A stretch of 64,000 nucleotides of DNA. Source: Schmidtea polychroa (taxonomy: Eukaryota). A program made the translations under genes and the position numbers. Position 1 is the stretch's first letter. Each line of letters begins with the position of its first letter. The DNA lies in assembly GCA_044892525.1 (NCBI GenBank), contig CM097886.1, positions 183,198,312-183,262,311 of the forward strand, written 5' to 3'. The notes below the pieces were generated by a model. It saw only the letters and a list, made by a program, of their open reading frames with translations. It was not told the origin of the DNA and did not search any database. Positions 1-64,000 of the stretch are shown piece after piece.

Positions 1-159
1 TTTCCCTGTGCCTTATCCACACTACGCTGAGTGAAGCTCATGGGTCGTGGATTTGTCAAACAAGAAAACCAGAAATAAAGAAAAGGAATGGAACAATTAA
101 TCCTATATCCCTACATATCTCTACATTTATTATATATCATTTTGATTTGGGTGTATACA

Positions 160-570
160 CCGATGTAAGCAATTATTTATGTATTATTAGTCTTATTCTT
201 GGCACTCTGTTCTTCCAATACCATCTCTTTTCAATGTTGTCTTGGTTCTTCCTACCATACGGATCTTTTATAACATAGGTTATCACTATCCGCCTGAAAC
301 CTTTCTCATACCTCATTTTGTTGCATAATATTGCTAATCATATAACAGTCCTGAATTACCGTGCTAATAATTCGTTGTTTTCTCATTTACGCAACAGGAA
401 AAACACAGATACATGTGTTCCATTAATCGTTCTATCTCCATCTGGATATATTTTTAAATTCCACTTGTAACCATTTTTCTATGAATATAATGCTAGATTA
501 GTTATAGCTATTTATGTACTGTTTTCAACTCGTTGCATTTTCCTTTTTACATCCGGTATTCTCCGTTAAG
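160..570 (-). pseudogene. Decayed TRAF-type MATH domain
   Basis: Minus-strand translation RRIPDVKRKMQRVENST*IAITNLALYS*KNGYKWNLKIYPDGDRTINGTHVSVFFLLRK*ENNELLAR...ERFQADSDNLCYKR matches the TRAF-C/MATH pattern (WKI..., GYK..L.IY.NGDG...GTH.S.FF). It has several stops and frameshifts. Confidence 0.75.
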
Positions 571-1103
571 TTCTCTAGATGTATTCCTTTATCCAGTACT
601 ATTCATAAAAATGAGCAAGTACTAGCCTTTCCACAATGTTACCCATCCTGGATTCGCATTCGCAGCGGTTAGCCTTTAAGAGACGATTCGATTATCTCTA
701 GGTTAAGTCTTGATTAAGATTCTCTTTATTTGATATTTGGTGCCTTATTATTTATTGTGTTTTGTTATATTTTTATTTGAATGCCTTTTTAATAGACTTT
801 TGCTGTTCCGACTTTCCAATTTATCATCATGCATTTTGACATCCTTGGGTACTCCACCCTTGGATTGGTGTGTGTACAGAATACAAAATATTAGTACTAT
901 TAATTGGCTAGATACTCATGATAATTAATCGTGATTATTACTCGAGGTAATTTGATCTTTCATGTAGCCTCTAATCCACACATTCATATAATCACCCATC
1001 CCTCTTTTAGAGTACGTTCCAAAAGAATTCCGTTCTATGAGAACTATCACTGGATCCATTCATCTATTCACGATTCTGGTAATATTCAAAAATTAACATT
1101 TGA

Positions 1104-1317
1104 NNNNNNNNNNNNNNNNNNNNNNNNNNNNNNNNNNNNNNNNNNNNNNNNNNNNNNNNNNNNNNNNNNNNNNNNNNNNNNNNNNNNNNNNNNNNNNNNN
1201 NNNNNNNNNNNNNNNNNNNNNNNNNNNNNNNNNNNNNNNNNNNNNNNNNNNNNNNNNNNNNNNNNNNNNNNNNNNNNNNNNNNNNNNNNNNNNNNNNNNN
1301 NNNNNNNNNNNNNNNNN
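1104..1317. other. Run of 214 N
   Basis: Directly visible; copy 2 has an N-run at the same site. Confidence 1.
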
Positions 1318-2662
1318 CCTAAACAAACTGTTAACTCATTACTCAATCATTCAAAAAAAATTACCAAGAAAAAGAATTTTTATTTACTTTCATAAAAAAT
1401 TAACCTAGCTTACTTACAAAATTCCGATTTTTGAATTGGTTCTATTAATCAAATCTTCATTAGCGAGGAAAATATTCGAGATTCAGTTTGATAATCTATA
1501 TTCCAAATAAATTTAATCCGAAATTGAGTAAGATAATTCATTCCATTCCAGAAACATTTTTCATTAGCAAGCCCGTTCACTCGATCAACAAACGCGAACT
1601 GAAATAAATCGTGCTTTCAAGTGAGACCAACCATAATTTCCACGAATCGATTATCGTATCCAACAGAAACGACATTTATTTTACTACATTCCATTCGATT
1701 TGACCAGAGACAGTGAATATTTAACTTATCCTTCAAAAAATATTTGAGTAGGGTTCAGCCCTTATTTCCAAGTTAATAAAGGTTGTTCCACGCTTCCCAT
1801 AATATTTAAATTATTCTTCAAAAATTTTGAGCAGGATCCCTAAGTGTGACCAAAATTACTTCCAGCGACGGACCCGTGGGAGGTAGGGTATGATGGTCAT
1901 ATCCTCGGTCTAAGGTGGTCCTCAACCTTCTAAGGGTCAAAAACCGTCGAATTATATATCATTCAAAAGACTTTTGATGGCAAGTTCAAAGGTCATACCT
2001 TCGAAGGGTCCAAGGTGCAAAAATTTAAAATTTTATAATATACATATCAAACAAAAGATATTTGTGATGTAAGTATCAAGAGCATATTTTCAAAGGTTGA
2101 TGAAGGGTCCTGAACCTTCAAAGCTATAAAAACCTTGAAGGGGTCAAAAACATTTAAACTCTTATATATTTCTAGAAGACCTTAACAAGGCATTCTTGCT
2201 CCTTGTGCGGTTCATATATCTAGCGCTCCTAAAACCCGAATTCAAAACAGCCTACCATAATAACTATAATATTCATGTTGAAAATGTTAACTATGTAATC
2301 ATCTCCAGCTGCTATAATAGGTGGTAATGCTCTGAAAATTCTGATGCTTATTAGAAAAAATGAATAATAGAAGCTTTAAAAATTAAAAAATTTTAGTGTT
2401 TAGTTTTGAATTATAGAGAATATTTAATAATAAAAAATTTTTTTTAATTTTTAAAAATTTTCAAAAAAAAGTTGATTAATTTTAACCAATGAATTAACCA
2501 ATGCAATGAAATAAAAGAGAAAATCAAAAATCTTTTTAAAAATAGAAGAAACGAAATTCCTGGAAGGGCTATCTTAAAGTGGAAAATCTTTAATTTGTAT
2601 TAAATATATTATTTGTAGCAAAAAGCTTAAAATATCATTTAATTGTTTAATATTAGTATTAT

Positions 2663-2793
2663 NNNNNNNNNNNNNNNNNNNNNNNNNNNNNNNNNNNNNN
2701 NNNNNNNNNNNNNNNNNNNNNNNNNNNNNNNNNNNNNNNNNNNNNNNNNNNNNNNNNNNNNNNNNNNNNNNNNNNNNNNNNNNNNNNNNNNNN
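2663..2793. other. Run of 131 N; copy 2 has an (ATT)n microsatellite at this site
   Basis: Flanks match 36084 and 36183 in copy 2. Confidence 0.95.
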
Positions 2794-3475
2794 TCCTAAA
2801 GGTTTTCAATGGGCATTCATTTATTCAATTTGGTTATGCAACATCAGTTCTTGAAATTTGAATGATTTGTTGTTTAAATGATATTATAATTTTATGATCA
2901 TTTTATCATTTTATCGTATTATGCTCATAATATTAATTATCACAAGAGGTCAAAGGACACCTCGAGATTACCTTTGGCAGTTCATTCAAACAAATTGTAA
3001 GATGATGACATCATTGAATTATTTATATAAATAATTGACATATAAATTGTCCATTGTTAATAAGATATTACCAATTATGAAGGGCACCCCTGAAACTGGC
3101 AATAATCAATAATTAGCTAGAAATTGTACTGAAACAATCAATCGGTTCCTTAAATAAATATTTACAATTCTTATTGAATAAACAAAATTATTAAATTCAT
3201 AATTTTATAATATTCAATATTAAATATATAATAAAAATAATTATTTTTAGCTTTGTTTATTAAAACAAAATAATGAAAGAATTTGTGCAATAATAAATTG
3301 GTAACATGGCAACACAATCCATGCAATAAAACAAATTATTTATTATGCAATAACTTAATCAAAAATATATAATAGCGATTCCAAACATTTTTTGTCTTCG
3401 GTACCCTTTGATTAGGCCTTCATTCTTTTTAACAAAATATAATCAATTGTGAAAGCCAGTGAAAAATTCAAAAAA

Positions 3476-5007
3476 TTAATTGAAAAACATTTTAGTCCTA
3501 GTGACGATGCCAGCCTTACAGAAGGGGCATTCAAATAACTCCATGGAGCAAACATTACATGTCAAATGGCCGCATTGGAATCCAATTTCCACATTATTAT
3601 CTGAGCAAATTTGGCACATCTAAATTGCAATAAATCAATACAAATTCATCATATAATCTTACTGGTATTTCCTTATCATGTTCATTTCCTTCATTATCAG
3701 GTCTGGCAGTGTTTCTGTGACATTTCTCGATCTCCTCCTTAGCAACAATGTCTGTGCACGCATCAATTATCCGCTGGCCACGTGACGTCCTCTTATAAAT
3801 GTCACCGCCCAATGAAATTATCATTTTAATAGCTGAGATTAATTTCCTTTTTGAATTTGCCTAGAAATCGATCAATGCGATAAATCAATAATCAATCAAT
3901 ACATTATTGGCAATCGATATTTTCTCCAATAATTGTGTCAGCGCACATTTGCCGCTTTCATCCTCACCATCGAATTCCTTTGATTCAGTGATCAATGCGT
4001 TCACCAGTTCCATTTCTCCCATTTGAATTGCAATTTGGAGAGGAATTTGATTCCTTATGTTTCGCAACATGACAAATTTCCCTTGATTTACCGAATCCAA
4101 TAATTTCCATGCAAATTCCATCTTCCTTTCTTGCAATATAAATGTGAATAAATTTTCACCGTTTCCAAATGTTCTCGGTGCCGATATTTCCGTTTGTATC
4201 AAATGGTCAAATAGCTCGATATCATCACTATATACAGCTTTGTAAAGGAGATTCTCTATAACCGACTGCTGCAATATGGAACTAGATTTATTGAATAGTA
4301 ATCTTATTAGGTTAGCTCCACAAATCTCGCATGATTGGAAGGTATCCTTTGATATAGCTGACCGCAAAAAATTGTCAGGCAAAAGCTCAATCAATGCTTT
4401 TGCATATGAGAACCACTGATTTAGGAAAGCCGTTTGAAAATCATTTGAAGTGAAATTTGTCAATCTCGGCTGATTGGACACGAGTGCAAGCATTAATCTG
4501 ATAAATTGATTTATTATCAATGATTTATTAATATATTTCAATAAATTCTACTTTTCACTTCCAATATTCGATGCCAATTGGAATACAGTGATCCCATTGG
4601 TTGATTTGACATTGGCATCTGCTCCGTGTGCAATCAATATATTTGTGATATCGATTAATTTATTCAAGTTCTAAAATTGATATTTACAAGCCAATCAAAA
4701 TATATCATTACATCATCATTGATATCAATTGGTGGCTCGACAAGCATCTCAAACAATGGAGTGCTTCTCAAATTGTTAACACTGTCAACCTGTGCTCCAG
4801 CATTGAGTAGTGAACTGCACATTTTTGGTTTCAGGCATTTCACCGCGAGATGCAGCAGTGAATTGTTGTCACCATCATGAGCATTCGAACTACTTAAATC
4901 GAGTCGTTCGAGAAAACACGGAAAAAGAATTCCATGAAATTTCATTGACAATGTTAACGCGTTTTCATAGCAAGTCAAAGAAATTATTGATTGTGCAAAT
5001 GGAATAA
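3476..5007 (-). CDS. Ankyrin-repeat + C-terminal C3HC4 RING protein, 3' exon cluster (Mind-bomb-like RING; putative E3 ubiquitin ligase), copy 1
   Basis: Exons 5007-4712, 4670-4552, 4497-3903, 3860-3663 and 3619-3476 join in frame across GT-AG introns of 41, 54, 42 and 43 nt. Ankyrin motifs: NSLLHLAVKC..LLNAGAQVDSVNNLRSTPLF, LIAHGADANVK, QIPLQIAI. Last exon: MCQICSDNNVEIGFQCGHLTCNVCSMELFECPFCKAGIVTRTKMFFN* (RING). Confidence 0.88.
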
Positions 5008-7685
5008 CTGAAAATAATGAAATTCATTAATATTAATTGAATCATGTGTCTTTTATGGCTCATTACACATCCCATTCATTTACTGCTTTAAAAAAATTGT
5101 TAAATTTAAGTTATGCAAAGTGATTTGATCAGTTATTATTAATTTATAATAATAATTAAATAAAAAAATAATGGGAAAATATTTTTAATTCCAGAATTTA
5201 AATTTAAACAAAATAAGTAAGAAATGAAAATATTATTTACATTATAAAAAATCCAATAAATACACGAAAGTAAAAATCTTAAACATTGTGAAACATTGCA
5301 AATTCATTCAATTTTTTAAATAGGTCAACTTAAAAATTTATAGATTTTTCGATTTTCAAGGTTTTAACGAAAGTTCAATATTAATATTGATTACTTTGAT
5401 TCTCCCGGTAATTTTATGGAATCGACACCAGCGTAATCTGAAACACAGCTTATGACATTTTATATTTTTGAATGGCAACTAGTGTTTCCAAATTACCCAA
5501 ATTACAATTCTATATTAAATGCGTTTATTCATTGCAACGCAAAAAATCAACACACAGGTAAGTTTTTATGTTTATATAATATACACGTATTTTTTTTATT
5601 TTTACATTATGGATGAGTTTATTCAATGCATCGGGTTTTGTGACAATTTTCTGTGATTTTCTGTGTATAAAGTTTGTGATTGAATTGAATATTTATGCGC
5701 GTTCATTTGATTAATTTATTGTGGGTAATGATTCCAATGGCTGTCTGTCCACAATTATATTTATTAAACCCGATATTATTCTAGCTTTTGTTTTACTATA
5801 TTGAAATTTAGAATTAAACTTTTTGTAACAATTAATTTATCAAAAATTAAAATTTTATTTTTCAGTTTTTGTTATATTTTTACATTTTTATTGGTTAATA
5901 AGAATTTGCAATTTTAATTTCAAGCTTTTACAGCAATTCCTGATAAATCTCTTTTTAATACTTTTTCAAAATTTAAACTTCTTTGAATAAGCTAAATTAT
6001 ATTTAATTGTTTTATTAAACAATCATGAGTTATTTTCTGGTTTCCTTATAATGATTTGCGGCTTCCTGGAAATGGTCTCATAGAAATCTGGATTCAACCA
6101 GATAAAGATTTTTTCAAACTGCCATCATAATTATTGTAAGCTTTTTCAATTTGTTTTTCATTTGTTATTATTGTTATAAATTATTGAATATATGTTTAGG
6201 AATTGTGATGTAAGCCTTTATGATACGCTCGTCTATGTGTACTAGTGTTATTGCATGTATACATATATTTGACCTACTTTTTTAATAACTTTAAATATAC
6301 ATTTCAGCAGAAGACACAAGCCGTTATGATGATGCGAGTCTGACCTAAATAATATTTGAGTTGACCTACATAATATATAAGGCCAAAACAGCCTCAGCAG
6401 GTCGATCAGTGGTGCTGTCATGATGGAAGCATATCTACTACTTATAGCAGCCTTTATTCATTGGCAACAGGTGTAATCATTGTAGATCCTGATCCTGAAC
6501 CAATTAAAATATGGATCGCGTCTGTGTGCGCGTTGATTACACCTAACCGCGAAAGTTAACATTGTCTATAATATAAGTTGGTGTGCACACCACCTGAGGT
6601 GAGTCACCAATTATATGACAATGTTAACTTAATTTCATTTATTCAATTTTCCAAAAATCGTTTAAAGGTAAGTTTTTGCATTGAAGTAATTTTTAGGACT
6701 TGATTTTGATTTTATATAATTATGAGATCATTATTCAAGTTCTTAAATATTACTGTTAGTCAGCATTTATAATATTGATAATATATAACATTGATAATTA
6801 AATTTCAGGTGTTTTTTTAGGAATTTTATCGTATTTTATTTGGATTTATTTGGATTTATTTCGTAAAAATGTAAGTTAGATATTTTTATAATTATAAATA
6901 TGTAAAGTAATCACTAAACATTTATTTTTTAAAGACATTTAGTAAAGAATGGATAAAATATTTTTTAAGTTTTTGTAATCTTCTTTCGAATTTTGTCTAT
7001 TTCTGTAATTCTATGATTTAATTTATTAAAATTTACGATTTGCGATGTTTTTCCTGCAAATTCAAAGATGTCGAAGGATCTTCTTCAATATCTGTAAATC
7101 TAAAGAAATTTTATATTCTAAATTATTTTATAATTAAATCTTACGATGTATTTACTTCTTTTTCCCTAAAGCTCAACGTAGAGCAGTCGGAATCTGATTC
7201 AAAAGTTTTTTTGTACATAATTTTTTAAATAATTTTAAAATATTGATATGTTAATTATATGTTAATCAATCTGAATTTCGCATGAAAAACACTTTACTTA
7301 ATTTTGTATGTATTTTTCATTATGTGTGCTGTGTTTGTATGCTTAATTATTTTCTCTCACTTTTTAGATTCCTATAATAAATATGTTAAATTTCGCGGCA
7401 TTAAATTTCTACACACAGGTAAGTTTGTGTGTTCCTATAATATATATTTATTGATTTTTTTTTTAGATTATAGATAATGTTATATTTCGCGGTTAGGTGT
7501 ATTTGTTGGGATTGCTTGTTGAGTGCGCACACAGACACGAGGCAATGTTTGTGTGTTGGTGCTGGCTATTTATTATTTGTGGGTTCTGGAAGGACATTAT
7601 TATTGGTTGTTTGGATGAACTAATTGGATCGCTTTTGAATATTGATATTTTGTTTGGTTCATAAAACTTGCTAATGGTTAGGGCT

Positions 7686-8073
7686 AATAAATCAGGAATG
7701 TGCAAAGGTGGATTTGCCGGAGGTGATGCTTCATGAGCTGTGGTGCTCTCAATTGCTGGGCGCATTCTAGACATGGAGGTTTGACAGATTATTTGATGGC
7801 AATACGAACAGGACGATATTACAGGTTTATAACCACAGCGCAAAGGAGAATTTGTTCGAGATATTAAAGAACAAATGTGTTTCATTGCTCTTGTTGTTGA
7901 GCAAGCAATGCAGGCTGCTGCTTTATCATCGCTTCCTGATGAGTTATGAACTACCAGATGATCAATTTATAACCATTGGAAATGAAATATTGAGATGTCC
8001 AGAAGCTTTGTTACATCCATCGTTCTTGTGAATGGATATTGTTGGTATTCAGGAGGCAACTTATGACAGCATT
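7686..8073 (+). pseudogene. Actin pseudogene fragment with a large internal deletion
   Basis: NKSGMCKGGFAGGDAS*AVVLSIAGR (actin [27 protein letters not shown]) jumps to LTDYLM.I...Y.F.TTA.R.IVRDIKE and [43 protein letters not shown]. It has stops and frameshifts. Confidence 0.92.
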
Positions 8074-8129
8074 ACATTTTCTGCAGGACTAAAAAGATAT
8101 GATTTGATCCTTCCGTAATGCTTCTAGAT

Positions 8130-10529
8130 CAGGGGTGCCCACTAATTTTTCTAGGAGAGCTACATTCACATCCAAAATGTGTATGCGATCTACTTTTTTA
8201 ATACTTACATAATATTTACCTACAATGCAATAAATTCATCACAATAAAACAAATATATGTCAAAATATGGAAAATTAAAGTATATAACTATTTATTATAA
8301 AAAAATGTAACTTAGGAAATCAAATTTAATGAAAATTATTTTTATATAGAACTTTTCGATGTTGATGCTCTACATTGGGTTGAATCCACTAGATTTTTGT
8401 AGTTTGGGATATAAGTGCTAAGACAACTTCTTAGGCTGGATTCCAAATGGTCATCTGTTAATGTTGCTCGGTACTTTGACTTTATAATTTTCAGATTGTG
8501 AAAAAGCAGAATCACATAAATAAGTTGAACCAAAACATGATACTAAATTTTCGAAGCATTTTTTCAAGTTTGAATATTTATCCTCTGATAGATATTTCCA
8601 TACATTTGCTTCGGAAGATCTTGATTTAATGAAGATATCATTTTGAAGTGTGATTATTTCCATTTCAAGTATAGGGATATCCATTTTAAACAAAGTTGAA
8701 ATTGAATCTGCAACAATTTCTGGTTTTATTTTTGGATTAAACGGAAAGGACATAAATGCAGCCACAATTTCAAGTTTCTTGGAGTCTTGAAAACGTCTCT
8801 CGAACTCTAAAACCAAAATTTTGATCTGTTTCGCATATCTCGTAATATTAAAGTTGACATTTTCAGATTCTTTTAATTGTGACAACATATTTGGAAAATA
8901 ACTTAAATTTTTGTCTTCTATTTTGGTAATAAGTAAATGAAGCTTCTGTATAAATGCATTGATTGAACTTATCATATCGAATATCAATTTATCCTTACCT
9001 TGTAAATCGAGATTTAATTCATTCAGAATTGCAGTAATATCTACTAAAAATGCCAAATCCAAGAGCCAAACATCATCTTCCAATTGCTTGAACTCATCAC
9101 CTCTTGCGGCAAGGAACAACTTAATCTCAGAAAGCAAATCTCTAAATCTTTGTAAGAATTTTCCTCTACTTAGCCATCTTACATCTGAAGGCATCAGTAA
9201 TTCAGTAGGACCTTCGCTATTACTTTCTTCAATTTGTAATTTGAAAAGTCGTCTCTGAAGACTTCTTGCACGAATCGAGTTAGCAATTTTGAATGTTATT
9301 TCCATAATATCTCTCATATTCAGAATTTTAGCACACAAGGCTTGTTGATGAATAATACAGTGGTAGGAAAGAAAATCTGGGAATTCACAATCATTCCTAC
9401 AATATGCTATAAATCCGTTGTGACGCCCTGTCATAGCTGGTGCGCCATCTGTTGTTATCGATACAAGCTTACAAATTTGGAGCTGAATGCTGTTGGCATA
9501 AGCTTTAAAATTCTGAAATATATCCTCACCTCGAGTTTTACTTTTGAGTGGTATAATTGTTAATAATTCTTCCTTCGTAGAAAAATCTTTAAAGACCATT
9601 CGAATAAAAATTATAAGCTGCGAAATATCAGCCGCATCAGTTGATTCGTCTGCTTGCAATGAAAATGCGGTACAATTTCCTATGTCTAACATTAACTGAT
9701 TTTTTAAATTGGAACTTATTTCTTGGACTCTCCGTGTAACTGTATTACGGGACAATTGCATATCAGTAATAGCAGAAATTATATCTGATTTATTTTTAAA
9801 ATCACAAAATAATGATTCTGCCGCTTCTAAAAATGCTTCTTTTACAATTACTCCATCACTAAAAGATTTCTTATTTTTTGCCAGAATGTAGCTTACCGGA
9901 AAGATGCAGCTGTAGCTGACTTTGATTTGGATGTTAACTTCGTAAAAAATGACTGTTGAAAAGAAATGCATGTTTTCAGTTCCATGATTTTAGACTTGCG
10001 TAGTTCACTGTCAAGTGGATAATCAACTGCAAAAGTCTTATGAATTGTCTTGAAATGCCTTTCCAAATTCCCTCTTTTTGGTAATGAAATAGTAGCTTTA
10101 CAAATTAAGCAACAACATTTACCTTTAATCATTACAAAAAAGTACTCCTTCTCCATTTCTTCGCTATAATGATAAGTCTTGGCTTTTTAATTTAGCATTT
10201 TTAAACAAAATTAATTTAACAAAAAAGCTTAAGAAAATTTTTCACTTTGTTACACCAACCAAAATTAAATTTAACTAAATAAACAAAATTAAATTAAACT
10301 AAATTAAACTAAATAACATTTTGGAAATAGTGAAATCAAAATTAAAAAATGTTATTTAGTATTACCATAGAAATGGAACACAGAACATGAAAATTGGCAA
10401 AAAATTTAAGCATAAAATAGAAATTTTATATAAAATCTAAATTTATATAAAAAATATTTTTATGAAGATCTACTAAAAAATCCTTCGCGATCTACCGGTA
10501 GATCGCGATCGACCTTATGGGCACCCCTG
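8130..10529 (-). mobile_element. Full-length 2.4-kb Buster/SPIN-type hAT DNA transposon; transposase broken by two frameshifts
   Basis: 12-bp TIRs CAGGGGTGCCCA / TGGGCACCCCTG. Perfect 8-bp TSD TTCTAGAT (8122-8129, 10530-10537) with central TA. ORFs 10156-9893, 9971-8451 and 8533-8342 give a GTF2IRD2-like transposase (CLIC..RHF..IH, LQADESTD, TTDGAPAM, HCIIHQQ, VRWLSRG, GSTYLC.S.FS). Confidence 0.95.
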
Positions 10530-10781
10530 TTCTAGATGTTCCCGTGGCATTGTAACCAATGACCAAATAATAACCAAATCAAACATTTCATTTGGCACTC
10601 AAAATAATTATTTCACAGAAATTATTTCTATTTTCTTTAACAAATTAATTAAAAGTTTTAGTTTGATAAAGTTTCACATCAATACAAGTATTAATATCGA
10701 AATAATAAAAGCAGATCGATTGCATATTAATTTAAATTAAATCAATTAATTAATTAATCAATTAACTAATAAATAATTTAC

Positions 10782-11552
10782 CATTTTCATTTCCGGAATA
10801 TCGATTAATATTCTGTAAATAATAGAAATATAAAATTCAAATCAAATAAATTGTGACATTTCCTCACCTCAACAGATCTCACAACATCGGCACCCCGGTT
10901 CACCAGTTGAGCACAAACATTTACCATCCCTCGAATAACTGCACAGTGTAGGCCAGTCAACCCCATCTATATCTCACATAATTATTCAATCAATAAACAA
11001 CAAATCTCACAAATCCAGCATGATCAATATCAATTGATCGATCTATCAAATATTCACAATTGTCCTCCAATCCACTCGCAATCGCCTCATGCAATGGAGT
11101 TTGTGAATACTAAATAATGCCAATATATCAATATCAATATTGAATACTCTATTGAATTACTTTGTTTTGTGTATTGGTATCGATCTCAAATTGCTGCAAT
11201 ACATTGATGCATTTCCTATGATGCAGCGAATGGGCCAAGGCCAATGCAGTCCCCATTGTCTACAAATATATTGATTTGATCATTTCAATAAACACATACT
11301 TCATTATTTGCATTGATATCTACAATGTCCTGATTATCTAGTATAAATTTGGTCATATCGGCATCATTATCAGATATTGCTGTGTGTAATATGGTGAAAT
11401 TGACCTTGATAATAAATAAAATTAATTATTGATTTTGCATTATTCTGATGCACCTTTTGTCGTGATTCCATCAGAATCATTCGTTCTTGTATTTCTTCTT
11501 GTATTTCCACGAATCCTTTTTCCTTTGCTTTGTCAATGGCCTTGATCCATAA
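10782..11552 (-). CDS. Ankyrin-repeat exon cluster (middle), one repeat per phase-0 exon, copy 1
   Basis: Exons 11552-11454 (LWIKAIDKAKEKGF...), 11404-11300 (VNFTILHTAI...), 11259-11161 (TMGTALALA...), 11109-11011 (YSQTPLHEAIASG...), 10966-10868 (MGLTGLHCAVIRG...GADV) and 10812-10782 (NINRYSGNEN+G). GT-AG introns of 49, 40, 51, 44 and 55 nt. Absent from the ORF track. Confidence 0.85.
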
Positions 11553-12434
11553 CTGAATGATGAAATCAATGCTGATTTAATCAATTTCATCTCAAATTAG
11601 TTAATAATAATAATAATAATAATAACAATAATAACAAAAAACAGGTAAATGATAAGGTAAGCATTTGCTGCAAAATCTTTATTAAGTGAGAAAATTATTT
11701 ATATAAAATAATTCAATTCGATCTTTCATAATTTTGCTTCAATGTTGAAATGCTTGCATGATTTCCTTTTAAAATTCATTTCTGATTTTTATTTGTTCAA
11801 AAATTGATTAATTAAAATTACTGAAATGTAAAGCATAAAATATTTACGTGTTGACATATTTGAAAATATGTCCTACCAGTCAACTCAGGAAATTATTCAC
11901 TATAAAATAGCGCTTAAAAGATTTCAAATATCTCAACTGGTTCTACTGTAACTGATGTAAGCGCTTAGGAACACTAATCCCCTAGCCATGGGATATATTA
12001 GTCGCTATCATATTATTAATATATTATTATCATATCAGACTATTATCATATTATTAATTTTGATCCCAGAAATTATTTGTCGGAAACATTTTTAAAAACC
12101 TGTTTGTATGTATCCAATAGTAACAAATTATTACTATTATTATTATAAGAACTTATTTTAAAAATTTTACCACAGATTTCCATTGACATTATATTTATTT
12201 AAAAGCTTGACTATGAATCAGTAAATATATCGATATAATTGATATGCACGAATTTTCGACACCGCCTTTTTCAATTGAATTATTATTATTAATATGATTT
12301 GACATAATGAAATAACAAAATTCATAAATGTATTTTATCACAATTTTTAATTATTTAAACAAATTTAATATTTTGGTAAATGGTTTTGTGTGATTAATGC
12401 TTTTCTAATCACAACAATTCACTCCTCCTAATTT

Positions 12435-13330
12435 GATTGCTCTGCTGGCTATAGACGATCAACTGATAAATTCTCTAATACATAGCTTGAAATATTTTGG
12501 CTGCTTTTCTAATAGACGAAACGGACCATTATATGGAGCTTCTAATGATTTCCGTACATCTTTTCTCATGTACACGAATTCACAATCCTTAATATATTTA
12601 TTGATCGTCATACAATCTTGCAATGGTCTTTCGATTATTCTGAAGCTCTCAATAATTTCTTTAAATTGATATGGAGAAGCTTCTATTTATGAATTAAAAA
12701 TAATTCCTGGTACAGCAAGATCACATTCAAATGCTTTTTGTGTCGGAGAATAACCTGCTGAATCCCGACTGTTCCTTATCGTTAACAGTACCTGAGGTAA
12801 AACGTCAAACTTTTAATTTAATTTTATTCATTTTATTAATTTATTATTAATTTTATCCATTGAAGCCATTTCTTGAGATTTTAGTGTCTGATGGAATTCT
12901 GCAACTTTACAATTGGCTTGGGAATGATAAGCGCATGTTTGATTTGTATTTATTTCAAGAAAGTTGAACATATACTGGAATAAAGAGTTTGTAAATTGAT
13001 CTGTTACAATTTCAGATGGGATTCCATATCGGGAAATCCCCACTTCAATTAGTGATTTTGCCACAGTTTCTGAATCTATATATTAAATGGCCAATACCTC
13101 AGGGTAATATGTTTAACTATCGATCATTGTTAGTAGATAGGACTTCTCGTTATTTGCTAGGAAGATTTGCAATTCTGCTTTGATATGACGATATACTTTT
13201 GATTTTAAGCAGGAATCGCGTTGCTGACACAACATCTGGACATCCTTTGTCATCTTGTGTCATGTATATGAACTCAACATCAATATCTTGGCCATTCGTA
13301 TTTCTGGATGAGCGACATATTTGGGTATAT
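12435..13330 (-). mobile_element. Decayed Ty3/gypsy integrase remnant
   Basis: AHPEIR..K..L..Y...M.KDV (zinc-binding region), SRYGIPSEIVTDQ...F...AYHSQAN..V.EFHQTLK (core), LEAPYNGPFRLL and SVDRL.PA (C-terminus); many stops. Confidence 0.85.
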
Positions 13331-13333
13331 AGA

Positions 13334-13935
13334 CAGTACTGTGCGAATTAGTGTGAATATGAAATAATTTACATGTTTTATCATCTAGTTATACGACCAT
13401 GTCAAAATTAGCTCCAGTTTAGTTTTACTGTTCTTATATTTGTTGTGTAATAACGTATTGGAGTTTACAGACGTGTTGTTATAGATAATTTAGTAAATTC
13501 TATTGTGCTTCCTTTAATTTTTTACTAAGACTATCCAAACTATTCTAATCTTTGTTTCTTTCTTATTTTAAAAGATGAATGTTTCTCCCAAGAAGAGCAC
13601 AAAAATTGTTACCTTAAGTGAACACATCAATGTATCAAAGAGATATTGCCAAAGAGTGTGGTGCGAGTTTAGGAGCTGTAATCAACATTTTAAAACAAAA
13701 GAAGGAATTTGAGACGGTTTAGGCGAATAGAAAAGGAAAATGTGGAAGGAAGAGGAAGACAATAATAGATGAATTTATAATAGGAGTAAGTAAATTGAAT
13801 TCTAGAGAAAATAACCAGCAACTTCAGAAAGGCTTAGCACATGGTGGAGTTATTATTCCCGATTCCACAGCTTGACAATGGCTTATCAAAGTTAGAACAA
13901 GTCTAATAGACCTCAAAAAAAAAACAATTATTGAG
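13334..13935 (+). mobile_element. 5' fragment of a Tc1-family transposon
   Basis: Begins CAGTACTGTGCGAA (Tc1-like TIR start). From 13575 it reads MNVSPKKSTKIVTLSEH..YQRDIAKECGASLGAVINILKQ...RKGKCGRKRKT (paired-HTH and GRKR linker), with frameshifts and stops. Confidence 0.75.
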
Positions 13936-13999
13936 CTTTGTTTAAAAAAGTGACAACGAAAACTTTACGACAGCTCATATCAATAGAATCATTAAACGC

Positions 14000-14455
14000 G
14001 ATAAGGACGATGTTTTGATCTGGTTATTGTATAAAGGTACCGGATCCCTTGTGTCGGTTGAAGGCATGATAAAGGCGCTTTGTTTAATTTGTAGAAATAT
14101 CGTAGCTGTTTTTAAAGATTATAATTTAAAACGGCATTATTTTCAAAAATATGTTTCCACGTATGATGATTACGACGGAATGTATCGTAAAGATAAAGTA
14201 GCTGGACTTAAGGAAAATCTGTTTTCTCAACAAACATTTTTCAAGAGAATTGTCACTCAAAATTATTCTGTCGTAAAAGTCAGTTATGTGGTAACAAATA
14301 TAATTGCAAAGAAGTCGAAACCCTTCACAGATCGCAAATTTATTAAGTAATGTTTGGAAAGTCTAGCTGACATTATTTGTCCAGATAAAAAATCAGACAT
14401 ATCAAAAATCAGTTTATCGCAACTAACTATAGGAGGACGAATTAAAGATATTCAG
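14000..14455 (+). mobile_element. N-terminal fragment of a second Buster/SPIN-type hAT transposase, cut by the gypsy LTR
   Basis: KALCLICRNIVAVFKDYNLKRHY...SYVV..IIAKKSKPFTD..FIK*CLE..A.IICPDKK...KISLS..TI..RI.DI. Confidence 0.85.
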
Positions 14456-14470
14456 GACACCTTTGTCCAT

Positions 14471-14695
14471 TGTGAGGCGTTTTGTAATTTGTATTTAAAT
14501 AATGGTATGATGTTGTGCTTGTTTGATTGTATGCTGAAATCCTTACTTATACATTAATTATTATTTTTTAGAAACTCATAAAACAAATTAACGTTATAAT
14601 TTGTTTTAATAATATTTGTGTTTTTATAATAAACGTGTTTTAGTTATGGATTCTATTAATACCCGTAGCTCTGTGGCTAATATGGCGACGACGAT
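14471..14695 (+). mobile_element. Putative 5' LTR (14471-14682) and tRNA-Ser(GCT)-like primer-binding site (14683-14695) of the gypsy element
   Basis: Starts TGT, contains AATAAA, ends ..TAATA (CA expected). Followed by TGGCGACGACGAT, close to TGGCGACGAGGAT, the complement of a typical tRNA-Ser(GCT) 3' end. No second LTR to confirm the boundaries. Confidence 0.6.
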
Positions 14696-16843
14696 TGCAA
14701 ATTTTATCAAGCCACAAGAAACATATGACATGAATTCAGACGTGGAAGATTTTATCTTAGAAACGGAACGATTCTTCGAGATGACAAATATTGTCGATGA
14801 ATACAGAAGCAAATTCGTCAAAGCTTTTCTATCAATCAATTCAACGAAGAAATATGAGTTGACTAATGAAACTCTGCATTATACAGAAAGATTAAGAAAC
14901 GCTTTTGCTAAGAACAGAAGTCTTATCGATGATCTCAACGAAGCGCTAAATTATCGTCAAGGAAATGAGGCTGCCGAAGAATTCTGCTCAAAAATTGAGA
15001 AACTTGCAAAAAATATTTTGAAGCATAAACTTGATGAAGAAGAACTAAAGAAATTTTTGCTATTCAATTCGCTTGAAGATAAAGAAGTTAAAAAAGATCT
15101 CAAAATGCAAGATTTAAAATCATTTGATGAAATGAAAGAAAGATTAAAGAGACACGACCAAGTTTCAAAAGAAATTAATGTATTTCATGCTGATGTAGCT
15201 TCAATGAATAAAACACAACGCTATGCTGATGCTGTTAAGAAGAGCTTACCAAGATATAGTTATGATAACAGATCAATTCGAGAACGAGAAGCTAATCCCA
15301 GATTCAAAGATGAATATAAAAGAGAACCTCAACATAATCCAAGATTCAAAGGCGATCTTACCAGAGAACATCGATATGCTATTTCAAATGAATGAAAACC
15401 TATGAATAGAAGTAAGCCTTATAATACCAGGGAATTTCATTCGCGAGATCATGTCCAAACAAATCAAATTTTGCGATGTTGGGCGTGCCACGAAGAAGGT
15501 CATAGAAGATCTGAATGCCCCAATATTCAATGTGCCCATTGTAAAAGATCTGGACATTTCAAACATCAGTGCCATGAGTTATTTCCAGGCAGACGTCGAA
15601 AATTCCATAAATCAGTGGCTGCATTCGGTGACGAGGATTCAGAGGCTGATTTTGAGTACCCAAATGGGAATGCTCCACCACACGAGGAGGTGATCGGAGC
15701 AATAAATTAAAGGTAATTAATGATATGAGTAAGGGTTGTATGATTTTGAATGATTGTGATAGGTTGAATGATTGTGATAGTTTGAATGATAACTGTTGTG
15801 ATGGTGTTTTTGATTATAGAAATTATATTAATATATACATTAATAAATTTTGTATGGATGAAGTTTTCAAAGACCCACCCCTAACTTCTAATGAACTAAA
15901 TGTTCTTAATCGTGATAAACGGAATGATATAATAGTATACGATAAAATGCAGGGAAGGCCCAGTGTTACCGTAATGATTAATAATGTAAAATTAGTATGC
16001 CTATTAGATACTGGAGCTAAAATAAGTGTGATTGATTATAATATTTTTAAAATACTTGGAAATTTGAATATGACTACAAGTAATCTGAAATTAAGATGTG
16101 CGAATTATAGCCCGATTGAAATTTGCGGTAAAACTTTATTAAATGTAAAAGTTGATAAAATTTCTGATATTAAAAAAGTAGAATTCGTTGTAGCCAAAGA
16201 TATAAACCCAAAGTTGATAGGAGGTATAGATTTTCTCGAAAGATTTGGAATGCAATTGCAAATAGAAAACCGTACAGACGAAATAAATACAATTATGGAA
16301 AATTCATTTAATAACCACATAAGTGAAGATAAGATTATAAATAATTTAATTTCCACGTTTGACGGTATTTTTATGAAACATAAATGGGATGTTGGAAAAA
16401 CCGAACTATTAAAGCATGAAATACTTACTAAAGGTTATAATAAACCCAAGACGACAACCTATACATTTAATAGAAAAAATTGAAGAAAATATTCAAGAAA
16501 TGTTGAAATATGGCATTATATATGAATGTACATCTCCTTGGAATTCTCCATTAGTATGTGTTAAAAAGAAAAACAGTAGTGATATAAGAATATGCTTGGA
16601 TTACCGTGCTTTAAATAATATAACCGAAAGACCTATTTTTCCCATTCCAAATACTGATGAATTATTAGATATTCTTGACGGAGCAAAGTTTTTCTCGACA
16701 ATTGATTTAGGCAATGCTTATAATCAAGAAGAACTCGATGATGCATCAAAATTGAAAACAGCATTTCCGACAAAAAGCAAGCAATATTACTTTAACAGAA
16801 TGCCATTTGGAATAGCAGCCGCACCAGCAACATTTCAAAGACT
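14682..16843 (+). mobile_element. Ty3/gypsy gag-protease-RT, 3'-truncated by the Penelope insertion, copy 1
   Basis: Gag with an in-frame TGA at 15393-15395 and two CCHC knuckles (CWACHEEGHRRSEC, CAHCKRSGHFKHQC). Pol in the -1 frame with protease LLDTGA and RT SPWNSPLVCVKKK..RICLDYR.LN, FSTIDL, RMPFGIAAAPATFQRL. No YxDD, RNase H or integrase follows. Confidence 0.93.
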
Positions 16844-18270
16844 TCTCGTTTCCGCCAATGGAACATTAGTAAAAAGACTACACACATCAAACGAAACCAT
16901 CATTTCATCATCAGAACTTTTCTTCAGTGCAGCAATGAATGAAGCAAATTCAAAGCTATCCTTACATTCGAACTCAGACGCCATTAAAGGTTTTAATAAC
17001 CCATCCAAAAATTTGGCAATTTTATATTGAGCGGTTCCTACCATCGATAACACTGGTCTCATAGACATACCTGCTTTATGTACTTTTGGAAGACCATAAA
17101 ACTGGTTTATATACAACGCCTGATAGTTTTTGTGAGTTTAAATATAAAAGGAATATGGTGAGAGGATTAGTGTTTCGTGCTTGGTCACTATCCTCCACGT
17201 TTGCTAATTCAGTAAAAAGTATTGATGTATTAGTTGAGTTGTTACTTAAAAATGGCTACTCTAAATCTTCTCTTGAGAAGATGACAAAAGTGACCGTGGA
17301 TAAGTTAATGTTTAAATCTGATAACGTTGGTATGTGTACGTCTGAATCTGAGGTACCTATTGATCCTGAGGAAAGAACTATGTTAAATTCGGAAAGTGAC
17401 AAGAATCGATCCAATCGCATGGAGCAGAAATATGTGTTAGTATTGCCTTATTCGGAGGGTTTCAGAGAATTTAAACATAAAATTCTCAAATATGTAGACA
17501 AGGATCAATTCAGGATTGTTTCCACTTCTTGCAAAGTTAGCAGTATGTTTACTAGTAAATGTCCAACGCCAATTGGTTTGTGTTCTGAGCTTGTGTATCA
17601 ATTTTCATGTAATGGGTGTAATGCCATATACATTGGAGAGACTGCCCGTCATCTCTGCACCCGAGTTCTTGAACACTGTCGACCATAAGGATTGACTAAT
17701 ATTAGTAATCATGTTAGGAAATGTGTCAGTAAAAAAATAGGTATCTCTGATTTTAAAATTATTTCAAAAGGTTTAAGTAATTATTGGGAACGAGTAACTT
17801 GTGAGTCATTGTTGATTAGATATTTAAATCCAAAAATAAATGATCAAGTTGCCCGTTCCACGGAGAATTTGAATGTGTTTAAGTAATTGAAGGATGAAGG
17901 TTGGGAGTCGTGTTTGTGGTATAATTATGTTTGTGTTTTGTAAACTATGTAATTTTTTTTAAATTTCTTAACTTTATGTTGAATGTTAAATGTTATTAAA
18001 TTAAAATTTAATTTTAAAATAATATGTATGTGGGGCTATGTAAAATATGGTTTGGTTTTTTAAAATATTGTTTTTGAAATATTTTTTTTAAAATTTTTGA
18101 TACAGTTTGGAGATGATTATTATTAGTTAATTTGTTTAGATATTGCATATTTTATGTCTTATTATTGATTATCCAGATTGCGGCCTGACGAAGATTGTTG
18201 TACAATTGAAATATATCGCGTTTATGTTGAATTTATTGAGTTGGCATTTCTGTATTATTAAATCATTGCC
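16844..18270 (+). mobile_element. Penelope-like retroelement with an inverted 5' RT segment, copy 1
   Basis: Minus strand ~17108-16844: FYGLPKVHK..MRPVLS..GT..Y.IAKFL..LLKPL...VSFDVCSLFTNVP (PLE RT). Plus strand ~17100-17886: TGLYT..DSF...KYK.. thumb region, then GIY-YIG YIGETARHLCTRVLEH and CESLLIR..NPKIN. The 3' boundary is approximate. Confidence 0.9.
18181..18220 (+). ncRNA. Candidate minimal type-I hammerhead ribozyme in the Penelope 3' region (stem I weak)
   Basis: CUGACGA-A-[GAUUGU UGU ACAAUU]-GAAA-UAUA-UC: catalytic core, 6-bp stem II, palindromic minimal stem III. Stem I has only 2 clean pairs. Confidence 0.5.
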
Positions 18271-18470
18271 ACGTTTTTTTGATTATTAATAATAATAATA
18301 TTAATTATTATTATTATAACAATCACTAAATGATGGCATCGATTTAAATATAAATAAAACGACAATCCAATATTAATAACTTTTTTTTAAAATTAAGAAA
18401 TAATGAAATAACAAGTGATTATAAAGTAAAATTATTTATTGGTATATTTTGGATAGAAAAATAGAAATCG

Positions 18471-18871
18471 TTAATGAATTGCATAATTATATCTTTCTTG
18501 AATGTTGCTTTTTAAATTGCGTCTTTCAGAAGCTAGAGATATTCGTTTGAATGAGAATGCAAATGCCTTTATTGCTCTATTGATGCTAAATGTGCTAATG
18601 TTCATTGGAATTATTTCATAAACTTGCGTTCGAATTGACTCTGATGTTATTGAAACATCCTCAAGAAAAAACCTCACGCAAATTCTTTTTCAGGCGTTAA
18701 CAGTTTTCCTTCGTGGCTTTTCGTTGATTCAATCCTTCCACCTTTTTGTATACACGGATAACACTCGCAACTGTTTGGTAATTTATATTTAATTAGTTTG
18801 AAATTTCTTTTATGCTTTAGCTGGGATATATTTATCGTAAACAAATAGCTCATCGAATCTGACAGCTTCAT
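18471..18871 (-). mobile_element. IS630/Tc1-superfamily transposase fragment (winged-HTH region)
   Basis: ..GKLLTPEKE..FFLEDVSITSESIRTQV....ISTFSINRAIKAFAFSFKRISLASERRNLKSNIQERYNYA resembles the region before the DDE domain of IS630-like transposases. Confidence 0.6.
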
Positions 18872-18934
18872 ACTTACAGAGATTTACATTCACCCTTAAT
18901 ATTTTGATTTTGACATCATTATTGAAAAAAGAGA

Positions 18935-18982
<48 letters not shown>
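18935..18982. repeat. (AAT)16 microsatellite; (AAT)7 in copy 2 at 52323-52343
   Basis: Counted directly; the 27-nt difference matches the offset change 33388 to 33361. Confidence 0.95.
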
Positions 18983-19108
18983 TTTAAATCAATAAATAAT
19001 AATAAATTAATAAAATAACTTGTCAATATATTATATAATTCAAATAAATCAATAATTATTCCATTTCCACAAAGTTTATGAAATATTTCAACATAAAATC
19101 GATCGCCT

Positions 19109-22100
19109 TCACTCAAATGCGAAATTTAAAAAATTTAACAAATCGATCTGACGCTTCATAAAATATTTATTTAAAATTCATAAATAAACCAATCAGATAT
19201 TTTCTCACCGATTTGTCGTAAACCGTTTTCTTCATGATCGATTCGACAAACAGATGATGGCCTTGATTGACAGCCAATTCCAGAAATGACAGCTCGCCCT
19301 AATCAATATCAATACAAATCCAAATAATTATTTGACCTTACGATTCTGCGCTGCCCATTGATAATGTGAGCAGAATTGAATCTCTTGAACCCGCTCATGT
19401 GCCCGTGAGTGATGCAGCGATAAAGGACGCACTGAAATTATTTATTTATTGATTTATTCAAATAATCAGCTCACTTCTTTCATTAAATTTGCATTTTTGT
19501 CCATTTTTGCTGTCAGCAATTCAATTGCATTATTGATTTCCTATTGGTGAGAATATTAATTATATCAATCAATAAGTCAATCAAACTTTATCATCAATTG
19601 GTTTGTCAAGGATTAATTTAATAATCTTATCAGCATTGGACTCGATTGCTCCCTCCAGCACAGCCAATCCAGGCTAAATATCAATTATTAAACAATCAGA
19701 ATATCACAAATTTACATAAATATTCTGCATTATGAAATCAGAAGATTTGAGCAAATCACCAAATGCGATTGCATCATCCCGTTCAATGGCAAGAAATAAC
19801 TGAAATATTTATTCAAATTGATTCATAATGAAATAATTCACACTTTCGCCGCATGAGTCAATAATTCCACGCAATCAGCACGATTATATTGCTTTGCATA
19901 ATCCAGCGGACTCTTTCCACCCTAAATAAATAATCCAATCAAAATATCCGAATCAGCGAATCATTTAAACATCCCCATTCACAAACAGATCATTAAAGCC
20001 CTGTGGCAATAATTGGGTCTAAAACCGACACTGCAAAACCGCGTGCAAAGTGTAAATACCCGTGAGATATCATGCTAAAGAAATAGTTGAGAAATGGCAA
20101 ATCTGATCAGAATTACTAGCCAATGGAATTGCCGATTTGCATTTATTAATGAATTCTGTCAGTGGAGATCTTCAAATGAAGTCGACATTTCAATATTGCT
20201 TCATTCATTTCAGACATTTACTAAGACTGCATAAAATTCTCCAGTGCAAGGAATAAATTGCCAGAAAAGCTGCTGGAAAAGCTTTTCATTCATTTTGAGG
20301 CGTTGCAGAAAATATTTCAAATAGCAAAAATTATTTCTGTTGAGAAGTGAAAAAGTGAATTAAAAATAAAATCGATAGCAAGGAAATAGCCAATTAAAAT
20401 GCTGAATTTAATGTGAGAAGTAGAGAAATGCAAATTTACAGGAAATATTTTACATATCAAAACGTAAACATTATTTGTGATGAACATCTGGCCTGCACAA
20501 TCAATATTCAGTGGCCATTGTTCTGCTTGCATTGCAATTATTGGCCTGATCTGTTTCACGGTAATTTTGATACAAATGCTATGTAAATATATAATTATTA
20601 TTTTTAGCTTTGTTTTTATCATTATCATTAAATTATTTGTGAAATGTCCGAAATATTGGCAAATACAAATGAGAAACCCGATGAGTATTCTGGCAATGAA
20701 AGCGATGAACATTATGACAGTGAATATATCATACAATAGTGACAGCGACACTCCTGACAATGAAGGAGCTTCTTCCTCCTCAGAAAGCGAGAGTGAATAT
20801 GAGAAATTTACAAAATAAAGGTGCGAATGTTACAGTTGATGAGCAACTATTTCCAACCAAGCTCGATGCTTTATAAATCATGACTTTGTTCTCACAATTT
20901 AGAAAGGTAAACCGAACTAAAGTTATTTTTAAACATAAATTCTCTTTCATTTTATAATAATATATCTGACCGAATGGCAAGGAAATGTAGCGTCAAATCT
21001 GGGCCTAGAATATGGCCGCTTCAAGTACCTTTCAATATGCTAGGCTTAGCTGCAATGAATGCCTCGATACCATATAAGGGAACCGCAGCAGATAACATAT
21101 CAATATGCTAGGCATAGCTGCAATGAATGCCTTGATACCATATAAGGGAACTGCAGCAGATAACATATCAATATGCTAGGCCTAGCTGCAATGAATGCCT
21201 CGATACCATACAAGGGAACTGCAGCAGATAACATATCAATATGCTAGGCCTAGCTGCAATGAATGCCTCGATACCATACAAGGGAACTGCAGCAGATAAC
21301 ATATCAATATGCTAGGCATAGCTGCAATGAATGCCTCGATACCATATAAGGGAACTGCAGCAGATAACATATCAATATGCTAGGCCTAGCTGCAATGAAT
21401 GCCTCGATACCATATAAGGGAACCGCAGCAGATAACATATCAATATGCTAGGCCTAGCTGCAATGAATGCATCGATACCATATAAGGGAGCTGCAGCAGA
21501 TAACATATCAATATGCTAGGCCTAGCTGCAATGAATGCCTCGATACCATATAAGGGAATAGCAGCAGATAACATATCAATATGCTAGGCATAGCTGCAAT
21601 GAATGCCTCGATACCATATAAGGGAATAGCAGCAGATAACATATCAATATGCTAGGCCTAGCTGCAATGAATGCCCCGATACCATATAAGGGAACTGCAG
21701 CAGATAACATATCAATATGCTAGGCCTAGCTGCAATGAATGCCTCGATACCATACAAGGGAACTGCAGCAGATAACATATCAATATGCTAGGCATAGCTG
21801 CAATGAATGCCTCGATACCATATAAGGGAATAGCAGCAGATAACATATCAATATGCTAGGCCTAGCTGCAATGAATGCCTCGATACCATATAAGGGAACT
21901 GCAGCAGATAACATATCAATATGCTAGGCTTAGCTGCAATGAATGCCTCGATACCATATAAGGGAACAGCAGCAGATAACATATCAATATGCTAGGCATA
22001 GCAGCAATGAATGCCTCGATACCATATAAGGGAACTGCAGCAGATAACATATCAATATGCTAGGCCTAGCTGCAATGAATGCCTCGATACCATATAAGGG

Positions 22101-23787
22101 AACTGCAGCAGATAACATATCAATATGCTAGGCCTAGCTGCAATGAATGCCTCGATACCATATAAGGGAACTGCAGCAGATAACATATCAATATGCTAGG
22201 CCTAGCTGCAATGAATGCCTCGATACCATACAAGGGAACAGCAGCAGATAACATATCAATATGCTAGGCCTAGCTGCAATGAATGCCTCGATACCATATA
22301 AGGGAACTGCAGCAGATAACATATCAATATGCTAGGCCTAGCTGCAATGAATGCCTCGATACCATATAAGGGAACTGCAGCAGATAACATATCAATATGC
22401 TAGGCCTAGCTGCAATGAATGCCTCGATACCATATAAGGGAACCACACCAGATAACATATCAATGTGCTAGGCCTAGCTGCAATGAATGCCTCGATACCA
22501 TATAAGGGAACAGCAGCAGATAACATATGCTGCTCAATACAAAATCAGAAAGCGTGTTACCAGTAAATATATCGACACCTTCAAATAGCCTCAATCTCAC
22601 GCGTAAATGGCGCATGATTGGATATTGCAATAATAATAACATCACAAATAATTATTTTCATTGCTTTTAATGAATTATTTCCAGTTTAATAATGAATATT
22701 ATATTATAATTATATTTATTTATTATTTGATAATATGGCAGCGCATGTAAGGCTACTTTATAAAGGTTATTTGCTAATCAATCGCTTCTGCTTGGGGAGC
22801 AAGATATTATATTTGATGGCCCATTGAAGCCATTATGACTGTTGCTGGTAGCAATTGCTATGATTGTTATTGGCCGTTCTAGTGTTAGTTATCTAAATTG
22901 ATAAATTATTGGCTGTTGGCAATGCAATTTGCTGCGGCGGCTGGTAAAGGGCAAGATCATATGATAATGCTGTCACATCGATATTGGCCATATCGGGCCT
23001 GCAGGGAGCTATTGCATTCTCACCCCGCTAACGGTTCCATTGACACCTCATTCTGTGCTCTCTTGCCTCTCACTAGAGCTCTCTGAGGCAGTTCTCAATG
23101 GCATTTCATTCATTGCTCCTTATGCAATCCATTTCACATATTCAATTAACCAGATCGCAACTCACCAGATTTAATTGATATTTCATTATATAAAATGTTA
23201 ATGTTTACTTTTGTTCGGCAATCGATTCGGCATTTCCGCTGCAGCAATAATTTCAATATTTCTGAATGCCCATAGCTGCTAGCATAATGAATTGCTCTGA
23301 ATCCCTGCAATTTATCAATTAATTAATTATTTGCAATGATTATTTACCCCATTGCTCTCAGATTCCACATCGCAGTTGCTGTCAAGCAATAATTTCAATA
23401 TTTCTGAATGCCCATTGCTGCTAGCATGATGAATCGCTCTCCATCCCTGCAATTTATCAATTAATTATTTATTTGCAATGATTATTTACCCATTTGGTCT
23501 CAGATTCCACATCGCAGTTGCGGTCAAGCAATAACCTGGCAATATCAACAAATCCCTCACGGCAAGCAATGTGAATGGGCAACCGGCCCTGAAATCAGAA
23601 ACATTAACCCAATAATTCACATTGCCAATCAATCTCACATAATCATCAACAATCCTATGCATAAATTCTCCCCTCAAATTATCCCTGACGCCCTCCACAT
23701 TTCCCCTCATCAAGTGCTCCTTGAAACATTGAAAATCCCTGCAATGCAAATTATCCAATGCAAATCATAATCAATATTTCACCCCAT
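19109..23787 (-). CDS. Ankyrin-repeat 5' exon cluster, copy 1 (about 310 aa if it ends at the TGA at 19109-19111)
   Basis: Proposed ATG at 23787. Exons 23787-23783, 23738-23639, 23588-23490, 23446-23348, 23304-23209, then a 3.3-kb intron, then 19921-19844, 19799-19716, 19673-19587, 19540-19475, 19431-19342, 19298-19209 and 19147-19109. All GT-AG and in frame. Motifs GRLPIHIACREG, GWRAIHHASSNGHSEILKLLL, GGKSPLDYAKQYN, FLELAVNQGH. Confidence 0.8.
20644..22664 (+). mobile_element. Internally deleted piggyBac transposase remnant hosting the 68-bp satellite, copy 1
   Basis: Acidic N-terminus (MSEILANTNEKPDEYSGNESDEHYDSE), KGANVTVDEQLFPTK (first catalytic D), D.MARKCSVKSGPRIWPLQVPFNMLGLAAMNA (after the third D), and decayed cysteine-rich tail TRKW.MIGYCNNN. 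TIRs not identified. Confidence 0.85.
21033..22528 (+). repeat. 68-bp tandem array, 22 units
   Basis: Unit CAATATGCTAGGCCTAGCTGCAATGAATGCCTCGATACCATATAAGGGAACTGCAGCAGATAACATAT; 1496 bp = 22 x 68. Confidence 0.98.
23244..23527 (-). repeat. 142-bp tandem module (99-nt ankyrin exon + 43-nt intron), 2 units
   Basis: Periodic GCAATAA at 23244, 23386 and 23528. Confidence 0.95.
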
Positions 23788-24999
23788 CTTGATATTTACT
23801 TTCTGTTTTATCTATCAATTAATTGCAAAATCAATAAATTTAATTATAATTTAATTAACAAGTTCAAAATCAAAAAATCTTACTTCCTAAAATCCAAATG
23901 AAATCAATTAAATAGCAGCCAATCAATTCTCAAGGCTAAATAATAAATTTGAAGCGATAAAACAAATCAATTGCAATCAATAATAAATGTAATATATATA
24001 ATGGAATTGTCAGGCTGATAAAATTGATATTCAATATTCAATGCGACAACCGAACGATCTGACGGATTCCCCCGATGCGGCAATTATTATCAATGATTAC
24101 AACATTCCATGAAGCTGCAAATATTATTATTATTCTTTGGTAACTTTCAAATAATTTGCAAGCATTACACAAATGCCTAAATATTATTTTAAATGCTCAA
24201 TTATATCCACTCAAATCCTCATGCTAATAAATAACAATATTAATAACAATTTTATACAAATCATTTAATTGCTTTATAATTGCCATTATTTCATAACATC
24301 ACATATAATTGTTACATAAAATGAATAAATTTATTAATTAAATAATAAATCAAATAGAAATTATATTAATAAATACAAAGATGAAAAACATAAAAAATTA
24401 AACATTTGAATAATTATAAAAGCCAACATAATTATATAAACAAATATACAAAAATATTATAATGGTAATATAATTGAAAGCACATTAACGCAAAACAAAT
24501 ATATTTCACTAAAACTGGAAATAATAATGCTTAAATTAAATCAGCAAATGTTTAACAAAAAATATCATAATATTCTAAAAATTTAAATATTTTAATTTCA
24601 AATATATAATGCATTAGTAAGATGGGAAACTACTTACAAAATTATTAAAAGTTTGTTTAAAATTAATGGTTTTTTGAATTTGACTTTGGAATTTGATTTA
24701 CTGTTCACCTCTTAAGTGGTAATTGATAACATTTTTGTGAACATAATTTTTCAAAGTTTCTCTATGTCTCAATTCGAATTTGGAATTTTCAGTTTTCATC
24801 ATTATTTACAATCGTCTTTCTTCCAAAAGTGTATTGTTGGTTTCTGAACTATGCCGAAATTCCGAGCATTTTGAAAGCTACAGAATATTATTATTTTTAC
24901 TTCATGATTCATTAGTCGAGAACACTTCAGATCTATTTCAGGACGAGGAGATTTTAATCGGTTTTTCCTTATTAGTTTCATTCATTAAATTGCTTCAAG

Positions 25000-27900
25000 T
25001 TACGATCAAGGACATTTTGGATTGGTACTTATTCTGAGGATCCATAAAAACTCGAGGTTTCGAGCTTATATGATATCACTGGAGTAATTACAAGATATAA
25101 TTCTGCGTTCAATAAGGCTCATTTATAATTATTCATCTGACAATTCCACTCATATTTCATTAATGATTTTGCCAATCATGACAGAAAATAGCTATTTTAG
25201 CTCCTCGGTTTATAAAAAATTGATCAAAGATTGAACCGTAACTAATAAAGCAATTGTTGGGTCGCTTAGGGGTGTGTCATTTTATTGCTAAAATGTTTTA
25301 GGGGTATTATATGTAAGGAATTGACTCCTTTCTAAACGCCTTAATGACTATTGTACTTTAGACCATCTGTGTACCCATGTCAGAGGTGTACGCAATGATT
25401 GAAAATCAATGACCAGGTGAGCTCTATTGCTAAAATTACTCCTTATTGCATTTTCTTTTCAGATTCTGGAATCCGATAAAAAGTCTTACGTCATTATTCA
25501 GTATCTGTTCTATCGCTAGATCATTGTCATGTTTTCATTTAACTGTGGTCTTCATTGCCCATTTCAATAATCTATTTTATGTATCCTTATGATTCTATAG
25601 CCCTTCAAATGTTTTATGGTCTGTTCTAATAACTACCTCTGTTCTATATATATGGCCTAAATTATTTCTATTGTTGAATATCTTAATTGGGCACCTTTTA
25701 ACGTTTTACTTGCATTAGCTATTACATAAACTTTACATTTTTCTTCTTCTTGTATTAAGACTGCCCCTACGGCTTTACCGCTGGCGTCAGTCATAACTAT
25801 AAATTGTTTTTTAAAGTCTGGGTATCTTAATATTGGTGCAGTTACTAATTTTTCGTTTATTGATCAATGTTTTTGATGTTTTGCTGTCCATTTCTTTTGT
25901 GGTTTATTGATTTTATCGTTTATACTTTGTACTATGAACACATTTTTACTTTCTCCCTTGGTTTTTATTCCTTTAGTTAATTCTATCATCGGTGCTTCTA
26001 TTTTTGCATACTCTTGTATAAATTTACGATAATACCTTGTTAAACCTAAAAATCCTTGCACTTGTAATGTTTTTGGGACTGGAAACTTTTTTACAGCTTC
26101 AATTTTATCTGGGTTTAGTGTTATGCCCTCCACACTAACAATATGTTCCAAATATAACGCTGAGGGCTCCGCCCATTTACATTTAGTTGATTTAATCTTT
26201 ATCTTTGTCTTTCTTAATCGCTGTAATACGTTTGTAATGTCTTTTAAATGTTCCTCAAATGTTTTTGATGATATTAGTATGTCGTCCATGTAAACTGCGC
26301 AATGATGTACACCTACTAATATTGTATTCATTAAACGCTGGAAGGTTGATGGTGCATTGGTTAACCCAAAAGGTAATCTTTATTTGCATAAATGGCTGAA
26401 AAATATTTAGAGTCTCTTAATTTATCAAATTGTTCTTGTGCTTTTGGAAATGGGTATGAGTCTTTTACTGTTACGTCATTTAGTTTATGATAGTCAATGC
26501 ACATTCTTATTTCTCCATCTTTTTTTCTAACTGGTACTATTGGTAGTGCCCATTGTGAAAAACTTTGTTTAATTACACCTGCCTGTTTTAATTCTTTAAT
26601 TTTTCGTTTTATTTCCTCCTTCAATTTATAAGGTACTCATTAGGGTCTTTGTTTTATGGGTCTATCATTATCTGTATCTATCACATGTCTAATGATGTCT
26701 GTATCTCCTAAATTAAATTCATGTTTAGCAAAAACATCGTTACATTCATCAATTAAGGTTTCTAATTGTGATTGTTGATTTTCATTTAAATATTTATTAT
26801 CAATTTTTACTTTATCGTAGAATTTTATGTTATTTGGTTTAACCAGTTCGACAACGTTTTCACTCGTATTCTCCGTTATTCACATCTCACTTATTTCAAT
26901 AATTTGTTCTGCTTTTCCTTTAAATAGCTTTCATAGTTTTGTATCTTTATGTATTTTTATATTATTATTTTCATAATTTGCAAATCGTATCAGGATTATT
27001 CCGTTTTTTGGAGTTACACACTCGTCTATCAGCATACATTGTGATTTTTTGTGATTGCCGTAACAAGCTCAAAAATAAAAGTGTCCTCACTTTTGATATT
27101 AACTTTTACAGGAACTATATGACTACATTTGTATTCTAGCTCTAAACCTTCTAAAACGATTACCTCTGAAAATTTTGCGTTACGGTGGTTTGCTTTCCTT
27201 TTAACTGTACTATTTGTTAAATCTATCACACAATTTTCTAGTTTATTAAGTATGTCCATTCCAAGAACACATATGCTTTTGCACTCCTCAGCGACTTTAA
27301 TATATATGATTTATTGTTTGACTTGCCAAATGGGCAGTTAGCTCAATGTTTTCTTTTAATGGAATATCGTGTGCTGACAATGATACCACTCTTTCTCTTG
27401 TCGTTACAATATTTTTCTTTTGATTCTCTGTTAATTAACCCTCTCTTATCAATGATGCTGCTGCTCCTGTATCAACTTGAGCATATATGCTTATAATATC
27501 TATTGTTATTTGAAGTAGTGGTCTTGCTTCATTTGCCGATCCCCATAGGTCATTTATGCAAAGTTCCAAACTATAGCACCCGTATATATTTTCTGGGTAT
27601 ACCATGACAACCTTTGCTTAGTTTTGGCATCTTAATTTCAATATTATTTTCCATTTCTTTTAATAAATCTCTTTGATTATCGTATAGGCCTTTGCTTGGC
27701 TGTTGTTCTGATTCTTCCGGGTTTCTTCATCTTTTTCTATGATCATTATTTGCTGCTAGTCTTTTCTTTGTCTTTTTATTAATCGGATCTATTTGTCATG
27801 TTTTGCTGTTATTAAATATTTCGCTATGAATGGACAAAAACATGCTATTAGCTTGTACGAATTTCCAAACACTTGTCTGAGCTACTTTAATGACACTAAT

Positions 27901-28600
27901 GATGGGCAAATCATTTTCAATAGAGTCACTGTATAGTATATTCATAATATTGCTGAGAACATGTTTCCGAGGATTGCGAAATATCCCAATATAATATATA
28001 ATATTTGGTATAATACTCAGTATACCACCTTTTTTTAAATGTTCCTCTACCTGAATAGTTTCCATATATACTTCATAATCATTGTAATTGCTCCGTTTAT
28101 GACCTAATTGGTTTTGACTTCCTTAGTTATCGTTCTTAATTAGTTATTTCTGTTGACCATTTTAGTAATTCCCCTTCTTCTGTTTACTCTCGTTTATCCT
28201 ACTGTTTAGATAATTGCTCTCTAAATTCTCAAATTGTTTATTTCCCCAAATTGCCGCGCTCAGGTTTTCTTCATCGCTCGGGTTCTCCATTGGCTCGGAC
28301 TTCCCATTAGCTCCGGTTATCCATTAGTCAATTAATTAATAGTTTGTGTTTTTCCATATTTGGTTGTTTTTCGACCTTTCTAAGCATTTTCTAACAATTT
28401 ATTGCTCACTGTTCTTCATTATTCCCAAATCTACAGCTGTCCCGTTTTTCAGCTTCAATTTCGATAACATTTCACTTTATCCCACTTCCTCAGATTTGCA
28501 AATGTTTTTATTTCGTGTCTGATTGTACTATTTTATAGTTCTGTTTTTGTCATATCTTTCTTTGCCATTAATTCTCCGCTTGATCACCATTCTCTTTCGT
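25000..28600 (-). mobile_element. Second, older Ty3/gypsy element (gag-PR-RT-RNase H-decayed integrase), copy 1; ends approximate
   Basis: Protease AQVDTGA (~27450) and LGMDIL; RT WALPIVPVRKKDGEIRMCIDY.KLN, YMDDILI, VQGFLGLTRYYRKFI; RNase H LVTAPILRYPDFKKQFIVMTDASGKAVGAVL and RTDHK. Many stops and frameshifts; LTRs not identified. Confidence 0.9.
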
Positions 28601-28849
28601 TCAATTTTGGTTTTCTTTTTACTCGAAATTATTTAATTTAACGTAATTTAATAATTCACTTTTACAACCTCATCATAAATAATATTTGTAAATATTATAT
28701 TAATAATTAAACATTAGGTAAAATTATAATATAATTATATAATTGAAATTAATAGAAATATTGTAGAATGATGTTTTCTTGCTTTATATATTGTTGGTGT
28801 AAAATAATCCTCTTGTTTTGTACTGGACAAGACCCATGCTCAAAATAAT

Positions 28850-29275
28850 CAACGTTTTACGGATTTCGTAATGTGACAAATTTTTTTGGGGTACTCGAAC
28901 CAAAATATATAGTCAAATTATCAACAGTATCCGGAGGTTATATTTTCTGAGTTTCACACCCAGCTTCTGAATGTTATCTCAATTGTGAAGAATGAATTGA
29001 AGGAAAAGATATAAATTAAAACATTTGCGGAATTACTTCTTACAAAATATAGCTTTTTAAAAAGTGAATTTTCGGAAATCTTTATAGCTTTCATGTTGTT
29101 TTTACACTTTCTGTTACAGGAGCTTTTCTATACAGAGAGGATATTTAGCAAATTCAACATTATCAAAGATTACAAAAGAAATTCTATTGTCCAAACTAGA
29201 CTACGTGATCTTGCTATCCTAAACATAGAACATGCAGAAGCAGATAAAATGGATCTCAAAGACCTTGGCAGTTGA
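28850..29275 (+). mobile_element. hAT C-terminal dimerisation fragment (ZMYM1/Tip100-like); copy 2 starts at ~63790 and is cut by the window end
   Basis: F.EIFIAFMLFL..SVT.A...R.FSKFNIIKDY.RNSIVQTRLRDLAILNIE matches the hATC motif (LFLTLPVT.AS.ERSFSKLK.IK..LRS.M.Q.RL..LA.L.IE). Confidence 0.75.
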
Positions 29276-30204
29276 CGTTCCACACGGGATGTTTATATTC
29301 TCACGATGAAATGTTCTTATGAAATATGTAATTAAGTTCCATTATCGCAGTTGTCGCAGACCGGATGTCTACGTGATGGATGAATTGGTAAACCTAATCT
29401 CGTAGTACAGAATCGAATACATGTGCTTTTGAATTTTTTCCTTGGGAAAATACGATGGAGCAATGAAATGGTCGTGTATGCTTCTTGGAATAATAAAATT
29501 TACTGATATCGGAAATTGGCTTGGAAAAATCTATCTAGCAAGATGCAAAGAAGTCGAAAATTCAGAATTGGAGTCTAAAAAGAAAATCCTATTCATTGAA
29601 CCGATGATATTTAATGTCTAATCGTTGTGAAGGTAGTCATGGAAAAATTCGTTTCCAATTGTTGACGAGTGCATCATCATCGAGGAGTGGAGATTTGCTC
29701 ATAGACTAAAGGTAATATTCCGTGTAGTGAGAAGTCGTTGCCTCGGTATCACCATTCATGCGGATCAACTGAGAACTACTGACACAAGTGCCATCAATTC
29801 TCAATCAACCCCCCGAACGGGTCAAACCACATCTATAAATCATATTAAGTTATAAAAAATTCTCAATGCAAATGTTTAATACATTTATATGAAAAATTCA
29901 AATAGTTATAAGTTCAATCAAGGTCAATATTCAGCAGTTATCTCGCCCAAGATGGAATCCTACGAAAGTTTCTCTCTCCCACAGCACAATAAATTTCTCA
30001 TTTCAGACTTATTATCACACGTCTCTCCATCATGCCTCTATTTTCTCATCTCCTTCCTTTAGTTGGTCATCTCATTCGATTTCCATAGATGTCGGATTTA
30101 TCCCCTCATCTTCACATGTCCATGCGATTTCCCAATGTCCTACCAAAGTTTCTGACATTCAACTATTTTCTTTCTTACTCAGTCCAATTTCTAGTGGCTG
30201 TGAT

Positions 30205-33015
30205 TAGGGAATCCATTTTTTAACAAAAACCGAATTCCGGAATTTTCGGATTTACGTAAGATGAAATTCAGAATTCCGGAATTATTCTGGAATTGAAAAA
30301 TAAAAAGTCAAGAGCAAAAAAAATGTTAACCAGCATAAATTTATTTCAAAGTAAACAAAGAAAATTTTTATTTTTGTATTAATATTAATAAAAAAACATA
30401 AACAAAACAAATTCAATATTTAAAAAAATATAATATAAAAATAAAAATTACTATATAAATAAAAATTTATGTTTGCTTTTTGAAGAAGCTTCTCAGCATA
30501 CACAAATTGTCCAATGTAGTATCATTAAGTCTTGACCTAATTTTTGTTGAAAATGCTCCAGCGGCGGAAAAGGCTCTCTCTGCTTCAACACTTGTTGGGG
30601 GAATACACAAAAGGTTTTGTAAATTATTTCCAAAAATGGTCCACGAAATACACCTTCGTCCCAAAATTTTAATTCATTTCGAATAGCAAATTGAATTGAT
30701 ATTTTTTTTTTAAGTTTTTGTAGTCGGCTGTAAAAGTGACTGCTGGATTTTTTGCTGCAACAATTTCTGTAAGGAGGGCTGCGTTTCACTTTCAAAAGAT
30801 TCGTTGGGTTCAAATACTAAATCAGAATCAGACTCGGAATCCGTTGAATCAACTTCAGCAGTAATTTCATCATTAAGTCGCCGGGCCAGTAATAGAATAA
30901 TTTTATTTATTTCTGTTTTCGAGTGACCGGAAATGCTCTTGTGAATTTTTGTTTTGCCACCATTATGCAAATATTGTAGCACATCAGATAAAATAGTTCT
31001 TCTCCGATTGAACTGGAGTTCTATCTCTTTTTTCAATTCAAGGGCAAATTCGTCATTCTCACTAAAATTTTGTAACATAAACGTAAATGTTGCATCCGCA
31101 GAAATTAAATTAGCATCTGCACGGCATAATGCGTCTACGGTTAATTTTACTGGCATCAAATTTTTAGATATTCGTGATACCGAATCCCATTCTGATTCAT
31201 ATAAAATTATGTCCGTTTCAATGTCAATTAATGCTTTTTTAATGAACTTTTCAAAATATTAAAACGCTCTAACATAGACAACATGCTATTGCATCTAGTT
31301 TTCGAATCTAACACAAGCTGTAATTCTTTTTTATGATCTTGCTTCACGTATTTTTGAAGCACTTCTTTTTTCAAAGAAGAACGACGAAAGGTTTTAACAA
31401 TTTTCCGAACTTTTGTGATTAATGCTCGTAGTTGAAAGTTTTCAGTTGTTTCCATAACATCAGTTTCAATTCCCATATCTACCCGCATTCCATTGTCATC
31501 ATCCTCATCATCAGTAAGATTTTCTTCATCTACCTCAAAGTTCCGTTCATTTTCATTATTGTCCTGCTCTACTTCGTTTTCTGTTGCATTATCTACTAAA
31601 TCCAACGTTTGCTTTTTATAGAGTACATTACCAATTGCAATTTGAATTGCATGAGCAAAACATAAAATTTGTTCGCAGGATAACAATCTACTAACTTTTT
31701 GCATCATGGAGGCACTATCTCTAACAATGCACAAAATATCATTTCCAATATTTAATTGGCATGATTCAAGCTTTTTTTCCAGCAATTTTATACAATCTTT
31801 AGACGCAAATCGGCCATTTTTACGAGCCAATCCCAAATTCCAGACCCGATCTCCTGATCCATGCACGTTAATATTTCGAGAAGAAGTCCATTCGTCAAGT
31901 GTCAGATTGAAACGTACGTTTCTGTTTTTTTCAGAAATAATTCCCGAAATTATCGACTGCCGAATTTTTTTGCTGTAATCCATCACGACTTTTTGTATAC
32001 TGGTAGGTGATTTCGGAATATCACAAAATCCCCGCGTTCATAAACATTTTCTTAAATCGTCTGAACTACAAAATATGCGAAACGGTAATCCGTCTGAAGC
32101 TACCATTCGAGATATTACTGCGGCAAAACTTTCGTCTACTTTTGAAATATAAAAATCTTTAATCGTTTTGATTTTTGTAGCTAAATCGCCGGTATTCGCA
32201 CCAGCAGCATCCGTATCATCAATTTTTCGTTTATTTAAAATCTTGTTATGTTTAGTCCGCAAATGGGTGCGTATGGGTGTTGTACACCCACCCAATATCT
32301 TTAAAGCCTTCCTACATTGTGTACATTTCGCCACTTGAGTTTTTGTCCCTCGTAAAAAATGAGTCCACACCAAATTTGAAGTACTCTCTTTGGAGACATC
32401 TATAAAAATTTTGTCTTGCTTATCCGCATTCCTTGGGATTAAACATATGTACACAAGAAATATATGAAATTTTGAAACTAATAAAACCTACCTATATCAA
32501 ATGCTACCGTGAAGAATTGAACTTGAATGGTTAATTAAATATTTATATTATTAAAATAAAATGAAATGATTTGCTGATTAGTAAATTTAATATTAAATAT
32601 TAGACAAGAGGACGTTATTAAAATGATAATGATTTACTGTTTATTTATACTAAATTTACTATTACACTTAAATATAACATATAACACAACACAACAAAGG
32701 AAAAAACATTTCTATTATGATATAATTTCACAAAAAATTTAAATGTCAAAACGAATAACATTATTTTTATTTCTCATGGCAAACTGTTTGTATTTTTTTT
32801 TAAAAATAAATCGTTACAATACAAAGTAATAATATAGTTTTTTTGTATAATTTTTTGTCAGTCGCTGGAATTCCGTGTAATTTGTTAAAAACAAAAAAAT
32901 ATTTAAATGCGAATAATCGGGAATTCGATTCATTTCAATTCCGGAATTTCGAATATAAAAAACAAGGCGGAATTTCGGAATTCCGAAATTTCGAAATCCG
33001 GATTTGGATTCCCTA
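30205..33015 (-). mobile_element. 2.8-kb hAT transposon with a BED finger (Ac/hobo-like); transposase fragmented
   Basis: 11-bp TIRs TAGGGAATCCA / TGGATTCCCTA and subterminal GGAATTCC repeats. BED VWTHF...AKCTQC...GCTTPIRTHLRTKH, LTLDEWTS, CFAHAIQIAI, LDSKTRCNSMLSMLERF, and hATC CIPPTSVEAERAFSAAG...RSRL.D.TLD.LC.LRS. TSD is only degenerate (GCTGTGAT vs CTGGTGAC). Confidence 0.92.
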
Positions 33016-33586
33016 CTGGTGACGCTTTCTCAACTCAGTCTTTATTCCCATTAGGTTGACTTTTCAAACCTCTCGATACTGGCGGCGCTTTCCTTACTCT
33101 TTGTTATTTAATTTAAGCTGATTTTTCTAGTTTCTATTACTATCCTCTTTTTGTGTGTTTTCTATCGTTACTGGTTCAAGTCCTAGGTTCACTATACTAT
33201 TGTCTTTACTCCTTACGTTGTGTCCTTTTATAAACGTTTACTTCCCCTACTGTAGGTCCCAACATGCCTCTTTTTGTTACTCTTCCGTGTTTTCCCCACT
33301 CTTCTAACTCGGATGCGAAACACTCGCACTGGTCGGTCTCCGATCGTGTGGTGGATCAGTCACACACAGAAACGTTCCAGTAGATGCGATGGGCTCTGTT
33401 CCATATCTTTCGTCAGGACAGTTGGTATTTCCCTGTGCCTTATCCACACTACGCTGAGTGAAGCTCATGGGTCGTGGATTTGTCAAACAAGAAAACCAGA
33501 AATAAAGAAAAGGAATGGAACAATTAATCCTATATCCCTACATATCTCTACATTTATTATATATCATTTTGATTTGGGTGTATACA

Positions 33587-33997
33587 CCGATGTAAGCAAT
33601 TATTTATGTATTATTAGTCTTATTCTTGGCACTCTGTTCTTCCAATACCATCTCTTTTCAATGTTGTCTTGGTTCTTCCTACCATACGGATCTTTTATAA
33701 CATAGGTTATCACTATCCGCCTGAAACCTTTCTCATACCTCATTTTGTTGCATAATATTGCTAATCATATAACAGTCCTGAATTACCGTGCTAATAATTC
33801 GTTGTTTTCTCATTTACGCAACAGGAAAAACACAGATACATGTGTTCCATTAATCGTTCTATCTCCATCTGGATATATTTTTAAATTCCACTTGTAACCA
33901 TTTTTCTATGAATATAATGCTAGATTAGTTATAGCTATTTATGTACTGTTTTCAGCTCGTTGCATTTTCCTTTTTACATCCGGTATTCTCCGTTAAG
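33587..33997 (-). pseudogene. Decayed TRAF-type MATH domain, copy 2
   Basis: Same sequence as 160-570 at offset 33427. Confidence 0.75.
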
Positions 33998-34524
33998 TTC
34001 TCTAGATGTATTCCTTTATCCAGTACTATTCATAAAAATGAGCAAGTACTAGCCTTTCCACAATGTTACCCATCCTGGATTCGCATTCGCAGCGGTTAGC
34101 CTTTAAGAGACGATTCGATTATCTCTAGGTTAAGTCTTGATTAAGATTCTCTTTATTTGATATTTGGTGCCTTATTATTTATTGTGTTTTGTTATATTTT
34201 TATTTGAATGCCTTTTTAATAGACTTTTGCTGTTCCGACTTTCCAATTTATCATCATGCATTTTGACATCCTTGGGTACTCCACCCTTGGATTGGTGTGT
34301 GTACAGAATACAAAATATTAGTACTATTAATTGGCTAGATACTCATGATAATTAATCGTGATTATTACTCGAGGTAATTTGATCTTTCATGTAGCCTCTA
34401 ATCCACACATTCATCCCCATCCCTCTTTTAGAGTACGTTCCAAAAGAATTCCGTTCTATGAGAACTATCACTGGATCCATTCATCTATTCACGATTCTGG
34501 TAATATTCAAAAATTAACATTTGA

Positions 34525-34730
34525 NNNNNNNNNNNNNNNNNNNNNNNNNNNNNNNNNNNNNNNNNNNNNNNNNNNNNNNNNNNNNNNNNNNNNNNNNNNN
34601 NNNNNNNNNNNNNNNNNNNNNNNNNNNNNNNNNNNNNNNNNNNNNNNNNNNNNNNNNNNNNNNNNNNNNNNNNNNNNNNNNNNNNNNNNNNNNNNNNNNN
34701 NNNNNNNNNNNNNNNNNNNNNNNNNNNNNN
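34525..34730. other. Run of 206 N
   Basis: Directly visible; same flanks as 1104-1317. Confidence 1.
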
Positions 34731-36100
34731 CCTAAACAAACTGTTAACTCATTACTCAATCATTCAAAAAAAATTACCAAGAAAAAGAATTTTTATTTAC
34801 TTTCATAAAAAATTAACCTAGCTTACTTACAAAATTCCGATTTTTGAATTGGTTCTATTAATCAAATCTTCATTAGCGAGGAAAATATTCGAGATTCAGT
34901 TTGATAATCTATATTCCAAATAAATTTAATCCGAAATTGAGTAAGATAATTCATTCCATTCCAGAAACATTTTTCATTAGCAAGCCCGTTCACTCGATCA
35001 ACAAACGCGAACTGAAATAAATCGTGCTTTCAAGTGAGACCAACCATAATTTCCACGAATCGATTATCGTATCCAACAGAAACGACATTTATTTTACTAC
35101 ATTCCATTCGATTTGACCAGAGACAGTGAATATTTAACTTATCCTTCAAAAAATATTTGAGTAGGGTTCAGCCCTTATTTCCAAGTTAATAAAGGTTGTT
35201 CCACGCTTCCCATAATATTTAAATTATTCTTCAAAAATTTTGAGCAGGATCCCTAAGTGTGACCAAAATTACTTCCAGCGACGGACCCGTGGGAGGTAGG
35301 GTATGATGGTCATATCCTCGGTCTAAGGTGGTCCTCAACCTTCTAAGGGTCAAAAACCGTCGAATTATATATCATTCAAAAGACTTTTGATGGCAAGTTC
35401 AAAGGTCATACCTTCGAAGGGTCCAAGGTGCAAAAATTTTAAAATTTTATAATATACATATCAAACAAAAGATATTTGTGATGTAAGTATCAAGAGCATA
35501 TTTTCAAAGGTTGATGAAGGGTCCTGAACCTTCAAAGCTATAAAAACCTTGAAGGGGTCAAAAACATTTAAACTCTTATATATTTCTAGAAGACCTTAAC
35601 AAGGCATTCTTGCTCCTTGTGCGGTTCATATATCTAGCGCTCCTAAAACCCGAATTCAAAACAGCCTACCATAATAACTATAATATTCATGTTGAAAATG
35701 TTAACTATGTAATCATCTCCAGCTGCTATAATAGGTGGTAATGCTCTGAAAATTCTGATGCTTATTAGAAAAAATGAATAATAGAAGCTTTAAAAATTAA
35801 AAAATTTTAGTGTTTAGTTTTGAATTATAGAGAATATTTAATAATAAAAAATTTTTTTTAATTTTTAAAAATTTTCAAAAAAAAGTTGATTAATTTTAAC
35901 CAATGAATTAACCAATGCAATGAAATAAAAGAGAAAATCAAAAATCTTTTTAAAAATAGAAGAAACGAAATTCCTGGAAATTGACAAGGGCTATCTTAAA
36001 GTGGAAAATCTTTAATTTGTATTAAATATATTATTTGTAGCAAAAAGCTTAAAATATCATTTAATTGTTTAATATTAGTATTATTTTTATTATTATTCTG

Positions 36101-36165
<65 letters not shown>
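36101..36165. repeat. (ATT)n microsatellite, about 21 units
   Basis: Directly visible. Confidence 0.98.
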
Positions 36166-36166
<1 letters not shown>

Positions 36167-36864
36167 GAGGAAACCAAATTTATCCTAAAGGTTTTCAATG
36201 GGCATCCATTTATTCAATTTGGTTATGCAACATCAGTTCTTGAAATTTGAATGATTTGTTGTTTAAATGATATTATAATTTTATGATCATTTTATCATTT
36301 TATCGTATTATGCTCATAATATTAATTATCACAAGAGGTCAAAGGACACCTCGAGATTACCTTTGGCAGTTCATTCAAACAAATTGTAAGATGATGTCAT
36401 CATTGAATTATTTATATAAATAATTGACATATAAATTGTCCATTGTTAATAAGATATTACCAATTATGAAGGGCACCCCTGAAACTGGCAATAATCAATA
36501 ATTAGCTAGAAATTGTACTGAAACAATCAATCGGTTCCTTAAATAAATATTTACAATTCTTATTGAATAAACAAAATTATTAAATTCATAATTTTATAAT
36601 ATTCAATATTAAATATATAATAAAAATAATTATTTTTAGCTTTGTTTATTAAAACAAAATAATGAAAGAATTTGTGCAATAATAAATTGGTAACATGGCA
36701 ACACAATCCATGCAATAAAACAAATTATTTATTATGCAATAACTTAATCAAAAATATATAATAGCGATTCCAAACATTTTTTGTCTTCGGTACCCTTTGA
36801 TTAGGCCTTCATTCTTTTTAACAAAATATAATCAATTGTGAAAGTCAGTGAAAAATTCAAAAAA

Positions 36865-38396
36865 TTAATTGAAAAACATTTTAGTCCTAGTGACGATGCC
36901 AGCCTTACAGAAGGGGCATTCAAATAACTCCATGGAGCAAACATTACATGTCAAATGGCCGCATTGGAATCCAATTTCCACATTATTACCTGAGCAAATT
37001 TGGCACATCTAAATTGCAATAAATCAATACAAATTCATCATATAATCTTACTGGTATTTCCTTATCATGTTCATTTCCTTCATTATCAGGTCTGGCAGTG
37101 TTTCTGTGACATTTCTCGATCTCCTCCTTAGCAACAATGTCTGTGCACGCATCAATTATCCGCTGGCCACGTGACGTCCTCTTATAAATGTCACCGCCCA
37201 ATGAAATTATCATTTTAATAGCTGAGATTAATTTCCTTTTTGAATTTGCCTAGAAATCGATCAATGCGATAAATCAATAATCAATCAATACATTATTGGC
37301 AATCGATATTTTCTCCAATAATTGTGTCAGCGCACATTTGCCGCTTTCATCCTCACCATCGAATTCCTTTGATTCAGTGATCAATGCGTTCACCAGTTCC
37401 ATTTCTCCCATTTCAATTGCAATTTGGAGAGGAATTTGATTCCTTATGTTTCGCAACATGACAAATTTCCCTTGATTTACCGAATCCAATAATTTCCATG
37501 CAAATTCCATCTTCCTTTCTTGCAATATAAATGTGAATAAATTTTCACCGTTTCCAAATGTTCTCGGTGCCGATATTTCCGTTTGTATCAAATGGTCAAA
37601 TAGCTCGATATCATCACTATATACAGCTTTGTAAAGGAGATTCTCTATAACCGACTGCTGCAATATGGAACTAGATTTATTGAATAGTAATCTTATTAGG
37701 TTAGCTCCACAAATCTCGCATGATTGGAAGGTATCCTTTGATATAGCTGACCGCAAAAAATTGTCAGGCAAAAGCTCAATCAATGCTTTTGCATATGAGA
37801 ACCACTGATTTAGGAAAGCCGTTTGAAAATCATTTGAAGTGAAATTTGTCAATCTCGGCTGATTGGACACGAGTGCAAGCATTAATCTGATAAATTGATT
37901 TATTATCAATGATTTATTAATATATTTCAATAAATTCTACTTTTCACTTCCAATATTCGATGCCAATTGGAATACAGTGATCCCATTGGTTGATTTGACA
38001 TTGGCATCTGCTCCGTGTGCAATCAATATATTTGTGATATCGATTAATTTATTCAAGTTCTAAAATTGATATTTACAAGCCAATCAAAATATATCATTAC
38101 ATCATCATTGATATCAATTGGTGGCTCGACAAGCATCTCAAACAATGGAGTGCTTCTCAAATTGTTAACACTGTCAACCTGTGCTCCAGCATTGAGTAGT
38201 GAACTGCACATATTTGGTTTCAGGCATTTCACCGCGAGATGCAGCAGTGAATTGTTGTCACCATCATGAGCATTCGAACTACTTAAATCGAGTCGTTCGA
38301 GAAAACACGGAAAAAGAATTCCATGAAATTTCATTGACAATGTTAACGCGTTTTCATAGCAAGTCAAAGAAATTATTGATTGTGCAAATGGAATAA
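36865..38396 (-). CDS. Ankyrin + RING 3' exon cluster, copy 2
   Basis: Same exon structure at offset 33389; three amino-acid differences seen (K>N, Q>E, D>G). Confidence 0.88.
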
Positions 38397-41072
38397 CTGA
38401 AAATAATGAAATTCATTAATATTAATTGAATCATGTGTCTTTTATGGCTCATTACACATCCCATTCATTTACTGCTTTAAAAAAATTGTTAAATTTAAGT
38501 TATGCAAAGTGATTTGATCAGTTATTATTAATTTATAATAATAATTAAATAAAAAAATAATGGGAAAATATTTTTAATTCCAGAATTTAAATTTAAACAA
38601 AATAAGTAAGAAATGAAAATATTATTTACATTATAAAAAATCCAATAAATACACGAAAGTAAAAATCTTAAACATTGTGAAACATTGCAAATTCATTCAA
38701 TTTTTTAAATAGGTCAACTTAAAAATTTATAGATTTTTCGATTTTCAAGGTTTTAACGAAAGTTCAATATTAATATTGATTACTTTGATTCTCCCGGTAA
38801 TTTTATGGAATCGACACCAGCGTAATCTGAAACACAGCTTATGACATTTTATATTTTTGAATGGCAACTAGTGTTTCCAAATTACCCAAATTACAATTCT
38901 ATATTAAATGCGTTTATTCATTGCAACGCAAAAAATCAACACACAGGTAAGTTTTTATGTTTATATAATATACACGTATTTTTTTTATTTTTACATTATG
39001 GATGAGTTTATTCAATGCATCGGGTTTTGTGACAATTTTCTGTGATTTTCTGTGTATAAAGTTTGTGATTGAATTGAATATTTATGCGCGTTCATTTGAT
39101 TAATTTATTGTGGGTAATGATTCCAATGGCTGTCTGTCCACAATTATATTTATTAAACCCGATATTATTCTAGCTTTTGTTTTACTATATTGAAATTTAG
39201 AATTAAACTTTTTGTAACAATTAATTTATCAAAAATTAAAATTTTATTTTTCAGTTTTTGTTATATTTTTACATTTTTATTGGTTAATAAGAATTTGCAA
39301 TTTTAATTTCAAGCTTTTACAGCAATTCCTGATAAATCTCTTTTTAATACTTTTTCAAAATTTAAACTTCTTTGAATAAGCTAAATTATATTTAATTGTT
39401 TTATTAAACAATCATGAGTTATTTTCTGGTTTCCTTATAATGATTTGCGGCTTCCTGGAAATGGTCTCATAGAAATCTGGATTCAACCAGATAAAGATTT
39501 TTTCAAACTGCCATCATAATTATTGTAAGCTTTTTCAATTTGTTTTTCATTTGTTATTATTGTTATAAATTATTGAATATATGTTTAGGAATTGTGATGT
39601 AAGCCTTTATGATACGCTCGTCTATGTGTACTAGTTATTGCATGTATACATATATTTGACCTACTTTTTTAATAACTTTAAATATACATTTCAGCAGAAG
39701 ACACAAGCCGTTATGATGATGCGAGTCTGACCTAAATAATATTTGAGTTGACCTACATAATATATAAGGCCAAAACAGCCTCAGCAGGTCGATCAGTGGT
39801 GCTGTCATGATGGAAGCATATCTACTACTTATAGCAGCCTTTATTCATTGGCAACAGGTGTAATCATTGTAGATCCTGATCCTGAACCAATTAAAATATG
39901 GATCGCGTCTGTGTGCGCGTTGATTACACCTAACCGCGAAAGTTAACATTGTCTATAATATAAGTTGGTGTGCACACCACCTGAGGTGAGTCACCAATTA
40001 TATGACAATGTTAACTTAATTTCATTTATTCAATTTTCCAAAAATCGTTTAAAGGTAAGTTTTTGCATTGAAGTAATTTTTAGGACTTGATTTTGATTTT
40101 ATATAATTATGAGATCATTATTCAAGTTCTTAAATATTACTGTTAGTCAGCATTTATAATATTGATAATATATAACATTGATAATTAAATTTCAGGTGTT
40201 TTTTTAGGAATTTTATCGTATTTTATTTGGATTTATTTGGATTTATTTCGTAAAAATGTAAGTTAGATATTTTTATAATTATAAATATGTAAAGTAATCA
40301 CTAAACATTTATTTTTTAAAGACATTTAGTAAAGAATGGATAAAATATTTTTTAAGTTTTTGTAATCTTCTTTCGAATTTTGTCTATTTCTGTAATTCTA
40401 TGATTTAATTTATTAAAATTTACGATTTGCGATGTTTTTCCTGCAAATTCAAAGATGTCGAAGGATCTTCTTCAATATCTGTAAATCTAAAGAAATTTTA
40501 TATTCTAAATTATTTTATAATTAAATCTTACGATGTATTTACTTCTTTTTCCCTAAAGCTCAACGTAGAGCAGTCGGAATCTGATTCAAAAGTTTTTTTG
40601 TACATAATTTTTTAAATAATTTTAAAATATTGATATGTTAATTATATGTTAATCAATCTGAATTTCGCATGAAAAACACTTTACTTAATTTTGTATGTAT
40701 TTTTCATTATGTGTGCTGTGTTTGTATGCTTAATTATTTTCTCTCACTTTTTAGATTCCTATAATAAATATGTTAAATTTCGCGGCATTAAATTTCTACA
40801 CACAGGTAAGTTTGTGTGTTCCTATAATATATATTTATTGATTTTTTTTTTAGATTATAGATAATGTTATATTTCGCGGTTAGGTGTATTTGTTGGGATT
40901 GCTTGTTGAGTGCGCACACAGACACGAGGCAATGTTTGTGTGTTGGTGCTGGCTATTTATTATTTGTGGGTTCTGGAAGGACATTATTATTGGTTGTTTG
41001 GATGAACTAATTGGATCGCTTTTGAATATTGATATTTTGTTTGGTTCATAAAACTTGCTAATGGTTAGGGCT

Positions 41073-41460
41073 AATAAATCAGGAATGTGCAAAGGTGGAT
41101 TTGCCGGAGGTGATGCTTCATGAGCTGTGGTGCTCTCAATTGCTGGGCGCATTCTAGACATGGAGGTTTGACAGATTATTTGATGGCAATACGAACAGGA
41201 CGATATTACAGGTTTATAACCACAGCGCAAAGGAGAATTTGTTCGAGATATTAAAGAACAAATGTGTTTCATTGCTCTTGTTGTTGAGCAAGCAATGCAG
41301 GCTGCTGCTTTATCATCGCTTCCTGATGAGTTATGAACTACCAGATGATCAATTTATAACCATTGGAAATGAAATATTGAGATGTCCAGAAGCTTTGTTA
41401 CATCCATCGTTCTTGTGAATGGATATTGTTGGTATTCAGGAGGCAACTTATGACAGCATT
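41073..41460 (+). pseudogene. Actin pseudogene fragment, copy 2
   Basis: Same sequence at offset 33387. Confidence 0.92.
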
Positions 41461-41516
41461 ACATTTTCTGCAGGACTAAAAAGATATGATTTGATCCTTC
41501 CGTAATGCTTCTAGAT

Positions 41517-43916
41517 CAGGGGTGCCCACTAATTTTTCTAGGAGAGCTACATTCACATCCAAAATGTGTATGCGATCTACTTTTTTAATACTTACATAAT
41601 ATTTACCTACAATGCAATAAATTCATCACAATAAAACAAATATATGTCAAAATATGGAAAATTAAAGTATATAACTATTTATTATAAAAAAATGTAACTT
41701 AGGAAATCAAATTTAATGAAAATTATTTTTATATAGAACTTTTCGATGTTGATGCTCTACATTGGGTTGAATCCACTAGATTTTTGTAGTTTGGGATATA
41801 AGTGCTAAGACAACTTCTTAGGCTGGATTCCAAATGGTCATCTGTTAATGTTGCTCGGTACTTTGACTTTATAATTTTCAGATTGTGAAAAAGCAGAATC
41901 ACATAAATAAGTTGAACCAAAACATGATACTAAATTTTCGAAGCATTTTTTCAAGTTTGAATATTTATCCTCTGATAGATATTTCCATACATTTGCTTCG
42001 GAAGATCTTGATTTAATGAAGATATCATTTTGAAGTGTGATTATTTCCATTTCAAGTATAGGGATATCCATTTTAAACAAAGTTGAAATTGAATCTGCAA
42101 CAATTTCTGGTTTTATTTTTGGATTAAACGGAAAGGACATAAATGCAGCCACAATTTCAAGTTTCTTGGAGTCTTGAAAACGTCTCTCGAACTCTAAAAC
42201 CAAAATTTTGATCTGTTTCGCATATCTCGTAATATTAAAGTTGACATTTTCAGATTCTTTTAATTGTGACAACATATTTGGAAAATAACTTAAATTTTTG
42301 TCTTCTATTTTGGTAATAAGTAAATGAAGCTTCTGTATAAATGCATTGATTGAACTTATCATATCGAATATCAATTTATCCTTACCTTGTAAATCGAGAT
42401 TTAATTCATTCAGAATTGCAGTAATATCTACTAAAAATGCCAAATCCAAGAGCCAAACATCATCTTCCAATTGCTTGAACTCATCACCTCTTGCGGCAAG
42501 GAACAACTTAATCTCAGAAAGCAAATCTCTAAATCTTTGTAAGAATTTTCCTCTACTTAGCCATCTTACATCTGAAGGCATCAGTAATTCAGTAGGACCT
42601 TCGCTATTACTTTCTTCAATTTGTAATTTGAAAAGTCGTCTCTGAAGACTTCTTGCACGAATCGAGTTAGCAATTTTGAATGTTATTTCCATAATATCTC
42701 TCATATTCAGAATTTTAGCACACAAGGCTTGTTGATGAATAATACAGTGGTAGGAAAGAAAATCTGGGAATTCACAATCATTCCTACAATATGCTATAAA
42801 TCCGTTGTGACGCCCTGTCATAGCTGGTGCGCCATCTGTTGTTATCGATACAAGCTTACAAATTTGGAGCTGAATGCTGTTGGCATAAGCTTTAAAATTC
42901 TGAAATATATCCTCACCTCGAGTTTTACTTTTGAGTGGTATAATTGTTAATAATTCTTCCTTCGTAGAAAAATCTTTAAAGACCATTCGAATAAAAATTA
43001 TAAGCTGCGAAATATCAGCCGCATCAGTTGATTCGTCTGCTTGCAATGAAAATGCGGTACAATTTCCTATGTCTAACATTAACTGATTTTTTAAATTGGA
43101 ACTTATTTCTTGGACTCTCCGTGTAACTGTATTACGGGACAATTGCATATCAGTAATAGCAGAAATTATATCTGATTTATTTTTAAAATCACAAAATAAT
43201 GATTCTGCCGCTTCTAAAAATGCTTCTTTTACAATTACTCCATCACTAAAAGATTTCTTATTTTTTGCCAGAATGTAGCTTACCGGAAAGATGCAGCTGT
43301 AGCTGACTTTGATTTGGATGTTAACTTCGTAAAAAATGACTGTTGAAAAGAAATGCATGTTTTCAGTTCCATGATTTTAGACTTGCGTAGTTCACTGTCA
43401 AGTGGATAATCAACTGCAAAAGTCTTATGAATTGTCTTGAAATGCCTTTCCAAATTCCCTCTTTTTGGTAATGAAATAGTAGCTTTACAAATTAAGCAAC
43501 AACATTTACCTTTAATCATTACAAAAAAGTACTCCTTCTCCATTTCTTCGCTATAATGATAAGTCTTGGCTTTTTAATTTAGCATTTTTAAACAAAATTA
43601 ATTTAACAAAAAAGCTTAAGAAAATTTTTCACTTTGTTACACCAACCAAAATTAAATTTAACTAAATAAACAAAATTAAATTAAACTAAATTAAACTAAA
43701 TAACATTTTGGAAATAGTGAAATCAAAATTAAAAAATGTTATTTAGTATTACCATAGAAATGGAACACAGAACATGAAAATTGGCAAAAAATTTAAGCAT
43801 AAAATAGAAATTTTATATAAAATCTAAATTTATATAAAAAATATTTTTATGAAGATCTACTAAAAAATCCTTCGCGATCTACCGGTAGATCGCGATCGAC
43901 CTTATGGGCACCCCTG
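41517..43916 (-). mobile_element. Buster/SPIN-type hAT, copy 2
   Basis: Same TIRs, TSD and frameshifts at offset 33387. Confidence 0.95.
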
Positions 43917-44168
43917 TTCTAGATGTTCCCGTGGCATTGTAACCAATGACCAAATAATAACCAAATCAAACATTTCATTTGGCACTCAAAATAATTATTT
44001 CACAGAAATTATTTCTATTTTCTTTAACAAATTAATTAAAAGTTTTAGTTTGATAAAGTTTCACATCAATACAAGTATTAATATCGAAATAATAAAAGCA
44101 GATCGATTGCATATTAATTTAAATTAAATCAATTAATTAATTAATCAATTAACTAATAAATAATTTAC

Positions 44169-44939
44169 CATTTTCATTTCCGGAATATCGATTAATATTC
44201 TGTAAATAATAGAAATATAAAATTCAAATCAAATAAATTGTGACATTTCCTCACCTCAACAGATCTCACAACATCGGCACCCCGGTTCACCAGTTGAGCA
44301 CAAACATTTACCATCCCTCGAATAACTGCACAGTGTAGGCCAGTCAACCCCATCTATATCTCACATAATTATTCAATCAATAAACAACAAATCTCACAAA
44401 TCCAGCATGATCAATATCAATTGATCGATCTATCAAATATTCACAATTGTCCTCCAATCCACTCGCAATCGCCTCATGCAATGGAGTTTGTGAATACTAA
44501 ATAATGCCAATATATCAATATCAATATTGAATACTCTATTGAATTACTTTGTTTTGTGTATTGGTATCGATCTCAAATTGCTGCAATACATTGATGCATT
44601 TCCTATGATGCAGCGAATGGGCCAAGGCCAATGCAGTCCCCATTGTCTACAAATATATTGATTTGATCATTTCAATAAACACATACTTCATTATTTGCAT
44701 TGATATCTACAATGTCCTGATTATCTAGTATAAATTTGGTCATATCGGCATCATTATCAGATATTGCTGTGTGTAATATGGTGAAATTGACCTTGATAAT
44801 AAATAAAATTAATTATTGATTTTGCATTATTCTGATGCACCTTTTGTCGTGATTCCATCAGAATCATTCGTTCTTGTATTTCTTCTTGTATTTCCACGAA
44901 TCCTTTTTCCTTTGCTTTGTCAATGGCCTTGATCCATAA
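44169..44939 (-). CDS. Ankyrin-repeat exon cluster (middle), copy 2
   Basis: Same exons at offset 33387. Confidence 0.85.
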
Positions 44940-45820
44940 CTGAATGATGAAATCAATGCTGATTTAATCAATTTCATCTCAAATTAGTTAATAATAATAA
45001 TAATAATAATAACAATAATAACAAAAAACAGGTAAATGATAAGGTAAGCATTTGCTGCAAAATCTTTATTAAGTGAGAAAATTATTTATATAAAATAATT
45101 CAATTCGATCTTTCATAATTTTGCTTCAATGTTGAAATGCTTGCATGATTTCCTTTTAAAATTCATTTCTGATTTTTATTTGTTCAAAAATTGATTAATT
45201 AAAATTACTGAAATGTAAAGCATAAAATATTTACGTGTTGACATATTTGAAAATATGTCCTACCAGTCAACTCAGGAAATGATTCACTATAAATAGCGCT
45301 TAAAAGATTTCAAATATCTCAACTGGTTCTACTGTAACTGATGTAAGCGCTTAGGAACACTAATCCCCTAGCCATGGGATATATTAGTCGCTATCATATT
45401 ATTAATATATTATTATCATATCAGACTATTATCATATTATTAATTTTGATCCCAGAAATTATTTGTCGGAAACATTTTTAAAAACCTGTTTGTATGTATC
45501 CAATAGTAACAAATTATTACTATTATTATTATAAGAACTTATTTTAAAAATTTTACCACAGATTTCCATTGACATTATATTTATTTAAAAGCTTGACTAT
45601 GAATCAGTAAATATATCGATATAATTGATATGCACGAATTTTCGACACCGCCTTTTTCAATTGAATTATTATTATTAATATGATTTGACATAATGAAATA
45701 ACAAAATTCATAAATGTATTTTATCACAATTTTTAATTATTTAAACAAATTTAATATTTTGGTAAATGGTTTTGTGTGATTAATGCTTTTCTAATCACAA
45801 CAATTCACTCCTCCTAATTT

Positions 45821-46716
45821 GATTGCTCTGCTGGCTATAGACGATCAACTGATAAATTCTCTAATACATAGCTTGAAATATTTTGGCTGCTTTTCTAATA
45901 GACGAAACGGACCATTATATGGAGCTTCTAATGATTTCCGTACATCTTTTCTCATGTACACGAATTCACAATCCTTAATATATTTATTGATCGTCATACA
46001 ATCTTGCAATGGTCTTTCGATTATTCTGAAGCTCTCAATAATTTCTTTAAATTGATATGGAGAAGCTTCTATTTATGAATTAAAAATAATTCCTGGTACA
46101 GCAAGATCACATTCAAATACTTTTTGTGTCGGAGAATAACCTGCTGAATCCCGACTGTTCCTTATCGTTAACAGTACCTGAGGTAAAACGTCAAATTTTT
46201 AATTTAATTTTATTCATTTTATTAATTTATTATTAATTTTATCCATTGAAGCCATTTCTTGAGATTTTAGTGTCTGATGGAATTCTGCAACTTTACAATT
46301 GGCTTGGGAATGATAAGCGCATGTTTGATTTGTATTTATTTCAAGAAAGTTGAACATATACTGGAATAAAGAGTTTGTAAATTGATCTGTTACAATTTCA
46401 GATGGGATTCCATATCGGGAAATCCCCACTTCAATTAGTGATTTTGCCACAGTTTCTGAATCTATATATTAAATGGCCAATACCTCAGGGTAATATGTTT
46501 AACTATCGATCATTGTTAGTAGATAGGACTTCTCGTTATTTGCTAGGAAGATTTGCAATTCTGCTTTGATATGACGATATACTTTTGATTTTAAGCAGGA
46601 ATCGCGTTGCTGACACAACATCTGGACATCCTTTGTCATCTTGTGTCATGTATATGAACTCAACATCAATATCTTGGCCATTCGTATTTCTGGATGAGCG
46701 ACATATTTGGGTATAT
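45821..46716 (-). mobile_element. Gypsy integrase remnant, copy 2
   Basis: Same sequence at offset 33386. Confidence 0.85.
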
Positions 46717-46719
46717 AGA

Positions 46720-47321
46720 CAGTACTGTGCGAATTAGTGTGAATATGAAATAATTTACATGTTTTATCATCTAGTTATACGACCATGTCAAAATTAGCTC
46801 CAGTTTAGTTTTACTGTTCTTATATTTGTTGTGTAATAACGTATTGGAGTTTACAGACGTGTTGTTATAGATAATTTAGTAAATACTATTGTGCTTCCTT
46901 TAGTTTTTTACTAAGACTATCCAAACTATTCTAATCTTTGTTTCTTTCTTATTTTAAAAGATGAATGTTTCTCCCAAGAAGAGCACAAAAATTGTTACCT
47001 TAAGTGAACACATCAATGTATCAAAGAGATATTGCCAAAGAGTGTGGTGCGAGTTTAGGAGCTGTAATCAACATTTTAAAACAAAAGAAGGAATTTGAGA
47101 CGGTTTAGGCGAATAGAAAAGGAAAATGTGGAAGGAAGAGGAAGACAATAATAGATGAATTTATAATAGGAGTAAGTAAATTGAATTCTAGAGAAAATAA
47201 CCAGCAACTTCAGAAAGGCTTAGCACATGGTGGAGTTATTATTCCCGATTCCACAGCTTGACAATGGCTTATCAAAGTTAGAACAAGTCTAATAGACCTC
47301 AAAAAAAAAACAATTATTGAG
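46720..47321 (+). mobile_element. Tc1 fragment, copy 2
   Basis: Same sequence at offset 33386. Confidence 0.75.
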
Positions 47322-47385
47322 CTTTGTTTAAAAAAGTGACAACGAAAACTTTACGACAGCTCATATCAATAGAATCATTAAACGC

Positions 47386-47841
47386 GATAAGGACGATGTT
47401 TTGATCTGGTTATTGTATAAAGGTACCGGATCCCTTGTGTCGGTTGAAGGCATGATAAAGGCGCTTTGTTTAATTTGTAGAAATATCGTAGCTGTTTTTA
47501 AAGATTATAATTTAAAACGGCATTATTTTCAAAAATATGTTTCCACGTATGATGATTACGACGGAATGTATCGTAAAGATAAAGTAGCTGGACTTAAGGA
47601 AAATCTGTTTTCTCAACAAACATTTTTCAAGAGAATTGTCACTCAAAATTATTCTGTCGTAAAAGTCAGTTATGTGGTAACAAATATAATTGCAAAGAAG
47701 TCGAAACCCTTCACAGATCGCAAATTTATTAAGTAATGTTTGGAAAGTCTAGCTGACATTATTTGTCCAGATAAAAAATCAGACATATCAAAAATCAGTT
47801 TATCGCAACTAACTATAGGAGGACGAATTAAAGATATTCAG
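47386..47841 (+). mobile_element. hAT N-terminal fragment, copy 2
   Basis: Same sequence at offset 33386. Confidence 0.85.
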
Positions 47842-47856
47842 GACACCTTTGTCCAT

Positions 47857-50229
47857 TGTGAGGCGTTTTGTAATTTGTATTTAAATAATGGTATGATGTT
47901 GTGCTTGTTTGATTGTATGCTGAAATCCTTACTTATACATTAATTATTATTTTTTAGAAACTCCTCAAACAAATTAACGTTATAATTTGTTTTAATAATA
48001 TTTGTGTTTTTATAATAAACGTGTTTTAGTTATGGATTCTATTAATACCCGTAGCTCTGTGGCTAATATGGCGACGACGATTGCAAATTTTATCAAGCCA
48101 CAAGAAACATATGACATGAATTCAGACGTGGAAGATTTTATCTTAGAAACGGAACGATTCTTCGAGATGACAAATATTGTCGATGAATACAGAAGCAAAT
48201 TCGTCAAAGCTTTTCTATCAATCAATTCAACGAAGAAATATGAGTTGACTAATGAAACTCTGCATTATACAGAAAGATTAAGAAACGCTTTTGCTAAGAA
48301 CAGAAGTCTTATCGATGATCTCAACGAAGCGCTAAATTATCGTCAAGGAAATGAGGCTGCCGAAGAATTCTGCTCAAAAATTGAGAAACTTCCAAAAAAT
48401 ATTTTGAAGCATAAACTTGATGAAGAAGAACTAAAGAAATTTTTGCTATTCAATTCGCTTGAAGATAAAGAAGTTAAAAAAGATCTCAAAATGCAAGATT
48501 TAAAATCATTTGATGAAATGAAAGAAAGATTAAAGAGACACGACCAAGTTTCAAAAGAAATTAATGTATTTCATGCTGATGTAGCTTCAATGAATAAAAC
48601 ACAACGCTATGCTGATGCTGTTAAGAAGAGCTTACCAAGATATAGTTATGATAACAGATCAATTCGAGAACGAGAAGCTAATCCCAGATTCAAAGATGAA
48701 TATAAAAGAGAACCTCAACATAATCCAAGATTCAAAGGCGATCTTACCAGAGAACATCGATATGCTATTTCAAATGAATGAAAACCTATGAATAGAAGTA
48801 AGCCTTATAATACCAGGGAATTTCATTCGCGAGATCATGTCCAAACAAATCAAATTTTGCGATGTTGGGCGTGCCACGAAGAAGGTCATAGAAGATCTGA
48901 ATGCCCCAATATTCAATGTGCCCATTGTAAAAGATCTGGACATTTCAAACATCAGTGCCATGAGTTATTTCCAGGCAGACGTCGAAAATTCCATAAATCA
49001 GTGGCTGCATTCGGTGACGAGGATTCAGAGGCTGATTTTGAGTACCCAAATGGGAATGCTCCACCACACGAGGAGGTGATCGGAGCAATAAATTAAAGGT
49101 AATTAATGATATGAGTAAGGGTTGTATGATTTTGAATGATTGTGATAGGTTGAATGATTGTGATAGTTTGAATGATAACTGTTGTGATGGTGTTTTTGAT
49201 TATAGAAATTATATTAATATATACATTAATAAATTTTGTATGGATGAAGTTTTCAAAGACCCACCCCTAACTTCTAATGAACTAAATGTTCTTAATCGTG
49301 ATAAACGGAATGATATAATAGTATACGATAAAATGCAGGGAAGGCCCAGTGTTACCGTAATGATTAATAATGTAAAATTAGTATGCCTATTAGATACTGG
49401 AGCTAAAATAAGTGTGATTGATTATAATATTTTTAAAATACTTGGAAATTTGAATATGACTACAAGTAATCTGAAATTAAGATGTGCGAATTATAGCCCG
49501 ATTGAAATTTGCGGTAAAACTTTATTAAATGTAAAAGTTGATAAAATTTCTGATATTAAAAAAGTAGAATTCGTTGTAGCCAAAGATATAAACCCAAAGT
49601 TGATAGGAGGTATAGATTTTCTCGAAAGATTTGGAATGCAATTGCAAATAGAAAACCGTACAGACGAAATAAATACAATTATGGAAAATTCATTTAATAA
49701 CCACATAAGTGAAGATAAGATTATAAATAATTTAATTTCCACGTTTGACGGTATTTTTATGAAACATAAATGGGATGTTGGAAAAACCGAACTATTAAAG
49801 CATGAAATACTTACTAAAGGTTATAATAAACCCAAGACGACAACCTATACATTTAATAGAAAAAATTGAAGAAAATATTCAAGAAATGTTGAAATATGGC
49901 ATTATATATGAATGTACATCTCCTTGGAATTCTCCATTAGTATGTGTTAAAAAGAAAAACAGTAGTGATATAAGAATATGCTTGGACTACCGTGCTTTAA
50001 ATAATATAACCGAAAGACCTATTTTTCCCATTCCAAATACTGATGAATTATTAGATATTCTTGACGGAGCAAAGTTTTTCTCGACAATTGATTTAGGCAA
50101 TGCTTATAATCAAGAAGAACTCGATGATGCATCAAAATTGAAAACAGCATTTCCGACAAAAAGCAAGCAATATTACTTTAACAGAATGCCATTTGGAATA
50201 GCAGCCGCACCAGCAACATTTCAAAGACT
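47857..50229 (+). mobile_element. Gypsy LTR/PBS/gag-pro-RT, copy 2
   Basis: Same sequence at offset 33386. Confidence 0.92.
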
Positions 50230-51655
50230 TCTCGTTTCCGCCAATGGAACATTAGTAAAAAGACTACACACATCAAACGAAACCATCATTTCATCATCAG
50301 AACTTTTCTTCAGTGCAGCAATGAATGAAGCAAATTCAAAGCTATCCTTACATTCGAACTCAGACGCCATTAAAGGTTTTAATAACCCATCCAAAAATTT
50401 GGCAATTTTATATTGAGCGGTTCCTACCATCGATAACACTGGTCTCATAGACATACCTGCTTTATGTACTTTTGGAAGACCATAAAACTGGTTTATATAC
50501 AACGCCTGATAGTTTTTGTGAGTTTAAATATAAAAGGAATATGGTGAGAGGATTAGTGTTTCGTGCTTGGTCACTATCCTCCACGTTTGCTAATTCAGTA
50601 AAAAGTATTGATGTATTAGTTGAGTTGTTACTTAAAAATGGCTACTCTAAATCTTCTCTTGAGAAGATGACAAAAGTGACCGTGGATAAGTTAATGTTTA
50701 AATCTGATAACGTTGGTATGTGTACGTCTGAATCTGAGGTACCTATTGATCCTGAGGAAAGAACTATGTTAAATTCGGAAAGTGACAAGAATCGATCCAA
50801 TCGCATGGAGCAGAAATATGTGTTAGTATTGCCTTATTCGGAGGGTTTCAGAGAATTTAAACATAAAATTCTCAAATATGTAGACAAGGATCAATTCAGG
50901 ATTGTTTCCACTTCTTGCAAAGTTAGCAGTATGTTTACTAGTAAATGTCCAACGCCAATTGGTTTGTGTTCTGAGCTTGTGTATCAATTTTCATGTAATG
51001 GGTGTAATGCCATATACATTGGAGAGACTGCCCGTCATCTCTGCACCCGAGTTCTTGAACACTGTCGACCATAAGGATTGACTAATATTAGTAATCATGT
51101 TAGGAAATGTGTCAGTAAAAAATAGGTATCTCTGATTTTAAAATTATTTCAAAAGGTTTAAGTAATTATTGGGAACGAGTAACTTGTGAGTCATTGTTGA
51201 TTAGATATTTAAATCCAAAAATAAATGATCAAGTTGCCCGTTCCACGGAGAATTTGAATGTGTTTAAGTAATTGAAGGATGAAGGTTGGGAGTCGTGTTT
51301 GTGGTATAATTATGTTTGTGTTTTGTAAACTATGTAATTTTTTTTAAATTTGTTAACTTTATGTTGAATGTTAAATGTTATTAAATTAAAATTTAATTTT
51401 AAAATAATATGTATGTGGGGCTATGTAAAATATGGTTTGGTTTTTTAAAATATTGTTTTTGAAATATTTTTTTTAAAATTTTTGATACAGTTTGGAGATG
51501 ATTATTATTAGTTAATTTGTTTAGATATTGCATATTTTATGTCTTATTATTGATTATCCAGATTGCGGCCTGACGAAGATTGTTGTACAATTGAAATATA
51601 TCGCGTTTATGTTGAATTTATTGAGTTGGCATTTCTGTATTATTAAATCATTGCC
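50230..51655 (+). mobile_element. Penelope-like element, copy 2 (extra 1-nt deletion in the GIY-YIG tail)
   Basis: Same sequence; the poly-A at ~51116-51122 is one base shorter, which removes the 64-aa tail ORF. Confidence 0.9.
51566..51605 (+). ncRNA. Candidate hammerhead ribozyme, copy 2
   Basis: Identical motif. Confidence 0.5.
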
Positions 51656-51858
51656 ACGTTTTTTTGATTATTAATAATAATAATAATATTAATTATTATT
51701 ATTATAACAATCACTAAATGATGGCATCGATTTAAATATAAATAAAACGACAATCCAATATTAATAACTTTTTTTTAAAATTAAGAAATAATGAAATAAC
51801 AAGTGATTATAAAGTAAAATTATTTATTGGTATATTTTGGATAGAAAAATAGAAATCG

Positions 51859-52259
51859 TTAATGAATTGCATAATTATATCTTTCTTGAATGTTGCTTTT
51901 TAAATTGCGTCTTTCAGAAGCTAGAGATATTCGTTTGAATGAGAATGCAAATGCCTTTATTGCTCTATTGATGCTAAATGTGCTAATGTTCATTGGAATT
52001 ATTTCATAAACTTGCGTTCGAATTGACTCTGATGTTATTGAAACATCCTCAAGAAAAAACCTCACGCAAATTCTTTTTCAGGCGTTAACAGTTTTCCTTC
52101 GTGGCTTTTCGTTGATTTAATCCTTCCACCTTTTTGTATACACGGAAAACACTCGCAACTGTTTGGTAATTTATATTTAATTAGTTTGAAATTTCTTTTA
52201 TGCTTTAGCTGGGATATATTTATCGTAAACAAATAGCTCATCGAATCTGACAGCTTCAT
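51859..52259 (-). mobile_element. IS630/Tc1 fragment, copy 2
   Basis: Same sequence at offset 33388. Confidence 0.6.
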
Positions 52260-52469
52260 ACTTACAGAGATTTACATTCACCCTTAATATTTTGATTTTG
52301 ACATCATTATTGAAAAAAGAGAAATAATAATAATAATAATAATTTTAAATCAATAAATAATAATAAATTAATAAAATAACTTGTCAATATATTATATAAT
52401 TCAAATAAATCAATAATTATTCCATTTCCACAAAGTTTATGAAATATTTCAACATAAAATCGATCGCCT

Positions 52470-55400
52470 TCACTCAAATGCGAAATTTAAAAAATTTAAC
52501 AAATCGATCTGACGCTTCATAAAATATTTATTTAAAATTCATAAATAAACCAATCAAATATTTTCTCACCGATTTGTCGTAAACCGTTTTCTTCATGATC
52601 GATTCGACAAACAGATGATGGCCTTGATTGACAGCCAATTCCAGAAACGACAGCTCGCCCTAATCAATATCAATACAAATCCAAATAATTATTTGACCTT
52701 ACGATTCTGCGCTGCCCATTGATAGTGTGAGCAGAATTGAATCTCTTGAACCCGCTCATGTGCCCGTGAGTGATGCAGCGATAAAGGACGCACTGAAATT
52801 ATTTATTTATTGATTTATTCAAATAATCAGCTCACTTCTTTCATTAAATTTGCATTTTTGTCCATTTGTGCTGTCAATAATTCCATTGCATTATTGATTT
52901 CCTATTGATGAGAATATTAATTATATCAATCAATAAATCAATCAAACTTTATCATCAATTGGTTTGTCAAGGATTAATTTAATAATCTTATCAGCATTGG
53001 ACTCGATTGCTCCCTCCAGCACAGCCAATCCAGTCTAAATATCAATTATTAACCAATCAGAATATCACAAATTTACATAAATATTCTGCATTATGAAATC
53101 AGAAGATTTGAGCAAATCACCAAATGCGATTGCATCATCCCGTTCAATGGCAGGAAATAACTGAAATATTTATTCAAATTGATTCATAATGAAATAATTC
53201 ACACTTTCGCCGCATGAGTCAATAATTCCACGCAATCAGCACGATTATATTGCTTTGCATAATCCAGCGGACTCTTTCCATCCTAAATAAATAATCCAAT
53301 CAAAATATCCGAATCAGCGAATCATTTAAACATCCCCATTCACAAACAGATCATTAAAGCACTGTGGCAATAAATGGTACTAAAACCGACACTGCAAAAC
53401 CGCGTGCAAAGTGTAAATACCCGTGAGATATCATGCTAAAGAAATAGTTGAGAAATGGCAAATCTGATCCGAATTACTAGCCAATGGAATTGCCGATTTG
53501 CATTTATTAATGAATTCTGTCAGTGGAGATCTCCAAATAAATGAAGTCGACATTTCAATATTGCTTCATTCATTTCAGACATTTACTGCATAAAATCCTC
53601 CAGTGCAAGGAATAAATTGCCAGAAAAGCTGCTAGAAAAGCTTTTCATTCATTTTGAGGCGTAGCAGAAAATATTTCAAATAGCAAAAATTATTTCTGTT
53701 GAGAAGTGAAAAAGTGAATTAAAAATAAAATCGATAGCAAGGAAATAGCCAATTAAAATGCTGAATTTAATGTGAGAAGTAGAGAAATGCAAATTTACAG
53801 GAAATATTTTACATACCAAAACGTAAACAATATTTGTGATGAACATCTGGCCTGCACAATCAATATTCAGTGGCCATTGTTCTGCTTGCATTGCAATTAT
53901 TGGCCTGATCTGTTTCACGGTAATTTTGATACAAATGCTATGTAAATATATAATTATTATTTTTAGCTTTGTTTTTATCATTATCATTAAATTATTTGTG
54001 AAATGTCCGAAATATTGGCAAATACAAATGAGAAACCCGATGAGTATTCTGGCAATGAAAGCGATGAACATTATGACAGTGAATATATCATACAATAGTG
54101 ACAGCGACACTCCTGACAATGAAGGAGCTTCTTCGTCCTCAGAAAGCGAGAGTGAATATGAGAAATTTACAAAATAAAGGTGCGAATGTTACAGTTGATG
54201 AGCAACTATTTCCAACCAAGCTCGATGCTTTATAAATCATGACTTTGTTCTCACAATTTAGAAAGGTAAACCGAACTAAAGTTATTTTTAAACATAAATT
54301 CTCTTTCATTTTATAATAATATATCTGACCGAATGGCAAGGAAATGTAGCGTCAAATCTGGGCCTAGAATATGGCCGCTTCAAGTACCTTTCAATATGCT
54401 AGGCTTAGCTGCAATGAATGCCTCGATACCATATAAGAGAACCGCAGCAGATAACATATCAATATGCTAGGCATAGCTGCAATGAATGCCTTGATACCAT
54501 ATAAGGGAACTGCAGCAGATAACATATCAATATGCTAGGCCTAGCTGCAATGAATGCCTCGATACCATATAAGGGAACAGCAGCAGATAACATATAAATA
54601 TGCTAGGCCTAGCTGCAATGAATGCCTCGATACCATACAAGGGAACTGCAGCAGATAACATATCAATATGCTAGGCCTAGCTGCAATGAATGCCTCGATA
54701 CCATACAAGGGAACTGCAGCAGATAACATATCAATATGCTAGGCATAGCTGCAATGAATGCCTCGATACCATATAAGGGAACAGCAGCAGATAACATATC
54801 AATATGCTAGGCCTAGCTGCAATGAATGCCTCGATACCATACAAGGGAACTGCAGCAGATAACATATCAATATGCTAGGCCTAGCTGCAATGAATGCCTC
54901 GATACCATATAAGGGAACTGCAGCAGATAACATATCAATATGCTAGGCCTAGCTGCAATGAATGCCTCGATACCATATAAGGGAACCGCAGCAGATAACA
55001 TATCAATATGCTAGGCCTAGCTGCAATGAATGCCTCGATACCATATAAGGGAACTGCAGCAGATAACATATCAATATGCTAGGCCTAGCTGCAATGAATG
55101 CCTCGATACCATATAAGGGAACTGCAGCAGATAACATATCAATATGCTAGGCATAGCTGCAATGAATGCCTCGATACCATATAAGGGAACTGCAGCAGAT
55201 AACATATCAATATGCTAGGCCTAGCTGCAATGAATGCCTCGATACCATATAAGGGAACCGCAGCAGATAACATATCAATATGCTAGGCCTAGCTGCAATG
55301 AATGCCTCGATACCATATAAGGGAACTGCAGCAGATAACATATCAATATGCTAGGCCTAGCTGCAATGAATGCCTCGATACCATATAAGGGAACCGCAGC

Positions 55401-58400
55401 AGATAACATATCAATATGCTAGGCCTAGCTGCAATGAATGCATCGATACCATATAAGGGAGCTGCAGCAGATAACATATCAATATGCTAGGCCTAGCTGC
55501 AATGAATGCCTCGATACCATACAAGGGAACTGCAGCAGATAACATATCAATATGCTAGGCCTAGCTGCAATGAATGCCTCGATACCATATAAGGGAACTG
55601 CAGCAGATAACATATCAATATGCTAGGCCTAGCTGCAATGAATGCCTCGATACCATATAAGGGAACCGCAGCAGATAACATATCAATATGCTAGGCCTAG
55701 CTGCAATGAATGCATCGATACCATATAAGGGAGCTGCAGCAGATAACATATCAATATGCTAGGCCTAGCTGCAATGAATGCCTCGATACCATACAAGGGA
55801 ACTGCAGCAGATAACATATCAATATGCTAGGCATAGCTGCAATGAATGCCTCGATACCATATAAGGGAATAGCAGCAGATAACATATCAATATGCTAGGC
55901 CTAGCTGCAATGAATGCCTCGATACCATATAAGGGAATAGCAGCAGATAACATATCAATATGCTAGGCATAGCTGCAATGAATGCCTCGATACCATATAA
56001 GGGAATAGCAGCAGATAACATATCAATATGCTAGGCCTAGCTGCAATGAATGCCTCGATACCATACAAGGGAACTGCAGCAGATAACATATCAATATGCT
56101 AGGCCTAGCTGCAATGAATGCCTCGATACCATACAAGGGAACTGCAGCAGATAACATATCAATATGCTAGGCATAGCTGCAATGAATGCCTCGATACCAT
56201 ACAAGGGAACTGCAGCAGATAACATATCAATATGCTAGGCATAGCTGCAATGAATGCCTCGATACCATATAAGGGAATAGCAGCAGATAACATATCAATA
56301 TGCTAGGCCTAGCTGCAATGAATGCCTCGATACCATATAAGGGAACTGCAGCAGATAACATATCAATATGCTAGGCTTAGCTGCAATGAATGCCTCGATA
56401 CCATATAAGGGAACAGCAGCAGATAACATATCAATATGCTAGGCATAGCAGCAATGAATGCCTCGATACCATATAAGGGAACTGCAGCAGATAACATATC
56501 AATATGCTAGGCCTAGCTGCAATGAATGCCTCGATACCATATAAGGGAACTGCAGCAGATAACATATCAATATGCTAGGCCTAGCTGCAATGAATGCCTC
56601 GATACCATACAAGGGAACCGCAGCAGATAACATATCAATATGCTAGGCCTAGCAGCAATGAATGCCTCGATACCATATAAGGGAACTGCAGCAGATAACA
56701 TATCAATATGCTAGGCCTAGCTGCAATGAATGCCTCGATACCATATAAGGGAACTGCAGCAGATAACATATCAATATGCTAGGCCTAGCTGCAATGAATG
56801 CCTCGATACCATATAAGGGAACTGCAGCAGATAACATATCAATATGCTAGGCCTAGCTGCAATGAATGCCTCGATACCATATAAGGGAACAGCAGCAGAT
56901 AACATATCAATATGCTAGGCATAGCTGCAATGAATGCCTCGATACCATATAAGGGAACTGCAGCAGATAACATATCAATATGCTAGGCCTAGCTGCAATG
57001 AATGCCTCGATACCATATAAGGGAACTGCAGCAGATAACATATGCTGCTCAATACAAAATCAGAAAGCGTGTTACCAGTAAATATATCGACACCTTCAAA
57101 TAGCCTCCATCTCACGCGTAAATGGCGCATGATTGGATATTGCAATAATAATAACATCACAAATAATTATTTTCATTGCTTTTAATGAATTATTTCCAGT
57201 TTAATAATGAATATTATATTATAATTATATTTATTTATTATTTGATAATATGGCAGCGCATGTAAGGCTACTTTATAAAGGTTATTTGCTAATCAATCGC
57301 TTCTGCTTGGGGAGCAAGATATTATATTTGATGGCCCATTGAAGCCATTATGACTGTTGCTGGTAGCAATTGCTATGATTGTTATTGGCCGTTCTAGTGT
57401 TAGTTATCTAAATTGATAAATTATTGGCTGTTGGCAATGCAATTTGCTGCGGCGGCTGGTAAAGGGCAAGATCATATGATAATGCTGTCACATCGATATT
57501 GGCCATATCGGGCCTGCAGGGAGCTATTGCATTCTCACCCCGCTAACGGTTCCATTGACACCTCATTCTGTGCTCTCTTGCCTCTCACTAGAGCTCTCTG
57601 AGGCAGTTCTCAATGGCATTTCATTCATTGCTCCTTATGCAATCCATTTCACATATTCAATTAACCAGATCGCAACTCACCAGATTTAATTGATATTTCA
57701 TTATATAAAATGTTAATGTTTACTTTTGTTCGGCAATCGATTCGGCATTTCCGCTGCAGCAATAATTTCAATATTTCTGAATGCCCATAGCAGCTAGCAT
57801 GATGAATCGCTCTCCATCCCTGCAATTTATCAATTAATTATTTATTTGCAATGATTATTTACCGCTTTGTCCTCAGATTCCACATCGCAGTTGCTGTCAA
57901 GCAATAATTTCAATATTTCTGAATGCCCATAGCAGCTAGCATGATGAATCGCTCTGAATCCCTGCAATTTATCAATTAATTATTTATTTGCAATGATTAT
58001 TTACCCATTTGTCCTCAGATTCCACATCGCAGTTGCTGTCAAGCAATAATTTCAATATTTCTGAATGCCCATTGCAGCTAGCATGATGAATCGCTCTCCA
58101 TCCCTGCAATTTATCAATTAATTATTTATTTGCAATGATTATTTACCGCTTTGTCCTCAGATTCCACATCGCAGTTGCTGTCAAGCAATAATTTCAATAT
58201 TTCTGAATGCCCATAGCAGCTAGCATAATGAATCGCTCTGAATCCCTGCAATTTATCAATTAATTATTTATTTGCAATGATTATTTACCAATTTGGTCTC
58301 AGATTCCACATCGCAGTTGCTGTCAAGCAATAATTTCAATATTTCTGAATGCCCATGGCAGCTAGCATGATGAATCGCTCTGAATCCCTGCAATTTATCA

Positions 58401-58728
58401 ATTAATTATTTATTTGCAATGATTATTTACCGCTTTGTCCTCAGATTCCACATCGCAGTTGCGGTCAAGCAATAACCTGGCAATATCAACAAATCCATAA
58501 CGGCAAGCAATGTGAATGGGCAACCAGCCCTGAAATCAGAAACATTAACCCAATAATTCACATTGCCAATCAATCTCACATCATCATCAACAATCCTATG
58601 CATAAATTCTCCCCTCAAATTATCCCTGACGCCCTCCACATTTCCCCTCATCAAGTGCTCCTTGAAACATTGAAAATCCCTGCAATGCAAATTATCCAAT
58701 GCAAATCATAATCAATATTTCACCCCAT
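52470..58728 (-). CDS. Ankyrin-repeat 5' exon cluster, copy 2, with three extra 99-nt ankyrin exons
   Basis: Repeat exons at 58529-58431, 58387-58289, 58245-58147, 58103-58005, 57961-57863 and 57819-57724; downstream exons 53282-52470. Confidence 0.8.
54003..57179 (+). mobile_element. piggyBac remnant, copy 2
   Basis: Same flanks with a longer internal array. Confidence 0.85.
54392..57043 (+). repeat. 68-bp tandem array, 39 units
   Basis: 2652 bp = 39 x 68; the 1156-bp difference equals the offset change 33359 to 34515. Confidence 0.98.
57759..58468 (-). repeat. 142-bp tandem module (99-nt ankyrin exon + 43-nt intron), 5 units
   Basis: Periodic GCAATAA at 57759, 57901, 58043, 58185, 58327 and 58469; the 426-bp gain equals the offset change 34515 to 34941. 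Confidence 0.97.
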
Positions 58729-59940
58729 CTTGATATTTACTTTCTGTTTTATCTATCAATTAATTGCAAAATCAATAAATTTAATTATAATTTAATTAAC
58801 AAGTTCAAAATCAAAAAATCTTACTTCCTAAAATCCAAATGAAATCAATTAAATAGCAGCCAATCAATTCTCAAGGCTAAATAATAAATTTGAAGCGATA
58901 AAACAAATCAATTGCAATCAATAATAAATGTAATATATATAATGGAATTGTCAGGCTGATAAAATTGATATTCAATATTCAATGCGACAACCGAACGATC
59001 TGACGGATTCCCCCGATGCGGCAATTATTATCAATGATTACAACATTCCATGAAGCTGCAAATATTATTATTGTTCTTTGGTAACTTTCAAATAATTTGC
59101 AAGCATTACACAAATGCCTAAATATTATTTTAAATGCTCAATTATATCCACTCAAATCCTCATGCTAATAAATAACAATATTAATAACAATTTTATACAA
59201 ATCATTTAATTGCTTTATAATTGCCATTATTTCATAACATCACATATAATTGTTACATAAAATGAATAAATTTATTAATTAAATAATAAATCAAATAGAA
59301 ATTATATTAATAAATACAAAGATGAAAAACATAAAAAATTAAACATTTGAATAATTATAAAAGCCAACATAATTATATAAACAAATATACAAAAATATTA
59401 TAATGGTAATATAATTGAAAGCACATTAACGCAAAACAAATATATTTCACTAAAACTGGAAATAATAATGCTTAAATTAAATCAGCAAATGTTTAACAAA
59501 AAATATCATAATATTCTAAAAATTTAAATATTTTAATTTCAAATATATAATGCATTAGTAAGATGGGAAACTACTTACAAAATTATTAAAAGTTTGTTTA
59601 AAATTAATGGTTTTTTGAATTTGACTTTGGAATTTGATTTACTGTTCACCTCTTAAGTGGTAATTGATAACATTTTTGTGAACATAATTTTTCAAAGTTT
59701 CTCTATGTCTCAATTCGAATTTGGAATTTTCAGTTTTCATCATTATTTACAATCGTCTTTCTTCCAAAAGTGTATTGTTGGTTTCTGAACTATGCCGAAA
59801 TTCCGAGCATTTTGAAAGCTACAGAATATTATTATTTTTACTTCATGATTCATTAGTCGAGAACACTTCAGATCTATTTCAGGACGAGGAGATTTTAATC
59901 GGTTTTTCCTTATTAGTTTCATTCATTAAATTGCTTCAAG

Positions 59941-62900
59941 TTACGATCAAGGACATTTTGGATTGGTACTTATTCTGAGGATCCATAAAAACTCGAGGTT
60001 TCGAGCTTATATGATATCACTGGAGTAATTACAAGATATAATTCTGCGTTCAATAAGGCTCATTTATAATTATTCATCTGACAATTCCACTCATATTTCA
60101 TTAATGATTTTGCCAATCATGACAGAAAATAGCTATTTTAGCTCCTCGGTTTATAAAAAATTGATCAAAGATTGAACCGTAACTAATAAAGCAATTGTTG
60201 GGTCGCTTAGGGGTGTGTCATTTTATTGCTAAAATGTTTTAGGGGTATTATATGTAAGGAATTGACTCCTTTCTAAACGCCTTAATGACTATTGTACTTT
60301 AGACCATCTGTGTACCCATGTCAGAGGTGTACGCAATGATTGAAAATCAATGACCAGGTGAGCTCTATTGCTAAAATTACTCCTTATTGCATTTTCTTTT
60401 CAGATTCTGGAATCCGATAAAAAGTCTTACGTCATTATTCAGTATCTGTTCTATCGCTAGATCATTGTCATGTTTTCATTTAACTGTGGTCTTCATTGCC
60501 CATTTCAATAATCTATTTTATGTATCCTTATGATTCTATAGCCCTTCAAATGTTTTATGGTCTGTTCTAATAACTACCTCTGTTCTATATATATGGCCTA
60601 AATTATTTCTATTGTTGAATATCTTAATTGGGCACCTTTTAACGTTTTACTTGCATTAGCTATTACATAAACTTTACATTTTTCTTCTTCTTGTATTAAG
60701 ACTGCCCCTACGGCTTTACCGCTGGCGTCAGTCATAACTATAAATTGTTTTTTAAAGTCTGGGTATCTTAATATTGGTGCAGTTACTAATTTTTCGTTTA
60801 TTGATCAATGTTTTTGATGTTTTGCTGTCCATTTCTTTTGTGGTTTATTGATTTTATCGTTTATACTTTGTACTATGAACACATTTTTACTTTCTCCCTT
60901 GGTTTTTATTCCTTTAGTTAATTCTATCATCGGTGCTTCTATTTTTGCATACTCTTGTATAAATTTACGATAATACCTTGTTAAACCTAAAAATCCTTGC
61001 ACTTGTAATGTTTTTGGGACTGGAAACTTTTTTACAGCTTCAATTTTATCTGGGTTTAGTGTTATGCCCTCCACACTAACAATATGTTCCAAATATAACG
61101 CTGAGGGCTCCGCCCATTTACATTTAGTTGATTTAATCTTTATCTTTGTCTTTCTTAATCGCTGTAATACGTTTGTAATGTCTTTTAAATGTTCCTCAAA
61201 TGTTTTTGATGATATTAGTATGTCGTCCATGTAAACTGCGCAATGATGTACACCTACTAATATTGTATTCATTAAACGCTGGAAGGTTGATGGTGCATTG
61301 GTTAACCCAAAAGGTAATCTTTATTTGCATAAATGGCTGAAAAATATTTAGAGTCTCTTAATTTATCAAATTGTTCTTGTGCTTTTGGAAATGGGTATGA
61401 GTCTTTTACTGTTACGTCATTTAGTTTATGATAGTCAATGCACATTCTTATTTCTCCATCTTTTTTTCTAACTGGTACTATTGGTAGTGCCCATTGTGAA
61501 AAACTTTGTTTAATTACACCTGCCTGTTTTAATTCTTTAATTTTTCGTTTTATTTCCTCCTTCAATTTATAAGGTACTCATTAGGGTCTTTGTTTTATGG
61601 GTCTATCATTATCTGTATCTATCACATGTCTAATGATGTCTGTATCTCCTAAATTAAATTCATGTTTAGCAAAAACATCGTTACATTCATCAATTAAGGT
61701 TTCTAATTGTGATTGTTGATTTTCATTTAAATATTTATTATCAATTTTTACTTTATCGTAGAATTTTATGTTATTTGGTTTAACCAGTTCGACAACGTTT
61801 TCACTCGTATTCTCCGTTATTCACATCTCACTTATTTCAATAATTTGTTCTGCTTTTCCTTTAAATAGCTTTCATAGTTTTGTATCTTTATGTATTTTTA
61901 TATTATTATTTTCATAATTTGCAAATCGTATCAGGATTATTCCGTTTTTTGGAGTTACACACTCGTCTATCAGCATACATTGTGATTTTTTGTGATTGCC
62001 GTAACAAGCTCAAAAATAAAAGTGTCCTCACTTTTGATATTAACTTTTACAGGAACTATATGACTACATTTGTATTCTAGCTCTAAACCTTCTAAAACGA
62101 TTACCTCTGAAAATTTTGCGTTACGGTGGTTTGCTTTCCTTTTAACTGTACTATTTGTTAAATCTATCACACAATTTTCTAGTTTATTAAGTATGTCCAT
62201 TCCAAGAACACATATGCTTTTGCACTCCTCAGCGACTTTAATATATATGATTTATTGTTTGACTTGCCAAATGGGCAGTTAGCTCAATGTTTTCTTTTAA
62301 TGGAATATCGTGTGCTGACAATGATACCACTCTTTCTCTTGTCGTTACAATATTTTTCTTTTGATTCTCTGTTAATTAACCCTCTCTTATCAATGATGCT
62401 GCTGCTCCTGTATCAACTTGAGCATATATGCTTATAATATCTATTGTTATTTGAAGTAGTGGTCTTGCTTCATTTGCCGATCCCCATAGGTCATTTATGC
62501 AAAGTTCCAAACTATAGCACCCGTATATATTTTCTGGGTATACCATGACAACCTTTGCTTAGTTTTGGCATCTTAATTTCAATATTATTTTCCATTTCTT
62601 TTAATAAATCTCTTTGATTATCGTATAGGCCTTTGCTTGGCTGTTGTTCTGATTCTTCCGGGTTTCTTCATCTTTTTCTATGATCATTATTTGCTGCTAG
62701 TCTTTTCTTTGTCTTTTTATTAATCGGATCTATTTGTCATGTTTTGCTGTTATTAAATATTTCGCTATGAATGGACAAAAACATGCTATTAGCTTGTACG
62801 AATTTCCAAACACTTGTCTGAGCTACTTTAATGACACTAATGATGGGCAAATCATTTTCAATAGAGTCACTGTATAGTATATTCATAATATTGCTGAGAA

Positions 62901-63541
62901 CATGTTTCCGAGGATTGCGAAATATCCCAATATAATATATAATATTTGGTATAATACTCAGTATACCACCTTTTTTTAAATGTTCCTCTACCTGAATAGT
63001 TTCCATATATACTTCATAATCATTGTAATTGCTCCGTTTATGACCTAATTGGTTTTGACTTCCTTAGTTATCGTTCTTAATTAGTTATTTCTGTTGACCA
63101 TTTTAGTAATTCCCCTTCTTCTGTTTACTCTCGTTTATCCTACTGTTTAGATAATTGCTCTCTAAATTCTCAAATTGTTTATTTCCCCAAATTGCCGCGC
63201 TCAGGTTTTCTTCATCGCTCGGGTTCTCCATTGGCTCGGACTTCCCATTAGCTCCGGTTATCCATTAGTCAATTAATTAATAGTTTGTGTTTTTCCATAT
63301 TTGGCTGTTTTTCGACCTTTCTAAACATTTTCTAACAATTTATTGCTCACTGTTCTTCATTATTCCCAAATCTACAGCTGTCCCGTTTTTCAGCTTCAAT
63401 TTCGATAACATTTCACTTTATCCCACTTCCTCAGATTTGCAAATGTTTTTATTTCGTGTCTGATTGTACTATTTTATAGTTCTGTTTTTGTCATATCTTT
63501 CTTTGCCATTAATTCTCCGCTTGATCACCATTCTCTTTCGT
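59941..63541 (-). mobile_element. Second gypsy element, copy 2
   Basis: Same sequence at offset 34941. Confidence 0.9.
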
Positions 63542-64000
63542 TCAATTTTGGTTTTCTTTTTACTCGAAATTATTTAATTTAACGTAATTTAATAATTCAC
63601 TTTTACAACCTCATCATAAATAATATTTCTAAATATTATATTAATAATTAAACATTAGGTAAAATTATAATATAATTATATAATTGAAATTAATAGAAAT
63701 ATTGTAGAATGATGTTTTCTTGCTTTATATATTGTTGGTGTAAAATAATCCTCTTGTTTTGTACTGGACAAGACCCATGCTCAAAATAATCAACGTTTTA
63801 CGGATTTCGTAATGTGACAAATTTTTTTGGGGTACTCGAACCAAAATATATAGTCAAATTATCAACAGTATCCGGAGGTTATATTTTCTGAGTTTCACAC
63901 CCAGCTTCTGAATGTTATCTCAATTGTGAAGAATGAATTGAAGGAAAAGATATAAATTAAAACATTTGCGGAATTACTTCTTACAAAATATAGCTTTTTA

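Follow-up and report, generated by a model that had tools for sequence, protein, structure and literature searches.

A predicted ankyrin-RING ubiquitin ligase gene of Schmidtea polychroa with exons dispersed by giant introns containing mobile elements

In the Mind bomb proteins MIB1 and MIB2, a block of ankyrin repeats is followed by a C-terminal zf-C3HC4_3 RING, and the architecture also includes MIB-HERC2 domains on either side of an N-terminal ZZ finger, Mib repeats and two or three RINGs per protein. The plant XB3/XBAT proteins likewise combine ankyrin repeats at the N-terminus with a C3HC4 RING at the C-terminus of the same polypeptide (PMC3596331). In the ankyrin-SOCS box (ASB) proteins and the poxvirus ankyrin/F-box-like proteins the ankyrin array picks the ubiquitination target, and the protein docks on a cullin-RING assembly via its SOCS or F-box-like motif. 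The RINGs of the IAP proteins (BIRC7/ML-IAP, XIAP, cIAP) end in a tail that has a role in dimerisation and in contacting the donor ubiquitin. Here we analysed a stretch of 64,000 nucleotides of Schmidtea polychroa DNA (the window) and find that it probably holds a single protein-coding gene, in two nearly identical copies side by side, that encodes a predicted RING-type E3 ubiquitin ligase of 925 aa (copy 1) or 1024 aa (copy 2). Host introns are tiny (40-55 nt here), and 3 of the 21 introns of the gene, normally of about 45 nt, probably swelled to 3.3-7.7 kb through the insertion of a satellite array, remnants of retroelements and a DNA transposon of the hAT type. Because of these insertions into three introns, the short exons are scattered over 20 kb and the gene is hidden from views based on open reading frames (ORFs).

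The rebuilt model of copy 1 runs on the minus strand from 23787 to 3476 and comprises 22 exons, mostly of 66-105 nt, whose joined coding sequence (CDS) of 2778 nt is free of internal stops (the junctions were read from the sequence and verified by script). Every one of the 21 introns is GT..AG; 18 measure 40-55 nt and the other three are the giant introns A to C of the table. Translation could start at Met1, in a coding piece of only 5 nt followed by a 44-nt intron, or at Met12 in the same frame. An open frame of 2.8-3.1 kb maintained over 22 or 25 exons, in both copies and in DNA of 30% GC, is far beyond chance. A preliminary description of this DNA had recognised three minus-strand ankyrin exon clusters, all of which are present where it placed them, and its join of the phase-1 donor at 10781 to the phase-1 acceptor at 5008 across 5774 nt was reproduced exactly. 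The 627-aa frame ending in a RING that it derived from this join corresponds to residues 299-925 of our model, and its proposed fusion of exon 19298-19209 to 11552 agrees in phase, donor 19208 and acceptor 11553 both being of phase 0; its estimates of about 925 and 1024 aa for the two copies proved exact.

Features of the two gene copies in the 64-kb window (positions are those of the window)
Feature	Position	Strand	Evidence
Gene copy 1, ankyrin-RING protein, 925 aa	3476..23787	-	GT-AG introns, uninterrupted joined frame
Cluster 1a, exons 1-5: 5-nt start piece, 100-nt N-terminal exon, three 96-99-nt ankyrin exons	23209..23787	-	Pfam Ank
Exons 1-5	23787-23783, 23738-23639, 23588-23490, 23446-23348, 23304-23209	-	
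Copy 1 cassette: three ankyrin exons with 43-nt introns between, 142-bp period	23209..23588	-	TRF
Giant intron A, 3287 nt, phase 0	19922..23208	-	junction bridged by P0037
68-bp satellite in intron A, 22 copies, 96% matches	21032..22528		TRF
Cluster 1b, exons 6-11, 66-90 nt each	19209..19921	-	tblastn matches to P0003 and P0037
Exons 6-11	19921-19844, 19799-19716, 19673-19587, 19540-19475, 19431-19342, 19298-19209	-	
Giant intron B, 7656 nt, phase 0	11553..19208	-	junction bridged by P0003
Possible alternative terminal exon, 45 nt, 14 codons plus TGA	19109..19153	-	read from sequence
LTR-type retroelement remnant in intron B, antisense to the gene	14616..17030	+	Pfam
Cluster 2, exons 12-17 (99, 105, 99, 99, 99 and 31 nt), the 31-nt exon with a phase-1 donor	10782..11552	-	
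Exons 12-17	11552-11454, 11404-11300, 11259-11161, 11109-11011, 10966-10868, 10812-10782	-	
Giant intron C, 5774 nt, phase 1	5008..10781	-	bridged by P0003, P0151 and P0001
hAT transposon in intron C, GTF2IRD2/ZBED5-like, 2400 bp, gene-sense	8130..10529	-	inverted terminal repeats
Cluster 3, exons 18-22: degenerate ankyrin solenoid and RING	3476..5007	-	
Exons 18-22	5007-4712, 4670-4552, 4497-3903, 3860-3663, 3619-3476	-	
Last exon: C3HC4 RING at extreme C-terminus and stop codon	3476..3619	-	Pfam zf-C3HC4_3
Gene copy 2, 25 exons, 1024 aa	36865..58728	-	rebuilt model
Copy 2 cassette: six ankyrin exons	57724..58529	-	
68-bp satellite in copy 2 intron A, about 39 copies	54391..57043		

The joins across the giant introns are matched in related predicted proteins. 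P0003 (774 aa) aligns with residues 135-925 of the model in a single BLASTP stretch at 59.7% identity, which runs through junctions B (19209>11552) and C (10782>5007), and the residues flanking junction B are nearly identical between the two. An alignment to P0037 covers residues 3-268 and passes through junction A (23209>19921), and both P0151 and P0001 connect the end of exon 16 to the start of exon 18. At the level of single clusters, the exons of cluster 2 match P0003 at 60-91% identity (tblastn), and cluster 3 aligns with P0001, P0152 and P0003 at 57-71%. P0003, P0037, P0151 and P0001 are themselves gene predictions of unknown provenance, in which the same modelling assumption could recur. 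A distant genomic relative, L001, packs exons resembling clusters 1b, 2 and 3 and a RING into 4.2 kb of a single strand, and its introns at junctions B and C agree with those of the model in position and phase: the former is occupied by a 42-nt phase-0 intron followed by a 99-nt exon, and the latter by a 31-nt exon with a phase-1 donor followed by an intron of about 958 nt. The bridging alignments of P0003 and P0037 and the shared introns of L001 lend comparative support to a single gene. A profile search of metagenome contigs with the family alignment gave one generic ankyrin match only (L003).

The preliminary description had proposed a Pfam search, and this returned Ank, Ank_2 and Ank_3 matches on exon pieces of all three clusters and zf-C3HC4_3 (PF13920) on the last exon, at 33.7 bits against a cut-off of 27 (E=3e-8). 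In the relatives, zf-C3HC4_3 scores 30-36 bits, Ank_2 reaches E=5e-30 to 7e-44 in P0003 and P0037, and the Ank and zf-C3HC4_3 types account for all strong matches; the remaining ones are weak overlapping RING-model matches or isolated sub-threshold matches. All eight zinc ligands of the RING are present in C3HC4 order and spacing when aligned with BIRC7 and XIAP, and are invariant in the family alignment. The RING exon finds its best sequence matches among the IAP RINGs (E=2.7e-7 to 2e-5), with end-to-end alignment and an aromatic residue three positions from the C-terminus, and the third RING of MIB1 is also among its closest solved structures (E=2.9e-6); the match extends over the full length of BIRC7, XIAP and MIB1 RING3 alike. 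In the AlphaFold2 (AF2) model of P0003, residues 375-715 are confidently predicted as helical repeats and the parts outside them poorly; the best fold matches of the confident part are the MIB1 ANK domain, which comes top and is no better than generic ankyrin proteins as a match to this predicted structure, and other ankyrin proteins. The predicted protein consists of an extended ankyrin solenoid followed at the C-terminus by a RING of the IAP/MIB1-RING3 type. By similarity to these RINGs, it would act as a ubiquitin ligase with an E2: the solenoid would bind the substrate, and the C-terminal RING, with the conserved aromatic residue in its tail, would recruit and activate the ubiquitin-loaded E2, probably as a dimer.

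The protein nevertheless differs from each of the described systems. As the preliminary description had anticipated in denying that this is a canonical mib orthologue, Pfam returned no MIB-HERC2 or ZZ match for the exon pieces of the window, taken to E<=0.1, or for five relatives, taken to E<=0.01. These domains and the Mib repeats are absent from the window exons and from P0003, P0037, P0001, P0151 and P0152, and the predicted protein has a single RING, in the last exon, in contrast to the multiple C-terminal RINGs of Mind bomb, so membership of that family was rejected. The ankyrin region is also much longer than that of Mind bomb, lies at the N-terminus and contains a cassette whose copy number varies. 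Assignment to XB3/XBAT was likewise rejected, as Pfam RING_XB3-XBAT31 (PF24921) scored 18.6 bits against a cut-off of 50; XB3-like proteins are from plants and have fewer repeats, and no plant sequence relative was among the homologue search matches. In place of the BIR domains of the IAPs, which it lacks, the predicted protein has the ankyrin solenoid as its putative substrate-binding part. By analogy with the ASB and poxvirus proteins its ankyrin array may pick the ubiquitination target, but it carries its own RING, and Pfam showed neither a SOCS nor an F-box domain in the window exons or relatives. The ankyrin-RING family to which it belongs is small, unnamed and lineage-restricted, and is neither MIB nor XBAT.

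The contents of the giant introns bear out the earlier characterisation of them as filled with transposable elements. The retroelement remnant of intron B comprises gag-like, CCHC knuckle, aspartyl protease and partial reverse transcriptase parts (Pfam zf-CCHC, gag-asp_proteas/RVP and RVT_1), is broken by three interruptions into four ORF pieces and ends after the partial reverse transcriptase; no LTR pair and no long direct repeats were found within the intron. Weak Penelope-like hints lie at about 16.8-17.7 kb (GIY-YIG E=0.12, RVT_1 E=0.03), and integrase-like pieces noticed by eye at about 12.5-13.3 kb gained no confirmation from Pfam. The insert in intron C has the inverted termini (8130/10529), identical 8-bp flanks (a perfect target duplication at 8122-8129 and 10530-10537) and transposase of the hAT superfamily. 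Its transposase frame is split into three pieces in two frames, and its coding part is 87% identical (E=8e-278) to the intact 624-aa P0162, which has FAM200-GTF2IRD2-like and ZBED5 RNase-like domains; the hAT dimerisation domain PF05699 is present in some hAT relatives. Relatives of the element occur in many animal phyla, and JGI sample 3300031718 and ENA ERZ27256860 each hold relatives of both the gene and the element. Rfam gave no match in the 64-kb window.

The N-terminal ankyrin cassettes differ in number between the two copies (three against six). Each cassette unit of 142 bp consists of a 99-nt ankyrin exon and a 43-nt intron, and the number of units would rise and fall by tandem duplication. 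Comparison of the five inner cassettes shows variation at 10 of 99 exon sites against 1 of 86 in the introns (Fisher p=0.011), and all 10 variable exon sites are amino-acid-changing. Repeat positions 2, 7, 10 and 11 are the most variable both in the window repeats and in the paralogue P0037, and the differences fall almost only at residues adjoining the conserved core motifs of the repeat. In ankyrin binders, and in designed ankyrin-repeat libraries, the positions that vary line the target-binding groove. The variation of the cassettes suggests a recognition surface that is evolving fast. A further and rather unlikely reading is that they give the ubiquitin ligase a recognition module that generates diversity, in which whole 142-bp units may be gained and lost by unequal exchange, the introns are kept nearly identical and amino-acid change may be confined to the residues of the target-binding groove.

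The same exon clusters could also belong to two or three separate transcription units, or to truncated isoforms, left after the insertions broke an ancestral single gene, for example a product of ankyrin repeats alone that ends at 19109 and a C-terminal one, with ankyrin repeats and RING, that starts near exon 18; we consider this improbable. A usable acceptor with an in-frame stop lies 55 nt into intron B and, as a cryptic site, would yield through exon 19153-19109 a short ankyrin-only product of 312 aa; P0003 and L001 lack an equivalent of this exon. Splicing of introns of 3-8 kb may also be inefficient where 30-100-nt introns predominate (most of those in this gene being 40-55 nt), and the sense-oriented hAT element could provide termination or cryptic splice signals. 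Among the predicted relatives, P0152 (468 aa) and P0001 (487 aa) start at or just before the equivalent of exon 18, but P0152 begins exactly at the acceptor and so looks like a truncated prediction. Separate units are further opposed by cluster 2, which lacks an in-frame start and depends on an upstream exon, by exon 18, which opens in phase 1 with no in-frame upstream ATG before a stop, and by the splice sites of the giant introns, all canonical and retained in both copies. We infer that the giant introns are spliced out to give one mRNA from a single gene.

A further consideration is the status of the two copies, which are 99.35% identical over about 30 kb, with the identity extending to both edges of the window and the boundary between the units lying near 33428. 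All three giant introns recur in copy 2 (4441, 7630 and 5772 nt). The extent of the identity, the confinement of length differences to tandem arrays and the runs of N at equivalent positions (1104-1317 and 34525-34730) would fit a pair of haplotypes, or a repeat that was collapsed and expanded again, placed side by side by the assembler, with the three and six cassettes being allelic; this is quite possible, though less likely than not, and it would leave the gene model unchanged, altering only the interpretation of the copy-number difference. The copies differ at about 0.65% of sites overall and 0.52% in exons, and their collinear CDS show 13 differences, of which 10 are nonsynonymous and 3 synonymous, a 10:3 ratio that shows no purifying selection since duplication and is too small a count to interpret. 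Being near the neutral expectation, this ratio, together with the low divergence, is compatible with a locus that is silent or recently dead, in which the frame is open only because insertions and duplication are too recent for disabling mutations. The surrounding unit is rich in mobile elements, and the window's own proteins were not found in protein collections, where a 220-aa exon query returned nothing despite existing relatives. A dead locus is nonetheless very unlikely: the hAT transposase frame is already broken, yet the host frame of 2.8-3.1 kb is intact in both copies, as are all 21 or 24 pairs of splice sites, and cassette variation that is concentrated in exons and always amino-acid-changing, next to barely varying introns, is not the pattern of neutral decay.

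The gene itself is of an ordinary kind, and its meaning for annotation is that, in a genome of tiny introns, a few transposon-inflated introns suffice to fragment a 925-aa ligase. ORF scans and gene finders miss or split genes fragmented in this manner, and the truncated or chimeric database relatives P0152, P0001 and P0015 suggest that paralogues have already been mis-annotated in the same way. For the biology of the family, the cassette pattern, in its copy number, the constancy of its introns and the all-altering changes in its exons, is a hint of diversifying selection on the substrate-binding face. Were the cassettes indeed a diversity module, the family would represent fast-evolving immune-like or mobile-element-restricting E3 ligases in a small invertebrate, with a logic akin to that of other rapidly evolving restriction ligases, built on an ankyrin scaffold.

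On the minus strand of the window, short ankyrin-like open segments are split by short, stop-containing GT..AG stretches. When those of copy 1 are joined as the preliminary description had read them, they form 22 exons (2778 nt, 925 aa) with zero internal stops and with GT-AG at every intron; 18 introns measure 40-55 nt and the other three, introns A, B and C, measure 3287, 7656 and 5774 nt, respectively. Copy 2 contains the same exons with 0-4 differences each and with all splice sites retained, and owing to three additional 99-nt ankyrin exons it comprises 25 exons and 1024 aa, so that the lengths proposed earlier (~925 and ~1024 aa) proved exact on rebuilding both models. The phases assigned to the junctions were also correct (phase 0 at 19208/11553, phase 1 at 10781/5008), and the 627-aa uninterrupted frame corresponds to residues 299-925 of the joined model. 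The Pfam check that had been suggested placed Ank matches on exon pieces of all three clusters and zf-C3HC4_3 on the last exon piece (33.7 bits; cut-off 27). Overall, the observation of three minus-strand ankyrin exon clusters with canonical splice sites is confirmed, and its interpretation as a single ankyrin-RING gene is supported by comparative evidence.

We considered whether the clusters represent one gene or several by comparing the model with its database relatives. BLASTP aligned the 774-aa relative P0003 to the model in one stretch (residues 135-925, 59.7% identity) that spans junction B, at residues 298/299, as well as junction C, at codon 476, and in the multiple alignment P0003 is near-identical to the model on either side of junction B and continuous across C. 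Another relative, P0037 (614 aa), spans the N-terminal exon, the cassettes and junction A, and in P0151 and P0001 the end of exon 16 is joined to the start of exon 18 by filler sequence that is different and looks like intron read-through. These four are predicted proteins; evidence free of gene prediction came from genomic DNA, namely L001, a 4189-nt contig (31.6% GC) carrying a distant relative (25-39% identity) with cluster-1b-, cluster-2- and cluster-3-like exons and the RING all on the same strand. At the exact site of the 7656-nt intron B, L001 shows a phase-0 intron of just 42 nt, and the exon that follows measures 99 nt in both. A 31-nt exon that matches exon 17 in length and in the phase of its donor (phase 1) is separated by an intron of ~958 nt from the exon-18 equivalent. 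Relatives thus share the positions and phases of introns B and C, and from these comparisons the giant versions in the window are most readily interpreted as old introns, originally small, that insertions enlarged. That cluster 2 is without an in-frame start of its own and that exon 18 begins in phase 1 also fit a single gene. A short ankyrin-only isoform, made from a 45-nt alternative terminal exon and ending at 19109, could exist. Among the relatives, P0015 fuses the C-terminal part of the family to retroelement-like sequence, P0151 seems to run on into the intron behind its exon-16 equivalent, and the first residue of P0152 lies exactly at the exon-18 acceptor; several of P0015, P0151, P0001 and P0152 look like mis-modelled predictions of paralogues, which may have likewise insertion-laden introns.

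The window (~30% GC) is built of tandemly repeated units of ~33.4-34.9 kb that meet near 33428, and 1-29059 is 99.35% identical to 33428-64000. The units differ in length solely at two tandem arrays, the 68-bp satellite and the 142-bp array. They could be either a true segmental duplication or two haplotypes set in tandem; the similarity between them reaches both window edges, so further units (more than two) are possible outside. Between the gene copies, 4 of the 13 nucleotide differences in collinear CDS fall within the 66 nt of exon 9, and exons 12-17 show none.

The preliminary description had held that the giant introns are filled with transposable elements, and this was borne out by an LTR-type remnant in intron B and a hAT transposon in intron C (see table). 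The former is truncated, with four ORF pieces covering a gag-like region, a CCHC knuckle, an aspartyl protease and a partial reverse transcriptase; a repeat search of the intron detected no LTR pair for it, and additional retroelement hints in intron B are weak. The hAT element encodes, in three pieces and two frames, a transposase with 87% identity to an intact 624-aa relative. This relative co-occurs with short ankyrin-RING contigs in JGI 3300031718 (metagenome contigs L004 and L002) and ENA ERZ27256860, which suggests that both samples contain an organism closely related to that of the window. Mostly tiny introns with a minority of large ones, together with a GC content of about 31%, would for example suit bdelloid rotifers (PMC5916493), which amounts to compatibility and no more. 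Beside the hAT insertion, the inverted repeats (90% complementary, 886 nt between them) suggest an additional small DNA element, and a direct repeat pair shares 78% identity. The satellite of intron A (96% matches, ~40% GC against the ~30% background) is non-coding and its period is no multiple of three. Of two intergenic remnants, one contains RVT_1 and RT_RNaseH_2 pieces (reverse transcriptase, RNase H) and the other is a hAT-like element, distinct from the intronic one, with a BED zinc finger. With intergenic and intronic remnants counted together, the 33-kb unit holds no fewer than four or five element insertions besides a single host gene; all the insertions in the giant introns are common to both units and hence older than the duplication.

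Positions of introns, repeats, mobile elements and gaps in the window
Feature	Position	Remarks
Intron A	19922-23208	copy 1
Intron B	11553-19208	copy 1
Intron C	5008-10781	copy 1
68-bp satellite	21032-22528; 54391-57043	22 and ~39 copies; inside intron A of each unit
LTR-type retroelement remnant	14616-17030 (outer bounds)	intron B; antisense to gene
hAT transposon, complete ends	8130-10529	intron C; inverted termini
Identical 8-bp duplication	8122-8129; 10530-10537	either side of hAT
39-nt inverted repeat pair	6538-7501	intron C
81-nt direct repeat pair	5542; 7403	intron C
Mobile-element remnants	25660-27617 (-); 30470-32487 (-)	intergenic; present in each unit
142-bp array	23238-23534; 57753-58475	cassette region
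Exon 9	19475-19540; 52836-52901	copies 1 and 2
N runs	1104-1317; 2663-2793; 34525-34730	left as gaps; first and third at equivalent sites in both units

The 142-bp array consists of cassettes, each a 99-nt ankyrin exon with a 43-nt intron, of which copy 1 has three ankyrin exons and copy 2 six. Comparison of the five inner units shows variation at 10 of 99 exon sites (codons 2, 7, 10, 11, 31, 32 and 33) against only 1 of 86 flanking intron sites (Fisher p=0.011), and all ten variable exon sites are amino-acid-changing, with none synonymous. Repeat positions 2, 7, 10 and 11 are the most variable both in the window (nine repeats) and in P0037 (four repeats). In the Pfam Ank register, in which model position 2 is exon residue 1, the variable positions flank the conserved ankyrin core motifs. 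Five of the seven variable codons are among what we take to be the six randomised binding-surface positions of designed ankyrin-repeat libraries, a mapping that serves as a lead only (chance of this overlap, 5e-4). Gene conversion could contribute to the pattern in this small sample; replacement-only, exon-only variation beside near-identical introns is unlike neutral decay.

The predicted protein begins with a 35-residue segment in which Pfam found no match, followed by the three (copy 1) or six (copy 2) near-identical cassette repeats, a long stretch of more degenerate ankyrin repeats and, as its final 47 residues, the C3HC4 RING. In five relatives, strong Pfam matches were limited to Ank-type and RING-type models, the rest being weak. 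In the AF2 model of P0003, confidence is limited to residues 375-715, a part made up of helical repeats throughout, and Foldseek returned the MIB1 ANK domain at the top with other ankyrin solenoids scoring similarly. Mind bomb has MIB-HERC2 and a ZZ finger, whereas by Pfam the window exons and the five relatives have neither and the RING is single; a Mind bomb orthologue is thereby ruled out, in keeping with the earlier statement that this is not a canonical one. Membership of XB3/XBAT, a plant family (PMC3596331), is also ruled out, as the PF24921 score of 18.6 bits falls short of the cut-off (50).

Against solved structures the RING groups with the IAP/MIB-RING3 type, the best being BIRC7 (E=2.7e-7), XIAP and MIB1 RING3, and the alignment extends to the C-terminus with 8 of 8 zinc ligands retained. 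IAP-type RINGs use a C-terminal tail for dimerisation and for contact with donor ubiquitin; here the tail has an aromatic residue three positions before the C-terminus, as do all six members of the family alignment. By analogy with this tail we infer that the RING would be the dimeric ligase end and that the ankyrin array would select the substrate; the protein would then probably act like an ankyrin-RING E3 ligase. With the 220-aa exon as query, HMMER scanned 1.8 billion representatives and recovered, above generic ankyrin proteins, a small specific family whose members have UniParc ids only or come from short metagenome contigs; a search of the range 425-1354 aa contained only four, besides shorter fragments. 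The family thus appears small and lineage-restricted. An ankyrin-RING ligase gene with transposon-inflated introns is an ordinary kind of gene, and its moderate interest comes from the unnamed family and from the cassette pattern.

What the first reader, a model, noticed from the sequence alone, without database searches (positions are those of the whole stretch)
57724..58580. Ankyrin exon-intron cassette array with copy-number variation and DARPin-like hypervariable binding positions
Seen: each 142-bp unit is exactly one 99-nt phase-0 exon plus one 43-nt GT-AG intron. Copy 1 has 3 such exons: GRLPIHIACREG..SETKW, GWRAIHHASSNG..SESNG, GFRAIHYASSYG..CRTK. Copy 2 has 6: GWLPIHIACRYG..SEDKA, GFRAIHHASCHG..SETKL, GFRAIHYASCYG..SEDKA, GWRAIHHASCNG..SEDKW, GFRAIHHASCYG..SEDKA, GWRAIHHASCYG..CRTK. 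The scaffold (HSEILKLLL, DSNCDVESE) and the introns are essentially invariant; I saw one synonymous change and one intron change. Almost all other differences change amino acids at repeat positions 1-3, 5, 10, 13 and 14, in mosaic combinations. Even the preceding exon differs at hairpin position 3 (DDY vs DDD). Established: positions 2, 3, 5, 13, 14 and 33 are the target-contacting residues randomised in DARPin libraries. Repeat shuffling with selection on exposed residues is known for fungal NLR WD40/ANK/TPR domains and brown-algal one-repeat-per-exon LRR/TPR genes. Inference: this may be a diversifying recognition module, reshuffled by unequal crossing-over or gene conversion and possibly by in-frame exon skipping, in a candidate animal innate-immune receptor family.
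Basis: partly seen in the sequence, partly recalled or inferred. Interest (0 to 1): 0.9.

Follow-up and report, generated by a model that had tools for sequence, protein, structure and literature searches.

The report
Hypervariable ankyrin exon cassettes, RING ligase
Two neighbouring copies of an animal ankyrin-RING ubiquitin-ligase gene carry 3 and 6 near-identical "one ankyrin repeat plus one 43-nt intron" cassettes. These differ almost only at the residues ankyrin repeats use to grip targets, which suggests a fast-evolving target-recognition module.

Summary
On the minus strand there are six (57724-58529) and three (23209-23588) tandem 142-bp units. Each is a 99-nt phase-0 ankyrin exon plus a 43-nt GT-AG intron.

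RNA contigs from two studies carry the exon-exon joints; two DNA-like runs do not. The cassettes form the N-terminus of an intact 25-exon, 1024-aa gene (58728 to 36865) made of ankyrin repeats plus a C-terminal IAP/MIB-type RING. TE-filled introns separate the exons. The gene is repeated in a ~33.4-kb tandem duplication.

The array's flanks differ by about 0.12% between the two copies. Despite this, the first cassette plus the preceding exon differ at 8 nucleotides in 5 codons. All 8 are non-synonymous and all lie on the predicted binding face.

Among the internal units, 7 of 12 variable nucleotides fall in the 18 nt of the a-priori DARPin positions (Fisher p = 9e-5). Introns and scaffold are nearly invariant. 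One scaffold change has replaced all units in another strain, which indicates concerted evolution.

Best reading: unequal crossing-over or gene conversion, combined with diversifying selection, acting on the substrate-binding face of an E3 ligase. An immune role and exon skipping are unproven.

First-stage notes record further copies of this gene 44-107 kb upstream, with the same reading.

The parts
57724..58529 (-). Copy B cassette array: six ankyrin exons (58529-58431, 58387-58289, 58245-58147, 58103-58005, 57961-57863, 57819-57724) separated by five identical 43-nt GT-AG introns
   Evidence: sequence and translation; Pfam Ank 26.9-32.6 bits against cut-off 21.1; exon/intron depth contrast and exon-exon joints in RNA runs only
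23209..23588 (-). Copy A cassette array: three ankyrin exons (23588-23490, 23446-23348, 23304-23209) and two 43-nt introns, one carrying an A>T change
58580..58679 (-). Exon 2 (100 nt): N-terminal capping repeat ...DFQCFKEHLMRGNVEGVRDNL...IVDDD. It is followed by the 50-nt intron 58530-58579. Its last codon is D in B and Y in A.
   Evidence: joints 58530->58580 and paralogue variants; homologues P0153 and P0039 begin the same way
58724..58752 (-). Exon 1 with the start codon (ATG 58728-58726, coding ATGGG). It is followed by the 44-nt intron 58680-58723 and preceded by a 72-nt 5'UTR intron (58753-58824) and a 5'UTR exon reaching at least 59000.
   Evidence: sequence; joints 58678->58723 and 58752->58825 with CT..AC ends in RNA runs only, plus X10 record 14; P0153 starts MMGDFQCF
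53283..57723 (-). 4.4-kb intron after the last cassette exon. It holds the 68-bp satellite (54391-57043, 39 copies).
   Evidence: loose ends at 57723/57724 in RNA contigs continue into an xGxSPLDxAK exon
36865..53282 (-). Remaining 17 coding exons of copy B: 53282-53205, 53160-53077, 53034-52948, 52901-52836, 52792-52703, 52659-52570, 44939-44841, 44791-44687, 44646-44548, 44496-44398, 44353-44255, 44199-44169, 38396-38101, 38059-37941, 37886-37292, 37249-37052, 37008-36865. They encode more ankyrin repeats. TE-filled introns lie between them.
   Evidence: tblastn of homologue P0003; splice-site curation; joined CDS of 3075 nt with a single terminal stop; Pfam Ank on P0003 and on large exons
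36865..37008 (-). Last exon: C-terminal RING finger (CQICSGNNVEIGFQCGHLTCNVCSMELFECPFC) and stop codon
   Evidence: motif; PF13920 zf-C3HC4_3, 31.6 bits against cut-off 27; best solved matches are livin/BIRC7, XIAP, MIB1 RING3, cIAP
3476..23787 (-). Copy A of the same gene (22 exons, RING exon 3619-3476). The ORF is intact.
1..64000 (.). Tandem segmental duplication with a period of about 33.4 kb (1-29059 matches 33428-64000)
   Evidence: 0.19% substitutions outside the two arrays

Best explanation
**What it is.** The cassettes form the N-terminal substrate-binding part of a lineage-specific family of ankyrin-RING proteins, which are putative E3 ubiquitin ligases. The genes lie in a tandem cluster of ~33-kb units.

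**How the array changes.** Each 142-bp cassette holds exactly one ankyrin repeat in a symmetric phase-0 exon plus a minimal intron. Unequal crossing-over or gene conversion between cassettes, and between paralogues, therefore adds, removes and recombines repeats in frame. The same process keeps scaffold and introns nearly identical (concerted evolution).

**What keeps the variation.** Amino-acid variation persists, and is reshuffled, only at the hairpin and first-helix positions that form the ankyrin binding groove. This points to diversifying selection for new or multiple target specificities. The RING would then ubiquitinate whatever the groove binds.

**Shown**
- Cassette anatomy, splicing and transcription.
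- The full gene model with a RING.
- Extreme local excess of binding-face changes over flanks, introns and synonymous sites.
- Recombination breakpoints.
- Scaffold homogenisation between strains.

**Inferred**
- Selection, as opposed to targeted mutation.
- E3 ligase activity.
- The nature of the targets: pathogen, transposon, selfish-element or allorecognition proteins.
For: **Anatomy and gene model**
- Units and translations.
- Intact 1024-aa gene with Ank repeats and a zf-C3HC4_3 RING.

**Transcription and splicing**
- RNA runs X7 and X10 show exon bins at about 1000-8000 depth against intron bins at about 9-165.
- GT-AG joints at introns 1 and 2, the cassette introns and a 5'UTR intron appear only in the RNA runs.
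- Contigs continue from 57724 into the next exon.

**Local excess of differences**
- The array's flanks differ by 2 in 1681 nt between A and B.
- Exon 2 plus cassette 1 carry 8 nt differences in 5 codons, all non-synonymous (p = 2e-10).

**Variation among internal units**
- 13 non-synonymous events against 1 synonymous and 1 intronic (p = 0.008).
- Enrichment at the a-priori DARPin positions: p = 8.7e-5 by nucleotide, 5e-4 by codon.

**New alleles in other strains and paralogues**
- They fall on the same codons (7, 10, 11, 31, 33).
- The first hairpin reads DDD-GW, DDY-GR, DAN-GQ, DAN-GW or DHLY-GW.
- The next, non-cassette repeat varies at positions 3, 5 and 10.

**Independent homologues.** P0039 and P0153 have their highest entropy at exon positions 7, 2, 11, 33 and 10, together with scaffold position 26.

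**Recombination and concerted evolution**
- The last exon's 5' third is swapped between A and B.
- All A units carry S and all B units carry C at codon 10.
- V27M is in every laid unit of X7, X10 and X5 but almost absent in X1.
- Unit number is 3, 6, 4, 5 or more across family members.
Against: - Only two complete arrays were available, so there is no codon-model test and no recombination-aware dN/dS.
- Outside the array the two copies differ by 10 non-synonymous and 3 synonymous changes (dN/dS about 0.87). This short-term comparison therefore shows no clear constraint, and one copy could be drifting.
- Many codon differences need two nucleotide changes. They are old alleles being shuffled, not new mutations, so the excess over the 0.12% flank divergence measures recombination input as much as selection.
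- Logan contigs mix paralogues and strains.
- No experiment or annotation links the family to any target, to ligase activity or to immunity.
- DARPin position 33 does not vary here, whereas positions 1 and 10 (not randomised in DARPins) do.
Confidence: 0.6

Rival explanations
1. Neutral birth-and-death with recombination. The cassettes are recent duplicates in a young, weakly constrained tandem gene family. The variable codons are surface positions free to drift in older paralogues, and gene conversion or unequal crossing-over simply imports those old differences. No diversifying selection and no special function are involved.
For: - dN/dS is about 0.87 outside the array between A and B.
- Multi-nucleotide codon differences imply old alleles rather than recent adaptive mutations.
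- A 1.6-kb patch elsewhere in the gene (B 52557-54135) is about 1.6% diverged in coding and non-coding sequence alike. This shows that ectopic conversion from other paralogues does happen.
Against: - Conversion tracts carry whole stretches. Imported neutral variation should therefore appear at synonymous, scaffold and intron sites too, yet these show 1, 0 and 1 changes against 13 at binding-face sites.
- Changes at codons 2 and 11 of cassette 1, and in exon 2, sit in cassette-1-specific context flanked by identical sequence.
- The replacements are aromatic-rich (W, F, Y, H), as is typical of binding paratopes.
- The genes are intact and expressed.
Confidence: 0.22
2. Assembly or consensus artefact. 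The 33-kb repeat, the 3-versus-6 unit counts or the variant bases arise from mis-assembly or mis-polishing of near-identical repeats or haplotypes.
For: - The two copies are 99.8% identical and adjacent.
- Short-read contigs cannot span an array.
- The best DNA holder may be the sample the assembly was made from.
Against: - Variant alleles at the same codons, and several different unit orders, appear in RNA contigs of two independent studies and in a second DNA study.
- Errors would not avoid introns, synonymous sites and scaffold, nor keep every reading frame open.
- Homologues from an older, independent annotation also differ in unit number.
- First-stage notes of this scan (unchecked here) report further copies upstream.
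Confidence: 0.05
3. Programmed or regulated diversification. Cassettes are skipped in frame during splicing, or rearranged somatically or between clonal lineages, to give many binding surfaces from one gene.
For: - All cassette exons are symmetric phase 0, so any subset stays in frame.
- RNA contigs show joints that jump one or more whole units or go back (58246->58434, 58104->58434, 57820->58293, back 236).
Against: - The decoded jump joints give unit orders present in neither A nor B (for example a unit ending DKW followed by a GFRAIHY unit). They come from runs of a strain about 2% diverged from the reference, so other paralogues or strain arrangements explain them.
- Contigs of short reads collapse repeats.
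- No DNA evidence of rearrangement could be obtained.
Confidence: 0.08

Closest known systems
Fungal NLR repeat domains with high internal conservation (ANK, TPR, WD; Dyrka et al. 2014, PMC4986451)
   Same: - Near-identical tandem repeats and repeat-number differences.
- Concerted evolution.
- Variable or positively selected sites on the inner helices and hairpin of the ankyrin concave face (one search compared).
   Different: - This is an animal-type gene (GT-AG mini-introns, metazoan-type transposons).
- Each repeat is its own exon with its own intron.
- The partner domain is a C-terminal RING, not a NACHT or NB-ARC NOD module.
DARPin combinatorial libraries (consensus repeat DxxGxTPLHLAAxxGHLEIVEVLLKzGADVNA, randomised at positions 2, 3, 5, 13, 14, 33; Binz et al. 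2003, from my own knowledge; register checked against solved DARPins)
   Same: A fixed 33-residue scaffold with variation at positions 2, 3, 5, 13 and 14. The number of internal repeats between caps varies.
   Different: - This array is natural.
- Position 33 is fixed (E), whereas positions 1 and 10 vary.
- The diversity is a handful of alleles per site, not a library.
Expanded E3-ligase substrate-receptor families under positive selection: nematode and plant F-box and MATH-BTB (Thomas 2006, as cited in PMC8120010); vertebrate TRIM5/finTRIM (from my own knowledge)
   Same: A conserved ubiquitin-ligase module is joined to a rapidly diversifying substrate-recognition module, in tandem gene clusters. 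An immune or conflict role is proposed for those families.
   Different: - The recognition module here is an ankyrin solenoid that changes by cassette number and shuffling as well as by point changes.
- The RING is C-terminal and of the IAP/MIB type.
- There is no F-box, BTB, B-box or SPRY domain.
Mind bomb (MIB1/MIB2) and IAP-type RING ligases
   Same: Ankyrin repeats followed by a C-terminal zf-C3HC4_3 RING. MIB1 ankyrin repeats and MIB1 RING3, XIAP, livin and cIAP RINGs are the best solved matches.
   Different: No MIB/HERC2, ZZ or BIR domains were found in the gene or its homologues. The sequence relationship is at domain level only.
One-repeat-per-exon repeat genes: vertebrate ankyrins with 99-bp repeat exons, and brown-algal LRR/TPR exon-shuffling genes (both from my own knowledge; not found in the paper library)
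   Same: One repeat is encoded per symmetric exon, which allows in-frame gain and loss.
   Different: Here exon and intron are duplicated together as nearly identical 142-bp units. The copies are so young that their introns are still identical.

Membership tests
Ankyrin repeat (Pfam PF00023) | 33-residue helix-turn-helix-hairpin repeat scoring above the curated cut-off | tested here: met
   Five cassette exons were scanned singly and scored 26.9-32.6 bits against a cut-off of 21.1. Model positions 2-33 match exon positions 1-32. DARPin and ankyrin chains are the top solved matches.
RING-type E3 ubiquitin ligase (zf-C3HC4_3, IAP/MIB type) | C3HC4 cross-brace zinc-ligand pattern scoring above the curated cut-off | tested here: met
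   Last exon 37008-36868 scores PF13920 31.6 bits against cut-off 27. The full Cys/His pattern is present. The nearest solved chains are livin, XIAP, MIB1 RING3 and cIAP.
RING-type E3 ubiquitin ligase | E2-dependent ubiquitin transfer activity | not testable with these tools
   This needs an in-vitro autoubiquitination assay.
High-internal-conservation recognition repeats (as in fungal NLRs) | Tandem repeats nearly identical at nucleotide level, with repeat-number differences | tested here: met
   Period 142 with 95% matches. Unit number is 3 versus 6 between paralogues and 4 or 5+ in homologues. Variation among individuals was not tested.
High-internal-conservation recognition repeats (as in fungal NLRs) | Variable or positively selected sites concentrated on the binding surface | tested here: met
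   Enrichment tests give p = 8.7e-5 and 5e-4. Non-synonymous against synonymous plus intron events are 13 to 2. Codon-model tests were not possible.
NOD-like receptor (NLR / STAND) | Central NACHT or NB-ARC NTPase domain | tested here: not met
   Pfam on homologues P0003 and P0001 and on large exons of the window gives only Ank families and RING. Precomputed Pfam for P0039 and P0153 lists Ank families, plus a RING on P0039 only.
Mind bomb (MIB) family | N-terminal MIB/HERC2 and ZZ domains before the ankyrin repeats | tested here: not met
   The N-terminus is MGDFQCF... followed directly by an ankyrin cap and cassettes. No such Pfam hits were found in the homologues.
TRIM family | N-terminal RING, B-box and coiled coil | tested here: not met
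   The RING is C-terminal, and no B-box or coiled-coil families were detected.
Cargo gene of a giant LTR retroelement (a reading found in other notes on this genome) | Gene lies between LTRs of one element; a sense-oriented cargo gene should lack introns | tested here: not met
   The gene spans 21.9 kb with 24 coding-region introns. It lies on the same strand as the adjacent decayed gypsy pol fragment. No intra-period long direct repeats were found.

The most novel reading that the evidence does not exclude
The cassette array is a natural, evolvable 'DARPin library' on an E3 ligase. Its repertoire would be enlarged within individuals or clonal lineages, either by in-frame cassette skipping during splicing or by frequent mitotic unequal exchange among the tandem gene copies. 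That would make it an animal intracellular recognition system with combinatorial diversity, aimed at viruses, retroelements or non-self.
Probability: 0.07. Interest if true: 0.95.

Novelty: new variant of a known kind. Interest (0 to 1): 0.64.

Why it matters
Concerted evolution combined with diversifying selection on repeat binding faces is documented for fungal NLRs. Positive selection on substrate receptors is documented for several E3-ligase families. To my knowledge and in the paper searches made here, an animal ankyrin-RING family with all of the following has not been described:
- whole repeat-plus-intron cassettes that are gained, lost and shuffled;
- variation confined to the positions that protein engineers randomise in DARPins.

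If the reading holds, it offers:
- a tractable case of how modular exons speed the evolution of binding specificity;
- a candidate intracellular restriction or recognition system in a transposon-laden invertebrate genome;
- naturally selected ankyrin paratopes whose targets could be found by pull-down.

Tried and rejected
- **Fetching genomic loci of homologues.** `look-up of encoding contigs` had no record for P0003 or P0039. No further paralogue DNA could be aligned, so no codon-model test was run.
- **Searching for more family members.** `search for homologous proteins` with the N-terminal array of P0039 gave one further true member (P0153). The rest were generic ankyrin proteins.
- **Identifying the organism.** A search with the hAT/Buster-like ORF showed only that such elements are widespread in animals. 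The organism was not identified. Cluster look-up gave only UniParc ids.
- **Structure prediction.** A single-sequence AlphaFold model of P0153:1-240 was poor (mean pLDDT 44.5) and was not used. The spliced window protein cannot be given by reference, so it was not folded. Mapping rests on the alignment to solved DARPins.
- **N-myristoylation.** Considered for the MG start and dropped, because D after G2 violates the PROSITE pattern (my own knowledge).
- **Giant-retroelement cargo reading.** Considered and rejected, because of the intron-rich 22-kb gene and the absence of LTR-like repeats within the period.
- **Bacterial promoter scan.** Run on the upstream region. It is irrelevant for a eukaryote.
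- **Literature.** Searches for planarian or other animal ankyrin-RING expansions, and for one-repeat-per-exon ankyrin genes, found nothing specific.
Full report
**1. The observation**

On the minus strand, 57724-58529 holds six exons: five of 99 nt and a last one of 96 nt. Five identical 43-nt introns (GTAAATAATCATTGCAAATAAATAATTAATTGATAAATTGCAG) separate them. The equivalent place one repeat period earlier, 23209-23588, holds three exons and two introns, one of which carries a single A>T. Tandem Repeats Finder reports a 142-bp period, 5.1 copies and 95% matches. Each exon scanned alone scores above the Pfam Ank cut-off (26.9-32.6 bits against 21.1). All exons are phase 0 at both ends.

**2.

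- **Tandem duplication.** The window is 1.9 periods of a ~33.4-kb tandem duplication: 1-29059 matches 33428-64000.
- **Homologue-guided model.** A HMMER search with a 220-aa exon found a small family of homologues. One of them, P0003 (774 aa), maps collinearly on both copies.
- **Gene B.** With curated GT-AG sites, copy B gives a 25-exon, 3075-nt ORF with one terminal stop, encoding 1024 aa. It runs from ATG 58728 to stop 36865. Copy A is the same gene with three fewer cassettes, running 23787-3476.
- **Protein.** It consists of MGDFQCF..., an ankyrin cap, the cassette array, many further and more diverged ankyrin repeats, and a C-terminal RING. The RING scores PF13920 31.6 bits against a cut-off of 27. 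Its nearest solved chains are livin, XIAP, MIB1 RING3 and cIAP.
- **Introns.** Three introns are large and filled with mobile-element remains:
  - 4.4 kb right after the array, holding the 68-bp satellite;
  - 7.6 kb, holding a gypsy element on the other strand;
  - 5.8 kb, holding a hAT/Buster-like ORF.
- **Absent domains.** No NACHT, TIR, death, BIR, MIB/HERC2 or membrane features were detected in the gene or its homologues.

**3. Transcription and splicing**

Contigs of two RNA-type runs from different studies (X7, X10) and two DNA-type runs (X1, X5) were laid on 57400-59000.

- **Depth.** In the RNA runs, exon bins reach about 1000-8000 while intron-dominated bins sit at about 9-165. In the DNA-type runs depth is comparatively even.
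- **Joints.** They occur only in the RNA runs:
  - intron 1 (58680-58723, ends CT..AC on the plus strand, which is GT..AG on the gene strand);
  - intron 2;
  - cassette introns (58388->58433 and 58246->58292, which decode to junctions exactly at the predicted exon ends);
  - a 72-nt 5'UTR intron (58753-58824).
- **Continuation.** Contigs ending at 57723/57724 run on into sequence encoding xGxSPLDxAK, which is the next exon (53282...).
- **Conclusion.** The cassettes are spliced exons of the ankyrin-RING mRNA.
- **Caveat.** X7, X10 and X5 come from a strain about 2% diverged from the reference in the flanking intron, and contigs mix paralogues.

**4. Is the variation pattern real and non-random?**

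*Register.* Alignment of a cassette to solved DARPins gives exon position 1 = DARPin position 4. The amino-acid-variable exon codons map as follows:

| Exon codon | DARPin position |
|---|---|
| 2 | 5 |
| 7 | 10 |
| 10 | 13 |
| 11 | 14 |
| 31 | 1 |
| 32 | 2 |
| 33 | 3 |

*Internal units.* Among A2, A3 and B2-B6 the variable nucleotides are exon positions 5, 6, 12, 19, 28, 31, 91, 92, 96, 97 and 98, plus one intron site. That makes at least 13 non-synonymous events against one synonymous and one intronic. Given 76 non-synonymous sites and 66 silent-plus-intron sites, the binomial p is 0.008.

*Test on the a-priori set.* This uses the set randomised in DARPin libraries (positions 2, 3, 5, 13, 14, 33; Binz et al. 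2003, my own knowledge).
- 7 of those 18 nt vary, against 5 of 124 elsewhere (Fisher p = 8.7e-5).
- 5 of the 7 variable codons fall in the 6 a-priori positions (p = 5e-4).

*Comparison with the flanks.* This is the strongest contrast.
- The 680 nt 3' of the array and the 1 kb 5' of the gene differ between A and B by one base each, about 0.12%.
- Exon 2 plus cassette 1 differ at 8 bases in 5 codons: D/Y, W/R, Y/E, D/T and A/W. All 8 are non-synonymous and all lie on the hairpin or at positions 5 and 14.
- The Poisson p is 2e-10.

**5. Independent support for the same sites**

- **New alleles** seen in the other runs fall on:
  - codons 7 (W, F), 10 (W), 11 (S), 31 and 33 (S, L);
  - two scaffold sites (23, 27);
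  - one synonymous and one intron site, each in minor contigs.
- **First hairpin.** Paralogue transcripts read DDD-GW, DAN-GQ, DAN-GW and DHLY-GW. Copy A's genomic sequence reads DDY-GR.
- **Next repeat.** The adjacent non-cassette repeat reads DGKSPLDYAK, GGKSPLDYAK, KGESPLDLAK or GGRSPLDFAK, so it varies at positions 3, 5 and 10.
- **Homologues.** In P0039 (4 units) and P0153 (5 units, two identical) the highest per-column entropy is at exon positions 7, 2, 11, 33 and 10, with scaffold position 26 equally high.
- **Residue types.** The variant residues are rich in W, F, Y and H, as in binding paratopes (my own knowledge).

**6. Mechanism of change**

- **Swapped exon third.** The last cassette exon of A and B differs at five of its first 31 nt. 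It differs at none of the remaining 65 nt, and at only one of the following 680 nt. Its 5' third was therefore exchanged within the invariant scaffold.
- **Within-array homogenisation.** All A units carry AGC (S) and all B units carry TGC (C) at codon 10.
- **Spread between strains.** In X7, X10 and X5 every laid unit, including cassette 1, has ATG (M) at codon 27. X1 and the assembly have GTG (V). A scaffold substitution has therefore spread through, or been purged from, the whole array between strains.
- **Old alleles.** Several variable codons differ by two nucleotides (TGG/TTC, GAG/TAT, GCG/TGG/TTG/GGG, GAC/ACC/AGC). The flanks are only 0.12% diverged, so these are pre-existing alleles reshuffled among cassettes and paralogues, not fresh mutations.
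- **Ectopic conversion elsewhere.** A separate 1.6-kb patch (B 52557-54135) is about 1.6% diverged in exons and introns alike. It shows that ectopic conversion from other paralogues occurs in this gene.

**7. What selection can and cannot be claimed**

Homogenisation acts on whole tracts. Variation that survives only at binding-face codons therefore needs either diversifying selection or a site-targeted process, and I favour selection.

The claim has limits.
- It rests on two arrays plus mixed contigs.
- Outside the array the two copies show 10 non-synonymous and 3 synonymous differences (dN/dS about 0.87). That is compatible with neutrality over this short time.
- No codon model could be run, because no further paralogue DNA could be fetched.
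- I put 0.6 on the selection-plus-concerted-evolution reading and 0.22 on neutral shuffling of old surface variation.

**8. Comparison with known systems**

- **Closest in behaviour.** The fungal NLR repeat domains with high internal conservation come closest. Their ANK, TPR and WD repeats show repeat-number polymorphism, concerted evolution and positively selected sites on the concave face (PMC4986451). The window gene fails NLR membership because it has no NOD domain.
- **Closest in logic.** It resembles E3-ligase substrate-receptor families whose recognition domains are under positive selection (F-box and MATH-BTB; PMC8120010 citing Thomas 2006) and TRIM5-like restriction factors (my own knowledge).
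- **Domain make-up.** This recalls Mind bomb, but the MIB/HERC2 and ZZ domains are absent.
- **New features:** the animal setting, the exon-plus-intron cassette as the unit of change, and the RING partner.

**9. Relation to earlier notes of this scan**

First-stage notes on the same chromosome, 44-107 kb upstream, describe the following:
- 'hidden 21-exon ankyrin-RING' genes;
- a 142-bp exon-plus-intron duplication;
- a 'hypervariable ankyrin binding surface on an E3 ligase'.

These notes prompted my search for the RING. They fit a tandem cluster of at least five or six copies. I could not read those sequences, so they are leads, not evidence.

**10. Verdict**

- **Observation:** confirmed.
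- **Interpretation:** partly supported. Cassette shuffling and binding-face hypervariability hold. An immune receptor role and exon skipping remain open.
- **Novelty:** a new variant of a known evolutionary mode.
- **Interest:** 0.64.

Noticed in passing
window 19196-20776 versus 52557-54135: This 1.6-kb patch covers exons 9-14 of the gene and their introns. It carries about 25 substitutions between the two copies (about 1.6%), whereas the rest of the 33-kb unit differs by about 0.1%. Coding and non-coding sites are equally affected. It is probably a conversion tract from a third paralogue.
   Followed up: partly
window 21032-22528 and 54391-57043: A 68-bp satellite (22 versus 39 copies, 96-97% matches) lies inside the 4.4-kb intron directly after the last cassette exon. 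Another first-stage note derives it from piggyBac coding sequence.
   Followed up: no
window 57883, 58167, 58451 (exon position 79 of cassettes): The G>A change (V27M in the scaffold) is present in all contigs laid from runs X7, X10 and X5. It is absent or minor in X1. A scaffold change has therefore been homogenised over all cassettes between strains.
   Followed up: partly
window 60500-63063 (-) and 25867-28122 (-): A decayed gypsy-type pol fragment (protease, RT with YMDD, RNase H; frameshifted, no integrase) lies 1.8 kb upstream of the gene's start, on the same strand, in both copies.
   Followed up: no
window 47999-51071 (+), 41841-43573 (-), 30713-32487 (-): Further mobile-element ORFs are present. 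A gypsy gag-PR-RT lies in the 7.6-kb intron. A GTF2IRD2-like hAT/Buster transposase lies in the 5.8-kb intron (87% identical to its best database hit). A BED-finger hAT-like ORF lies between the two gene copies.
   Followed up: partly
window 1104-1317 and 34525-34730; 2663-2793: Two N runs sit at equivalent positions of the two copies. The third N run corresponds to a (TTA)n tract in the other copy.
   Followed up: no
protein P0153, residues about 330-757: The later part of this database homologue looks like a gene model that reads through a long array of further ankyrin cassettes in shifting frames. Some family members may therefore carry many more units.
   Followed up: no
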